The notes under the pieces are model-generated. The model did no database searches. It was not told where the DNA came from and saw only the letters and a program-made list of their open reading frames with translations. A stretch of DNA of 64,000 nucleotides from NCBI RefSeq assembly GCF_964355755.1, contig NC_092672.1, positions 13,826,001 to 13,890,000 on the forward strand. Direction: 5' to 3'. Below, in pieces: positions 1 to 64,000 of the stretch. The translations under genes and the position numbers were made by a program. Numbering within the stretch: position 1 is the first letter of the stretch; every line of letters begins with the position of its first letter. The stretch comes from Antedon mediterranea (Eukaryota; Animalia; Echinodermata).

Positions 1-27
1 GAATTGCGATAGATTAATCAATTTCAG

Positions 28-1198
28 GTTCTACCAATACCAGATTACAGGATTGGTGAAGATGTTTCTGCCTGTGTTGTGTAAGTTTATTTCATTTATA
101 CCAAAAATAGAATAATATTACACTAAATGTATTATATTTCTCTAAAAAGACATATTGAAGATTTTTTTTAATAAATACAAGTTTTTATTTAATTAAGGAT
201 AGGTCCTATTATTATCTCCAGACAAAACTAGTGTTGTACATTTTTTTAAATGTGCGATTTTCTAATTGTTATTCAAACTAAAGATTTTACGCAACGACAT
301 AAGCACAACGCAAATAATTTGACTTAATCACGACACGACAAATTACCTAATACATTATTGATGTTTTCGTTTTTAACGGACGTGATAAACCTTATTAAAC
401 TTTAAAGTGACTTATTCAAAGTCTGATTTTAATAATTATCTTTTTTCATGTTTTTTATAGACAATCTTTAACATAAATTAAAAGAAAAAATATTTACTTA
501 TTATTTCAGATTAAACGAAGGTTATGATATCACAGAGGAAGAACTGAAAACTTTCTTTGAAGGAGAGGTGGCTACAGGAAAGGTATCCACCTCAAGATCA
601 AACAAACACTGAAAGCTGACTCCCTATAGTTTATTTTATACAATTATCAGGCATCCATAAAAAACGACTTGAATAGACATTAAGAAGAATTTCAGAACCA
701 AATTAGCATACCAAGTTTAAGTATCATATCACACTTTAAAATAAGAGCTGATTATGGATATTTTGTAGAACTCTATCCGTTGTGACACCATTATTAAGGT
801 GATACAAACAAAATACATAACAATGTACCTATGTTTAACACTTTAATAAATATACTAAAACTTCATGTATTTTCTTTTTCAGATGTCAGATTTTATCCTG
901 CCGTCTTACTTTCTAATATTTGACTCTTTTCCATATGGAGCTTCTGGAAAGGTACTGTATGGCGTTATTTTTATCTGGATGCCATAGGTCTATGGCATCT
1001 AAAAATGTATAAATTTATACAAATAAATATTTCAATGTACTAAACATACAACGTCTATATTGATTAGAACTGACTTTCTTATTTTTCTTTAATTATCATT
1101 TACAGGTGGATCGTAAGAAGTTGCAAGAGTTAGCTATTGGTCGAGTTAAATTACCAGAAACTCCTTACGTCGAAAAACGTGTAGAGTTACATGATTAA
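28..1198 (+). CDS. Last four exons of an acyl-CoA synthetase (ANL/AMP-binding superfamily, ACSF2-like); 5' part lies outside the window
   Basis: GT-AG exons at 28-80, 510-567 (or 582), 883-951 and 1106-1198 join in frame: VLPIPDYRIGEDVSACVV-LNEGYDITEEELKTFFEGE-MSDFILPSYFLIFDSFPYGASGK-VDRKKLQELA...*. This matches the AMP-binding C-terminal pattern (D.R.GE.V.AC; P...SGK). AATAAA at ~1225. Confidence 0.8.
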
Positions 1199-2417
1199 AC
1201 CAAACATAACTGTTTATATAATTATAATAAATGTATACAATTAACTTTAACATTTGGACTTCGGGTGCAGTTACGTTATTATGTTATGAAGATAAATAAG
1301 GCATATAGCATGGATGATTCTAAAAATGTAGTTTAATGATGCTAATTATGGGATTGCATGCTCGTCAACAAAACGTTATTTAAAACTAGACAATCATGAC
1401 TTATTAATTCACCAATTACAACAATATATTATATATTATTATATATGCATTATAACAAATTTATTGAAGCACAATTAGGTCTTTTATTAGATTTTTATAA
1501 CAGGTATCTATTCAATCACCTTCAATCCTTCGTGATTAAGGGTCAAATTTTAATATTTACCAATCATAGAACATATAAAACCAAACAAAAACTAACATTT
1601 AACAAAAATGTGATGTTTTCTTATCCTGTTAATCAATCATACGCAATGTAAAAGAGCACTTACATCATTTCGTCCGTTGACATAAGGTCATCAAAGGTCA
1701 ACATTTTAATATGCGTTTTAGGTAGTAACAAATAAATGCAAAGTTGTCCAAATTATGATATCGATAGTTTTACAAGTAATCAAATTATTTGATCAGTAAA
1801 GTTTGTTATTTCATTATAATTTTGAATAATAATAATTATAATACTGTAATTAATCAAATCAGACTAAAAATGTTACGCTGACCTTAAATAAAATAAATGG
1901 TTAAAGCAAAACTTATTATGCAAAGATTGGTCAGAACATGGTTACATGCCTACAACTTTCATTTTGAGGCAATGAACTATCTGATTTGATCTGCTTCTTT
2001 ATGTTAGCAATATATCATTTTGGTTTTTTATTTGTCTAGATACTCATATAACTGAGAATACCTAGTTATATACTAGCCAGTCTCTGCACCTTAAATGGTT
2101 ACCAAAATGCAATTATGTGGTGTTTATCTAGATTTGGTAGTTTTGTAAAGGGAGTTTCCATTTGATTTTCACAGACCATTTGAGCACTTTGGTCTAACAA
2201 ATTGTACTATATTATTGGTTATCACGTTTTTTTTTATCCCCATTGCAATCACATAGTAGTTACAAGATACAAGATAATTTTATTGTCAAAATTTTTCACC
2301 ATTTCGAGATATTTTTTGTACCTGAGTAGAATAAATAATACGATGTGATAACTATATAAATAAATACAAATGATACAAGTGACTATCTTGAAAAGTTTTT
2401 GTTAAATAAATTGCATG

Positions 2418-3770
2418 CTATGTACATTGTGAAACTCTGAAACGGTTTGTGGATATTTTACGGAGTTCTTTAGTGTTGCTCTCCCAATTTAGTTTATTAT
2501 CAATTATTAATCCCAAGTACTTATGACTTTCTACTATTTCAAAAATTTCATTATCAATTTCAATATTTACATGATTAGTTTTATTTTTCCTTCTAAAATT
2601 AACAATAACTTCTTTAGTTTTTTTGGCATTTAGTTCAAGAAAATTTTGTTTACAACACCAGACTACAAATTGTTCAACATATTCATTAAACAGGGATGCA
2701 TTATTATTTGAAATTAAACCAACTAGGCAAGTATCATCTGCAAACTTAACATTAAATGATTTACTTGGATCAATATCACTATAAAAATCAGAATATAATG
2801 AAACAAGGCCAACAGCCATTAAGTCGCGTGCTACAATGCATAGTGATACCGGACCGACAGACAAACAGACTGACAGACAGACAGACCGACAGACAGACGG
2901 ACCGACCGACATAGTGAACTATACTGACCGAAATTACTGAACATGTTTAAAAATGTTGAAATGTTTAAAAACATTTATATTTTTTTAATTTACACGTGCG
3001 TAGCCTGTCACATTTGACGTGCTCGTATAACGTAATTTCGAGTTGAAAATTAAGTCAAGAAAACAGAAATCGGGCAAAAAGTGTGCGCAATAACATTTAA
3101 CGCGCGCAAAAATCTGCGCACTCATGGCAATTTTGTAAACGCTTAAAATTGCCTGAAACGTACTCTTATTTCATCGAAAATAAATTTTGAAAATTTTAAG
3201 CGCGCGTACGCATGCGTTACATGCGCTACGCACGTAATTGTATTGCCATATGATGATTTATGCCCTGAAATTTATGAGTACCAAATTTTATTTAATTGTG
3301 ATTCATGGTTGTTAAGATATGATTACAAACGTGATTTCGTTAAATCGTGCGTAGACCGCGTAATTTTTTATTGCGCACCGTGAAAACATAACCACATCGA
3401 TTCCTGGCCATAAGGAATATTCTGTGAAAAATTGACTTAGCTAGATTAAACTGATATCAAGATAAGGTCATAAAGCGACAAAACGCATAGTGATACCGGA
3501 CCGACAGACAGACAGACAGACCGACAGACAGACCGACAGACAGACCGACAGACAGACAGACAGACCGACCGACCGACTTAGTGAACTATAGAGTCGCTTC
3601 CACGCGACTAAAAAGTAAGGGTGAGAGAACGCATCCCTGTGGTGCACCTGTATTACAAGTTAACTGCTTAGATACGCTACCTGTAAACTTAAAAATCTGT
3701 GTTCTTTCATTTAAGAAATCAAAAATCCAGAGATTTAATCGTGGATTTATTCAACTAGTATGTCCATGAT
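2418..3770 (-). mobile_element. Degenerate non-LTR retrotransposon (LINE; L2/CR1/Rex-like group) RT fragment, interrupted by an insertion at ~2801-3613
   Basis: The minus strand reads TGAPQGCVLSPLLF (3613-3655). Beyond the insertion it continues SLYSDF...KFADDTCLVGLI...FLELNAKKTKE...KYLGLIIDNKLNW, which are canonical LINE RT motifs. Confidence 0.85.
2801..3613 (+). mobile_element. Non-autonomous Helentron-type (HINE/DINE-1-like) element
   Basis: It splits the LINE RT at an A/T run. Sub-terminal inverted repeats AGTCGCGTG (2822-2830) and CACGCGACT (3601-3609), two (GACA/GACC)n tracts with a duplicated core, and a 3' stem-loop AGTCGC-ttccac-GCGACT. Confidence 0.65.
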
Positions 3771-4697
3771 ATGTACATAGCAACCCTGTGATAAATCTTA
3801 AACCCATGTCCATGAATTTCTGGTGCACTAGCCTGTGCACCAAAAGGGCATATTCTCGCATTGCTCTAATTAAAATTAATTATCTCTAAAAAAAAGATTA
3901 ACTATGACTTTTGTTGTAGAGCACACATGTTTCACAACTTCCAGACACTATTCTATGAAGATTTTGGTAATTGCCTAGTTCTGCAAACAAGTTTTGATTA
4001 TCTTGATTATAAGCTGGAATTAAAATGAAAATATTTAGGTGTTTACCTAGATAAACGCATAAAGAAGAGAGTCTGAAATATAGATCTGAAAAAGACACTC
4101 TTACAGAAAATATATAATCATTCCTAGATGGAATTACTCTACTAAAACTAAAATATAAATATATATACAAAATAAAAATATAATATGAGGAAATTTTTAC
4201 AGTAATAAATTATAGTTTATACACAGCACAAGTACTTTCTTGTAACTAAGGATATGGTATATAGATGTGGATAGATTGCAGAGTAATAGAAGTTTTAGGA
4301 TGAATGGTATATTGTTTCTAAAGGGTAATTAAAACGTGAATGTTATCAAAGTTCCAACCACAGTTATAATTTACACTTTATTTCTGTAGACCAACGGGTA
4401 TATCTAATAGTGGAACCACAAAAATGTAGGATAGGTTAATTTCTAATTGGCAACCAAAGGGAATTCAGAATGTTTTTAGTTGTTTACTAAGATGCACACT
4501 ATCACACTTCATTGTTAAATTAGCCGTTCAATAGTTGTACAAACTTAAATTCCACAATTTACCTAACGGATGTCACTTACATCCTTCCGATATACTTAAT
4601 AACAACCATTTGATTTACTTGCTCCTGTGACAACACACTGGACCTTTAATACAGCGATGTCATATGAGTGGTAGCCCCCAAGAGGCCAAAATGTAGT

Positions 4698-4698
4698 T

Positions 4699-4742
<44 letters not shown>

Positions 4743-4767
4743 AGTAGTAGTAGTAGTAGTAGTAGTA
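4698..4767. repeat. (AGT)n microsatellite
   Basis: Directly visible triplet run with one interruption. Confidence 0.95.
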
Positions 4768-4886
4768 TTTAGCATTGCTTGTACAGTATCAGTAGAAATA
4801 ATATTATGTATTGTATATGTATACTCTGAATAAACTGGGGAAGCTTAACTTATTTGTGTTGTGTGTAAATGAAGGTATAATTAGCT

Positions 4887-5359
4887 ATTTTGACACATGT
4901 GAGCCCGATAAACAAAAACAAGGAAACAAGTATTGGTTGTAAAGTTATTTAATATGAATGGCAAGTCATCGTTGCAGCATGCACGTAAAAGGAAATCATA
5001 AAAAAGGAACATTGGGATGCTCTGAAAGGGCCAAAACACATGTCTCAAAATCGTAATTGAAAACAAAATAAAAAGGGAGTGGAGGGAGGGAAGTGAAAAT
5101 TATTTTACTTAGCCAAAAACTGGCGTGGTAATCTGTTGACAGCGTGAGGTGAAGAGGATGAGATGCTCACGCTGTCAAAAGATGATTGCGAGGGCGCCCC
5201 GCAATCACGTGATTTTGACACATGTGAGCCCGATAAACAAAAACAAGGAAACAAGTATTGGTTGTAAAGTTATTTAATATGAATGGCAAGTCATCGTTGC
5301 AGCATGCACGTAAAAGGAAAACATAAAAAAGGAACATTGGGATGCTCTGAAAGGGCCAA
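4887..5359 (-). repeat. Split direct repeats (B1-A2-B2 layout) at the 3' end of the Ngaro-like element
   Basis: 148-bp direct repeats at 4887-5034 and 5212-5359 flank a 177-bp unique segment. The same layout occurs at 63382-63529 and 63707-63854 in copy 2. Confidence 0.85.
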
Positions 5360-5437
5360 CACAGTTGGCAACGAAGAGGCCAACGAAGCAGCCCAAATTA
5401 AGTGCAGGTAGAACCGATGACAAGCCATTCAGATGAT

Positions 5438-5880
5438 GGTGCAACATATATTGACACCCAGAACGTATAGAAACTATCTACATAGTCTACCTGGAGCAAC
5501 ATGTGTTGACTCCAGTACCCGGTTGACCATTAGCGCCTGATAGGTGGAGCAACCAAATATTGACATCGAAAAACGTATAGAAACACCTACATTAGTCTAC
5601 CTGGAGCAACATGTGTTGACTCCAGTACATGTTTAAGCATTTTAATTAGGTAGGCAGTGCAACCAAATGTTGGCACCGAAAAACGTATAGAAACAATCTA
5701 CATTAGTCTGCCTGGGGCAACATGTGTTGACTCCAGTACGCGTTTGAGAATTGAGTTTAATAAACGGTGCAACCATGTTGACACCGAAAACATATAAATA
5801 ACTTATTAGTCTACCTGGAGCAACGTGTTGACTCCGATTAAACATATGATTATAATTGGCGGTGCAACCTATGCTGTCAC
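5438..5880. repeat. Four degenerate ~110-bp hairpin-rich tandem units in the DIRS 3' region
   Basis: Recurring GGTGCAAC..TTGACACC..AACGTATAGAAAC..TAGTCTACCTGGAGCAACATGTGTTGACTCCAG units. Confidence 0.85.
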
Positions 5881-6172
5881 CGAAAGAAAACAAAAATGAA
5901 ATAAGTAAAACGATATACAGAAAAAATAAGTATCAAAGTTTGTTTAAGCTTGACGCTTAATACCCAGTCATGCTTAGGAAATATGCCAACCAGCCAGCAC
6001 CCATATTTACAACGCTGTATTTGACAAAGTTATGTGGTTCGACCATCGTCCAAAAATCAAAATGTCTTGGTGAGAGTGTCAAAGTTGGTGAAGGTCGGTA
6101 GCTCGACCGATTCTGAAAGAATGAGTGTTAAACTGTGTATGTTCCAGACTAGCATGGCGAGCTAATTGTTTA

Positions 6173-6620
6173 TAGCATTAGTGTGTGTTCTGCGGCCTTG
6201 GAGACTACTGCTTCACTGGCTCTGAGGCATGCGAAGTAACATGAACAAGGCTCTGTATAGGATGAATTCGTATTTGGATTTCATGCTACCTCGCATATGT
6301 CCAATTAGCGTTAACAAGAATGTCGGAGGTGACCGGCGGTCTGATCGGTTTGGATGGAGAGTTCGTTTTTTGTTTCGCTACTCCTCTGCATAAATTGCTG
6401 ACTGCTGGATTTGCGGTAAGGTCTTCCATAAATGATACCCTGTGCACGAATGACACTGGGCTAAGGTAGTTTCGAATCGTGGAAATCGCCAGTGCATTTT
6501 TAGTCAGCTTACTTACATAGAGAACAATTGTCTGTGGAGTCGCTGGTAGCGGAAGGCTTAGTAATTTCCTGAATTGGTTAAAATTGTGCCGTTTGCTTTT
6601 ATAGTTACTAGCGGTTCATT
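6173..6620 (-). pseudogene. Truncated tyrosine recombinase ORF of DIRS copy 1
   Basis: Reverse complement of the 27283-27660 ORF (PQTIVLYVSKL...ISTIRNYLS...YFACLRASE) with small indels; the C-terminal catalytic H-x-x-R/Y part was not seen. Confidence 0.8.
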
Positions 6621-6638
6621 TGCTTAATGAGTTCCACA

Positions 6639-7940
6639 TTAGCTCTCGTGTGAGGATCTTGAGTTGTTTAGTGGTTCGAAGTAGATTGGTTGTAAGTGCT
6701 TTGGTATCTTTAGCGGTGTGCGGTTCATACTGTGCTCCTCTAGCATGGCCTCCGTTTCCTGAAAACGAGAAAGAGCGTCACATATCCTGTTTTGCTTACC
6801 AGGGATGTGCCTGGCTGTAAACTGAATGTTGTTTAGTAGTAACAAAAGGACGATAGCGCGAACCACTCTCATGACCTTTTCGTTTGATGACAATTTTGTG
6901 TTAAGCACATATACATCAGCTAGGTTATCACAGTGGAAAACTACATGGGTGTTGGCTAGCTGTTTTGCAAAAATCGAAAGCATGACATAGATGGGGTAAA
7001 TTTCGAGAACCATGATGTCGAACATTTTCCAAGATTCCGGCCAGCGGCCTTGAATCCAGAACTTTTGGAAGGTCGCACCAAGTGCGGTTTTTGAGGCATC
7101 AGAGGAGAAATGTAAACGATGAGAGTCAAATTTTTGTGGGGGTGAAAAATGGTAACGCCATTGTGTTTGCTAAGAAAGTCGGCCCAAATTTGGAGATCCT
7201 CCTTTGCTGAGTCAGAAAGGTGAATAGTTGAAAAGGGGTTAGTTAGACCGGCCGTTAGGGCATTAAGCCTTCTTAGGAACGCCAGTCCAGAGGGTATAAC
7301 CCAGGTGGCAAATTGTAGCTTTTCAAAGAGATTGGGGGGCTCTCAATGTAGTTGAGTGAAGTTTTGAACTTTAAAGGGAGTAACGTAATTTTATTATCTC
7401 AGATGGAAGCCTGTCTTACATTTTCTGTAAATCAAGTTCAATACCCAGGAAGGAAATGGTGGTGGTGGGTGAAATTGTTTTGTGCGGTGCTAGAGGTATG
7501 CCACCGCGGTCAGCAAGCGCCTTGGATATCTTCAAGGAGTTCGCACACAGTTGGTGTGTGTCTTCAATGACGAGGATGTCGTCTAATATTTTCACGTTAT
7601 TGGGCTGTTTTAACTTGTTTATAAGGAAAAATTTTATTCCGTCAGAAAACTTATTGAATATTTGACACGAAGATCCGCCGCCTTGGGGAAGCGTTTTATC
7701 GTAGTAATACTGGCCTAACCACGTGAAACCTGTGAGGTGATATTGAGTGGGATGTAAATGTATTAGTCTGTATGCGTCGCTGGTGTCCGTCTTAGCCATG
7801 AATGCCGGGTGATTGTGTATGTCAATTATGTCTATTGCGTTGGCAATTGTTTCGTAATGAACTGTTATGCAAAACCCAGGGATGTTGTGATTGACAGCGT
7901 TTGAGTCGTAGGGATAGGAGAGGTTGTGGAGGATACGACA
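6639..7940 (-). pseudogene. RT-RNase H ORF of DIRS copy 1, broken by stops and frameshifts
   Basis: ORF track 7416-7799 (RT core) and 6639-7025 (RNase H C-terminal half). Confidence 0.85.
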
Positions 7941-8961
7941 TTTTTCAGGTACGGAATTTCCGGAAGGTTGTTGATGATAGCTTGGGAGTTAGTTGCTGTA
8001 AAAGCAGCCTCATGTAAGGTAGAAGCCATGAGCGAAACATTGGGTTAAGTAAGCGTGGTGTTTGTAACCAGATAGGAGTGCGCTTATTCTAGTGGGAATT
8101 ATTGGGATCCCGAGCACTGAAAAACGAGTGGCGATACTGACAGTTTGTCTGGACACATCTATTGAATCTGTTATGGTAGGAGAAGCCGAGTGGACGCTCC
8201 ACGGTTGGATGGGTTAGAGGTTTATGGTTAGCTCGTTGCGTCTAGTTTATGCAGGAGGTCGGCTCGAACCGATGACCAAGAGCAAAGTGTGTACTCAGTA
8301 GCCATTCAAAATTATCAGTCGTAAAAGTATCATTAATTTGGATGACTGTGCATGAGGTATTTAATATACTTAAAATAATTTAAGATGTCCTGCGTATATT
8401 TACTTAAATAAAATTGTGGCAAAGTCGTGAAAGGCCTAGTGCCAGTTGTGTTCGTTTAAGATGCGGCATTTGGGCTTAGGCACAAGTTCAAAGGTACCAG
8501 TGAACGTTAGCGTCAAAGCTTCCGCTGCACTGTTGAAGTCGAGCAGATTGTGCAGCTCGATGAATTTGTGGGAGATTATTTTCTCTTTAAGTTTTTGACA
8601 AGGTAGGGGGTTTGAGAAAGAGAGCTGCCGGTAGGTTCGGCTTACCGACATTAATCTCAACCACAGAAGTTACCAGGGTTTCGACGATATGCCTCATGTC
8701 CTTTAATTCTTATTTATGTCAAATTCAGGTACTGGTACGGTTCTTTTTTTTTTTTTTTTTTGGTGCCGTATTTTTTACCTCTTGTTAGTTCTTTTCCGTC
8801 CTGACATGGTGTATCTGTAAGAAAATCTTTGTGCAATTAAGACGGAAAGAAAAATGTGTGTGGACAGATATCATCAAGTTGCAGGGGAAAAGGGCCCTGC
8901 AACCATGTTAAAGGAGTGAATAAAAGATTGGAGACAAAAGTCAGCATTGGGGTAGAGAATG

Positions 8962-9976
8962 AAACCAGCATGATTCATTTAATGAAATGCTGTACTTAGA
9001 GGAGGGTGATAAGACACCACCGCCGTATGGGGTGATAGTAGGGGGACCAGCATGAGTCATATAACCAGCATGAGTCATATAATGAATGCTGTACTTAAGA
9101 GCATGAGTGATAAAACACCGCCGTATGTGGGGGTAGTTAATGAACCAGCATAAGTAATTATGTGGTGGTAGTAGGGAAACCAGCATGAGTCATATAATGA
9201 ATGCTGTACTTAAGAGCATGAGTGATAAAAACACCGCCGTATGTGGGGGTGGGTAATGAACCAGCATAAGAAATTATGTGGTGGTAGTAGGGTTAATGAA
9301 CCAGCATAAGTAATTATGTGGTGGTAATAGGGGAACCAGCATGAGTCATAATATAATGAATGAACCAGCATAAGAAATTATGTGGTGGTAGTAGTCATTG
9401 GTGAACCAGCATAAGAAATTATGTGGTGGTAGTAGGGTTAATGAACCAGCATAAGTAATTATGTGGTGGTAGTAGGGAAACCAGCATGAGTCATATAATG
9501 AATGCTGTACTTAAGAGCATGAGTGATAAAAACACCGCCGTATGTGGGGGTGGGTAATGAACCAGCATAAGAAATTATGTGGTGGTAGTAGGGTTAATGA
9601 ACCAGCATAAGAAATTATGTGGTGGTAGTAGGGAAACCAGCATGAGTCATAATATAATGAATGAACCAGCATAAGAAATTATGTGGTGGTAGTAGTCATA
9701 TAATGGTGAACCAGCATAAGAAATTATGTGGTGGTAGTAGGGTTAATGAACCAGCATAAGTAATTATGTGGTGGTAGTAGGGAAACCAGCATGAGTCATA
9801 TAATGAATGCTGTACTTAAGAGCATGAGTGATAAAAACACCGCCGTATGTGGGGGTGGGTAATGAACCAGCATAAGAAATTATGTGGTGGTAGTAGGGTT
9901 AATGAACCAGCATAAGAAATTATGTGGTGGTAGTAGGGAAACCAGCATGAGTCATATAATGAATGCTGTACTTAAG
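8962..9976. repeat. Complex modular minisatellite (AACCAGCATAAG.AATTATGTGGTGGTAGTAGGG / AACCAGCATGAGTCATATAATGAATG modules)
   Basis: Directly visible higher-order repeats. The outer palindrome breakpoint (9728) lies inside it, and a partial mirror copy is at ~60036-60284. Confidence 0.92.
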
Positions 9977-11173
9977 GGCAAAATCAAATGTACATCTGAC
10001 CAATTACTCAACTCCCTGACGCACAGCTACTCCACAGTAGTTCAATATAATAGTTTTCCCATCCTGTGAAATGGCGTAGCCCAGTTTGATCTTTTAACCC
10101 TGTACTGTGTTTTGAATGGGCATCGGACGAACAGGAGATTCTTCTGTTATAATTTCTTTGATAATAACACAACAGCGGCAAGTACAATAAAGCTTCAGAC
10201 TGCTTTAATTGTTACTAAGAAACAAAAGCGCACACAGGTGTACGCCCGCGTCGTAGTACTGTTACGTTTGTTCCGTCACCACCCAAGATATTATAGCCGT
10301 TTAGATGTAGACTTTTGATTAATTGCGGTTACAGTTTGAATTTACTTATACTATCATCAACTGTATAAACACATTTTCCGAAAAATAACATTTAAAAATA
10401 AAAGAGACTGTGTTTAGGATTACTAAAAAGATAAACAAAAGTCTACAACACTGGGTAGGCGGGAACAAGACCCGATCTTGCGGTGTTCGGACGAGAACCA
10501 GTGTATTCAACGTGGTATGGTTGTAGACATTATGTTACTTCAAGATTATATATTAAAATCCGTTTAAAGGAGAGCTACCTGCATGATCTTAAAGAAAGGT
10601 TATTTAGATAGAAAAAGGAGCTAAGTCTAATTTCAGTAGAGAATAGGCGTGACTTCTTAAACAAGACATTCATTGCCAATATAATAATTTCTCCACGATC
10701 TAATTTTATGAGTGATTATGTTTTTTTTTATTAATAACATACACCTAGATATACTTACCTTTCATTATGGTAGAGCCCGTACTGATGCTTTCAAATACTC
10801 AGGGATAGCACTGTTTCCTAAAATGTTTTCAGAAGTTGGTGTTACGATCAGAAAAAATCAACGTTCACCGATAGCAAAATATCGAATTTAATAACTTCTT
10901 TTTGTCAAAAGTTTTCAGCGATAACTTTACTAATGGTATATTCTGACGTCATGGATATACTTATGCAAAATTGTGTTGTTCATGTTTGTTTGCAGGTGTT
11001 ACATATTCATAATGATGTTTTTTATAATGATGATGATGCTGATGATAATAATGATGTTATTGATAGTAATGATGATGATATGATGCTGTTGATAATAATG
11101 CTTTTTTTTTATTTTTAAAAATGTTTCTTACAGGATCTACTCAACATTCAATGACTACACGGCTAACTGCTAC

Positions 11174-12217
11174 GGGTGTCACGAAACCTAAGACCACGAA
11201 AGCTAAGACCCCCTAAGACCTAAGATCACGAAAGCTAAGACCCAAGACCTAAGATTACAAATTCTAAGATATACTACAGCTTAAAAACAATACTTGTTTA
11301 TCCATCCATAATTTTAAACACAGTAGGTTTCATTTATTACCATAAATATAATTTAATACTACCGCAAAACACAGATAAACTCACATTATTTTCGCCCGTT
11401 GAGTAAATGTATATTTTTTCTTTACAACAAACAAACTTGACGGGTTGTTTGTTGGTATATATTTACTCCAATGTGTTGGTTCAGAGGATGTTTTTCTTAC
11501 GCACCTGCCTTTCTTGTATTTTGACTCCAAATTTGTTTACTAACTTTATCCTGAATACCACACTTTAAAATTAGGACTTATAAGTACTTTCAGAAGGAGA
11601 AACACATAATAACAAATAAATAAATCCTTTAAATTGATGATTTTACAGACGTGTTTCTTTGTATACTGTAATGTAACTCCTCGAGCTCCCCATGCTCAAT
11701 GTTTTTGTTTCTATGGAGCGCCAAAAAAGCAACAATAATAGTACAAGTATAAAAACAGAAAGAAAATGAAACAAAAAAACTTATCATGATTTTTAAGTTA
11801 AAATTTATTTGCCAGTATTTATTTCTTCGTACTTGCATGATTATACTATTATCATTACAATTTTGATTTTACATTGTTCCATCCACACTGTAGATGGACT
11901 CCACAGAGTTTTCAGCCCTCTATATAATTTTTGCTCTTTTGACGTTCAATAGAAACAAAAACATTGAACATGGGGTAGGCCTACCAGTGTACTGTAGGCT
12001 AGTCATTTTGTGTGCGAGAAAAACGTCTGTAAAATCATCAATTTAAAAATGTATTTGTTACTTTTTATGTGATTCTTTTTCATGAAAGTGCCAATTCTAA
12101 GGTGTGGTATTCAGAATAAATGTTGGGAGTTAAAATACAAGGCAGGTGCGAAAGATAAATATTTGTAATCTTAGGTCTTGGGTCTTAGCTTTCGTGATCT
12201 TAGGTTTCGTGACACCC
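11174..12217. mobile_element. Non-autonomous MULE/Foldback-like MITE
   Basis: TIRs GGGTGTCACGAAACCTAAGA.../...TCTTAGGTTTCGTGACACCC built of CTAAGA modules. 10-bp TSD TAACTGCTAC at 11164-11173 and 12218-12227. Confidence 0.85.
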
Positions 12218-12247
12218 TAACTGCTACATTCTATTCCTTCGAAGTGA

Positions 12248-12536
12248 TGCAGGACTGTGCCTTTTAAGTGAGATATTTCCCTTAAATCCTAAGACTATTT
12301 TACTAAAGTGGTTTTCACAAAGGTTTTAAGATTATAAGTGAAATCCTTAACTTGGTCTATTTTTCCCTTAACTCAGAGGTCCCTTAGAAGTTTCCTTAGC
12401 TATTCAGTACCTTGTAGATAACTCCAATCTAGGCTAGATAGAGATGCTAGGCCCCCCTGTTGGTCTGCCCAGTAACAAGCCGGGGATTCATATATAAGTA
12501 TTTTCCTTAACCTAAGTGTGATTGGTGAATACGGCC
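12248..12536 (-). mobile_element. Possible single end of a PIF/Harbinger-like MITE (mirror ~57476-57764)
   Basis: The terminus-like GGCCGTATTCACCAATCACACTTAGG resembles Harbinger-type TIR starts, but no partner TIR or TSD was found. Confidence 0.3.
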
Positions 12537-13366
12537 ACAGGGCCCTACGAGTAAAAGCCACTTGCTGTTAAGCTAAACTGACACCACTTCTAGTCTGGGA
12601 GCTAAAACACGTTTTATTTTCAGTACAAACATTATACGTCTGTGTAGATTCAACAAAATCGACATTTACTTTAATTTTGGCCATTCATAGCTAAAATGTA
12701 TACAAAATCGTAAAATATGCATATTTTGATTTTTATCGATTTCAATATTATCAAAATACTACAATTTAGCGATAACAAACATTTCCTCTTATAATTATTT
12801 TTATTTGCATAAACTTGCCGTATAATTTGTTTTGTTTTATATTTTGATTTTAGTAACGCTGAGATATTAATAAACAAAACCTTGTTTTATATAAATGTAT
12901 ACATCGACATTAACTAGTTTAATACAATGTATAATGAAACATAAATATATCAACTTACTTTAACGATAAACTATAATATTGATTGAATAATTGTTTCTTT
13001 TTTCTGTTTATTAGTTTGGATGATATGTTTTTATTTGTAGTTGAAAAGGGCAATTCTTTTTTGTTTTCATTTATGATAATGAGATAAAAGCTAGCTGAGT
13101 GTTAAAAACTATTTTTATAAATGAATGTATTAATCCATGCATTTGTTGGCAGAGCTAGCTGCACTTCGATTATCATACACAAAACACTTTGGTGTAATTA
13201 CCAGTAGTAGCGGCCCATTTCCACTCAGCTCTAAAGCTTAGTATTATTAGCTCCTTACCACCTTATACTCGGTAATAATATATTAGATTCAACAAAAAAG
13301 TTATAAAGTGATGGGCTATATACAGCAGATAACAGCGTGTATTATTCGAGCGACATGGTAGCTGCC

Positions 13367-13750
13367 TATTGACTATTTTCACATAAGTCATAATATTTAT
13401 GACATTAATTTAGCAGTCATTAGGTCATAACATTTATGACAATTTAAAGGTACATGTTAAGTCTCGGAATACGCTAGTTATAGTGTATAGTACAGGAAGC
13501 ACTAATTTCGGGGCTTCCTGGTACAGTATTGACTATTTTCACATAAGTCATAATATTTATGACATTAATTTAGCAGTCATTAGGTCATAAAATTTATGAC
13601 AATTTAAAACTACATGTTATGTCTCGGAATACGCTGGTTATAGTACATGAGGCTGTGATTTCCGGGCTTCAAGGTATTGACTATTTTCACATAAGTCATA
13701 ATATTTATGACATGATTGTGAAGCTGCCATTAGGTCATAAAATTTATGAC
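13367..13750. repeat. Three ~150-160-bp tandem units, each with two GTCATAA-n3-TTATGAC palindromes (mirror ~56262-56645)
   Basis: Units start at 13367, 13526 and 13675. Confidence 0.9.
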
Positions 13751-14118
13751 TTCAGAAATACAAGAATTTCTCTGTAAAAATAATTAGTAGACAAAGTTTT
13801 AGTGTGCTATACAAGCTTTTTATTAATGACAAAACATGAATACACTCATAAGGTGTTTTTTCTCAGCCGTACATCAAAGAATTAAAGAACTGATAAATTT
13901 TAACTATTTATTCACTAACACTGGTTATTAATTTAGAATGAATTAAACTCGGCTTCTAGTAAAATAAGTATTGTATGCATTACTAACTATTTATACGTGA
14001 TTGTAGTAGAAAATATTTAAAAGATATATACATTTCACAGGCACAGAATAATTCTAAACCGCCCAGTGAAATTTAATTATTTAATTTTAAACGATAAAGA
14101 TGAGGAAATCAGTGAGAA

Positions 14119-14190
14119 TGCCCAATCCAAGATCCGAACCCGGAACATTCTGCTTGATATGCAGATGACCATTAGACCACTGTCGTAGTA
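14119..14190 (-). mobile_element. Possible degenerate tRNA-derived SINE head (mirror ~55822-55893 on +)
   Basis: A-box-like AGTGGTCTAATGG and B-box-like GGGTTCGGATC at tRNA-like spacing; no convincing cloverleaf. Confidence 0.3.
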
Positions 14191-14333
14191 CGGCGGAACA
14201 GTACTAGTCTCTCAATTGTATATACAGTATATATATAAACATCACAAGGCACAGAATAAATTTAATAAATTAATTTGAAAAGTTATATAAAATGTGACTG
14301 CAAGGCATGTGTCCAGTATCATGAATGCTATTT

Positions 14334-17300
14334 TCACCCCGGAAATGTGTAGTCGTCCTCCTCATTTGCCATCTCCGCATTATCTTCAACCTCCTCATCT
14401 GTACTGTCGTCCTCATCTGAAATGATGAATAAACCAAGGCCCTATTATTTAATAGACCTCTAAATAGTTGTATAATTTTTTTAGAAGCTCTGTGTAAACA
14501 AAATTTTAAAATAGAGAATCTTTTTTTTTAAATTTGTATTACTATATGTTTCAAATTGGGTCAGAAATTGATTATAGGTATTTTGAATATTGATTAAAAA
14601 TTAAATGCATGGGCTGTGTTTATACAAGTTTACAATACAGATAGCATAGTATGCCGTCCAAGTTATGAGAATACAGCTTAATATGCCGTTTTAAAATTCC
14701 TGAACAAAAAGTAGCAGTATATTGCACTACAAACATCAAATCATCAGCATTGTATTGCGACTTGAATGTATACAATATCGCTTGTATATTGTTCTTCGTA
14801 TTAGCATCCATGACAATAGATAAACAATAAAGTTAATTTAACTTAAACTTACCATCCGATTGGGCTCCATTTTCAAGCTGAATGCTGTTTTCAATTTCTT
14901 CTTTGAAACGAACTAATCTGGATCTTAATTCAGATTCCCCATCATTCTCGAGCAAGGTTATACAATTGCGCCGTTGCAAAATTATTTCCTTGAGCACTGT
15001 AATTATAATAACAATAAAATAGATTTCAATTGAATATTAAATTATTTTGTTAGTTCATTAATGTCGTTTGTACAAACGACAATAGTAATGACTCAAAGAA
15101 CAAGAATTTTTCCCATTTGATTGAATTTTAGCGACATGCCCAATTGTCACGCGGTATGTTTTTGGTTAACATCAATGAATGATTATTATGAGTTATGGTA
15201 TAAATGTATTATTTACCATTCCATCCTAGGCAATTTACAACTAAGTGACCTTCTCTGCTATGCCTTGTCACTAGTTGCTTAATTAGCAGTTCTAGTGACT
15301 TAGCCTTAATGACGCCACCAATTCCATTCATCATGCGTTCGTGTTGAGGGCTTACTAATAACGTGCGAATGGTGTCTAAAAAAAATATGAATCATCATTA
15401 AACTGTAGGCCTACATACTTACATTAACTTTCCTGTATATTTGAATATAATAATAATAATATCAATGGTACATTTCTTTTTTTTTTTCTTTTATTAGAAA
15501 CAAGAAGAAATAACCCCATTACCTCACCATCCACCTCATACCAAAAAGCAGTTAGTATTGCAAATTGGTGAACATTTTTTAGTAGACTGCCAATCAATGA
15601 ATGACCTATATTTATAATTGAATAAAAATGACTGAACTATATTTGTAAATACAATAACAAACTGGGTATACCTTGTTCTTCGCAGTACCAATACTGTACT
15701 TGCATGACTCTATCATTGTCTTTTAAAATAGTCATATTGTATAGCAGGTCCTCGTCATTGCAAACAACTACGATGACATCAGAAATCAGCATTTCTTTTT
15801 CACATTTCTACAAAAAAAAAGCATAGAAAAAATAATATAATAAGAATAACAACAGTAACAAAACCAGTAACAAAACCAGTGCAGTCTCAATGTTACTGTG
15901 TTATGCAAAAATTGCATGTGTCAGGCTTCGGGGGGTCAGTTAGAATGGGTAGAATTATAAAATAATATATATAATCTCTAAAAACAGTTTGAATATTTGT
16001 TCTGTTGTTTATATAAATCTATTAAAATCTTTCTTAGTAAAGCCACATTGATAGGCCGTAAAAAAACAATTTAGTTTCAAATTTGAAAACCCCTCACTAT
16101 AGAATGAATTACAAATATACAAAACAATATAAAATATTTAAAATATATCAAACCTCTGTCAGTACGAGCAGGCCACGATGTAACCCCATATTACTGGAAT
16201 TGGCAATATCTGTCAATTTTCTGCCAATAAACGGCCCAGACATAACTTGACACTTTGATCTTGTTCCATCTTCTGTTAAAATATCAACTGTTGACGCTTG
16301 AGGCTGACTTTGCCTTTGTTCCTCCCAAAACAGAGCATCTTGACAATGCATGAATAAACCTGGTGGAATTTCGCTTTTAGATAACTTCCCTTTCAAAAGA
16401 AATGTATTAAAATGTTTTTATTATTATTTATTCAATATTTTAATTTCTATAAGGGATAGTAGTTTTGTGTGAATAAAGTACCTTTGCATCGAACTGCATA
16501 ATATTAAATTGTTTCAATTTTGTACGAATTTTTAAAATCTGACAGAGTGGGACTTGGTTTTAGAAATATAGCACAAATACAGCGACTGAATTCTATTAGT
16601 AACATAGTAACCTTACTTGTTGTTAAAAAAGGCCGAAGAGCAGAATCGGTCGTGTGCTCCGGAAATCTTTCGGTCGCTTCCTTCCATGTCAGTACTTTAA
16701 TAGTTGTCAAAAATTTTCCTCTGATCACCTTTATCTGCTTAATCGACCGTGCTTTATTTTCAACCTCTTTAATGGACATTGTTCCGTCTGTTACAGATGA
16801 CAGCAATTCAAACTTGTCTTCTTCCGACAGGCCTTGTAGTGTCATGAAGAACTATAGAATTGTAAAAAAATGTTTAGTCACAATACTGATAACAAATAAT
16901 AAAGCGTTCCAATAAGGGTTCAAGAGGTTCAGTATAAACATTTCTCTCGTGTGGATAACAATTGAAGAATTTACAAAACAATTGTTAATGCACGTCATAT
17001 CATTTTTGAATAGGCCATTTTTTAGTTTTAACAAAGTTAATCACACTCCCCCCCCCCCCCCCCTTTAGAAAAAACAGGCCTATTTTAAAATGTTTTTTTT
17101 TGTAATAAATTAGGCCTAATTTTAATAAATTTTTATAGTTTGTTATGTTTAGATTTAACCTGTTAGTGGCGGTTTCATCGCTGTTGGTTGACAACTGTAT
17201 AAAATAAATAAATTAATAAATAATAGATTGTTTTTTACAAAGTTATTAACCCTTTGAATGAAGACGCGTTGTTTCTACCGCAAGTGACTGAGACTAATAA

Positions 17301-20300
17301 TTAACTGATTGTGTTTCTTGCTTGTTTGTTTTTGCCAAAAAAAAAGCATACACCAGTAATTGCTATTTATTGAGAGAATAAATGTGACAGAAAATAAATG
17401 TAAGAAACCTACCGACTGCTTCAATTGCTTTCCGGGTTTGGAATCCTTTACCGTTCCTGCATTATACTGGGCAAACAGCTTGGTAACCTTTGTGTAGCAT
17501 CGGTCCGTATACAATGATACTTGGAACATCGGTTCCATGGACGATATTATCTGCAATACAACGTTATTATTTATTATTACTATCCTTATTTATTATTATC
17601 GTTATTATCTTTTTATTATTGTTAATATCCTTATTTATTATATATTATTATTAATTACAACATTATTATTAATTATATCACCATTACATTATTAATTACA
17701 ACTTTATATATTAGAGTCCTAAATAACTTGTTTAAATAATATTAATAATACCTTTTTTTCGAACGATTGTTTGCCAATTGCCTCTGCACACTTTCTCCTC
17801 CATGTCGAAGTCGTTTTGGCATCTTTGTCATTGTAATCTTGCAAAATGTTACGGCATACTGCAACGTTGTCTTCAAAAGTTGCTTGGTGAGTATTACCTG
17901 TGACGAAATTATGTCGAGATGCCACAAGTAGTGATTCAGTTTTTGTTAGATCAAAATAGACTGCCACTTCTAATTGTTTAAATATATTCTCACTCATTGT
18001 TGATAGTGCTGTTCTTAAATGATTTCCGCCAAGTGAATAAAAAATACACTTCTCGTATTCTTGTTTGTTAAAGAAATCGTAATGTTCTTTATTAAGCAAT
18101 ACAGGTAGTATCGTGTTCACCAGACCGTCCTTTGTAAGCGTTTCTTGAATTTTTTTAACAAAATCTTGGTCGATCTTGCGAAGTAGTAAGTCCGATGGCG
18201 GCGCTACTATCGAACTTCTTGGCACAGCAACTAGACCTATAAACGTAAAATGACAGTTTGTTAAATATTACATCTTATGATTATACAACAAGGAAGTATT
18301 CTCCCCAGGATTTAGATCAAGCATCGTAGTAATCTTATGTCCTGGCTAATCTGGGTGTCGGTGACTAATATTGTCAGCCTACTACTACAATTTAGTGAAA
18401 TCATTTACCTGTATTTCACAATTCTAATATGAAACAACTTAATATAAATATGTCATTGTATTATTATTATGATAGGATTTTCATATTTAAAAACCAATTT
18501 TATTTTTTACTAAAATGGGGAATTCCACAGTAATTGCAAGTTGCGACATCAGTAAAAAACATTTTAAAAAATTGTTTTACATACAAAGTTGGACATTTTC
18601 AGAAAAAGGATACATTATTAAATTATATGAATTACAAAAAATGATTGACATTATATTTTAATATTAGTTTTATTTTTTAAATAACAATATATATCCTAAA
18701 AATTTAACGTTGCCATACAGTATAGGCCGTTTAGTCTAGGCCTAGGTAGTGTCAGGACATCATCACCCCCTGCCTGCTTGAGTGCATGGAGATCACCCTG
18801 CACATGTTATTTTTTTATATTTTAGTTAATTTTGAATTTATATAGGTATTTTGCACAATATCTAGGAAGGTTAGGCCTAGTGTATGTTAGCATCCGGGCT
18901 AGGTCTGGGTTTGCAAGGCTAGTAGTAGTCATGTGAAAGAAAATTGTCCAATCGAATGACCGGAATCTATTTATGCGTTTTATAATAACTGTTTGAAACT
19001 TAAATAACAATAAAACAAATAGAAAATAGAGTAACTATAAGAAGTTAAAACCTGTGTTCAAAATATCTTTAGTTCGTTCATCTTCGAAAAATGTGTTCAT
19101 CCGCTTTATATTTTAATAGGCCTAGTACGTATAATTACTTATCTAGCCAGATTATACTAATTTAACGTAACGAATTGTAGATACATTAAATCTAATCATG
19201 GTTAGGCCTATAGTTATTGTGAGTTATGTTTAAAATTACAGTTTTTGTTATCCAAGATCAAAGTGAATAACTATTATGTGACATATTCAACAAAACATTT
19301 GAAAAAATATAAAACAGTAACGTTTGTTTAATTGTAAACTACAGTAAAACAAAAGCAGATAATAATTATGCTTGTCCATGGGGCATGGTACAGTATGTAA
19401 CTTCAATAACAAATGTTTCATATACTAACCAATGATCTTTTCTTTGATTGTTTCGTCGATTGTCTTTATGTTAATTCTTGTTCTCTTTGTAGTTACGTTT
19501 TCAGCATCTTGAGCTTTTCGCTTTCGTAATGTTTGCAATGTTTTGGTAAGGTCGTCAATTGTCTTGCATTTGCAAAATGGGCAATTTTCGTCCGGTTTGA
19601 ATTTGCTCCACAATACTTTGGTTGCAGCAAGCGTACTACTACAGTCGCTTTCTTCTGTAACAATCTATAGTATTGCAAAATTGTTTTTAATTAAATAAAT
19701 AACTAAACATAGAAATTTATATAGTTGTTAAGTCTACACACTACACCCTAATATTCAGTGTTGGTGCTCTTGATGAAAATGCATTTTTTAAATCATATAT
19801 AAAACTTTAATGTTAAAAAAATGGTCAACAAAATTAGTATCAATGGTCCTATAGTAAAGATATATTACAATTTAGTTTTAGGCCTGAAACAACATTTCAA
19901 TTAATTAGATGAAATAAATAATCGAATAAATCATAATATATATTATAATCAGAAAGCCTATAAAATCCAAATATAATAGGCCTATTAAACAGCTGAAGAT
20001 TGTGCCCCTGGGAAAATACTAATAAAACTAATAATTGCGTGGCTTGAAACACTTTTTAAAACTGCAAAATGGAAAATAAAACATCTTTATAAAGTAATAA
20101 GACTGGTGAAGAATGGTTCCCTAAAAACATTAAAAGAAAATTATATTATTTAGAAGAACACAACAATCTTACCTTAAGCCAGTTTTTGCCTTTAGTTGTT
20201 TTGGTAAATTTTATAACCTTGCCTAACTGTTCACCATCAGAATGCTTTATTGCCCTAGTGTTATTAATTATTAGATAAGCAATGTTGTCTTCCTCTACAC

Positions 20301-20316
20301 AAAACCTCCAGTCCAT
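14334..20316 (-). CDS. 11-exon, ~690-aa protein with a ParB/Srx-like domain, a degenerate beta-class N6/N4 DNA methyltransferase-like domain and an acidic tail (left-arm copy)
   Basis: Reverse complement of the 49699-55678 model; one amino-acid difference seen (AQYNAG vs AQYYAG). Confidence 0.75.
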
Positions 20317-21566
20317 TTTTATCAAATGCGATAACGAAGTGATCACAAACAATGTTGGGCGACGAGTGACGCACTTTCACACTGTTACGATCTTTTATTT
20401 GGGCCAGGGAGTTATTAGTCAACTCCCTGTTTGGGCATTGTTCACATTGTTTATACTAAAGCTACAGATCAGCAGGAAGAAAAACTCAAGTGCAAATCGT
20501 ATTTCATATCGATAACGAGTATTATTTGCACGATAGAGATCGATAAAATCTGCCAGTAATATATAATCATTTTCATAGATTAACTTATATATTTTAATCT
20601 ACTTATACTGTAGTAAAATAATTTTTACCATTTCAAACTAATTCATATTGGGCTCCCGTAATTTCACCTATGCTACACTGCATAATATATATATATATAT
20701 ATATCAACTATGTAAATACTTTATTTGCACATAACATAATAACATGATATAAAAAACATATGACCAAAAAATAAATAAATCATATATTCAAAAGTTTAGC
20801 GCCTCTAAAGGAAACATCAAATTGAAGTAAGAAATCCTGATATTTTAACTAAATTAAAATTCTTGAATTAAATTCCTTTTTTATAAGCAGTTGTATATTG
20901 TTTTGTATAATTGTAAATTTATATTATATTTATAAAATAAGAAATTTCGGTTGCAAATATGCTTTTTTTTAAATACAGTATTACAGGGATCTTTTATTAT
21001 TTGAAGTTTAGGTTGTTGGTGGGGTAGCCAATGAACATAAAATTATTGTATTTTGACTATTTCCATTTTGATTGGTCAATTTTGTCGTTAAAAACACGTC
21101 CGTATAAATTGTGCGTCTCTTTTGAATAACCTACTGTGTAATATTGAAGCTGTTTATAATTGTTTACCATGAATCATTAAAATATAAACATACGCCTATT
21201 TAAAATGAACTTAGAATAGTTATTAAATACATAAAAACAAGCTAGTGATCAATACTTTATTTTCTTGTAAAAAAATATGAATATATCGCGTATTATAAGA
21301 TAAAAGCGTTGATAGTATTCCAGATATCAACTTGAAAAATATAGCACAAAAAAAAAACAATTTTAAGCATTCATTGATCTAAACCAAAATTGTCCACTTT
21401 TTATGTACAAAAAAACAAAGTCATATCGGATAGACCATCATCAAATGTTCACGTATCTCTGAAATATTGTGTCGAACGAAAAGATTATTTCAATTTCAAA
21501 GTTGGCCTGTCAAACTAGGCGTTAGAAAAATAAATTAAACTAATATATAAAATTATATTGGACAAA

Positions 21567-22766
21567 TCTATATTATAAGTGAGAGAGTTTGTCTGTTTGT
21601 TTGTTTGTCTGTTTGTTGGTTATACAAAATTTTGTTACTGCACGTAATCTTACATATGGGGTATCAAAATGACCGCAATTGTACCGGGAATGTTCTAAGC
21701 TATATTTCAACATCATCCGCCACCTAGGATCCAAGTTAGGGACCAAAATGTGGTCAAAACCCCCACTTTCGATGTTTGTTCGTTATAAAAATTTCTGTGT
21801 CTGCACGTAACCATACGTATGGGGTATCAAAATGATGGCAATTGTACCCGGAAGGTTTTAAACTACATTTAAAAAAATTCCCCCGACTCCTGGGGTTTTT
21901 GTGGGAGGGGTGGGGGCGGGGGGTGGAGTGGTGGTTTGTGATGTCATTTTTTGCTAGGGCTCGGGGTTGTAGGCTATCGAATTGTAAAAATATACTACAA
22001 AAGTTTGACAGTATTTTAATTATCCTCAGCAAGGCGTATATAGATTTACATATTTTATTCATTAACCAATATGACACCTATTCATTTACACATTTAGCAA
22101 AGTACTTTAACCATATCCAGCTGTGTATCGGTCTCTTGGATTGTCTCATTACAGACATCCATGGGGTGGGGATGTAGGCCTATGACCATGACTGAAACTG
22201 TATTTGGAATGTTTTAAACTACATTTGAAAACTGCCACTGAGGGATTATGGGTTGGGAGTGATAATAACACAATTTGTACTGGAACCGGCTTCAACACAT
22301 CACCCAGTGTATCTGGGGTGAGCGAAAATACTAGCGTAATGAAGTAGCCTATATGATTGGATTGTACTAGGAAAAGTTACTAAATTTGAACTGTCCAGGG
22401 GAGGAGTTAAGGTTTGTTGATGGTGGCTGGGGTGGTGAAAGGAGAAAGAAGGCTGGGGGACCGCAGTATCTAAATTACATATTTTAATTATCAGCCAATA
22501 TGACACCTATTCATTTACACAATTTACAACGTACTTCAACCATTATTAGACCCATCGTAGCTATGCATACTCCTATCAATTCGAAGCTTAGGTTGAATTG
22601 AATTTGTCCATCACTGGGAAGAATTTGTTTTTAAGAAAGAGTATGGGGTGTTATTGAAGAGGGGTGGAGGTTGGCGAGTATAGACAGATACTGGCGTCGG
22701 GTGTTATGTACTGAGAAGGCTGTAAACTAATTTTGAAACCCGCCCTGGGGCGGGTATAATTGCTAG
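21567..22766 (+). mobile_element. Non-autonomous Helitron
   Basis: Inserted between A and T. 5' end TCTATATTATAA followed by (GTTT/GTCT)n, internal duplicated blocks, and a 3' GC hairpin ACCCGCCC-tg-GGGCGGGT (22738-22755) followed by CTAG. Confidence 0.88.
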
Positions 22767-24938
22767 TAAATGATATGCACATTTAATAATACAATTTTGT
22801 TTTTGCATCCACATGATATTATTATATAATGAATTTTTCAATTGTGTAGCCAAGTCACACCTGTGGTACATTGGGTTAACTTTCACAATTCTTATTTGTT
22901 TTTTTTTCTTTTTTTCCATAATAGTGTAAGGTTATAGTAGGTCACCCCATGAATAAAGGTGCAATAGTATGATATATAACATTGTTTTATCAAAGTGCCG
23001 TTAAAATGAATAATTATAAAATATTATTATAATATATAAAAGTAAAGCCACATTAAATCGTATTTAATTAGGATAATATATGGATGCACCTTCCATTTGG
23101 TCGAGTGCCACTGTTGTAAAAGTGTAATCTCCAAATAAATTATTATTATTATTATTATTATTATGGGCAACACTAGCCCTATATCAGTGGAAGTGCTTTT
23201 ACAAAATTGAGAATATGAATATTTTACATCCATTTCAAAAGCTTCATTATTATTGCGATCTTTTAGACATTATGTGAGTTAAAAAACAGAAAATTAAAAA
23301 AACATTTAAATATAAATCCACTAGTCCTTTATAAGTGAAAGAATAAAATTGAGAATATGAAGCAAACAAGCACTGCCTGAGTGAACTGGAATAAAGAAAT
23401 AAAAACAAAGGATCAAGGCACAAGCTGAAAACAATGAAGATAGCTTGGTAGATATAAACAATTAGGAATGTATCTAAAAAAAAACAACTCAAATGGTGGT
23501 TAATATTGAACCTTAAACTTAGGTAGTCGATGGAATAATTTTACCGATCTGGGAGTATGTTAATGTTAAGATCAAACAGTTTTGTGGCTTTAAGTAGTAA
23601 TTCCAAGTTTTTTTTGTCTTTTGACAACCTAATATGTTCGTGTCATTGATATAAGATATTACACGAATGCGACATGTCTTTTGAATGCAATACATTGAAC
23701 GTTCTTTGCGGTTTCTGCAAGTATCAGTATTATTCATTTAGGCCTATATCATTCAGATTAGATATAATATTCAGAACCGGCGCAACGTTTTTGAAATTTA
23801 GTGGTAATTTAAGGTTGTGTATATTTGGAAGTCCAAACCCACGTCAGCTCGACTATGATTGGGACTAATGTTTAGAGCATTTTTAGGAATTCGGAGTTCT
23901 GTGCTGTTTCTGCGATTATCCCTTTATATCACATTAGATCAAAAAAAAAACCCAATGATATGTTATTGATATAAGGGTTTATCTCTGTCACGGAAATTAG
24001 GCATTAATAACGTCAAGGACATTACAATTTTGTCGCAATAATTGCCAACCCCAAAAACAACTATCACTCAAATCATGCTTGAAAAGGCACAACTTTATAC
24101 ACCCTTTATACTATAAAGTACTACTAATACTATAAAAAATGTACTACAATGATAGTTTTCAGTAATTACTTCTTATATGCATCATGCACACTAATTAATC
24201 AGTTTTGTCTTCTACATATAAATTTTGATAATGAAATTGTTTGCAACATCAATATAAACACTTCCAAAAGTGGCATACAGGGTCGGAGCCCCATGCCATT
24301 AGCTACCCATGATCATCATGTAGGCGTAGTGCCGTTAAAATGAATTATTATAAAATATTATTATTAAGCAAAGGTATAAATGTGTAATTTTATGAAAGCA
24401 TTTTGTGTCTCACAGTGTAGATATATCGCTTAATTATGGATTATTTAACCCTTTTAACCCTGGTGTGTTTATTTCTTTCTAATTAAAAGTCTAACCTGAA
24501 TTTTAAATCAATGAATAAAGAGTAACAGTGACCGTACCATGCATATAGGCTCAATAGAATTATAAATTTCAAAGAGTTTTGTTAAATTCGTTTATAATAT
24601 ATCAAAGTATAGCCACATTAAATCTTTAAAACAAGTTAAATCTAAACTTTAAATTCTATCTTCAAACAATTTCCTGTATGATCAAATCATCTTTTATGTA
24701 TATAATTTTCAGAAATGAATACTGTACCTTGTAATAATAATATAATAATATTTATTTTGAGCAACACATATTTAACAGTGGCACACATACAACATTTAAG
24801 CATATCAAAATATGTTTATACCTCCATGATTTAAGCAACACAATTACTTTAAAAAAAAAATATACAAAAACAATAGAAAATAAAAACTGAAACTACCTGT
24901 ACAACTTGTCATATTTAATTAATAGGATACCAGTAACC

Positions 24939-27900
24939 CATACAGACTAATACATTTACATCCCACTCAATATCACCTCACAGGTTTCACGTGGTTAGGC
25001 CAGTATTACTACGATAAAACGCTTCCCCAAGGCGGCGGATCTTCGTGTCAAATATTCAATAAGTTTTCTGACGGAGTAAAATTTTTCCTTATAAAAAAGT
25101 TAAAACAGCCCAATAACGTGAAAATATTAGACGACATCCTCGTCATTGAAGACACACACCAACTGTGTGCGAACTCCTTGAAGATATCCAAGGCGCTTGC
25201 TGACCGCGGTGGCATACCTCTAGCACCGCACAAAACAATTTCACCCACCACCACCATTTCCTTCCTGGGTATTGAACTTGACTTACAGAAAATGTAAGAC
25301 AGGCTTCCATCTGAGATAATAAAATTACGTTACTCCCTTTAAAGTTCAAAACTTCACTCAACTAAATTGAGAGCCCCCCAATCTCTTTGAAAAGCTACAA
25401 TTTGCCACCTGGGTTATACCCTCTGGACTGGCGTTCCTAAGAAGGCTTAATGCCCTAACGGCCGGTCTAACTAACCCCTTTTCAACTATTCACCTTTCTG
25501 ACTCAGCAAAGGAAGATCTCCAAATTTGGGCCGACTTTCTTAGCAAACACAATGGCGTTACTATTTTTCACCCCCACAAAAATTTGACTCGCAGCGTTTA
25601 CATTTCTCCTCTGATGCCTCAAAAACCGCACTTGGTGCGACCTTCCAAAAGTTCTGGATTCAAGGCCGCTGGCCGGAATCTTGGAAAATGTTCGACATCA
25701 TAGTTCTCGAAATTTACCCCATCTATGTCATGCTTTCGATTTTTGCAAAACAGCTAGCCAACACCCATGTAGTTTTCCACTGTGATAACCTAGCTGATGT
25801 ATATGTGCTTAACAAAAAAATTGTCATCAAACGAAAAGGTCATGAGAGTGGTTCGCGCTATCGTCCTTTTGTTACTACTAAACAACATTCAGTTTACAGC
25901 CAGGCACATCCCTGGTAAGCAAAACAGGATATGTGACGCTCTTTCTCGTTTTCAGGAAACGGAGGCCATGCTAGAGGAGCACAGTATGAACCGCACACCG
26001 CTAAAGATACCAAAGCACTTACAACCAATCTACTTCGAACCACTAAACAACTCAAGATCCTCACACGAGAGCTAATGTGGAACTCATTAAAATGGACCTG
26101 AAATGGATTTTCGATTTTTTTCATTTTAGAATGATGTTTTGGGGGCTATTAGGTGTTGCTAGAATGTATATTGTTACAAAATATAAATTGGCCCTTTTGG
26201 GGAAAGCCCCATTTGAAAATCAAAAAAATTCGCGGGTGACGTCACTTTGCGAATATATTCCTATCCCTCCAATGGACAATTTGCAGTTTTTTGGCTATAA
26301 TTCTTGAAATCTATGGATTATTTTCTAAAAAATGCTTGTGTATTTGCAGAAACGTATTTAGAATTTTTTTAGATAAAATTATTACCGTATAAACGGTTAT
26401 TCATCGAGTAAATGACGATTTAAAATCTTAAAATCAACGGTTTTTTTTCTGGCAATACCGAAGTTGGCCTGGCAACGTTGTCCGGGATACAGCTCCGTGC
26501 GCAATGATGCGTATCCATATTTTCCGTTCGTGTATTTTGTATCATTCGTAATTTATACTGCTAAAATATGTTAGTTTCTTTAGTTTTTAGTTTAGCAGAA
26601 TTAAATTAGTAATAACTAATATGAGATGATTATTTATTTGTCACGAATCAGGCAGTTCGAAAACGAATTTTATTCATATTTTACTTTGGCTTGACAATGA
26701 GCGCAGCAAGTTGTTGATATCGCTTTGGTCCTTGGATGCACATGAAACGGAGCCTCGCCGCATGATGTGGGTGGTGGATCGACTCCGCTCACTGGATTGG
26801 GGGCCTAGGCCTAGTAAAGGTTTGGGAGGTAGGCCTTCTAAATTCGGGTTTTAGAACAAACGAAGTACATTTTAGGGACCTATATTTCAACAACATTAGA
26901 TATTGAATAAATTAGTATTAGTGTTAACGCTTCGCGTATCTTTCCAGGCCGTCGATCATTCACTGACTATCGGGCGGCATACACGCTCTCTCGATATCAT
27001 TGTGTGTATATGTGACGTCGTGAATATAGAGGCTTCCGACGGCCGTTGAAATAGAATATTGCAATGGCGTGAGTAATTTTCGCTAATTTACCATGGTATC
27101 TTAAAATTTCGTTTACTCAAAATACTATACATTTTGTTTTTATTTGTATGGGTTTGTGTTAATTTGATACATTTAAATAACATGTGTGAATTTCTTGAAA
27201 ATCGAAATTCCATTTCAGGTCCATTTTAAGCAAATGGCACCATTTTAACCAATTCAGGAAATCACTAAGCCTTCCGCTACCAGTGACTCCACAGACAATT
27301 GTTCTCTATGTAAGTAAGCTGACTAAAAATGCACTGGCGATTTCCACGATTCGAAACTACCTTAGCCCAGTGTCATTCGTGCACAGGGTATCATTTCTGG
27401 AAGACCTTACCGCAAATCCAGCAGTCGGCAATTTATGCAGAGGAGTAGCGAAACAAAAAACAAACTCTCCATCCAAACCAATCAGACCGCCGGTCACCTC
27501 CGACATTCTTGTAACGCTAATTGGACATATGCGAGGTAGCATGAAATCCAAATACGAATTCATTCTATACAGAGCCTTGTTCATAATATGTTACTTCGCA
27601 TGCCTCAGAGCCAGTGAAGCAGTAGTCTCCAAGGCCGCAGAACACACACTAATGCTATAAACAATTAGCTCGCCATGCTAGTCTGGAACATACACAGTTT
27701 AACACTCATTCTTTCAGAATTGGTCGAGCTACCGACCTTCACCAACTTTGACACTCTCACCAAGACATTTTGATTTTTGGACGATGGTCGAACCACATAA
27801 CTTTGTCAAATACAGCGTTGTAAATATGGGTGCTGGCTGGTTGGCATATTTCCTAAGCATGACTGGGTATTAAGCGTCAAGCTTAAACAAACTTTGATAC

Positions 27901-28111
27901 TTATTTTTTCTGTATAACGTTTTACTTATTTCATTTTTGTTTTCTTTCGGTGACAGCATAGGTTGCACCGCCAATTATAATCATATGTTCAATCGGAGTC
28001 AACACGTTGCTCCAGGTAGACTAATAAGTTATTTATATGTTTTCGGTGTCAACATGGTTGCACCGTTTATTAAACTCAATTCTCAAACGCGTACTGGAGT
28101 CAACACATGTT
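24939..28111 (+). mobile_element. DIRS/Ngaro copy 2, 5'-truncated left part (RT-RNase H-YR remnants)
   Basis: Highly similar to the reverse complement of 5719-7774. It is interrupted by a TTAA MITE and ends at the CATGTT TSD. Confidence 0.9.
26091..27225. mobile_element. Non-autonomous TTAA-specific DNA transposon (Kolobok-like)
   Basis: TIRs AATGGACCTGAAATGGA.TTTCGATTTT. TTAA TSD at 26087-26090 and 27226-27229. The empty site is present in DIRS copy 1 (~6624). Termini are RR..YY rather than the CC..GG of piggyBac. Confidence 0.85.
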
Positions 28112-28149
28112 AGTAGTAAATAAGGTACTTCAGACCCGACCTTGATGTA

Positions 28150-28450
28150 TTTCCTGATTACGTAATATCCGCCAGGTGTTTCTAATGAAGGTCGTTTCCG
28201 CCAGGTGTTTCTAATGAAGGTCGTTCTTTTCCTGATTACGTATAGTTATGTAATTTCCGCCAGGTGTTTCTAATGAAGGTCGTTTTTTTCCTGTTATTGT
28301 AATAGTTATGTAATTTCCGCCAGGTGTTTCTAATGAAGGTCGTTCTTTTCCTGGTTTCGTACTAGTTATGTAATTTCCGCCAGGTGTTTCTAATGAAGGT
28401 CGTTCTTTTCCTGGTTTCGTAATAATTATGTAATTTCCGCCAGGTGTTTC
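28150..28450. repeat. ~60-bp sub-terminal tandem repeats in the TIR (also at ~41592-41892 and ~62678-62978)
   Basis: Six occurrences of the core TCCGCCAGGTGTTTCT, five of them continuing AATGAAGGTCGTT. Confidence 0.92.
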
Positions 28451-28470
28451 TTTGTCTCTTATTTATTAAT

Positions 28471-28520
28471 TTTTGGCGCGATGTTCTGGTACGTGGTGAG
28501 TGACGTCATTACGTTATTTA
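28471..28520 (+). promoter_or_regulatory. Putative promoter of the TIR ORF with an E2F-like site and a CRE/ATF site
   Basis: TTTTGGCGCG (28471-28480) and TGACGTCA (28501-28508) lie ~115-150 bp upstream of the ATG at 28622. Confidence 0.45.
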
Positions 28521-28621
28521 TGATTTAAGACGGTGTAACAAAGTGAAGCGGTTATTGTTGTACTATTTTCCAGTTGTTTTTGCATATTTTTGCGTAGAGT
28601 ATCTCTTTTCAGTATTTCATT

Positions 28622-29176
28622 ATGTCTGGAAGTATATATTTTTCGCAAGGGAGTTGTGCAGATAATGTTATAATAATTAGCGATGATGAGGAGACTGTTG
28701 TTGTTCCAGGCAGTGATATAGATGATCGTTACACGGAGGCCGAAGAGGTTATCCCCGCCGGTATAGATGAAGGAGTCGAGAGGAGTAACAGGCCTACAAG
28801 TTGTATATTCACGTACGTGGACGAGGTGGAGAGAGAATTTATGTTGAAAATGGAGCGTTTGGTTAAACAATTGTTTGCTGCTCAAGTGTTAGCCAAGTGT
28901 TGGGTTTTAAGTAAAGCGGCTTGTTATGGTTGTGAATTTGACAGGAGCAGTCAAAAAGATCATGATTTTTGTTGTATGAAGTCTCTAGAGGAACAGATTG
29001 ACTATTTTTATCGGGAGGTTCTGGATAAGAAGTATGTTTCAGTCGATACCGTTTACAACGAACTAAATATGCACGGAGAATATTCATTGCCTCGGTATAG
29101 ACATTTCGTTTATTTTCTTGTCAATACCCTGATTAATTCAGAGGCTATTTTTAAGCTGTTGTGCGAGGATATTTAA
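28622..29176 (+). CDS. Intronless 184-aa protein with an acidic N-terminus, a SIM-like VIIISDDEE motif and a CxxC-x8-H-x2-C putative Zn motif
   Basis: Open ATG-to-stop ORF, identical in three copies; motif CYGCEFDRSSQKDHDFCC. Confidence 0.7.
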   Translation: MSGSIYFSQGSCADNVIIISDDEETVVVPGSDIDDRYTEAEEVIPAGIDEGVERSNRPTSCIFTYVDEVEREFMLKMERLVKQLFAAQVLAKCWVLSKAACYGCEFDRSSQKDHDFCCMKSLEEQIDYFYREVLDKKYVSVDTVYNELNMHGEYSLPRYRHFVYFLVNTLINSEAIFKLLCEDI

Positions 29177-29335
29177 ATTGTGTTTCGCACGTGTCACGGA
29201 AACGATTGACCGGAAATAACAATCATTATCTTTTTAATTACTGTACTGGGCTACTTCTCTACTGAGCTGCATATATATCCTGATTCAAGCGTAATCGTTC
29301 GTTTCACTCTCTGTAACTCTCTACAGTCTATAAAC

Positions 29336-31175
29336 ATGAGTTTCAACTGTTTACCTACTCCGAAATTAGCAATTGGTGAGAAAGCCCGTAGGACTATGAA
29401 AAGAGTTATGGGGAGTTCTAATGGTCAAGCTGACGAGTGTAGCAGTTTAAAATTACCAACGATGGCTTCTACATCAGCGAATATAATGGATTCTATAAAA
29501 TCTTTTAACGGTCAAACAGATGAGTGTAAAGGTTTGAGTAAAGCCTCAGGAATGAGCGCCCGAGATTTTGCCGTAATGACCGATGGTGTACCAAAGATTT
29601 CCATAACTTCAAAGAATCGGATTTTCTTGTCTGAAAAACGCCATGTAGTGGCCCAGCGATGGGGTGACGATGTTTATGTTTGTCTCAGAGAGTATTACTA
29701 AACGGAAGAATATGGTGCCTTCAAACCTGGACCTCTAGGTATTAATTTACCCGTTCTGCTGTGGCAAAAACTTTTCAACAATATTGATTTAATTATTCAG
29801 TCACTGGAAGACTTACAAAGAGACATTAACATGGTGGAGGCAGTAAGAATCCCCCTTTCGGACATAATTCATGTGGTAGTAACTGGAAAGAAGAACAATT
29901 TGTGTGTATTCGTCGCTATTACCAGTCTGAAGAAGGAGGAAAGTTTAAACCCGGTAAAAAAGGTGTAAACCTTCCAAAGAGTCAGTGGTTCAAGTTAATT
30001 GAAAAACACGGTGAAATACAAAAGATGATTGAGGAGGTTGGTAATGATAATGCAGCTACTGTTGAAGGAGGTGTTGACAAAAACGTTAATGGAGGACGTT
30101 TATTCAATTCAGAACATCATTTGCTACCTCCTGATAAGTTATCGGTGCAAAAGATAATAGGGGAAAATTTAGACTGTGATTACCTTCAACTTCTTGATAA
30201 AGGAGCAGCCGATACATTGTTTAAAAAATGTGAGGAAGAGATTGACTATTTTACCGGTGATTTTGCAAAGGTGAAAGTGTATGGAAAGTGGTTTAATATT
30301 CCTAGAAAACAGGTTAGTTCCATTATGTTTTTATCCGTGGTTTTGTATTAATGACTTGTTAATTACTTGTATATCGTTTCCTTTGTTTTTCTTTATTTAC
30401 CGCTGTGTAGCTATAGGTGTAATTTACTCTTTTACTGTAAATTATTTTATTTAGGCGTGTTCATTTACATCTCGCCAAATAATAAATGACTTTCTTTGTA
30501 TGGTTTCCTCTCTGCAGGTTTCGTTTGGCAATTCAGGCTTAACTTACAAATATTCAGGCAATACAGTACCAGCTTTACCGTGGCCACCATTCCTGAAAGA
30601 TCTCCGCGACCTTTTAAAATCGGTTACAGGACATTACTTCAATTTTGTTTTGGTCAACCGGTAAATATTCTTGTTTATTATTTTATTTATTTATTTATTT
30701 ATTTATTTTTATTGATTAAAAGGGTCTATAGTTTACCTCTAAAACGATTGAACATTATCAGTATTCATACTGGATGATTTCTGCAATTTGTTAGATAAGA
30801 TTGTTTTAATGGATAATTGGGGTTTTTTTTAGTCTCATCTTAAAATATCTTATTTTCTATTGTATTTTGTCGTTACTCTATAGATATGCTACTGGAAGTG
30901 ATTACATTGGCGAACACAAAGATGATGAGAAAGACATGGATCACTTTAGTTCAATCGCCTCTGTATCATTGGGGCAAACACGTATGTTTAGATTTCGACA
31001 TGGTGATGCGCGAGGTAAGAGTCCCAAAAGAATCATTGAGCCAGTAACTGTTGATCTTAAACACGGTACATTATTAATGATGAATTATCCCACTAATGAG
31101 TACTGGTACCATTCACTGCCTAAAAATCAATCCATCAAGCTACCAAGAATAAATCTCACGTTTAGAGATATTTAA
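29336..31175 (+). pseudogene. PC4-PC4-ALKBH2-like fusion gene with 3 exons (29336-30312, 30518-30660, 30884-31175), an in-frame TAA at 29699 and a 4-bp frameshift at ~29880
   Basis: Two PC4/Sub1 domains: VCLREYY*TEEYGAFKPGPLGINLPVLLWQKL and VCIRRYYQSEEGGKFKPGKKGVNLPKSQWFKL. ALKBH2-like domain: ENLDCDY..KVKVYGKWFNIPRKQ|VSFGNSGLTYKYSG..FNFVLVNR|YATGSDYIGEHKDDE..WYHSLP..RINLTFR, with HxD..H and Rx5R intact. Confidence 0.88.
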
Positions 31176-34100
31176 AGATGAGAGAAATGTTACGCAAACA
31201 TTACAGTCTTTAATAGTGATTGCAGATCTCAAGAATATCAACTGTTCATGATCTGTTCTCATTTAGTATAGTAGTACCAGTTGAATTATTTTTGTGATGA
31301 TATTCCTACAAATGGTTGTATTATTGTATTGAAGTTAATTCACTTAGATTTTGGCCTAATTCCATTGATCGTTAATAATCATGTGATTGTTTGTCATTGT
31401 GTGGATAATGATTAACTTTACGAATAATTTCTTAAAAGTAACTTGTAATGTATTTCTAATTGTTAAATACAATTTTTTATGTTTTTAATAAGTGTGTAAG
31501 TTTTTCTTTAAAGCATTTTAATCGTAATTTCAAGAGTAATATGTACTTGTAACGTTTGAACCGGACTGGTAGATTAAACAAAAAAAAAACAAAAACAACA
31601 AAAACAAAACACGTTATAATAACACTAATAACAGCACATATTTTCGTACATGTATCAATGATTTATCTACATATGTGTGATTAATATTATTACAATAAAG
31701 ACCATGTACATCTACGATATTTTTACTGTAAGTGGTATTGTAAATAAAAATTATGAATTCAATCGTGAGAAATGACCGATATCTGTGTATTATTTTATAT
31801 TACTTTTATCATAATTGCAAAAAAAAAAAAAAATTCAGAGAAATCATAATTATCGAATACAGAAAGACGTTTTGGTTACCAATTGTATTTCTTGACACTT
31901 AATACATTTTAACAGAAAACAAGACCTTCAACCGGAGCCAAAAGTGGAAATTTGTTTACGTGCAGGTTATTGCCATTAGATATTCTTAGAACTACTTTGG
32001 TTTTTATAAATATTGTCACTTTTTTTCTACACGTTTATCTACCGAGATTTTGTTTTCCTTTTTATGAATCTTCCGTTGTTCATAAGCATTATTAATTTTT
32101 ACAGGCCTTGTTCTTCGCTTTGCAGGCTAAATCTTATAACGGCATAGGCCTACATTTTAACGGTTCTTTGTAAATATCCTCTTATTGATTGTTACCTTTA
32201 GTTCTCTGAATGTTTTAATTTACCGTAGATGATGAAAAAATCCATTAATCTAGCACCATTTAATAAAAAAAAAAGGTTCCGCAGTAAATGGTTTATTTTT
32301 TATGGTATTGATGGAATCATCGAGGCACAATATTAGGCTGAAAAACATGACGTCACTATTTTAAACGGTTTATCATACAAGAACAATTAACCAATCACAA
32401 AACTGAGCTACTGATTTGCGTAGAAGTTTCTGGAAATGACAAATTAAGGAAACACGTACACTTTAATAAATATATATTAATTTTTATATAAATAATAGAC
32501 AAAACAAAAGGAAATACACCAAACAAATCATTTTCGTTATGAATTTATAATAACTTTAAATTTTGTCCATCACAGGAGACGCGTTTTCCAATTGTAAAAC
32601 AGTTTCGCATTGCGTCGCAACACATGCACATACTGCAAGTACCGTACCGTACTGTAACAAGTCTACTGATATGTATTTTGTTGGTCACTCATCATTTTAG
32701 CCAACACATTATTTAACTCATCAGGTGTAATATCTTTTCACAAATCCTTTATATCTTTACTTTTTCTTGACAACTCATAACAAACAAGAATAGTACTCTG
32801 AATGAGTGTGGGAGAGGTGTGTGGGAGTCCCATTCAACTAAACCTTGCCAATTTGTACTCGACCTACGATAAAACCATTTTTTAAAAGTCAACATAGCGA
32901 CGCGAGAAAAAATTGATAATAGGGATAAAAAGTTTTTCTTGCATTGTTATACAGTAATCTATGTTTTTCGGTGTTTACACCATCTCATTGTTTATAATTA
33001 CGTTTGTTAATATCGATAGTGTTTCTCTAGCAGAGTTATATTACTTGTTTATACTCGTATAGTTTGCAGTCCTCCATGTTGTTCGTATATTTTGTAAAAA
33101 GTGTACTTATGATTACTTTTAAAAACCAACTCATTTTATTTGCATTTTATCTACACCTCATGGTTAAAATGTGTTGTTTTTCATAGAGTGTGATGCTGCT
33201 TAAAACGTTATACTAGTATAACCACCAAAACGGTTTATTATCTGTAGGAAATCATCAATTGTAACATGCGGTAAACAATACAAATTAGTTTCACAAATTA
33301 TTAAAAAATAGCACAATTGTTACAAATGAATTTAAGAAAATAAAGGTGTACAGATTTTATTTCGAAAAAGTGTAGACCTAGACCTACAAAGATAATTTTA
33401 CATAAAGTGTACAGAATAAATTAACAAAAAAAGGTCACACATACATTAAACTAATTCTTATAAAAGTGTACAGTGTACTTTGGTTATCAGGTATATCAAC
33501 TTTAGTATTTTAAGTATAGGGCCTATTTGTGGCAAACACACGGTTCCTTTTAATTGTGGGTAGAGGCCTTTTGCCGTTCGTAATTCAAACTGTTCGTAAA
33601 ATTGAAGTTAATATTCTGAGATTAGGCCTATAGCCTATGATTGCAGCTTATACTAGTCAACGGTCTAAAAGAGCTGTATTGCAGGATGCTAAACATAAAA
33701 GTTCATTAATAAACAGTATATTATAACGATAAAGAAACGAATGTACGATACACCAATATAGCAATACAATAACTGATTAACTGAAAACTTGAAGTCTACT
33801 GTATTCCTACAATCATTCAAGTAGACATTGTTTGCTGAGTGTATGGTACTTTCTCCAAAGAGAATTCGAACGATGGGCTTTCGGACGTGTTTCTACGGTT
33901 ATCAGAACGGGTCGATAATGAAAAAAAAAACAAAAAAAAACAAACAAACTGCCTACTAACTCCCAAAAAATCAATACCTATAAATAAGCTGAACCTACCC
34001 CACTAAATAATCTCTTCCATACATCAAAATCGACCGAAAATGATCTGGACATTGAAAAGTGGACACGGTCGTCTGTTCTTCTTTTCTGTTTCCACGGCTT

Positions 34101-34540
34101 GGGACGACATCCCTGCTAGTGATGTACGGTAGCCATGCGGTCTACACACTTATGATGACCACATCGCATAACATGTTCAGGGAACTTATTTTTCAACTCT
34201 CTGATACAATGTTTAAATACAAGTAGACTGGAAACCATTTAGGAACAGGGGTTTCTAATAATAGAAGTTGTTTAAAACTTTAGTTATTGTCAAGGGGAAT
34301 TGTTCAAGACTTGGAGTAAAAATAGTCAAGACCGGGGGAAAATGGTCAAGACCGGAAGAAAATTAAATTTCACCATTTTATAAGTTTATAGTCATTTATT
34401 GTGTTAAAATTCATTTATTATTAGACCTGTATACGTATTCAATAACAAAAAATAACTTTGTTACATTAATAACATATCTTTAGTGGTTAAGGTAATATAT
34501 TATTTCTCTGTATACTGACGTCACAAATATAGATAAAGAG

Positions 34541-34836
34541 AGACTGTAACTAAATGTTTATTACTTATTAGGGTTACAGGGAGAGTTCCATACAGCATTA
34601 AAAGGTCAATTAATGAGCCACCCAACTTAATTAAGTACCGGTACTTAACAAATGTGCTCAAACTCAATAAGGGTTACAAATCTACAAGAGACTGTAACTA
34701 AATGTTTATTACTTATTAGGGTTACAGGGAGAGTTCCATGCAACATTAAAAGGTCAATTAATGAGCCACCCAACTTAATTAAGTACCGGTACTTAACAAA
34801 TGTGCTCAAACTCAATAAGGGTTACAAATCTACAAA
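34541..34836. repeat. Two 148-bp direct repeats next to the palindrome centre (mirror ~35205-35500)
   Basis: Units start at 34541 and 34689. Each contains the 18-bp palindrome TTAAGTACCGGTACTTAA (34631-34648 and 34779-34796). Confidence 0.92.
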
Positions 34837-34988
34837 AGAGGACATTTTATTTTTAAACCAGGGTTAAACATTAAAAGGTCAATTACTTGAACTCTGAACA
34901 TGGGAAAAATACTTGTGTCAATTGACACTTGAACTTGACATCTATACAAGGACGAATAGACTGTGACAATTAACCATGACCTCTGGTC

Positions 34989-35052
34989 AGCCGTTTTATT
35001 AGGGGGCTCTCAAATTTCGACGAAGTCGAAAACTGAAACCCCCATGCTTTTG
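34989..35052. other. Imperfect hairpin spacer at the palindrome axis
   Basis: TTTCGAC-GAA-GTCGAAA (35015-35031), with further possible TCA/TGA and GGGGG/CCCCC pairings separated by mismatched bulges. Confidence 0.9.
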
Positions 35053-38000
35053 GACCAGAAGTCATGGTTAATTGTCACAGTCTATTCGTCCTTGTATAGA
35101 TGTCAAGTTCAAGTGTCAATTGACACAAGTATTTTTCCCATGTTCAGAGTTCAAGTAATTGACCTTTTAATGTTTAACCCTGGTTTAAAAATAAAATGTC
35201 CTCTTTTGTAGATTTGTAACCCTTATTGAGTTTGAGCACATTTGTTAAGTACCGGTACTTAATTAAGTTGGGTGGCTCATTAATTGACCTTTTAATGTTG
35301 CATGGAACTCTCCCTGTAACCCTAATAAGTAATAAACATTTAGTTACAGTCTCTTGTAGATTTGTAACCCTTATTGAGTTTGAGCACATTTGTTAAGTAC
35401 CGGTACTTAATTAAGTTGGGTGGCTCATTAATTGACCTTTTAATGCTGTATGGAACTCTCCCTGTAACCCTAATAAGTAATAAACATTTAGTTACAGTCT
35501 CTCTTTATCTATATTTGTGACGTCAGTATACAGAGAAATAATATATTACCTTAACCACTAAAGATATGTTATTAATGTAACAAAGTTATTTTTTGTTATT
35601 GAATACGTATACAGGTCTAATAATAAATGAATTTTAACACAATAAATGACTATAAACTTATAAAATGGTGAAATTTAATTTTCTTCCGGTCTTGACCATT
35701 TTCCCCCGGTCTTGACTATTTTTACTCCAAGTCTTGAACAATTCCCCTTGACAATAACTAAAGTTTTAAACAACTTCTATTATTAGAAACCCCTGTTCCT
35801 AAATGGTTTCCAGTCTACTTGTATTTAAACATTGTATCAGAGAGTTGAAAAATAAGTTCCCTGAACATGTTATGCGATGTGGTCATCATAAGTGTGTAGA
35901 CCGCATGGCTACCGTACATCACTAGCAGGGATGTCGTCCCAAGCCGTGGAAACAGAAAAGAAGAACAGACGACCGTGTCCACTTTTCAATGTCCAGATCA
36001 TTTTCGGTCGATTTTGATGTATGGAAGAGATTATTTAGTGGGGTAGGTTCAGCTTATTTATAGGTATTGATTTTTTGGGAGTTAGTAGGCAGTTTGTTTG
36101 TTTTTTTTTGTTTTTTTTTTCATTATCGACCCGTTCTGATAACCGTAGAAACACGTCCGAAAGCCCATCGTTCGAATTCTCTTTGGAGAAAGTACCATAC
36201 ACTCAGCAAACAATGTCTACTTGAATGATTGTAGGAATACAGTAGACTTCAAGTTTTCAGTTAATCAGTTATTGTATTGCTATATTGGTGTATCGTACAT
36301 TCGTTTCTTTATCGTTATAATATACTGTTTATTAATGAACTTTTATGTTTAGCATCCTGCAATACAGCTCTTTTAGACCGTTGACTAGTATAAGCTGCAA
36401 TCATAGGCTATAGGCCTAATCTCAGAATATTAACTTCAATTTTACGAACAGTTTGAATTACGAACGGCAAAAGGCCTCTACCCACAATTAAAAGGAACCG
36501 TGTGTTTGCCACAAATAGGCCCTATACTTAAAATACTAAAGTTGATATACCTGATAACCAAAGTACACTGTACACTTTTATAAGAATTAGTTTAATGTAT
36601 GTGTGACCTTTTTTTGTTAATTTATTCTGTACACTTTATGTAAAATTATCTTTGTAGGTCTAGGTCTACACTTTTTCGAAATAAAATCTGTACACCTTTA
36701 TTTTCTTAAATTCATTTGTAACAATTGTGCTATTTTTTAATAATTTGTGAAACTAATTTGTATTGTTTACCGCATGTTACAATTGATGATTTCCTACAGA
36801 TAATAAACCGTTTTGGTGGTTATACTAGTATAACGTTTTAAGCAGCATCACACTCTATGAAAAACAACACATTTTAACCATGAGGTGTAGATAAAATGCA
36901 AATAAAATGAGTTGGTTTTTAAAAGTAATCATAAGTACACTTTTTACAAAATATACGAACAACATGGAGGACTGCAAACTATACGAGTATAAACAAGTAA
37001 TATAACTCTGCTAGAGAAACACTATCGATATTAACAAACGTAATTATAAACAATGAGATGGTGTAAACACCGAAAAACATAGATTACTGTATAACAATGC
37101 AAGAAAAACTTTTTATCCCTATTATCAATTTTTTCTCGCGTCGCTATGTTGACTTTTAAAAAATGGTTTTATCGTAGGTCGAGTACAAATTGGCAAGGTT
37201 TAGTTGAATGGGACTCCCACACACCTCTCCCACACTCATTCAGAGTACTATTCTTGTTTGTTATGAGTTGTCAAGAAAAAGTAAAGATATAAAGGATTTG
37301 TGAAAAGATATTACACCTGATGAGTTAAATAATGTGTTGGCTAAAATGATGAGTGACCAACAAAATACATATCAGTAGACTTGTTACAGTACGGTACGGT
37401 ACTTGCAGTATGTGCATGTGTTGCGACGCAATGCGAAACTGTTTTACAATTGGAAAACGCGTCTCCTGTGATGGACAAAATTTAAAGTTATTATAAATTC
37501 ATAACGAAAATGATTTGTTTGGTGTATTTCCTTTTGTTTTGTCTATTATTTATATAAAAATTAATATATATTTATTAATGTGTACGTGTTTCCTTAATTT
37601 GTCATTTCCAGAAACTTCTACGCAAATCAGTAGCTCAGTTTTGTGATTGGTTAATTGTTCTTGTATGATAAACCGTTTAAAATAGTGACGTCATGTTTTT
37701 CAGCCTAATATTGTGCCTCGATGATTCCATCAATACCATAAAAAATAAACCATTTACTGCGGAACCTTTTTTTTTTATTAAATGGTGCTAGATTAATGGA
37801 TTTTTTCATCATCTACGGTAAATTAAAACATTCAGAGAACTAAAGGTAACAATCAATAAGAGGATATTTACAAAGAACCGTTAAAATGTAGGCCTATGCC
37901 GTTATAAGATTTAGCCTGCAAAGCGAAGAACAAGGCCTGTAAAAATTAATAATGCTTATGAACAACGGAAGATTCATAAAAAGGAAAACAAAATCTCGGT

Positions 38001-38866
38001 AGATAAACGTGTAGAAAAAAAGTGACAATATTTATAAAAACCAAAGTAGTTCTAAGAATATCTAATGGCAATAACCTGCACGTAAACAAATTTCCACTTT
38101 TGGCTCCGGTTGAAGGTCTTGTTTTCTGTTAAAATGTATTAAGTGTCAAGAAATACAATTGGTAACCAAAACGTCTTTCTGTATTCGATAATTATGATTT
38201 CTCTGAATTTTTTTTTTTTTTTTGCAATTATGATAAAAGTAATATAAAATAATACACAGATATCGGTCATTTCTCACGATTGAATTCATAATTTTTATTT
38301 ACAATACCACTTACAGTAAAAATATCGTAGATGTACATGGTCTTTATTGTAATAATATTAATCACACATATGTAGATAAATCATTGATACATGTACGAAA
38401 ATATGTGCTATTATTAGTGTTATTATAACGTGTTTTGTTTTTGTTGTTTTTGTTTTTTTTTTGTTTAATCTACCAGTCCGGTTCAAACGTTACAAGTACA
38501 TATTACTCTTGAAATTACGATTAAAATGCTTTAAAGAAAAACTTACACACTTATTAAAAACATAAAAAATTGTATTTAACAATTAGAAATACATTACAAG
38601 TTACTTTTAAGAAATTATTCGTAAAGTTAATCATTATCCACACAATGACAAACAATCACATGATTATTAACGATCAATGGAATTAGGCCAAAATCTAAGT
38701 GAATTAACTTCAATACAATTATACAACCATTTGTAGGAATATCATCACAAAAATAATTCAACTGGTACTACTATACTAAATGAGAACAGATCATGAACAG
38801 TTGATATTCTTGAGATCTGCAATCACTATTAAAGACTGTAATGTTTGCGTAACATTTCTCTCATCT

Positions 38867-40706
38867 TTAAATATCTCTAAACGTGAGATTTATTCTTGGT
38901 AGCTTGATGGATTGATTTTTAGGCAGTGAATGGTACCAGTACTCATTAGTGGGATAATTCATCATTAATAATGTACCGTGTTTAAGATCAACAGTTACTG
39001 GCTCAATGATTCTTTTGGGACTCTTACCTCGCGCATCACCATGTCGAAATCTAAACATACGTGTTTGCCCCAATGATACAGAGGCGATTGAACTAAAGTG
39101 ATCCATGTCTTTCTCATCATCTTTGTGTTCGCCAATGTAATCACTTCCAGTAGCATATCTATAGAGTAACGACAAAATACAATAGAAAATAAGATATTTT
39201 AAGATGAGACTAAAAAAAACCCCAATTATCCATTAAAACAATCTTATCTAACAAATTGCAGAAATCATCCAGTATGAATACTGATAATGTTCAATCGTTT
39301 TAGAGGTAAACTATAGACCCTTTTAATCAATAAAAATAAATAAATAAATAAATAAATAAAATAATAAACAAGAATATTTACCGGTTGACCAAAACAAAAT
39401 TGAAGTAATGTCCTGTAACCGATTTTAAAAGGTCGCGGAGATCTTTCAGGAATGGTGGCCACGGTAAAGCTGGTACTGTATTGCCTGAATATTTGTAAGT
39501 TAAGCCTGAATTGCCAAACGAAACCTGCAGAGAGGAAACCATACAAAGAAAGTCATTTATTATTTGGCGAGATGTAAATGAACACGCCTAAATAAAATAA
39601 TTTACAGTAAAAGAGTAAATTACACCTATAGCTACACAGCGGTAAATAAAGAAAAACAAAGGAAACGATATACAAGTAATTAACAAGTCATTAATACAAA
39701 ACCACGGATAAAAACATAATGGAACTAACCTGTTTTCTAGGAATATTAAACCACTTTCCATACACTTTCACCTTTGCAAAATCACCGGTAAAATAGTCAA
39801 TCTCTTCCTCACATTTTTTAAACAATGTATCGGCTGCTCCTTTATCAAGAAGTTGAAGGTAATCACAGTCTAAATTTTCCCCTATTATCTTTTGCACCGA
39901 TAACTTATCAGGAGGTAGCAAATGATGTTCTGAATTGAATAAACGTCCTCCATTAACGTTTTTGTCAACACCTCCTTCAACAGTAGCTGCATTATCATTA
40001 CCAACCTCCTCAATCATCTTTTGTATTTCACCGTGTTTTTCAATTAACTTGAACCACTGACTCTTTGGAAGGTTTACACCTTTTTTACCGGGTTTAAACT
40101 TTCCTCCTTCTTCAGACTGGTAATAGCGACGAATACACACAAATTGTTCTTCTTTCCAGTTACTACCACATGAATTATGTCCGAAAGGGGGATTCTTACT
40201 GCCTCCACCATGTTAATGTCTCTTTGTAAGTCTTCCAGTGACTGAATAATTAAATCAATATTGTTGAAAAGTTTTTGCCACAGCAGAACGGGTAAATTAA
40301 TACCTAGAGGTCCAGGTTTGAAGGCACCATATTCTTCCGTTTAGTAATACTCTCTGAGACAAACATAAACATCGTCACCCCATCGCTGGGCCACTACATG
40401 GCGTTTTTCAGACAAGAAAATCCGATTCTTTGAAGTTATGGAAATCTTTGGTACACCATCGGTCATTACGGCAAAATCTCGGGCGCTCATTCCTGAGGCT
40501 TTACTCAAACCTTTACACTCATCTGTTTGACCGTTAAAAGATTTTATAGAATCCATTATATTCGCTGATGTAGAAGCCATCGTTGGTAATTTTAAACTGC
40601 TACACTCGTCAGCTTGACCATTAGAACTCCCCATAACTCTTTTCATAGTCCTACGGGCTTTCTCACCAATTGCTAATTTCGGAGTAGGTAAACAGTTGAA
40701 ACTCAT
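38867..40706 (-). pseudogene. PC4-PC4-ALKBH2-like gene, palindrome mirror copy
   Basis: Reverse complement of 29336-31175 with the same lesions. Confidence 0.88.
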
Positions 40707-40865
40707 GTTTATAGACTGTAGAGAGTTACAGAGAGTGAAACGAACGATTACGCTTGAATCAGGATATATATGCAGCTCAGTAGAGAAGTAGCCCAGTACA
40801 GTAATTAAAAAGATAATGATTGTTATTTCCGGTCAATCGTTTCCGTGACACGTGCGAAACACAAT

Positions 40866-41420
40866 TTAAATATCCTCGCACAACAGCTTAAAAATAGCCT
40901 CTGAATTAATCAGGGTATTGACAAGAAAATAAACGAAATGTCTATACCGAGGCAATGAATATTCTCCGTGCATATTTAGTTCGTTGTAAACGGTATCGAC
41001 TGAAACATACTTCTTATCCAGAACCTCCCGATAAAAATAGTCAATCTGTTCCTCTAGAGACTTCATACAACAAAAATCATGATCTTTTTGACTGCTCCTG
41101 TCAAATTCACAACCATAACAAGCCGCTTTACTTAAAACCCAACACTTGGCTAACACTTGAGCAGCAAACAATTGTTTAACCAAACGCTCCATTTTCAACA
41201 TAAATTCTCTCTCCACCTCGTCCACGTACGTGAATATACAACTTGTAGGCCTGTTACTCCTCTCGACTCCTTCATCTATACCGGCGGGGATAACCTCTTC
41301 GGCCTCCGTGTAACGATCATCTATATCACTGCCTGGAACAACAACAGTCTCCTCATCATCGCTAATTATTATAACATTATCTGCACAACTCCCTTGCGAA
41401 AAATATATACTTCCAGACAT
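40866..41420 (-). CDS. 184-aa TIR ORF, palindrome mirror copy
   Basis: Identical translation in the ORF track. Confidence 0.7.
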   Translation of the reverse strand: MSGSIYFSQGSCADNVIIISDDEETVVVPGSDIDDRYTEAEEVIPAGIDEGVERSNRPTSCIFTYVDEVEREFMLKMERLVKQLFAAQVLAKCWVLSKAACYGCEFDRSSQKDHDFCCMKSLEEQIDYFYREVLDKKYVSVDTVYNELNMHGEYSLPRYRHFVYFLVNTLINSEAIFKLLCEDI

Positions 41421-41930
41421 AATGAAATACTGAAAAGAGATACTCTACGCAAAAATATGCAAAAACAACTGGAAAATAGTACAACAATAACCGCTTCACT
41501 TTGTTACACCGTCTTAAATCATAAATAACGTAATGACGTCACTCACCACGTACCAGAACATCGCGCCAAAAATTAATAAATAAGAGACAAAGAAACACCT
41601 GGCGGAAATTACATAATTATTACGAAACCAGGAAAAGAACGACCTTCATTAGAAACACCTGGCGGAAATTACATAACTAGTACGAAACCAGGAAAAGAAC
41701 GACCTTCATTAGAAACACCTGGCGGAAATTACATAACTATTACAATAACAGGAAAAAAACGACCTTCATTAGAAACACCTGGCGGAAATTACATAACTAT
41801 ACGTAATCAGGAAAAGAACGACCTTCATTAGAAACACCTGGCGGAAACGACCTTCATTAGAAACACCTGGCGGATATTACGTAATCAGGAAATACATCAA
41901 GGTCGGGTCTGAAGTACCTTATTTACTACT

Positions 41931-44900
41931 AACATGTGTTGACTCCAGTACGCGTTTGAGAATTGAGTTTAATAAACGGTGCAACCATGTTGACACCGAA
42001 AACATATAAATAACTTATTAGTCTACCTGGAGCAACGTGTTGACTCCGATTGAACATATGATTATAATTGGCGGTGCAACCTATGCTGTCACCGAAAGAA
42101 AACAAAAATGAAATAAGTAAAACGTTATACAGAAAAAATAAGTATCAAAGTTTGTTTAAGCTTGACGCTTAATACCCAGTCATGCTTAGGAAATATGCCA
42201 ACCAGCCAGCACCCATATTTACAACGCTGTATTTGACAAAGTTATGTGGTTCGACCATCGTCCAAAAATCAAAATGTCTTGGTGAGAGTGTCAAAGTTGG
42301 TGAAGGTCGGTAGCTCGACCAATTCTGAAAGAATGAGTGTTAAACTGTGTATGTTCCAGACTAGCATGGCGAGCTAATTGTTTATAGCATTAGTGTGTGT
42401 TCTGCGGCCTTGGAGACTACTGCTTCACTGGCTCTGAGGCATGCGAAGTAACATATTATGAACAAGGCTCTGTATAGAATGAATTCGTATTTGGATTTCA
42501 TGCTACCTCGCATATGTCCAATTAGCGTTACAAGAATGTCGGAGGTGACCGGCGGTCTGATTGGTTTGGATGGAGAGTTTGTTTTTTGTTTCGCTACTCC
42601 TCTGCATAAATTGCCGACTGCTGGATTTGCGGTAAGGTCTTCCAGAAATGATACCCTGTGCACGAATGACACTGGGCTAAGGTAGTTTCGAATCGTGGAA
42701 ATCGCCAGTGCATTTTTAGTCAGCTTACTTACATAGAGAACAATTGTCTGTGGAGTCACTGGTAGCGGAAGGCTTAGTGATTTCCTGAATTGGTTAAAAT
42801 GGTGCCATTTGCTTAAAATGGACCTGAAATGGAATTTCGATTTTCAAGAAATTCACACATGTTATTTAAATGTATCAAATTAACACAAACCCATACAAAT
42901 AAAAACAAAATGTATAGTATTTTGAGTAAACGAAATTTTAAGATACCATGGTAAATTAGCGAAAATTACTCACGCCATTGCAATATTCTATTTCAACGGC
43001 CGTCGGAAGCCTCTATATTCACGACGTCACATATACACACAATGATATCGAGAGAGCGTGTATGCCGCCCGATAGTCAGTGAATGATCGACGGCCTGGAA
43101 AGATTTATTCAATATCTAATGTTGTTGAAATATAGGTCCCTAAAATGTACTTCGTTTGTTCTAAAACCCGAATTTAGAAGGCCTACCTCCCAAACCTTTA
43201 CTAGGCCTAGGCCCCCAATCCAGTGAGCGGAGTCGATCCACCACCCACATCATGCGGCGAGGCTCCGTTTCATGTGCATCCAAGGACCAAAGCGATATCA
43301 ACAACTTGCTGCGCTCATTGTCAAGCCAAAGTAAAATATGAATAAAATTCGTTTTCGAACTGCCTGATTCGTGACAAATAAATAATCATCTCATATTAGT
43401 TATTACTAATTTAATTCTGCTAAACTAAAAACTAAAGAAACTAACATATTTTAGCAGTATAAATTACGAATGATACAAAATACACGAACGGAAAATATGG
43501 ATACGCATCATTGCGCACGGAGCTGTATCCCGGACAACGTTGCCAGGCCAACTTCGGTATTGCCAGAAAAAAAACCGTTGATTTTAAGATTTTAAATCGT
43601 CATTTACTCGATGAATAACCGTTTATACGGTAATAATTTTATCTAAAAAAATTCTAAATACGTTTCTGCAAATACACAAGCATTTTTTAGAAAATAATCC
43701 ATAGATTTCAAGAATTATAGCCAAAAAACTGCAAATTGTCCATTGGAGGGATAGGAATATATTCGCAAAGTGACGTCACCCGCGAATTTTTTTGATTTTC
43801 AAATGGGGCTTTCCCCAAAAGGGCCAATTTATATTTTGTAACAATATACATTCTAGCAACACCTAATAGCCCCCAAAACATCATTCTAAAATGAAAAAAA
43901 TCGAAAATCCATTTCAGGTCCATTTTAATGAGTTCCACATTAGCTCTCGTGTGAGGATCTTGAGTTGTTTAGTGGTTCGAAGTAGATTGGTTGTAAGTGC
44001 TTTGGTATCTTTAGCGGTGTGCGGTTCATACTGTGCTCCTCTAGCATGGCCTCCGTTTCCTGAAAACGAGAAAGAGCGTCACATATCCTGTTTTGCTTAC
44101 CAGGGATGTGCCTGGCTGTAAACTGAATGTTGTTTAGTAGTAACAAAAGGACGATAGCGCGAACCACTCTCATGACCTTTTCGTTTGATGACAATTTTTT
44201 TGTTAAGCACATATACATCAGCTAGGTTATCACAGTGGAAAACTACATGGGTGTTGGCTAGCTGTTTTGCAAAAATCGAAAGCATGACATAGATGGGGTA
44301 AATTTCGAGAACTATGATGTCGAACATTTTCCAAGATTCCGGCCAGCGGCCTTGAATCCAGAACTTTTGGAAGGTCGCACCAAGTGCGGTTTTTGAGGCA
44401 TCAGAGGAGAAATGTAAACGCTGCGAGTCAAATTTTTGTGGGGGTGAAAAATAGTAACGCCATTGTGTTTGCTAAGAAAGTCGGCCCAAATTTGGAGATC
44501 TTCCTTTGCTGAGTCAGAAAGGTGAATAGTTGAAAAGGGGTTAGTTAGACCGGCCGTTAGGGCATTAAGCCTTCTTAGGAACGCCAGTCCAGAGGGTATA
44601 TCCCAGGTGGCAAATTGTAGCTTTTCAAAGAGATTGGGGGGCTCTCAATTTAGTTGAGTGAAGTTTTGAACTTTAAAGGGAGTAACGTAATTTTATTATC
44701 TCAGATGGAAGCCTGTCTTACATTTTCTGTAAGTCAAGTTCAATACCCAGGAAGGAAATGGTGGTGGTGGGTGAAATTGTTTTGTGCGGTGCTAGAGGTA
44801 TGCCACCGCGGTCAGCAAGCGCCTTGGATATCTTCAAGGAGTTCGCACACAGTTGGTGTGTGTCTTCAATGACGAGGATGTCGTCTAATATTTTCACGTT

Positions 44901-45076
44901 ATTGGGCTGTTTTAACTTTTTTATAAGGAAAAATTTTACTCCGTCAGAAAACTTATTGAATATTTGACACGAAGATCCGCCGCCTTGGGGAAGCGTTTTA
45001 TCGTAGTAATACTGGCCTAACCACGTGAAACCTGTGAGGTGATATTGAGTGGGATGTAAATGTATTAGTCTGTATG
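41931..45076 (-). mobile_element. Mirror copy of the DIRS/Ngaro copy 2 left part
   Basis: Reverse complement of 24939-28111. Confidence 0.9.
42817..43924. mobile_element. Mirror copy of the Kolobok-like MITE, 27 bp shorter
   Basis: Reverse complement of 26091-27225, lacking 26911-26937. Confidence 0.85.
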
Positions 45077-47248
45077 GGTTACTGGTATCCTATTAATTAA
45101 ATATGACAAGTTGTACAGGTAGTTTCAGTTTTTATTTTCTATTGTTTTTGTATATTTTTTTTTTAAAGTAATTGTGTTGCTTAAATCATGGAGGTATAAA
45201 CATATTTTGATATGCTTAAATGTTGTATGTGTGCCACTGTTAAATATGTGTTGCTCAAAATAAATATTATTATATTATTATTACAAGGTACAGTATTCAT
45301 TTCTGAAAATTATATACATAAAAGATGATTTGATCATACAGGAAATTGTTTGAAGATAGAATTTAAAGTTTAGATTTAACTTGTTTTAAAGATTTAATGT
45401 GGCTATACTTTGATATATTATAAACGAATTTAACAAAACTCTTTGAAATTTATAATTCTATTGAGCCTATATGCATGGTACGGTCACTGTTACTCTTTAT
45501 TCATTGATTTAAAATTCAGGTTAGACTTTTAATTAGAAAGAAATAAACACACCAGGGTTAAAAGGGTTAAATAATCCATAATTAAGCGATATATCTACAC
45601 TGTGAGACACAAAATGCTTTCATAAAATTACACATTTATACCTTTGCTTAATAATAATATTTTATAATAATTCATTTTAACGGCACTACGCCTACATGAT
45701 GATCATGGGTAGCTAATGGCATGGGGCTCCGACCCTGTATGCCACTTTTGGAAGTGTTTATATTGATGTTGCAAACAATTTCATTATCAAAATTTATATG
45801 TAGAAGACAAAACTGATTAATTAGTGTGCATGATGCATATAAGAAGTAATTACTGAAAACTATCATTGTAGTACATTTTTTATAGTATTAGTAGTACTTT
45901 ATAGTATAAAGGGTGTATAAAGTTGTGCCTTTTCAAGCATGATTTGAGTGATAGTTGTTTTTGGGGTTGGCAATTATTGCGACAAAATTGTAATGTCCTT
46001 GACGTTATTAATGCCTAATTTCCGTGACAGAGATAAACCCTTATATCAATAACATATCATTGGGTTTTTTTTTTGATCTAATGTGATATAAAGGGATAAT
46101 CGCAGAAACAGCACAGAACTCCGAATTCCTAAAAATGCTCTAAACATTAGTCCCAATCATAGTCGAGCTGACGTGGGTTTGGACTTCCAAATATACACAA
46201 CCTTAAATTACCACTAAATTTCAAAAACGTTGCGCCGGTTCTGAATATTATATCTAATCTGAATGATATAGGCCTAAATGAATAATACTGATACTTGCAG
46301 AAACCGCAAAGAACGTTCAATGTATTGCATTCAAAAGACATGTCGCATTCGTGTAATATCTTATATCAATGACACGAACATATTAGGTTGTCAAAAGACA
46401 AAAAAAACTTGGAATTACTACTTAAAGCCACAAAACTGTTTGATCTTAACATTAACATACTCCCAGATCGGTAAAATTATTCCATCGACTACCTAAGTTT
46501 AAGGTTCAATATTAACCACCATTTGAGTTGTTTTTTTTTAGATACATTCCTAATTGTTTATATCTACCAAGCTATCTTCATTGTTTTCAGCTTGTGCCTT
46601 GATCCTTTGTTTTTATTTCTTTATTCCAGTTCACTCAGGCAGTGCTTGTTTGCTTCATATTCTCAATTTTATTCTTTCACTTATAAAGGACTAGTGGATT
46701 TATATTTAAATGTTTTTTTAATTTTCTGTTTTTTAACTCACATAATGTCTAAAAGATCGCAATAATAATGAAGCTTTTGAAATGGATGTAAAATATTCAT
46801 ATTCTCAATTTTGTAAAAGCACTTCCACTGATATAGGGCTAGTGTTGCCCATAATAATAATAATAATAATAATAATTTATTTGGAGATTACACTTTTACA
46901 ACAGTGGCACTCGACCAAATGGAAGGTGCATCCATATATTATCCTAATTAAATACGATTTAATGTGGCTTTACTTTTATATATTATAATAATATTTTATA
47001 ATTATTCATTTTAACGGCACTTTGATAAAACAATGTTATATATCATACTATTGCACCTTTATTCATGGGGTGACCTACTATAACCTTACACTATTATGGA
47101 AAAAAAGAAAAAAAAACAAATAAGAATTGTGAAAGTTAACCCAATGTACCACAGGTGTGACTTGGCTACACAATTGAAAAATTCATTATATAATAATATC
47201 ATGTGGATGCAAAAACAAAATTGTATTATTAAATGTGCATATCATTTA

Positions 47249-48448
47249 CTAGCAATTATACCCGCCCCAGGGCGGGTTTCAAAATTAGTTTACAGCCTTC
47301 TCAGTACATAACACCCGACGCCAGTATCTGTCTATACTCGCCAACCTCCACCCCTCTTCAATAACACCCCATACTCTTTCTTAAAAACAAATTCTTCCCA
47401 GTGATGGACAAATTCAATTCAACCTAAGCTTCGAATTGATAGGAGTATGCATAGCTACGATGGGTCTAATAATGGTTGAAGTACGTTGTAAATTGTGTAA
47501 ATGAATAGGTGTCATATTGGCTGATAATTAAAATATGTAATTTAGATACTGCGGTCCCCCAGCCTTCTTTCTCCTTTCACCACCCCAGCCACCATCAACA
47601 AACCTTAACTCCTCCCCTGGACAGTTCAAATTTAGTAACTTTTCCTAGTACAATCCAATCATATAGGCTACTTCATTACGCTAGTATTTTCGCTCACCCC
47701 AGATACACTGGGTGATGTGTTGAAGCCGGTTCCAGTACAAATTGTGTTATTATCACTCCCAACCCATAATCCCTCAGTGGCAGTTTTCAAATGTAGTTTA
47801 AAACATTCCAAATACAGTTTCAGTCATGGTCATAGGCCTACATCCCCACCCCATGGATGTCTGTAATGAGACAATCCAAGAGACCGATACACAGCTGGAT
47901 ATGGTTAAAGTACTTTGCTAAATGTGTAAATGAATAGGTGTCATATTGGTTAATGAATAAAATATGTAAATCTATATACGCCTTGCTGAGGATAATTAAA
48001 ATACTGTCAAACTTTTGTAGTATATTTTTACAATTCGATAGCCTACAACCCCGAGCCCTAGCAAAAAATGACATCACAAACCACCACTCCACCCCCCGCC
48101 CCCACCCCTCCCACAAAAACCCCAGGAGTCGGGGGAATTTTTTTAAATGTAGTTTAAAACCTTCCGGGTACAATTGCCATCATTTTGATACCCCATACGT
48201 ATGGTTACGTGCAGACACAGAAATTTTTATAACGAACAAACATCGAAAGTGGGGGTTTTGACCACATTTTGGTCCCTAACTTGGATCCTAGGTGGCGGAT
48301 GATGTTGAAATATAGCTTAGAACATTCCCGGTACAATTGCGGTCATTTTGATACCCCATATGTAAGATTACGTGCAGTAACAAAATTTTGTATAACCAAC
48401 AAACAGACAAACAAACAAACAGACAAACTCTCTCACTTATAATATAGA
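47249..48448 (-). mobile_element. Mirror copy of the non-autonomous Helitron
   Basis: Reverse complement of 21567-22766. Confidence 0.88.
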
Positions 48449-49698
48449 TTTGTCCAATATAATTTTATATATTAGTTTAATTTATTTTTCTAACGCCTAG
48501 TTTGACAGGCCAACTTTGAAATTGAAATAATCTTTTCGTTCGACACAATATTTCAGAGATACGTGAACATTTGATGATGGTCTATCCGATATGACTTTGT
48601 TTTTTTGTACATAAAAAGTGGACAATTTTGGTTTAGATCAATGAATGCTTAAAATTGTTTTTTTTTTGTGCTATATTTTTCAAGTTGATATCTGGAATAC
48701 TATCAACGCTTTTATCTTATAATACGCGATATATTCATATTTTTTTACAAGAAAATAAAGTATTGATCACTAGCTTGTTTTTATGTATTTAATAACTATT
48801 CTAAGTTCATTTTAAATAGGCGTATGTTTATATTTTAATGATTCATGGTAAACAATTATAAACAGCTTCAATATTACACAGTAGGTTATTCAAAAGAGAC
48901 GCACAATTTATACGGACGTGTTTTTAACGACAAAATTGACCAATCAAAATGGAAATAGTCAAAATACAATAATTTTATGTTCATTGGCTACCCCACCAAC
49001 AACCTAAACTTCAAATAATAAAAGATCCCTGTAATACTGTATTTAAAAAAAAGCATATTTGCAACCGAAATTTCTTATTTTATAAATATAATATAAATTT
49101 ACAATTATACAAAACAATATACAACTGCTTATAAAAAAGGAATTTAATTCAAGAATTTTAATTTAGTTAAAATATCAGGATTTCTTACTTCAATTTGATG
49201 TTTCCTTTAGAGGCGCTAAACTTTTGAATATATGATTTATTTATTTTTTGGTCATATGTTTTTTATATCATGTTATTATGTTATGTGCAAATAAAGTATT
49301 TACATAGTTGATATATATATATATATATATTATGCAGTGTAGCATAGGTGAAATTACGGGAGCCCAATATGAATTAGTTTGAAATGGTAAAAATTATTTT
49401 ACTACAGTATAAGTAGATTAAAATATATAAGTTAATCTATGAAAATGATTATATATTACTGGCAGATTTTATCGATCTCTATCGTGCAAATAATACTCGT
49501 TATCGATATGAAATACGATTTGCACTTGAGTTTTTCTTCCTGCTGATCTGTAGCTTTAGTATAAACAATGTGAACAATGCCCAAACAGGGAGTTGACTAA
49601 TAACTCCCTGGCCCAAATAAAAGATCGTAACAGTGTGAAAGTGCGTCACTCGTCGCCCAACATTGTTTGTGATCACTTCGTTATCGCATTTGATAAAA

Positions 49699-52600
49699 AT
49701 GGACTGGAGGTTTTGTGTAGAGGAAGACAACATTGCTTATCTAATAATTAATAACACTAGGGCAATAAAGCATTCTGATGGTGAACAGTTAGGCAAGGTT
49801 ATAAAATTTACCAAAACAACTAAAGGCAAAAACTGGCTTAAGGTAAGATTGTTGTGTTCTTCTAAATAATATAATTTTCTTTTAATGTTTTTAGGGAACC
49901 ATTCTTCACCAGTCTTATTACTTTATAAAGATGTTTTATTTTCCATTTTGCAGTTTTAAAAAGTGTTTCAAGCCACGCAATTATTAGTTTTATTAGTATT
50001 TTCCCAGGGGCACAATCTTCAGCTGTTTAATAGGCCTATTATATTTGGATTTTATAGGCTTTCTGATTATAATATATATTATGATTTATTCGATTATTTA
50101 TTTCATCTAATTAATTGAAATGTTGTTTCAGGCCTAAAACTAAATTGTAATATATCTTTACTATAGGACCATTGATACTAATTTTGTTGACCATTTTTTT
50201 AACATTAAAGTTTTATATATGATTTAAAAAATGCATTTTCATCAAGAGCACCAACACTGAATATTAGGGTGTAGTGTGTAGACTTAACAACTATATAAAT
50301 TTCTATGTTTAGTTATTTATTTAATTAAAAACAATTTTGCAATACTATAGATTGTTACAGAAGAAAGCGACTGTAGTAGTACGCTTGCTGCAACCAAAGT
50401 ATTGTGGAGCAAATTCAAACCGGACGAAAATTGCCCATTTTGCAAATGCAAGACAATTGACGACCTTACCAAAACATTGCAAACATTACGAAAGCGAAAA
50501 GCTCAAGATGCTGAAAACGTAACTACAAAGAGAACAAGAATTAACATAAAGACAATCGACGAAACAATCAAAGAAAAGATCATTGGTTAGTATATGAAAC
50601 ATTTGTTATTGAAGTTACATACTGTACCATGCCCCATGGACAAGCATAATTATTATCTGCTTTTGTTTTACTGTAGTTTACAATTAAACAAACGTTACTG
50701 TTTTATATTTTTTCAAATGTTTTGTTGAATATGTCACATAATAGTTATTCACTTTGATCTTGGATAACAAAAACTGTAATTTTAAACATAACTCACAATA
50801 ACTATAGGCCTAACCATGATTAGATTTAATGTATCTACAATTCGTTACGTTAAATTAGTATAATCTGGCTAGATAAGTAATTATACGTACTAGGCCTATT
50901 AAAATATAAAGCGGATGAACACATTTTTCGAAGATGAACGAACTAAAGATATTTTGAACACAGGTTTTAACTTCTTATAGTTACTCTATTTTCTATTTGT
51001 TTTATTGTTATTTAAGTTTCAAACAGTTATTATAAAACGCATAAATAGATTCCGGTCATTCGATTGGACAATTTTCTTTCACATGACTACTACTAGCCTT
51101 GCAAACCCAGACCTAGCCCGGATGCTAACATACACTAGGCCTAACCTTCCTAGATATTGTGCAAAATACCTATATAAATTCAAAATTAACTAAAATATAA
51201 AAAAATAACATGTGCAGGGTGATCTCCATGCACTCAAGCAGGCAGGGGGTGATGATGTCCTGACACTACCTAGGCCTAGACTAAACGGCCTATACTGTAT
51301 GGCAACGTTAAATTTTTAGGATATATATTGTTATTTAAAAAATAAAACTAATATTAAAATATAATGTCAATCATTTTTTGTAATTCATATAATTTAATAA
51401 TGTATCCTTTTTCTGAAAATGTCCAACTTTGTATGTAAAACAATTTTTTAAAATGTTTTTTACTGATGTCGCAACTTGCAATTACTGTGGAATTCCCCAT
51501 TTTAGTAAAAAATAAAATTGGTTTTTAAATATGAAAATCCTATCATAATAATAATACAATGACATATTTATATTAAGTTGTTTCATATTAGAATTGTGAA
51601 ATACAGGTAAATGATTTCACTAAATTGTAGTAGTAGGCTGACAATATTAGTCACCGACACCCAGATTAGCCAGGACATAAGATTACTACGATGCTTGATC
51701 TAAATCCTGGGGAGAATACTTCCTTGTTGTATAATCATAAGATGTAATATTTAACAAACTGTCATTTTACGTTTATAGGTCTAGTTGCTGTGCCAAGAAG
51801 TTCGATAGTAGCGCCGCCATCGGACTTACTACTTCGCAAGATCGACCAAGATTTTGTTAAAAAAATTCAAGAAACGCTTACAAAGGACGGTCTGGTGAAC
51901 ACGATACTACCTGTATTGCTTAATAAAGAACATTACGATTTCTTTAACAAACAAGAATACGAGAAGTGTATTTTTTATTCACTTGGCGGAAATCATTTAA
52001 GAACAGCACTATCAACAATGAGTGAGAATATATTTAAACAATTAGAAGTGGCAGTCTATTTTGATCTAACAAAAACTGAATCACTACTTGTGGCATCTCG
52101 ACATAATTTCGTCACAGGTAATACTCACCAAGCAACTTTTGAAGACAACGTTGCAGTATGCCGTAACATTTTGCAAGATTACAATGACAAAGATGCCAAA
52201 ACGACTTCGACATGGAGGAGAAAGTGTGCAGAGGCAATTGGCAAACAATCGTTCGAAAAAAAGGTATTATTAATATTATTTAAACAAGTTATTTAGGACT
52301 CTAATATATAAAGTTGTAATTAATAATGTAATGGTGATATAATTAATAATAATGTTGTAATTAATAATAATATATAATAAATAAGGATATTAACAATAAT
52401 AAAAAGATAATAACGATAATAATAAATAAGGATAGTAATAATAAATAATAACGTTGTATTGCAGATAATATCGTCCATGGAACCGATGTTCCAAGTATCA
52501 TTGTATACGGACCGATGCTACACAAAGGTTACCAAGCTGTTTGCCCAGTATTATGCAGGAACGGTAAAGGATTCCAAACCCGGAAAGCAATTGAAGCAGT

Positions 52601-55600
52601 CGGTAGGTTTCTTACATTTATTTTCTGTCACATTTATTCTCTCAATAAATAGCAATTACTGGTGTATGCTTTTTTTTTGGCAAAAACAAACAAGCAAGAA
52701 ACACAATCAGTTAATTATTAGTCTCAGTCACTTGCGGTAGAAACAACGCGTCTTCATTCAAAGGGTTAATAACTTTGTAAAAAACAATCTATTATTTATT
52801 AATTAATTAATTTTATACAGTTGTCAACCAACAGCGATGAAACCGCCACTAACAGGTTAAATCTAAACATAACAAACTATAAAAATTTATTAAAATTAGG
52901 CCTAATTTATTACAAAAAAAAACATTTTAAAATAGGCCTGTTTTTTCTAAAGGGGGGGGGGGGGAGTGTGATTAACTTTGTTAAAACTAAAAAATGGCCT
53001 ATTCAAAAATGATATGACGTGCATTAACAATTGTTTTGTAAATTCTTCAATTGTTATCCACACGAGAGAAATGTTTATACTGAACCTCTTGAACCCTTAT
53101 TGGAACGCTTTATTATTTGTTATCAGTATTGTGACTAAACATTTTTTTACAATTCTATAGTTCTTCATGACACTACAAGGCCTGTCGGAAGAAGACAAGT
53201 TTGAATTGCTGTCATCTGTAACAGACGGAACAATGTCCATTAAAGAGGTTGAAAATAAAGCACGGTCGATTAAGCAGATAAAGGTGATCAGAGGAAAATT
53301 TTTGACAACTATTAAAGTACTGACATGGAAGGAAGCGACCGAAAGATTTCCGGAGCACACGACCGATTCTGCTCTTCGGCCTTTTTTAACAACAAGTAAG
53401 GTTACTATGTTACTAATAGAATTCAGTCGCTGTATTTGTGCTATATTTCTAAAACCAAGTCCCACTCTGTCAGATTTTAAAAATTCGTACAAAATTGAAA
53501 CAATTTAATATTATGCAGTTCGATGCAAAGGTACTTTATTCACACAAAACTACTATCCCTTATAGAAATTAAAATATTGAATAAATAATAATAAAAACAT
53601 TTTAATACATTTCTTTTGAAAGGGAAGTTATCTAAAAGCGAAATTCCACCAGGTTTATTCATGCATTGTCAAGATGCTCTGTTTTGGGAGGAACAAAGGC
53701 AAAGTCAGCCTCAAGCGTCAACAGTTGATATTTTAACAGAAGATGGAACAAGATCAAAGTGTCAAGTTATGTCTGGGCCGTTTATTGGCAGAAAATTGAC
53801 AGATATTGCCAATTCCAGTAATATGGGGTTACATCGTGGCCTGCTCGTACTGACAGAGGTTTGATATATTTTAAATATTTTATATTGTTTTGTATATTTG
53901 TAATTCATTCTATAGTGAGGGGTTTTCAAATTTGAAACTAAATTGTTTTTTTACGGCCTATCAATGTGGCTTTACTAAGAAAGATTTTAATAGATTTATA
54001 TAAACAACAGAACAAATATTCAAACTGTTTTTAGAGATTATATATATTATTTTATAATTCTACCCATTCTAACTGACCCCCCGAAGCCTGACACATGCAA
54101 TTTTTGCATAACACAGTAACATTGAGACTGCACTGGTTTTGTTACTGGTTTTGTTACTGTTGTTATTCTTATTATATTATTTTTTCTATGCTTTTTTTTT
54201 GTAGAAATGTGAAAAAGAAATGCTGATTTCTGATGTCATCGTAGTTGTTTGCAATGACGAGGACCTGCTATACAATATGACTATTTTAAAAGACAATGAT
54301 AGAGTCATGCAAGTACAGTATTGGTACTGCGAAGAACAAGGTATACCCAGTTTGTTATTGTATTTACAAATATAGTTCAGTCATTTTTATTCAATTATAA
54401 ATATAGGTCATTCATTGATTGGCAGTCTACTAAAAAATGTTCACCAATTTGCAATACTAACTGCTTTTTGGTATGAGGTGGATGGTGAGGTAATGGGGTT
54501 ATTTCTTCTTGTTTCTAATAAAAGAAAAAAAAAAAGAAATGTACCATTGATATTATTATTATTATATTCAAATATACAGGAAAGTTAATGTAAGTATGTA
54601 GGCCTACAGTTTAATGATGATTCATATTTTTTTTAGACACCATTCGCACGTTATTAGTAAGCCCTCAACACGAACGCATGATGAATGGAATTGGTGGCGT
54701 CATTAAGGCTAAGTCACTAGAACTGCTAATTAAGCAACTAGTGACAAGGCATAGCAGAGAAGGTCACTTAGTTGTAAATTGCCTAGGATGGAATGGTAAA
54801 TAATACATTTATACCATAACTCATAATAATCATTCATTGATGTTAACCAAAAACATACCGCGTGACAATTGGGCATGTCGCTAAAATTCAATCAAATGGG
54901 AAAAATTCTTGTTCTTTGAGTCATTACTATTGTCGTTTGTACAAACGACATTAATGAACTAACAAAATAATTTAATATTCAATTGAAATCTATTTTATTG
55001 TTATTATAATTACAGTGCTCAAGGAAATAATTTTGCAACGGCGCAATTGTATAACCTTGCTCGAGAATGATGGGGAATCTGAATTAAGATCCAGATTAGT
55101 TCGTTTCAAAGAAGAAATTGAAAACAGCATTCAGCTTGAAAATGGAGCCCAATCGGATGGTAAGTTTAAGTTAAATTAACTTTATTGTTTATCTATTGTC
55201 ATGGATGCTAATACGAAGAACAATATACAAGCGATATTGTATACATTCAAGTCGCAATACAATGCTGATGATTTGATGTTTGTAGTGCAATATACTGCTA
55301 CTTTTTGTTCAGGAATTTTAAAACGGCATATTAAGCTGTATTCTCATAACTTGGACGGCATACTATGCTATCTGTATTGTAAACTTGTATAAACACAGCC
55401 CATGCATTTAATTTTTAATCAATATTCAAAATACCTATAATCAATTTCTGACCCAATTTGAAACATATAGTAATACAAATTTAAAAAAAAAGATTCTCTA
55501 TTTTAAAATTTTGTTTACACAGAGCTTCTAAAAAAATTATACAACTATTTAGAGGTCTATTAAATAATAGGGCCTTGGTTTATTCATCATTTCAGATGAG

Positions 55601-55678
55601 GACGACAGTACAGATGAGGAGGTTGAAGATAATGCGGAGATGGCAAATGAGGAGGACGACTACACATTTCCGGGGTGA
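49699..55678 (+). CDS. 11-exon, ~690-aa protein with a ParB/Srx-like domain, a degenerate beta-class DNA methyltransferase-like domain and an acidic tail (right-arm copy)
   Basis: GT-AG exons 49699-49842, 50351-50585, 51779-52263, 52465-52602, 53161-53395, 53623-53858, 54205-54340, 54407-54484, 54637-54795, 55016-55159 and 55596-55678 join in frame (2073 nt, no internal stop). ParB-like segment: RKIDQDFVKKIQETL..LPVLL..YSLGGNHLRTAL. MTase motif X/I-like segment: KSLELLIKQLVTRHSREGHLVVNCLGWNVLKEIILQRRNCITLLEND. Confidence 0.75.
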
Positions 55679-57794
55679 AAATAGCATTCATGATACTGGA
55701 CACATGCCTTGCAGTCACATTTTATATAACTTTTCAAATTAATTTATTAAATTTATTCTGTGCCTTGTGATGTTTATATATATACTGTATATACAATTGA
55801 GAGACTAGTACTGTTCCGCCGTACTACGACAGTGGTCTAATGGTCATCTGCATATCAAGCAGAATGTTCCGGGTTCGGATCTTGGATTGGGCATTCTCAC
55901 TGATTTCCTCATCTTTATCGTTTAAAATTAAATAATTAAATTTCACTGGGCGGTTTAGAATTATTCTGTGCCTGTGAAATGTATATATCTTTTAAATATT
56001 TTCTACTACAATCACGTATAAATAGTTAGTAATGCATACAATACTTATTTTACTAGAAGCCGAGTTTAATTCATTCTAAATTAATAACCAGTGTTAGTGA
56101 ATAAATAGTTAAAATTTATCAGTTCTTTAATTCTTTGATGTACGGCTGAGAAAAAACACCTTATGAGTGTATTCATGTTTTGTCATTAATAAAAAGCTTG
56201 TATAGCACACTAAAACTTTGTCTACTAATTATTTTTACAGAGAAATTCTTGTATTTCTGAAGTCATAAATTTTATGACCTAATGGCAGCTTCACAATCAT
56301 GTCATAAATATTATGACTTATGTGAAAATAGTCAATACCTTGAAGCCCGGAAATCACAGCCTCATGTACTATAACCAGCGTATTCCGAGACATAACATGT
56401 AGTTTTAAATTGTCATAAATTTTATGACCTAATGACTGCTAAATTAATGTCATAAATATTATGACTTATGTGAAAATAGTCAATACTGTACCAGGAAGCC
56501 CCGAAATTAGTGCTTCCTGTACTATACACTATAACTAGCGTATTCCGAGACTTAACATGTACCTTTAAATTGTCATAAATGTTATGACCTAATGACTGCT
56601 AAATTAATGTCATAAATATTATGACTTATGTGAAAATAGTCAATAGGCAGCTACCATGTCGCTCGAATAATACACGCTGTTATCTGCTGTATATAGCCCA
56701 TCACTTTATAACTTTTTTGTTGAATCTAATATATTATTACCGAGTATAAGGTGGTAAGGAGCTAATAATACTAAGCTTTAGAGCTGAGTGGAAATGGGCC
56801 GCTACTACTGGTAATTACACCAAAGTGTTTTGTGTATGATAATCGAAGTGCAGCTAGCTCTGCCAACAAATGCATGGATTAATACATTCATTTATAAAAA
56901 TAGTTTTTAACACTCAGCTAGCTTTTATCTCATTATCATAAATGAAAACAAAAAAGAATTGCCCTTTTCAACTACAAATAAAAACATATCATCCAAACTA
57001 ATAAACAGAAAAAAGAAACAATTATTCAATCAATATTATAGTTTATCGTTAAAGTAAGTTGATATATTTATGTTTCATTATACATTGTATTAAACTAGTT
57101 AATGTCGATGTATACATTTATATAAAACAAGGTTTTGTTTATTAATATCTCAGCGTTACTAAAATCAAAATATAAAACAAAACAAATTATACGGCAAGTT
57201 TATGCAAATAAAAATAATTATAAGAGGAAATGTTTGTTATCGCTAAATTGTAGTATTTTGATAATATTGAAATCGATAAAAATCAAAATATGCATATTTT
57301 ACGATTTTGTATACATTTTAGCTATGAATGGCCAAAATTAAAGTAAATGTCGATTTTGTTGAATCTACACAGACGTATAATGTTTGTACTGAAAATAAAA
57401 CGTGTTTTAGCTCCCAGACTAGAAGTGGTGTCAGTTTAGCTTAACAGCAAGTGGCTTTTACTCGTAGGGCCCTGTGGCCGTATTCACCAATCACACTTAG
57501 GTTAAGGAAAATACTTATATATGAATCCCCGGCTTGTTACTGGGCAGACCAACAGGGGGGCCTAGCATCTCTATCTAGCCTAGATTGGAGTTATCTACAA
57601 GGTACTGAATAGCTAAGGAAACTTCTAAGGGACCTCTGAGTTAAGGGAAAAATAGACCAAGTTAAGGATTTCACTTATAATCTTAAAACCTTTGTGAAAA
57701 CCACTTTAGTAAAATAGTCTTAGGATTTAAGGGAAATATCTCACTTAAAAGGCACAGTCCTGCATCACTTCGAAGGAATAGAATGTAGCAGTTA

Positions 57795-58838
57795 GGGTGT
57801 CACGAAACCTAAGATCACGAAAGCTAAGACCCAAGACCTAAGATTACAAATATTTATCTTTCGCACCTGCCTTGTATTTTAACTCCCAACATTTATTCTG
57901 AATACCACACCTTAGAATTGGCACTTTCATGAAAAAGAATCACATAAAAAGTAACAAATACATTTTTAAATTGATGATTTTACAGACGTTTTTCTCGCAC
58001 ACAAAATGACTAGCCTACAGTACACTGGTAGGCCTACCCCATGTTCAATGTTTTTGTTTCTATTGAACGTCAAAAGAGCAAAAATTATATAGAGGGCTGA
58101 AAACTCTGTGGAGTCCATCTACAGTGTGGATGGAACAATGTAAAATCAAAATTGTAATGATAATAGTATAATCATGCAAGTACGAAGAAATAAATACTGG
58201 CAAATAAATTTTAACTTAAAAATCATGATAAGTTTTTTTGTTTCATTTTCTTTCTGTTTTTATACTTGTACTATTATTGTTGCTTTTTTGGCGCTCCATA
58301 GAAACAAAAACATTGAGCATGGGGAGCTCGAGGAGTTACATTACAGTATACAAAGAAACACGTCTGTAAAATCATCAATTTAAAGGATTTATTTATTTGT
58401 TATTATGTGTTTCTCCTTCTGAAAGTACTTATAAGTCCTAATTTTAAAGTGTGGTATTCAGGATAAAGTTAGTAAACAAATTTGGAGTCAAAATACAAGA
58501 AAGGCAGGTGCGTAAGAAAAACATCCTCTGAACCAACACATTGGAGTAAATATATACCAACAAACAACCCGTCAAGTTTGTTTGTTGTAAAGAAAAAATA
58601 TACATTTACTCAACGGGCGAAAATAATGTGAGTTTATCTGTGTTTTGCGGTAGTATTAAATTATATTTATGGTAATAAATGAAACCTACTGTGTTTAAAA
58701 TTATGGATGGATAAACAAGTATTGTTTTTAAGCTGTAGTATATCTTAGAATTTGTAATCTTAGGTCTTGGGTCTTAGCTTTCGTGATCTTAGGTCTTAGG
58801 GGGTCTTAGCTTTCGTGGTCTTAGGTTTCGTGACACCC
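57795..58838. mobile_element. Mirror copy of the MULE/Foldback-like MITE
   Basis: Reverse complement of 11174-12217 within the right palindrome arm. Confidence 0.85.
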
Positions 58839-60463
58839 GTAGCAGTTAGCCGTGTAGTCATTGAATGTTGAGTAGATCCTGTAAGAAACATTTTTAAAAA
58901 TAAAAAAAAAGCATTATTATCAACAGCATCATATCATCATCATTACTATCAATAACATCATTATTATCATCAGCATCATCATCATTATAAAAAACATCAT
59001 TATGAATATGTAACACCTGCAAACAAACATGAACAACACAATTTTGCATAAGTATATCCATGACGTCAGAATATACCATTAGTAAAGTTATCGCTGAAAA
59101 CTTTTGACAAAAAGAAGTTATTAAATTCGATATTTTGCTATCGGTGAACGTTGATTTTTTCTGATCGTAACACCAACTTCTGAAAACATTTTAGGAAACA
59201 GTGCTATCCCTGAGTATTTGAAAGCATCAGTACGGGCTCTACCATAATGAAAGGTAAGTATATCTAGGTGTATGTTATTAATAAAAAAAAACATAATCAC
59301 TCATAAAATTAGATCGTGGAGAAATTATTATATTGGCAATGAATGTCTTGTTTAAGAAGTCACGCCTATTCTCTACTGAAATTAGACTTAGCTCCTTTTT
59401 CTATCTAAATAACCTTTCTTTAAGATCATGCAGGTAGCTCTCCTTTAAACGGATTTTAATATATAATCTTGAAGTAACATAATGTCTACAACCATACCAC
59501 GTTGAATACACTGGTTCTCGTCCGAACACCGCAAGATCGGGTCTTGTTCCCGCCTACCCAGTGTTGTAGACTTTTGTTTATCTTTTTAGTAATCCTAAAC
59601 ACAGTCTCTTTTATTTTTAAATGTTATTTTTCGGAAAATGTGTTTATACAGTTGATGATAGTATAAGTAAATTCAAACTGTAACCGCAATTAATCAAAAG
59701 TCTACATCTAAACGGCTATAATATCTTGGGTGGTGACGGAACAAACGTAACAGTACTACGACGCGGGCGTACACCTGTGTGCGCTTTTGTTTCTTAGTAA
59801 CAATTAAAGCAGTCTGAAGCTTTATTGTACTTGCCGCTGTTGTGTTATTATCAAAGAAATTATAACAGAAGAATCTCCTGTTCGTCCGATGCCCATTCAA
59901 AACACAGTACAGGGTTAAAAGATCAAACTGGGCTACGCCATTTCACAGGATGGGAAAACTATTATATTGAACTACTGTGGAGTAGCTGTGCGTCAGGGAG
60001 TTGAGTAATTGGTCAGATGTACATTTGATTTTGCCCTTAAGTACAGCATTCATTATATGACTCATGCTGGTTTCCCTACTACCACCACATAATTTCTTAT
60101 GCTGGTTCATTAACCCTACTACCACCACATAATTTCTTATGCTGGTTCATTACCCACCCCCACATACGGCGGTGTTTTTATCACTCATGCTCTTAAGTAC
60201 AGCATTCATTATATGACTCATGCTGGTTTCCCTACTACCACCACATAATTACTTATGCTGGTTCATTAACCCTACTACCACCACTGAGAGACTAAAAAAA
60301 ACCCCAATTATCCATTAAAACAATCTTATCTAACAAATTGCAGAAATCATCCAGTATGAATACTGATAATGTTCAATCGTTTTAGAGGTAAACTATAGAC
60401 CCTTTTAATCAATAAAAATAAATAAATAAATAAATAAATAAAATAATAAACAAGAATATTTAC

Positions 60464-61792
60464 CGGTTGACCAAAACAAAATTGAAGTAATGTCCTGTAA
60501 CCGATTTTAAAAGGTCGCGGAGATCTTTCAGGAATGGTGGCCACGGTAAAGCTGGTACTGTATTGCCTGAATATTTGTAAGTTAAGCCTGAATTGCCAAA
60601 CGAAACCTGCAGAGAGGAAACCATACAAAGAAAGTCATTTATTATTTGGCGAGATGTAAATGAACACGCCTAAATAAAATAATTTACAGTAAAAGAGTAA
60701 ATTACACCTATAGCTACACAGCGGTAAATAAAGAAAAACAAAGGAAACGATATACAAGTAATTAACAAGTCATTAATACAAAACCACGGATAAAAACATA
60801 ATGGAACTAACCTGTTTTCTAGGAATATTAAACCACTTTCCATACACTTTCACCTTTGCAAAATCACCGGTAAAATAGTCAATCTCTTCCTCACATTTTT
60901 TAAACAATGTATCGGCTGCTCCTTTATCAAGAAGTTGAAGGTAATCACAGTCTAAATTTTCCCCTATTATCTTTTGCACCGATAACTTATCAGGAGGTAG
61001 CAAATGATGTTCTGAATTGAATAAACGTCCTCCATTAACGTTTTTGTCAACACCTCCTTCAACAGTAGCTGCATTATCATTACCAACCTCCTCAATCATC
61101 TTTTGTATTTCACCGTGTTTTTCAATTAACTTGAACCACTGACTCTTTGGAAGGTTTACACCTTTTTTACCGGGTTTAAACTTTCCTCCTTCTTCAGACT
61201 GGTAATAGCGACGAATACACACAAATTGTTCTTCTTTCCAGTTACTAACTACCACATGAATTATGTCCGAAAGGGGGATTCTTACTGCCTCCACCATGTT
61301 AATGTCTCTTTGTAAGTCTTCCAGTGACTGAATAATTAAATCAATATTGTTGAAAAGTTTTTGCCACAGCAGAACGGGTAAATTAATACCTAGAGGTCCA
61401 GGTTTGAAGGCACCATATTCTTCCGTTTAGTAATACTCTCTGAGACAAACATAAACATCGTCACCCCATCGCTGGGCCACTACATGGCGTTTTTCAGACA
61501 AGAAAATCCGATTCTTTGAAGTTATGGAAATCTTTGGTACACCATCGGTCATTACGGCAAAATCTCGGGCGCTCATTCCTGAGGCTTTACTCAAACCTTT
61601 ACACTCATCTGTTTGACCGTTAAAAGATTTTATAGAATCCATTATATTCGCTGATGTAGAAGCCATCGTTGGTAATTTTAAACTGCTACACTCGTCAGCT
61701 TGACCATTAGAACTCCCCATAACTCTTTTCATAGTCCTACGGGCTTTCTCACCAATTGCTAATTTCGGAGTAGGTAAACAGTTGAAACTCAT
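60464..61792 (-). pseudogene. PC4-PC4-ALKBH2-like gene, right-TIR copy; no frameshift, but exon 3 is lost at the 60288 breakpoint
   Basis: The 4-bp difference (GTAGTTAGTAAC) gives the open ORF 60773-61297 (MVEAVRIPLSDIIHVVVSNWKEEQ...). It has the same upstream TAA and is truncated in intron 2. Confidence 0.85.
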
Positions 61793-61951
61793 GTTTATAG
61801 ACTGTAGAGAGTTACAGAGAGTGAAACGAACGATTACGCTTGAATCAGGATATATATGCAGCTCAGTAGAGAAGTAGCCCAGTACAGTAATTAAAAAGAT
61901 AATGATTGTTATTTCCGGTCAATCGTTTCCGTGACACGTGCGAAACACAAT

Positions 61952-62506
61952 TTAAATATCCTCGCACAACAGCTTAAAAATAGCCTCTGAATTAATCAGG
62001 GTATTGACAAGAAAATAAACGAAATGTCTATACCGAGGCAATGAATATTCTCCGTGCATATTTAGTTCGTTGTAAACGGTATCGACTGAAACATACTTCT
62101 TATCCAGAACCTCCCGATAAAAATAGTCAATCTGTTCCTCTAGAGACTTCATACAACAAAAATCATGATCTTTTTGACTGCTCCTGTCAAATTCACAACC
62201 ATAACAAGCCGCTTTACTTAAAACCCAACACTTGGCTAACACTTGAGCAGCAAACAATTGTTTAACCAAACGCTCCATTTTCAACATAAATTCTCTCTCC
62301 ACCTCGTCCACGTACGTGAATATACAACTTGTAGGCCTGTTACTCCTCTCGACTCCTTCATCTATACCGGCGGGGATAACCTCTTCGGCCTCCGTGTAAC
62401 GATCATCTATATCACTGCCTGGAACAACAACAGTCTCCTCATCATCGCTAATTATTATAACATTATCTGCACAACTCCCTTGCGAAAAATATATACTTCC
62501 AGACAT
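61952..62506 (-). CDS. 184-aa TIR ORF, right-TIR copy
   Basis: Identical translation in the ORF track. Confidence 0.7.
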   Translation of the reverse strand: MSGSIYFSQGSCADNVIIISDDEETVVVPGSDIDDRYTEAEEVIPAGIDEGVERSNRPTSCIFTYVDEVEREFMLKMERLVKQLFAAQVLAKCWVLSKAACYGCEFDRSSQKDHDFCCMKSLEEQIDYFYREVLDKKYVSVDTVYNELNMHGEYSLPRYRHFVYFLVNTLINSEAIFKLLCEDI

Positions 62507-63016
62507 AATGAAATACTGAAAAGAGATACTCTACGCAAAAATATGCAAAAACAACTGGAAAATAGTACAACAATAACCGCTTCACTTTGTTACACCGTCT
62601 TAAATCATAAATAACGTAATGACGTCACTCACCACGTACCAGAACATCGCGCCAAAAATTAATAAATAAGAGACAAAGAAACACCTGGCGGAAATTACAT
62701 AATTATTACGAAACCAGGAAAAGAACGACCTTCATTAGAAACACCTGGCGGAAATTACATAACTAGTACGAAACCAGGAAAAGAACGACCTTCATTAGAA
62801 ACACCTGGCGGAAATTACATAACTATTACAATAACAGGAAAAAAACGACCTTCATTAGAAACACCTGGCGGAAATTACATAACTATACGTAATCAGGAAA
62901 AGAACGACCTTCATTAGAAACACCTGGTGGAAACGACCTTCATTAGAAACACCTGGCGGATATTACGTAATCAGGAAATACATCAAGGTCGGGTCTGAAG
63001 TACCTTATTTACTACT

Positions 63017-63854
63017 CATGTTGCCCCAGGCAGACTAATGTAGATTGTTTCTATACGTTTTTCGGTGCCAACATTTGGTTGCACTGCCTACCTAATTAAA
63101 ATGTTTAAACATGTACTGGAGTCAACACATGTTGCTCCAGGTAGACTAATGTAGGTGTTTCTATACGTTTTTCGATGTCAATATTTGGGTGCTCCACCTA
63201 TCAGGCGCTAATGGTCAACCGGGTACTGGAGTCAACACATGTTGCTCCAGGTAGACTATGTAGATAGTTTCTATACGTTCTGGGTGTCAACATATGTTGC
63301 ACCATCATCTGAATGGCTTGTCATCGGTTCTACCTGCACTTAATTTGGGCTGCTTCGTTGACCCCTTCGTTGCCAACTGTGTTGGCCCTTTCAGAGCATC
63401 CCAATGTTCCTTTTTTATGTTTTCCTTTTACGTGCATGCTGCAACGATGACTTGCCATTCATATTAAATAACTTTACAACCAATACTTGTTTCCTTGTTT
63501 TTGTTTATCGGGCTCACATGTGTCAAAATCACGTGATTGCGGGGCGCCCTCGCAATCATCTTTTGACAACGTGAGCATCTCATCCTCTTCACCTCACGCT
63601 GTCAACAGATTACCACGCCAGTTTTTGGCTAAGTAAAATAATTTTCACTTCCCTCCCTCCACTCCCTCTTTATTTTGTTTTCAATTACGGTTTTGAGACA
63701 TGTGTTTTGGCCCTTTCAGAGCATCGCAATGTTCCTTTTTTATGTTTTCCTTTTACGTGCATGCTGCAACGATGACTTGCCATTCATATTAAATAACTTT
63801 ACAACCAATACTTGTTTCCTTGTTTTTGTTTATCGGGCTCACATGTGTCAAAAT
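63017..63854 (+). mobile_element. DIRS/Ngaro copy 2, 3' part including the split direct repeats
   Basis: Reverse complement of 4887-5724. It resumes exactly where 28111 stops, with CATGTT duplicated. Confidence 0.92.
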
Positions 63855-63855
63855 G

Positions 63856-64000
63856 CTATATCAGTGGAAGTGCTTTTACAAAATTGAGAATATGAATATT
63901 TTACATCCATTTCAAAAGCTTCATTATTATTGCGATCTTTTAGACATTATGTGAGTTAAAACAACAGAAATTTAAAAAAACATTAAATATAAATCCACTA
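63856..64000 (+). repeat. Diverged direct copy of 23179-23323 (local host repeat)
   Basis: CTATATCAGTGGAAGTGCTTTTACAAAATTGAGAATATG...AAATCCACTA is shared, with a few indels. Confidence 0.8.

Follow-up and report, generated by a model that had tools for sequence, protein, structure and literature searches.

ParB clamps are textbook bacterial proteins, sulfiredoxin is marked by a GGCHR cysteine motif, and to our knowledge it is mainly for sulfiredoxin that eukaryotes are known among proteins of the ParB/Srx fold. The closest described systems include genes of algal giant transposons. The 21.5-kb Ectocarpus element Sola1-1_Ec32 is described as carrying, opposite a transposase gene, a ParB and N4C/N6A methyltransferase gene whose 1104-aa product is a predicted active methylase and is proposed to bind its own element (PMC12477816). 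According to the report on red-algal Plavaka giant transposons, the ParB-type gene PAG3 (with PAG2) lies beside tandem inverted repeats in a cassette that includes a PF01555 methylase, one gene joining ParB and a 2OG oxygenase and a separate one the methylase and a SET domain (bioRxiv 10.1101/2025.02.11.637652). Phage ParB_N + N6_N4_Mtase fusions, from ParB-terminase loci, are described as intronless and annotated with a full PF01555 domain (PMC4738411), and the bdelloid rotifer N4CMT, without eukaryotic homologues according to its authors, is presented as the product of an animal gene with introns, its PF01555 domain being bacterial and permuted (PMC8885841).

The window, that is the whole 64,000-nucleotide stretch of Antedon mediterranea DNA analysed here, contains a spliced, multicopy gene that we read, with a probability of roughly 0.55, as encoding a ParB-type DNA-binding protein with a likely inactive beta-class methyltransferase domain, and as a likely accessory gene of a large DNA transposon. 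Akin to Sola1-1_Ec32, with which it was compared by description, it is a eukaryotic gene that joins ParB-like and amino-methyltransferase domains, although its predicted product is only 664 aa long and without the catalytic motif, and no transposase was found close by in the window. As in Plavaka, a ParB-like gene adjoins an inverted-repeat array, whereas ParB and the dead methylase belong here to one protein; dispersed copies that are near-identical, as expected of a gene of the algal type, are present as well. The domain order is that of the phage fusions, which are a plausible ultimate source of the gene, but DPPY and FxGxG are gone from the animal protein. Unlike the bdelloid enzyme, described as an active SPPY protein fused to a chromodomain and encoded by an allelic pair with no ParB part (PMC8885841), the crinoid protein pairs its methylase fold with ParB. 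In light of the published algal ParB-methylase genes, it is best read as an animal, catalytically dead variant. We found no description of the animal ParB-methylase family in the openly accessible literature searched.

The features of the locus are as follows.

20173 to 20316, minus strand: exon 1, aa 1-48, opening with the start codon at 20316 (GT donor, in-frame join; weak homology, phmmer E 0.035 at best in 74 proteins as against 0.29 for the best of the reversed controls)
19430 to 19664, minus strand: exon 2, aa 49-126, variable part of the N-terminus that includes a basic, NLS-like segment (matches Anneissia P0010 at phmmer E 3e-20)
17752 to 18236, minus strand: exon 3, aa 127-288, predicted ParB N-terminal domain and first helices of the following domain (models, conservation)
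16617 to 17550, minus strand: exons 4 (17550-17413) and 5 (16851-16617), predicted helical region, about aa 244-378 (RefSeq junctions, Foldseek, VIA-align)
15672 to 16389, minus strand: exons 6 (16389-16154) and 7 (15807-15672), last part of the helical region and first part of the methyltransferase-like domain (RefSeq junctions, Atlas)
15528 to 15605, minus strand: exon 8 of the initial annotation, probably intronic (skipped by 6/6 RefSeq models)
14853 to 15375, minus strand: exons 9 (15375-15217) and 10 (14996-14853), putative degenerate SAM-binding half, aa 562-610 (Atlas, weak profile alignment)
14334 to 14416, minus strand: last exon, acidic tail and stop codon (GT-AG join, RefSeq models)
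13367 to 13750, no strand: array of three tandem 150-160-bp units with two perfect GTCATAA-N3-TTATGAC palindromes each (repeat/palindrome search)
49699 to 55678, plus strand: gene copy B, right palindrome arm, one coding change, N318Y (comparison with copy A)
56262 to 56645, no strand: mirror palindrome array (right-arm counterpart)
9728 to 60284, no strand: inverted duplication carrying both gene copies, with an imperfect hairpin at its centre (34980-35061)

The resemblance of the helical region to ParB-type DNA-binding domains, the downstream palindrome array and the nature of the second copy as a palindrome arm go beyond the initial annotation.

That annotation had joined 11 exons in frame, from 20316 to 14334 on the minus strand, into a protein of about 690 aa; all 11 are indeed bounded by GT-AG and the joined frame of 690 aa is free of stops. 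The eighth exon (15605-15528) did not stand: in frame as it is, it is probably unused, because all six A. mediterranea RefSeq models that span its site (of nine in the cluster) join exon 7 directly to exon 9 and because its peptide has no match among 74 retrieved proteins. Judged from sequence, the gene most likely comprises 10 exons encoding 664 aa. The evidence for splicing consists of RefSeq models, with which the junctions from exon 3 onward agree, and of homology, exon 2 and the 2-3 junction agreeing with an Anneissia homologue in a single blastp alignment (aa 48-457, E 7e-138). GC content is 35-49% in exons and 15-29% in introns. Two of the models may be the two window copies themselves: P0007, with 100% identity across aa 293-589, and P0008, which has Y318. 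They would then provide independent gene predictions, not independent DNA. Contigs of sequencing run X1, at first taken for RNA, pass through the introns, with no spliced joint among the matches listed, so that this run behaves as DNA and does not bear on expression. A zinc site at CPFCKC was rejected: the motif is not kept in the Anneissia homologue and is thus probably not a metal site.

The ParB/Srx-like domain that had been proposed was borne out by AlphaFold, Foldseek and structure alignment, with ParB CTPases closer than sulfiredoxin, and GGNHLRTAL and the other quoted motifs are present in the sequence. The AlphaFold model of exon 3 reached a pLDDT of 92.5; all Foldseek matches listed to rank 49 belong to the ParB/Srx superfamily, and the 10 matches at E<=0.001 are all Noc/KorB/ParB. 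Residues 128-244 align with Myxococcus ParB bound to a CTP analogue (7bnr) at Z 11.7 (rmsd 2.1, 92 aligned), followed by KorB (Z 10.2, 127 residues), SerK (8.2) and sulfiredoxin (<=7.8), strong support for a predicted ParB N-terminal fold of the CTPase type. A sulfiredoxin-like enzyme was rejected on the lower Z, the absence of the GGCHR cysteine and the extra domains. Where ParB has GxxRxxA, the crinoid protein differs and reads GNHLRTA. The conserved core residues are (among 54 aligned sequences) R146 (51), G196 (53), G197 (52), N198 (48), H199 (47), A203 (52), H235 (46) and N236 (47). Mapped by sequence analogy onto the CTP-contacting P-motifs of Caulobacter ParB (R60; E102-R103-R104; E135-N136-R139), R146, G197-N198-H199 and H235-N236 appear to follow the order and rough spacing of R60, E102-R104 and N136, residues reported as required for CTP binding or hydrolysis (PMC8367383). 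By this analogy the position after H199 would correspond to R104, the canonical ParB arginine; 44 of the 54 sequences have L, S or T there, so that CTP use by the crinoid protein appears doubtful, and 39 have an arginine one position further on.

The likeness to bacterial ParB may extend into the helical middle (about aa 244-378). The top six Foldseek matches are ParB/Spo0J and, with 193-198 columns, reach into it (E 0.007-0.04), and 5 of the 15 top VIA-align matches of the helical region are KorB, ParB, Spo0J or SopB. Z values of the helical domain, 4.4-6.6 overall, lie in a range common for helical bundles: 6.6 (rmsd 3.6, 97 aligned) and 5.6 for KorB, 5.2 for ParB, 5.0 for Spo0J and 4.5 for SopB. 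With moderate confidence, the predicted structure thus resembles the ParB/KorB/SopB DNA-binding domain. Akin to ParB, Spo0J, Noc and KorB, the crinoid protein would combine the N-terminal fold (Z <=11.7), a helical domain after it, the conserved R, G-x-H and N, and nearby palindromes; it differs in its 11-18% identity, its spliced nuclear gene and a methylase fold at the C-terminus, where ParB has its dimerisation domain, and no ParA was seen.

The palindromes, at 13387, 13424, 13547, 13584, 13695 and 13734, lie 0.6-0.95 kb downstream of the gene and amount to two sites copied three times. GTCATAA-N3-TTATGAC is the only GC-containing palindrome with 7-bp arms that occurs more than twice in the 25-kb arm, and contig depth at the array is similar to that at the gene. 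We regard the array, new in this analysis, as a candidate parS-like binding array; it could also serve another protein.

The second copy claimed by the initial annotation, at 49699-55678, is present on the plus strand and its coding sequence differs by one base. Copies A and B are, however, the arms of one inverted duplication (50.6 kb, 99.8% identical) and not independent insertions. Dispersal is seen elsewhere: the nine A. mediterranea RefSeq models of the cluster, 92-100% identical, are spread over four or more chromosome-size contigs; most of the models are partial, and the N-terminus of one is foreign. Related proteins come from echinoderms, hemichordates and bivalves and from one cnidarian and one nemertean. 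An alignment-driven search gave four proteins only, and the family sample is thin, especially for the C-terminal domain. Profile libraries were largely silent: no Pfam family matched the Antedon proteins at E<=10, and no ParB or methylase family matched any of 54 homologues at E<=0.05; NCBIfam gave nothing relevant in 10 proteins and nothing for the Antedon protein; PHROG gave one weak ParB-like match in 13 proteins (P0013, E 0.006); and a PDB sequence search reached sulfiredoxin at no better than E 0.7-0.8, with nothing relevant from the longer alignment.

These data bear on whether the gene is transposon-borne or domesticated. It is unlikely, in our estimate, that an old bacterial or phage ParB-methylase fusion was kept by the host as a nuclear DNA-binding or chromatin protein and that the extra Antedon copies are segmental duplications. 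The 9 or 10 introns, a ParB core strongly conserved from the cnidarian to deuterostomes, and a second window copy that is a local duplication would suit such a gene, as would the bdelloid N4CMT, a precedent for PF01555 domestication in an animal (PMC8885841). The tree partly follows host groups, bivalves grouping together and hemichordates together, the pattern expected of a vertically inherited host gene. Neither transposase nor element ends were found in the window: there was no transposase-like ORF, no Pfam match in the 56 short flanking ORFs scanned (55 of them from a list of 120 ORFs of at least 38 aa, 65 of these GC-richer), a scan in which short exons could be missed, and no convincing terminal inverted repeat or target-site duplication around the gene, where short termini could be missed. 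Searches of viral contigs with exon 3 and with a 192-aa neighbour ORF, and of metagenome contigs with P0041 and P0012, found no locus. Against domestication stand the spread of near-identical and for the most part incomplete copies over four or more chromosomes, the long branches, the several divergent members per species (three in Mercenaria, two in Amphiura) and the location of similar algal genes in transposons; we infer that dispersal and the algal precedent favour a transposon-borne gene.

Somewhat less likely still, the family could be transposon-derived and the window copy a decaying relic, with no functional full-length protein and an array without present role. In none of the nine cluster models are exons 1-3 intact, the two that match the window copies are truncated, and no autonomous element is in view. 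Position 230 is L in the window copy and R, the residue conserved in the family, in four sequencing runs and in the RefSeq copies spanning the site; this private change suggests that the window copy may be decaying. Yet both arms keep the 664-aa frame open and have canonical splice sites, and 4 of 7 coding variants in reads are synonymous, too few for a selection test.

That the gene is cargo of a neighbouring Maverick-like element, forming with its PC4-PC4-AlkB gene one DNA-modification module like the algal cassettes that pair ParB with a 2OG oxygenase and a methylase (bioRxiv 10.1101/2025.02.11.637652), is very unlikely. The PC4-PC4-AlkB gene, 8-11 kb away in the same palindrome arm, is borne by that element, which has inserted into a DIRS fragment with a 6-bp duplication, and copy B lies formally between the element's two ends. 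It does so only through the inverted duplication, whereas copy A lies beyond the left end (28112) with the DIRS fragment in between, and a single element shared by both genes was rejected on this ground.

The degenerate methyltransferase fold suggested at the outset was matched by structure search as a beta-class N6/N4 fold. An Atlas search with residues 320-485 of protein P0004 gave TM scores of 0.70-0.75 over 146-157 aligned residues, with predicted models on both sides (mean pLDDT of the Atlas model, 0.59); all 10 listed clusters carry PF01555 N6_N4_Mtase, and three of these are mainly viral ParB_N + N6_N4_Mtase fusions. Our own AlphaFold model of the region was unconfident (pLDDT <50 for P0004 292-467). 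Against a profile of eight beta-class methyltransferases, all seven family C-termini ranked above all seven reversed controls, and hhalign scored 23.9 (probability 4.5%), with 60 block shuffles reaching at most 21.8; single-sequence global hhalign to the methylase profile failed for all seven. We therefore assign aa 468-633, with moderate confidence, to a predicted permuted Rossmann-type beta-class N6/N4 methyltransferase fold. As had been noted, the catalytic motifs are not recognisable: LLVLTEKCE at aa 486, placed by eye, is the likely motif IV counterpart, and VVNCLGWN stands at the position aligned with FxGxG. The domain is likely inactive, judging by these motifs. Least likely of all is an enzyme still active through non-canonical motifs, which would place 4mC or 6mA marks on the element. 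The retained fold could speak for it, as could an acidic residue that in some members ends the likely motif-IV strand and the DVGDG found only in Lytechinus P0070/P0072. Against it stand the lack of [DSN]PP[YFW] in all 74 sequences (73 family proteins and the window model, 17 of them at least 430 aa long), a C-terminal region whose conservation is far below that of the ParB part and which many members lack, and the loss of N4CMT activity reported for SPPY -> APPA (PMC8885841).

On the reading that we prefer, a transposon accessory protein, a dimer would recognise the GTCATAA-N3-TTATGAC sites of the element that encodes it. It might then close into a nucleotide-gated clamp that spreads from these sites and so coats the element, joins its ends for a transposase or shields it from silencing, with the dead methylase domain as a second DNA- or protein-binding module. 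The window's two copies stem from one local inverted duplication. The preferred reading would carry over from algae to animals a recent proposal, according to which the accessory proteins of giant transposons bind the transposon's DNA and manage it, and a defined candidate site makes it testable with one protein and one 17-bp oligonucleotide. Possible, if doubtful, is the wider view that unrecognised giant DNA transposons with their own ParB-parS systems are widespread in marine invertebrates, from cnidarians to echinoderms, using a nucleotide-gated sliding clamp that would load at palindromes of the element and spread over it within animal nuclei, and a dead methylase as reader or recruiter. 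A lead only is the likeness to DUF3723, conserved cargo of fungal Starship transposons (bioRxiv 10.1101/2021.12.13.472469): the DUF3723 Pfam model had no match at E<=0.05 in 54 family proteins, and the ParB exon matches DUF3723 at 0.94 in Atlas features (174/256 features), both being companion genes of giant transposons, the crinoid one presumably so.

Joined together, the 11 minus-strand exons of the initial annotation (20316..14334) yield, as it had claimed, an open frame of 690 amino acids in which all introns are GT-AG, in a window with the base composition of AT-rich animal DNA. From exon 3 to the end, frame and junctions stood up, the junctions being common to the window gene and the RefSeq models, but the proposed exon at 15605-15528 is probably not used: it is skipped in all six RefSeq models that span the site. 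Its removal leaves 10 exons and a product of 664 amino acids, according to which residues are numbered here save where a protein id is given. Nine uncharacterised Antedon mediterranea RefSeq models, a class usually based on RNA-seq, are 92-100% identical to this product over the aligned parts, and the A. mediterranea models P0007 and P0008 may be the two window copies themselves. A homologue from Anneissia japonica supports exon 2 and the join between exons 2 and 3, while homology weakly backs exon 1.

An AlphaFold model of exon 3 (54 sequences) had a mean pLDDT of 92.5, and Foldseek retrieved 10 PDB matches at E<=0.001 that were Noc, KorB or ParB in every case, in agreement with the ParB fold suggested earlier; named entries in a viral library search with the same model were likewise mainly ParB-type. 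Aligned with VIA-align, the exon 3 model scored Z 11.7 against Myxococcus ParB (rmsd 2.1, 92 aligned), 10.2 over 127 residues against KorB, 8.2 against SerK and at most 7.8 against sulfiredoxin, so that the ParB half of the annotated ParB/Srx label is upheld and the sulfiredoxin half ranks lower. The model of P0004, a fetched family protein, had pLDDT values mostly of 80-94 across the helical region and matched ParB/Spo0J across 193-198 columns. Its residues 96-230 (aa 244-378) gave moderate matches (Z 4.4-6.6) to the DNA-binding domains of KorB, ParB, Spo0J and SopB, that is, to several members of the expected family and at the expected position, and a DNA-binding fold is predicted here. Near-invariant family residues run in the same order as the CTP-contacting motifs of Caulobacter ParB, as far as the available text of PMC8367383 sets these out; the counterpart of Caulobacter R104, however, is L, S or T in 44/54 sequences, which places nucleotide gating in doubt.

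The methyltransferase fold proposed for the C-terminus is also predicted by structure: an Atlas structure search with the Atlas's own model of P0004, residues 320-485 (aa 468-633), returned PF01555 clusters in each of the 10 matches listed (TM 0.70-0.75), three of them clusters mainly of viral ParB-methylase fusions. With a profile of eight beta-class methylases, seven family C-termini all ranked higher than the seven reversed sequences used as controls (14 sequences searched, best E 0.0015), and the KP..L...LI...S..GD.V region of the profile aligned at aa 562-600, weak sequence support that points in the same direction as the structure match. The domain was not resolved in our own AlphaFold model, and single-sequence global alignments to the profile were unsuccessful.

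Exon 3 matched 54 proteins at E<=0.001, and the members named among the 20 looked up come from crinoids, Amphiura, Asterias, Lytechinus, Ptychodera, Saccoglossus, Actinia, Tubulanus, Mytilus and Mercenaria; in UniRef, one Mytilus member is called ParB/Sulfiredoxin domain-containing protein. Similarity within the family spans ~300 residues (aa 110-440). RefSeq models of the gene are spread over four or more chromosome-size contigs, independently of the window palindrome, and contig depth at 12.8-21.5 kb was ~2.5-6 times that of the 10.1-10.6 kb contig (three runs, one sample), which is a hint only, depth not being copy number. From algae (brown, red and green), ParB-methylase accessory genes are already published (PMC12477816; bioRxiv 10.1101/2025.02.11.637652, available parts), and the accessible portion of a survey of eukaryotic adenine methylases (PMC4738411) does not mention an animal ParB fusion. 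Our literature search found no account of an animal ParB-methylase family.

Comparison of the window with itself revealed that 9728-60284 is one 50.6-kb inverted duplication of 99.8% identity. The mirror gene at 49699-55678 (+) is present as annotated, a single coding base separating it from the first, yet the 'two copies' are the arms of this one duplication and therefore tell little about the gene. The features concerned are as follows.

Features of the duplication and its surroundings
34980-35061: palindrome centre, an imperfect 82-bp hairpin (z -8.7 vs 200 shuffles)
34539-34834: 148-bp tandem pair, 150 bp from the centre hairpin
28112-31175 (+), copies 38867-41930, 60288-63016 (-): Maverick/Polinton-like insertion end, AGTAGT...ACTACT ends, CATGTT 6-bp duplication
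4882-8700 (-); 24925-28111 and 63017-63858 (+): DIRS-type retroelement, two copies, ~98% identity; RT, RNase H, recombinase-like ORF
60284/60288: junction, minisatellite joined to AlkB intron
63856-64000: junction, DIRS end joined to a copy of 23179-23323
11174-12217; 26087-27229: two high-copy fold-back MITEs
8960-9980: complex minisatellite of GAACCAGCAT units; the left palindrome end falls within it

The palindrome centre sits within a separate insertion that starts with AGTAGT at 28112, ends with ACTACT at 63016, is flanked by the CATGTT duplication and interrupts a DIRS copy whose intact twin is 4882-7788; such ends with a 6-bp duplication we take to be a Maverick/Polinton signature. The right arm holds a reversed copy of the left part of this insertion, of half the DIRS copy and of the region with the ParB gene, and switches to the true right end at 60284/60288, a structure that fold-back plus template switching explains; this junction and that at 63856-64000 are signs of template switching or misassembly. 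That the palindrome is an assembly fold-back is possible, if somewhat doubtful, and a 27-bp indel between the arms counts against it. The arms otherwise differ by two homopolymer length changes and seven substitutions, five of them A/T-biased. The centre hairpin and tandem pair recall a linear-element hairpin end or a fold-back junction. The Maverick-like end contains 60-bp tandem repeats, a PC4-PC4-AlkB gene (AlkB part 2OG-FeII_Oxy_2, E 1e-19) and a 192-aa ORF that has a CYGC...SQ..H..C motif and matched nothing in Pfam; a stop near 29700 occurs in all three copies, and a frame break is common to the two arm copies and missing in the third. The second DIRS copy is split by this insertion and by a MITE. 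The MITE at 26087-27229 ends in TTAA and holds the 27-bp indel.

Three tandem units of 150-160 bp lie 580-950 bp beyond the ParB-gene stop codon, each with two perfect GTCATAA-N3-TTATGAC palindromes whose flanks differ. Twelve palindromes were found against 0.37 expected in shuffles, a figure that overstates the case since the pattern was picked after sight; when the arm was scanned without bias, every other GC-containing 7-bp-arm palindrome occurred at most twice. In red-algal Plavaka transposons, too, tandem inverted repeats adjoin a ParB-like gene (bioRxiv 10.1101/2025.02.11.637652, available part). We favour, with a probability of roughly 0.55, the view that the gene is accessory to a large DNA transposon whose transposase is not in this window: its ParB-like product would dimerise, bind the palindromes of its own element and possibly spread as a clamp, its methylase domain having lost catalysis. 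The gene and its dispersal, the conserved residues, the motif loss and the array are observations, the folds are predictions, and transposon membership, binding and clamping are inferences. None of 56 short flanking ORFs matched Pfam and no transposase was found (short exons would escape), nor were convincing terminal inverted repeats, two 11-12-bp inverted pairs alone bracketing the gene. A domesticated host gene is rather unlikely. In a 21-row tree the two crinoids form one group, the two hemichordates another and, weakly, the bivalves a third; neither the three Mercenaria members nor the two Amphiura members come together, and other relationships stay open. The tree is compatible with an old family that has multiple lineages in each genome, and is neutral between transposon and host gene. 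A decaying relic is a shade less probable again, and cargo of the neighbouring Maverick-like element very improbable. Least credible is an active methylase: the annotated absence of DPPY and FxGxG was borne out ([DSN]PP[YFW] in 0/74 family sequences; no FxGxG in the window protein), and the predicted C-terminal domain would be at most a methylase-shaped binding module outside the active family.

An Atlas search with the ParB exon (17752-18234, minus strand) gave a feature score of 0.94 against clusters of DUF3723, a conserved cargo of Starship transposons in fungi (bioRxiv 10.1101/2021.12.13.472469) whose role is unexplained. We found no paper linking DUF3723 and ParB; DUF3723 may itself be ParB-like.

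Follow-up and report, generated by a model that had tools for sequence, protein, structure and literature searches.

Architecture of the fusion gene

The window, the whole 64,000-nucleotide stretch of Antedon mediterranea DNA that was analysed, contains on its plus strand at 29336–31181 a gene that begins with an ATG at 29336 and whose product runs from an N-terminal tail through two PC4 repeats and a linker to an ALKBH2 domain. A mirror-image second copy and an incomplete third copy lie to its right. The features of the locus are as follows (positions are those of the window).

5719–5724 (plus): empty paralogous target site with one AACATG, in the other copy of a DIRS-type retrotransposon; RT and RNase H-like ORFs nearby
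28106–28111 (minus): target-site duplication AACATG at the copy 1 end; same 6-mer at 41931–41936 (copy 2) and 63017–63022 (copy 3)
28112–28451 (plus): element end, 5'-AGTAGT plus a 60-bp tandem array (28195–28451, 4.3 copies)
28622–29176 (plus): ORF-A, 184 amino acids, intronless, between the element end and the fusion gene
29336–30312 (plus): exon 1 (S/T/K-rich N-tail, both PC4 repeats, linker, start of ALKBH2), with breaks at 29699–29701 and near 29877
about 29618–29810 (plus): PC4 repeat 1, in exon 1
about 29846–30040 (plus): PC4 repeat 2, in exon 1
30076–30100 (plus): likely fusion junction, a DxNxNG tail joined in frame to pre-catalytic ALKBH2 sequence; intron-free
30313–30517 (plus): intron 1, GT-AG, 205 nt, phase 0, KQ|VS
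30518–30660 (plus): exon 2 (ALKBH2 lid and NxY region)
30661–30883 (plus): intron 2, GT-AG, 223 nt, phase 2
30884–31181 (plus): exon 3 (HxD, distal His, RxxxxxR), with an early stop at 31173–31175
31182–34988 (no strand): inner palindrome arm, non-coding, with a 148-bp tandem pair at 34539–34839
34989–35052 (no strand): 64-nt central spacer of the palindrome, predicted to form an imperfect hairpin (GAA loop)
38861–40706 (minus): copy 2 of the gene, a mirror image of copy 1 with zero differences over 28112–31181; element end at 41930
60288–63016 (minus): copy 3, comprising a second element end, ORF-A, exon 1, exon 2 and part of intron 2; ATG at 61792

Translated with its TAA read as X, copy 3 matched PF02229 over two stretches (E 5.8e-24; 83.8 bits against a curated cut-off of 25), and matches above this cut-off were also found in seven intact database models; exon 3 by itself matched the Pfam family 2OG-FeII_Oxy_2 (E 1.4e-19). 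Both parts that the initial annotation had proposed for the reconstructed protein were recovered. Removal of the two GT-AG introns (30313–30517 and 30661–30883) from copy 1 left an uninterrupted AlkB frame containing NxY, HxD, H and RxxxxxR, in agreement with the intact Fe and 2OG ligands and two spliceosomal introns described earlier; the Fe (HxD...H) and 2OG (NxY, RxxxxxR) ligands of copy 1 are present in all eight complete fused models described below.

None of the three copies in the window is intact. An in-frame TAA at 29699–29701 is common to all of them, and copies 1 and 2 have a 4-nt gap near 29877 relative to copy 3, in which PC4, PC4 and AlkB lie in one frame except for the shared TAA. 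A further break in copies 1 and 2, the TAA at 31173–31175, falls two codons short of the end in intact relatives; the gene end was therefore placed at 31181 rather than at the 31175 given previously, the start at 29336 being unchanged. As copy 3 stops within intron 2 at 60288 and has no exon 3, the single ORF first reported for this locus is a composite of two copies, although its domain architecture stands.

An intron that skips the first stop was ruled out, no fitting acceptor being listed. Misassembly or another artefact at the PC4–AlkB join was ruled out by public contigs that cross the junction (from three of four runs, under two organism labels) and by intact database proteins of like architecture. 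At the position of the first TAA of the window, contigs of all four runs encode an amino acid. In run X9, 20 of 30 bins were covered, none of them upstream of the gene, and the contigs that skip the intron positions resemble an unfused relative.

Ends and target site of the carrier element

All three copies begin with 5'-AGTAGT (at 28112, 41930 and 63016). The order inward is AGTAGT, the 60-bp tandem array, ORF-A and the fusion gene, which starts 1.2 kb inside the end; the terminal 24-mer was found at the three copy ends alone. Outside these ends, the flank of copy 3 corresponds to the left half of an empty site (98.7% identical) and that of copy 1 to its right half (98.0%), with an exact 6-bp duplication, AACATG, at both flanks and a single AACATG at the empty site (one insertion). 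The chance of an AGTAGT end together with a 6-bp duplication at one junction is roughly 4e-7. In this rearranged locus the shared inverted ends are 99.8% identical and at least 2.7 kb long; as copy 3 is not identical to copy 1, a single sequence has not been read twice to give both ends.

The window contains two degraded DIRS-type copies (4882–7988 and 24925–28111, 98–99% alike), in which RT, RNase H-like and recombinase-like frames are present; the insertion target is one of the two copies. The DIRS element was ruled out as the carrier, the DIRS-type sequence being the target that the insertion has split.

In vertebrate Mavericks the commonest reported end is 5'-(AGT)2//(ACT)2-3' with a 6-bp duplication, and the TIRs range from 46 to 1447 bp (PMC8097293), which the ends shared by the copies here exceed; target duplications of 5–8 bp are described elsewhere (PMC10748475). 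In nematode Mavericks, intron-bearing cargo adjoins the left TIR and capture of host genes is known (10.1101/2022.07.12.499685). That the carrier is a mobile element with Polinton/Maverick-type ends, and the fusion gene its cargo, is well supported by the sequence of these junctions. The Pfam families for pPolB, integrase, ATPase, protease and capsid matched none of the 146 ORFs of at least 52 amino acids in 1–35020, Pfam being insensitive to divergent or fragmented capsid genes. Since no polymerase, integrase or capsid genes were found in the window, the carrier was filed as a gutted or non-autonomous derivative, not a complete Polinton. The Polinton-like carrier of the initial annotation is supported by its AGTAGT end, 6-bp duplication and inverted ends, and not by core genes beside the fusion.

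The ends of one insertion suggest the Polinton link, and we consider it improbable that the carrier is instead some other long-armed DNA element, or that a local rearrangement mimics such ends. The absence of core genes among the window ORFs searched would fit either, as would the heavy rearrangement of a locus whose palindrome (11 differences between arms in 25 kb) could be partly an assembly artefact; however, the exact 6-bp duplication and the AGTAGT end jointly match the published Maverick signature, and the divergence of copy 3 from copy 1 also speaks against them. TGACGT(CA) motifs resembling CRE were noted by eye at about 26236, 27013, 28499, 32350 and 34515, one of them just past the terminal array.

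A palindrome of 50.5 kb surrounds the gene

A near-perfect 50.5-kb palindrome extends from 9728 to 60284 with arms that are 99.8% identical, and copy 2, as the mirror of copy 1 within it, is not independent of that copy. The arms differ by 11 events in 25 kb; the inner 3.8 kb, which is 15% of the length, accounts for five of them (p 0.016). The 64-nt hairpin at the centre is modest, with a predicted energy of -11.3 kcal/mol (z -2.6) and 4 of 200 shuffles as good. At 9018–10004 lies a G-rich compound tandem array of 301-bp and shorter units, the inner part of which is the point joining the palindrome to copy 3 at 60284–60288.

A fold-back may have deleted the interior of the element and duplicated its right end plus flank. 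Possibly, the element is natively a 13.8-kb palindrome with the gene in both arms, a later template switch having copied the flank. Four near-identical pairs of Antedon family models on the same scaffold (99.6–100%) weakly favour the native palindrome; these pairs could themselves reflect local duplication, or one locus modelled twice, and copy 2 may be an assembly fold-back. The hairpin centre, the inner-arm differences and the same-scaffold pairs provide hints for a reading that we hold only tentatively, in which a Polinton-derived feather-star element carries a self-targeted repair enzyme, built from its own single-strand-binding protein (SSB) and host ALKBH2, and spreads as a two-ended fold-back palindrome. 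An element of this kind, functional at either end and with a gene copy in each arm, may be likened to a snap-back defective virus genome.

The ALKBH2 domain and the PC4 pair

Among solved relatives the AlkB domain is nearest to ABH2 (phmmer E 8.8e-71 versus 1.5e-22 for ABH3), and not to ABH3 or AlkB. A first structure model, built from 13 near-identical rows, reached a pLDDT of 29, and the second resolved the AlkB domain alone, with a pLDDT of about 96 and a Foldseek rmsd of 0.8 Å to human ABH2. The F1 finger hairpin is hydrophobic and ABH2-like, with V-Y at the V101–F102 positions; the Y is found in sea urchin and sea star also, which rules out the finger tyrosine as a fusion-specific adaptation. 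In the RKK loop, a basic loop that serves the complementary strand in ABH2, there is one basic residue in the first four positions, versus three in sea urchin, sea star, lancelet and coelacanth. Unfused crinoid ALKBH2 proteins have one or two, so that loss of the basic loop, being shared with genes that are not fused, is not an adaptation of the fusion either. With a finger that is still ABH2-like and an RKK loss that unfused crinoid genes share, the catalytic domain shows no fusion-specific shift towards ssDNA and, given its ABH2-like finger, the predicted enzyme is probably not limited to ssDNA. In human ABH2 the hydrophobic finger is reported to confer activity on dsDNA (PMC2965238); the human enzyme repairs m1A and m3C in both ds and ssDNA, and PCNA places it at replication foci (PMC2965238, PMC8508711).

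Compared with ALKBH2/ABH2 (PDB 3bu0, 3rzg), the fusion has the same fold (predicted, within 0.8 Å), Fe/2OG ligands and hydrophobic finger hairpin, and like other crinoid ALKBH2 proteins it is without the RKK loop. It differs in that the host N-terminus, which binds PCNA in human, is swapped for the two PC4 repeats, and in being multi-copy and mobile.

In both PC4 repeats the two positions that stack on bases are still aromatic, F77 being replaced by W and W89 by Y, as in MoSub1; Y at position 89 occurs in many PC4 orthologues (PMC4350104). Binding of ssDNA by PC4 is described as needing a two-repeat unit, which tandem repeats in one chain can form in related folds (PMC7549692). In the model of the PC4 pair the expected secondary structure fits twice, with pLDDT mostly below 50. 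The repeats share with PC4/Sub1 (PF02229; PDB 1pcf, 4usg, 4bhm) the beta-strands-plus-helix unit, the stacking aromatics and the KPG-x-KG-x-NL/SL motif; they differ in being two to a chain, followed by an enzyme, and in being part of a crinoid subfamily that has multiple copies and carries a DxNxNG tail. Tandem-PC4 genes are also found in Anneissia (XP_033117833.1) and in bivalves, where both tandem and expanded PC4 genes are reported (PMC9223095).

Between the two subfamilies of the fusion, the AlkB domain is 97% identical, the PC4 repeats 84–89%, the linker 67–73% and the N-tail 48–64%. Nine of 17 coding differences to public contigs are synonymous, in a biased subset (drawn from 40 of 337 rows). 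These identities and the synonymous share hint at constraint on the AlkB and PC4 parts; recombination between copies rather than selection could also account for the high AlkB identity.

Relatives of the fusion and its range

A search with the PC4-to-AlkB region retained nine proteins among 619 candidates, the best being from Antedon mediterranea, with both Pfam families and at most 94% identity. The clusters of these proteins comprise 17 distinct Antedon mediterranea models (19 accessions) on seven scaffolds, the scaffolds being distinguished by their lengths. Eight of the 17, on five scaffolds, are complete as annotation models, with two PC4 repeats and every catalytic motif; the other nine are partial, either truncated or lacking a PC4 repeat. 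One partial model, XP_071949528.1, has the private residues of the window copy and also reads into intron 1. Most pairs are 95–100% identical, and by this measure the Antedon family is young.

Unfused ALKBH2 genes coexist with the family in Antedon mediterranea (proteins P0007, P0023 and P0024), where unfused ALKBH2 is itself duplicated. The initial annotation had called for intact PC4–AlkB fusions elsewhere, and the eight complete models supply them; it had also set its reading against two outcomes, PC4 and AlkB encoded separately in intact homologues, or a conserved single-copy host gene. Intact relatives are fused, they are multi-copy, and the unfused host genes persist; the spread over several scaffolds likewise rules out a single-copy host gene.

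Outside Antedon the fusion was not found when the PC4 profile was applied to the best 150 of 8019 matches (drawn from 1.84 billion representatives). Three of these 150 matched the profile, with both domains only in the Antedon protein P0003 and PC4 only in the other two, and Pfam analysis of 22 longer matches was consistent with both domains in P0003 alone. Two distant AlkB matches, P0128 and P0158, are unrelated fusions of AlkB to a NADAR domain, in both orders.

The nearest unfused relatives of the PC4 pair are one tandem PC4 protein and three single-repeat proteins of another crinoid, Anneissia japonica (three of the four come from contigs under 2 kb), together with two ENA proteins. The pair is a member of a PC4 family that crinoids carry in multiple copies; in Anneissia this family occurs unfused, in single and tandem form, and the halves of the fusion are present there solely as unfused proteins. 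No relative of this PC4 type was found among 115 and 8 pattern matches in viral contigs; in metagenome contigs the PC4 query gave one weak match out of 158 (30% identity, in a contig of 1.4 kb).

Origin of the enzyme half and the join

In a maximum-likelihood tree of 33 AlkB domains, which left out four partial Antedon models and most of the distant matches, 13 family members form one clade (100/99) within crinoid ALKBH2 (100/100). The fused clade groups with the unfused Antedon ALKBH2 genes, with Anneissia outside, at moderate support (90/86). Descent of the AlkB half from the host's own ALKBH2 lineage, the phylogenetic origin foreseen in the initial annotation, is thus well supported by the tree. 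The near-identical unfused pair P0007/P0023 is weakly sister to the fused clade (88/72) and may represent the donor lineage, or may itself be mobile cargo.

Host isoforms P0010 and P0024 differ by a 12-amino-acid block that ends at KQ|VS, the position of intron 1. The host gene therefore uses the same acceptor as intron 1 of the fusion, which answers, for intron 1, the comparison of intron positions that had been proposed and indicates that ALKBH2 was likely captured from the feather-star host as DNA. The DxNxNG tail is common to unfused crinoid PC4 proteins and in the fusion runs directly into sequence that aligns with host ALKBH2; the join was accordingly placed near 30076–30100, within an exon. 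An intronless tandem-PC4 gene of the element would have recombined in frame with host ALKBH2, such that the host N-terminus was replaced and the introns were kept.

Likely function and alternative explanations

Lesions of the m1A and m3C type form chiefly where nucleic acid is single-stranded, and long single strands are displaced when replication is protein-primed. The explanation that we favour, at somewhat better than even confidence, is that the locus holds a broken PC4–PC4–ALKBH2 gene in a Polinton/Maverick-ended element, that host ALKBH2 was captured as DNA, and that the PC4 pair is predicted to direct the repair of methyl damage to the ssDNA of the element. The likeliest function would be repair of m1A and m3C guided by PC4 on strands exposed in element replication; the best reading of the fusion may thus be a change of address, with repair aimed at PC4-coated element DNA. 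In this mechanism the two PC4 repeats would fold on each other to give the dimer-like unit needed for ssDNA binding, the pair would coat strands displaced in protein-primed replication, or melted DNA, and the oxygenase held there would reverse m1A and m3C. Integrase, acting in cis or provided in trans, would have mobilised the unit. The decay of this locus would have begun with a stop, followed by a frameshift in one arm, with a fold-back rearrangement leaving no core genes.

The fusion could instead be a passenger, ALKBH2 having been caught by accident beside a PC4 gene in a tolerated in-frame join and its uncooperative halves spread with the element. Every window copy is dead, nine of the 17 family models are partial, the family is young with most pairs 95–100% identical, and Mavericks are known to capture host genes (10.1101/2022.07.12.499685), all of which is as this account would have it. 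We nevertheless regard it as rather unlikely, as the in-frame join is kept in two subfamilies whose tails have fallen to 48–64% identity while the catalytic domain stands at 97% with all ligands. Less probable again is a family that serves the animal in the general repair of melted or replicating DNA, with the element ends as a mere copying route. PC4 and ALKBH2 each act in host DNA repair, and the duplication of unfused ALKBH2 in Antedon (P0007, P0023, P0024) would be in keeping with such a role; against this, the fused copies are scattered and nearly identical, are often disrupted and do not sit at a single fixed locus; a fresh end and target duplication still delimit the one in the window, and Anneissia has the unfused halves only.

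An anti-methylation role, which the initial annotation had raised beside repair, is a weak reading of the sequence. In its fuller form PC4 would open or bind element promoters and the oxygenase would remove or oxidise 5mC, or clear 3mC left by methyltransferases, a form of anti-silencing to which we attach little probability. Rosic and colleagues are said to have linked DNMT activity, 3mC damage and ALKB2 in 2018. The element end has a CpG o/e of 1.1–1.3, compared with 0.81 in the flank, over short stretches, and in vitro oxidation of 5mC is reported for ALKBH2, with AlkB and ALKBH3 performing better (PMC8508711). However, the active site is that of an unaltered ALKBH2 and is not TET-like, and a 5mC-reader domain is absent.

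Relation to known systems

With Polintons/Mavericks as described for vertebrates (PMC8097293) and with the wasp/krma cargo of nematodes (10.1101/2022.07.12.499685), the favoured reading shares the AGTAGT end, the 6-bp duplication, the inverted ends and an intron-bearing cargo of host origin close to one end. The locus differs in that core genes are absent, the ends are at least 2.7 kb and enclose the cargo, and the cargo forms one reading frame with a PC4 gene; DNA-repair cargo is absent from the available text of these two sources. AlkB genes occur in large DNA viruses (PMC10598087), and AlkB-family enzymes (PF13532) of large DNA viruses and plant RNA viruses likewise place a repair enzyme in a selfish replicon; according to the available text of that source, virus AlkB groups with bacterial and other lineages, whereas the window gene would be a recent capture of animal ALKBH2 with introns and a PC4 fusion.

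No paper on the PC4–AlkB fusion appeared among the top-listed open-access papers on PC4, AlkB and Polintons/Mavericks; supplementary gene tables may list PC4 in Polintons. There was no PC4 or AlkB in the main texts of PMC8502044, PMC10748475 and 10.64898/2026.10.13.758929, no PC4 in that of PMC8097293 and no AlkB in that of PMC6431247; 'PC4' in PMC11662393 was rejected as a mention of the protein, being a table label. Cargo capture by such elements is already known, and the PC4–ALKBH2 fusion would be a new form of it; the shared AGTAGT end of the three copies and the empty retrotransposon site with its exact 6-bp duplication are new observations.

If the favoured reading is true, the fusion is a recent and datable case of a virus-like transposon building a new architecture from host repair and DNA-binding genes. 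It would offer a direct test of what the accessory genes of animal Polintons do, and of whether alkylation of the single strands that Polinton replication exposes selects for a dedicated repair enzyme. Crinoids naturally have the fused protein, the unfused host protein and PC4-only proteins, so that the comparison is possible without engineering. Annotated 'ALKBH2 expansions' in crinoid genomes are likely to be mobile cargo.

ORF-A and other features of the window

No relatives of ORF-A were found by Pfam, among 57 candidates (none passed) or in viral contigs, and its leads in the atlas were sub-threshold, with scores of 0.83–0.84 and low recognition. The ORF has the motif C-x2-C ... S-Q-x-D-H-x2-C-C and is intact in all three copies.

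Outside the element end, 15200–20400 (minus) contains several exon-sized ORFs of an intron-rich gene with no useful Pfam match; the ORF at 17719–18267, itself without a Pfam match, has a GGNH motif that we take to recall ParB-like domains. Fragments of a LINE-type reverse transcriptase, broken up by GACA/GACC microsatellites, lie at 2418–3770 (minus).
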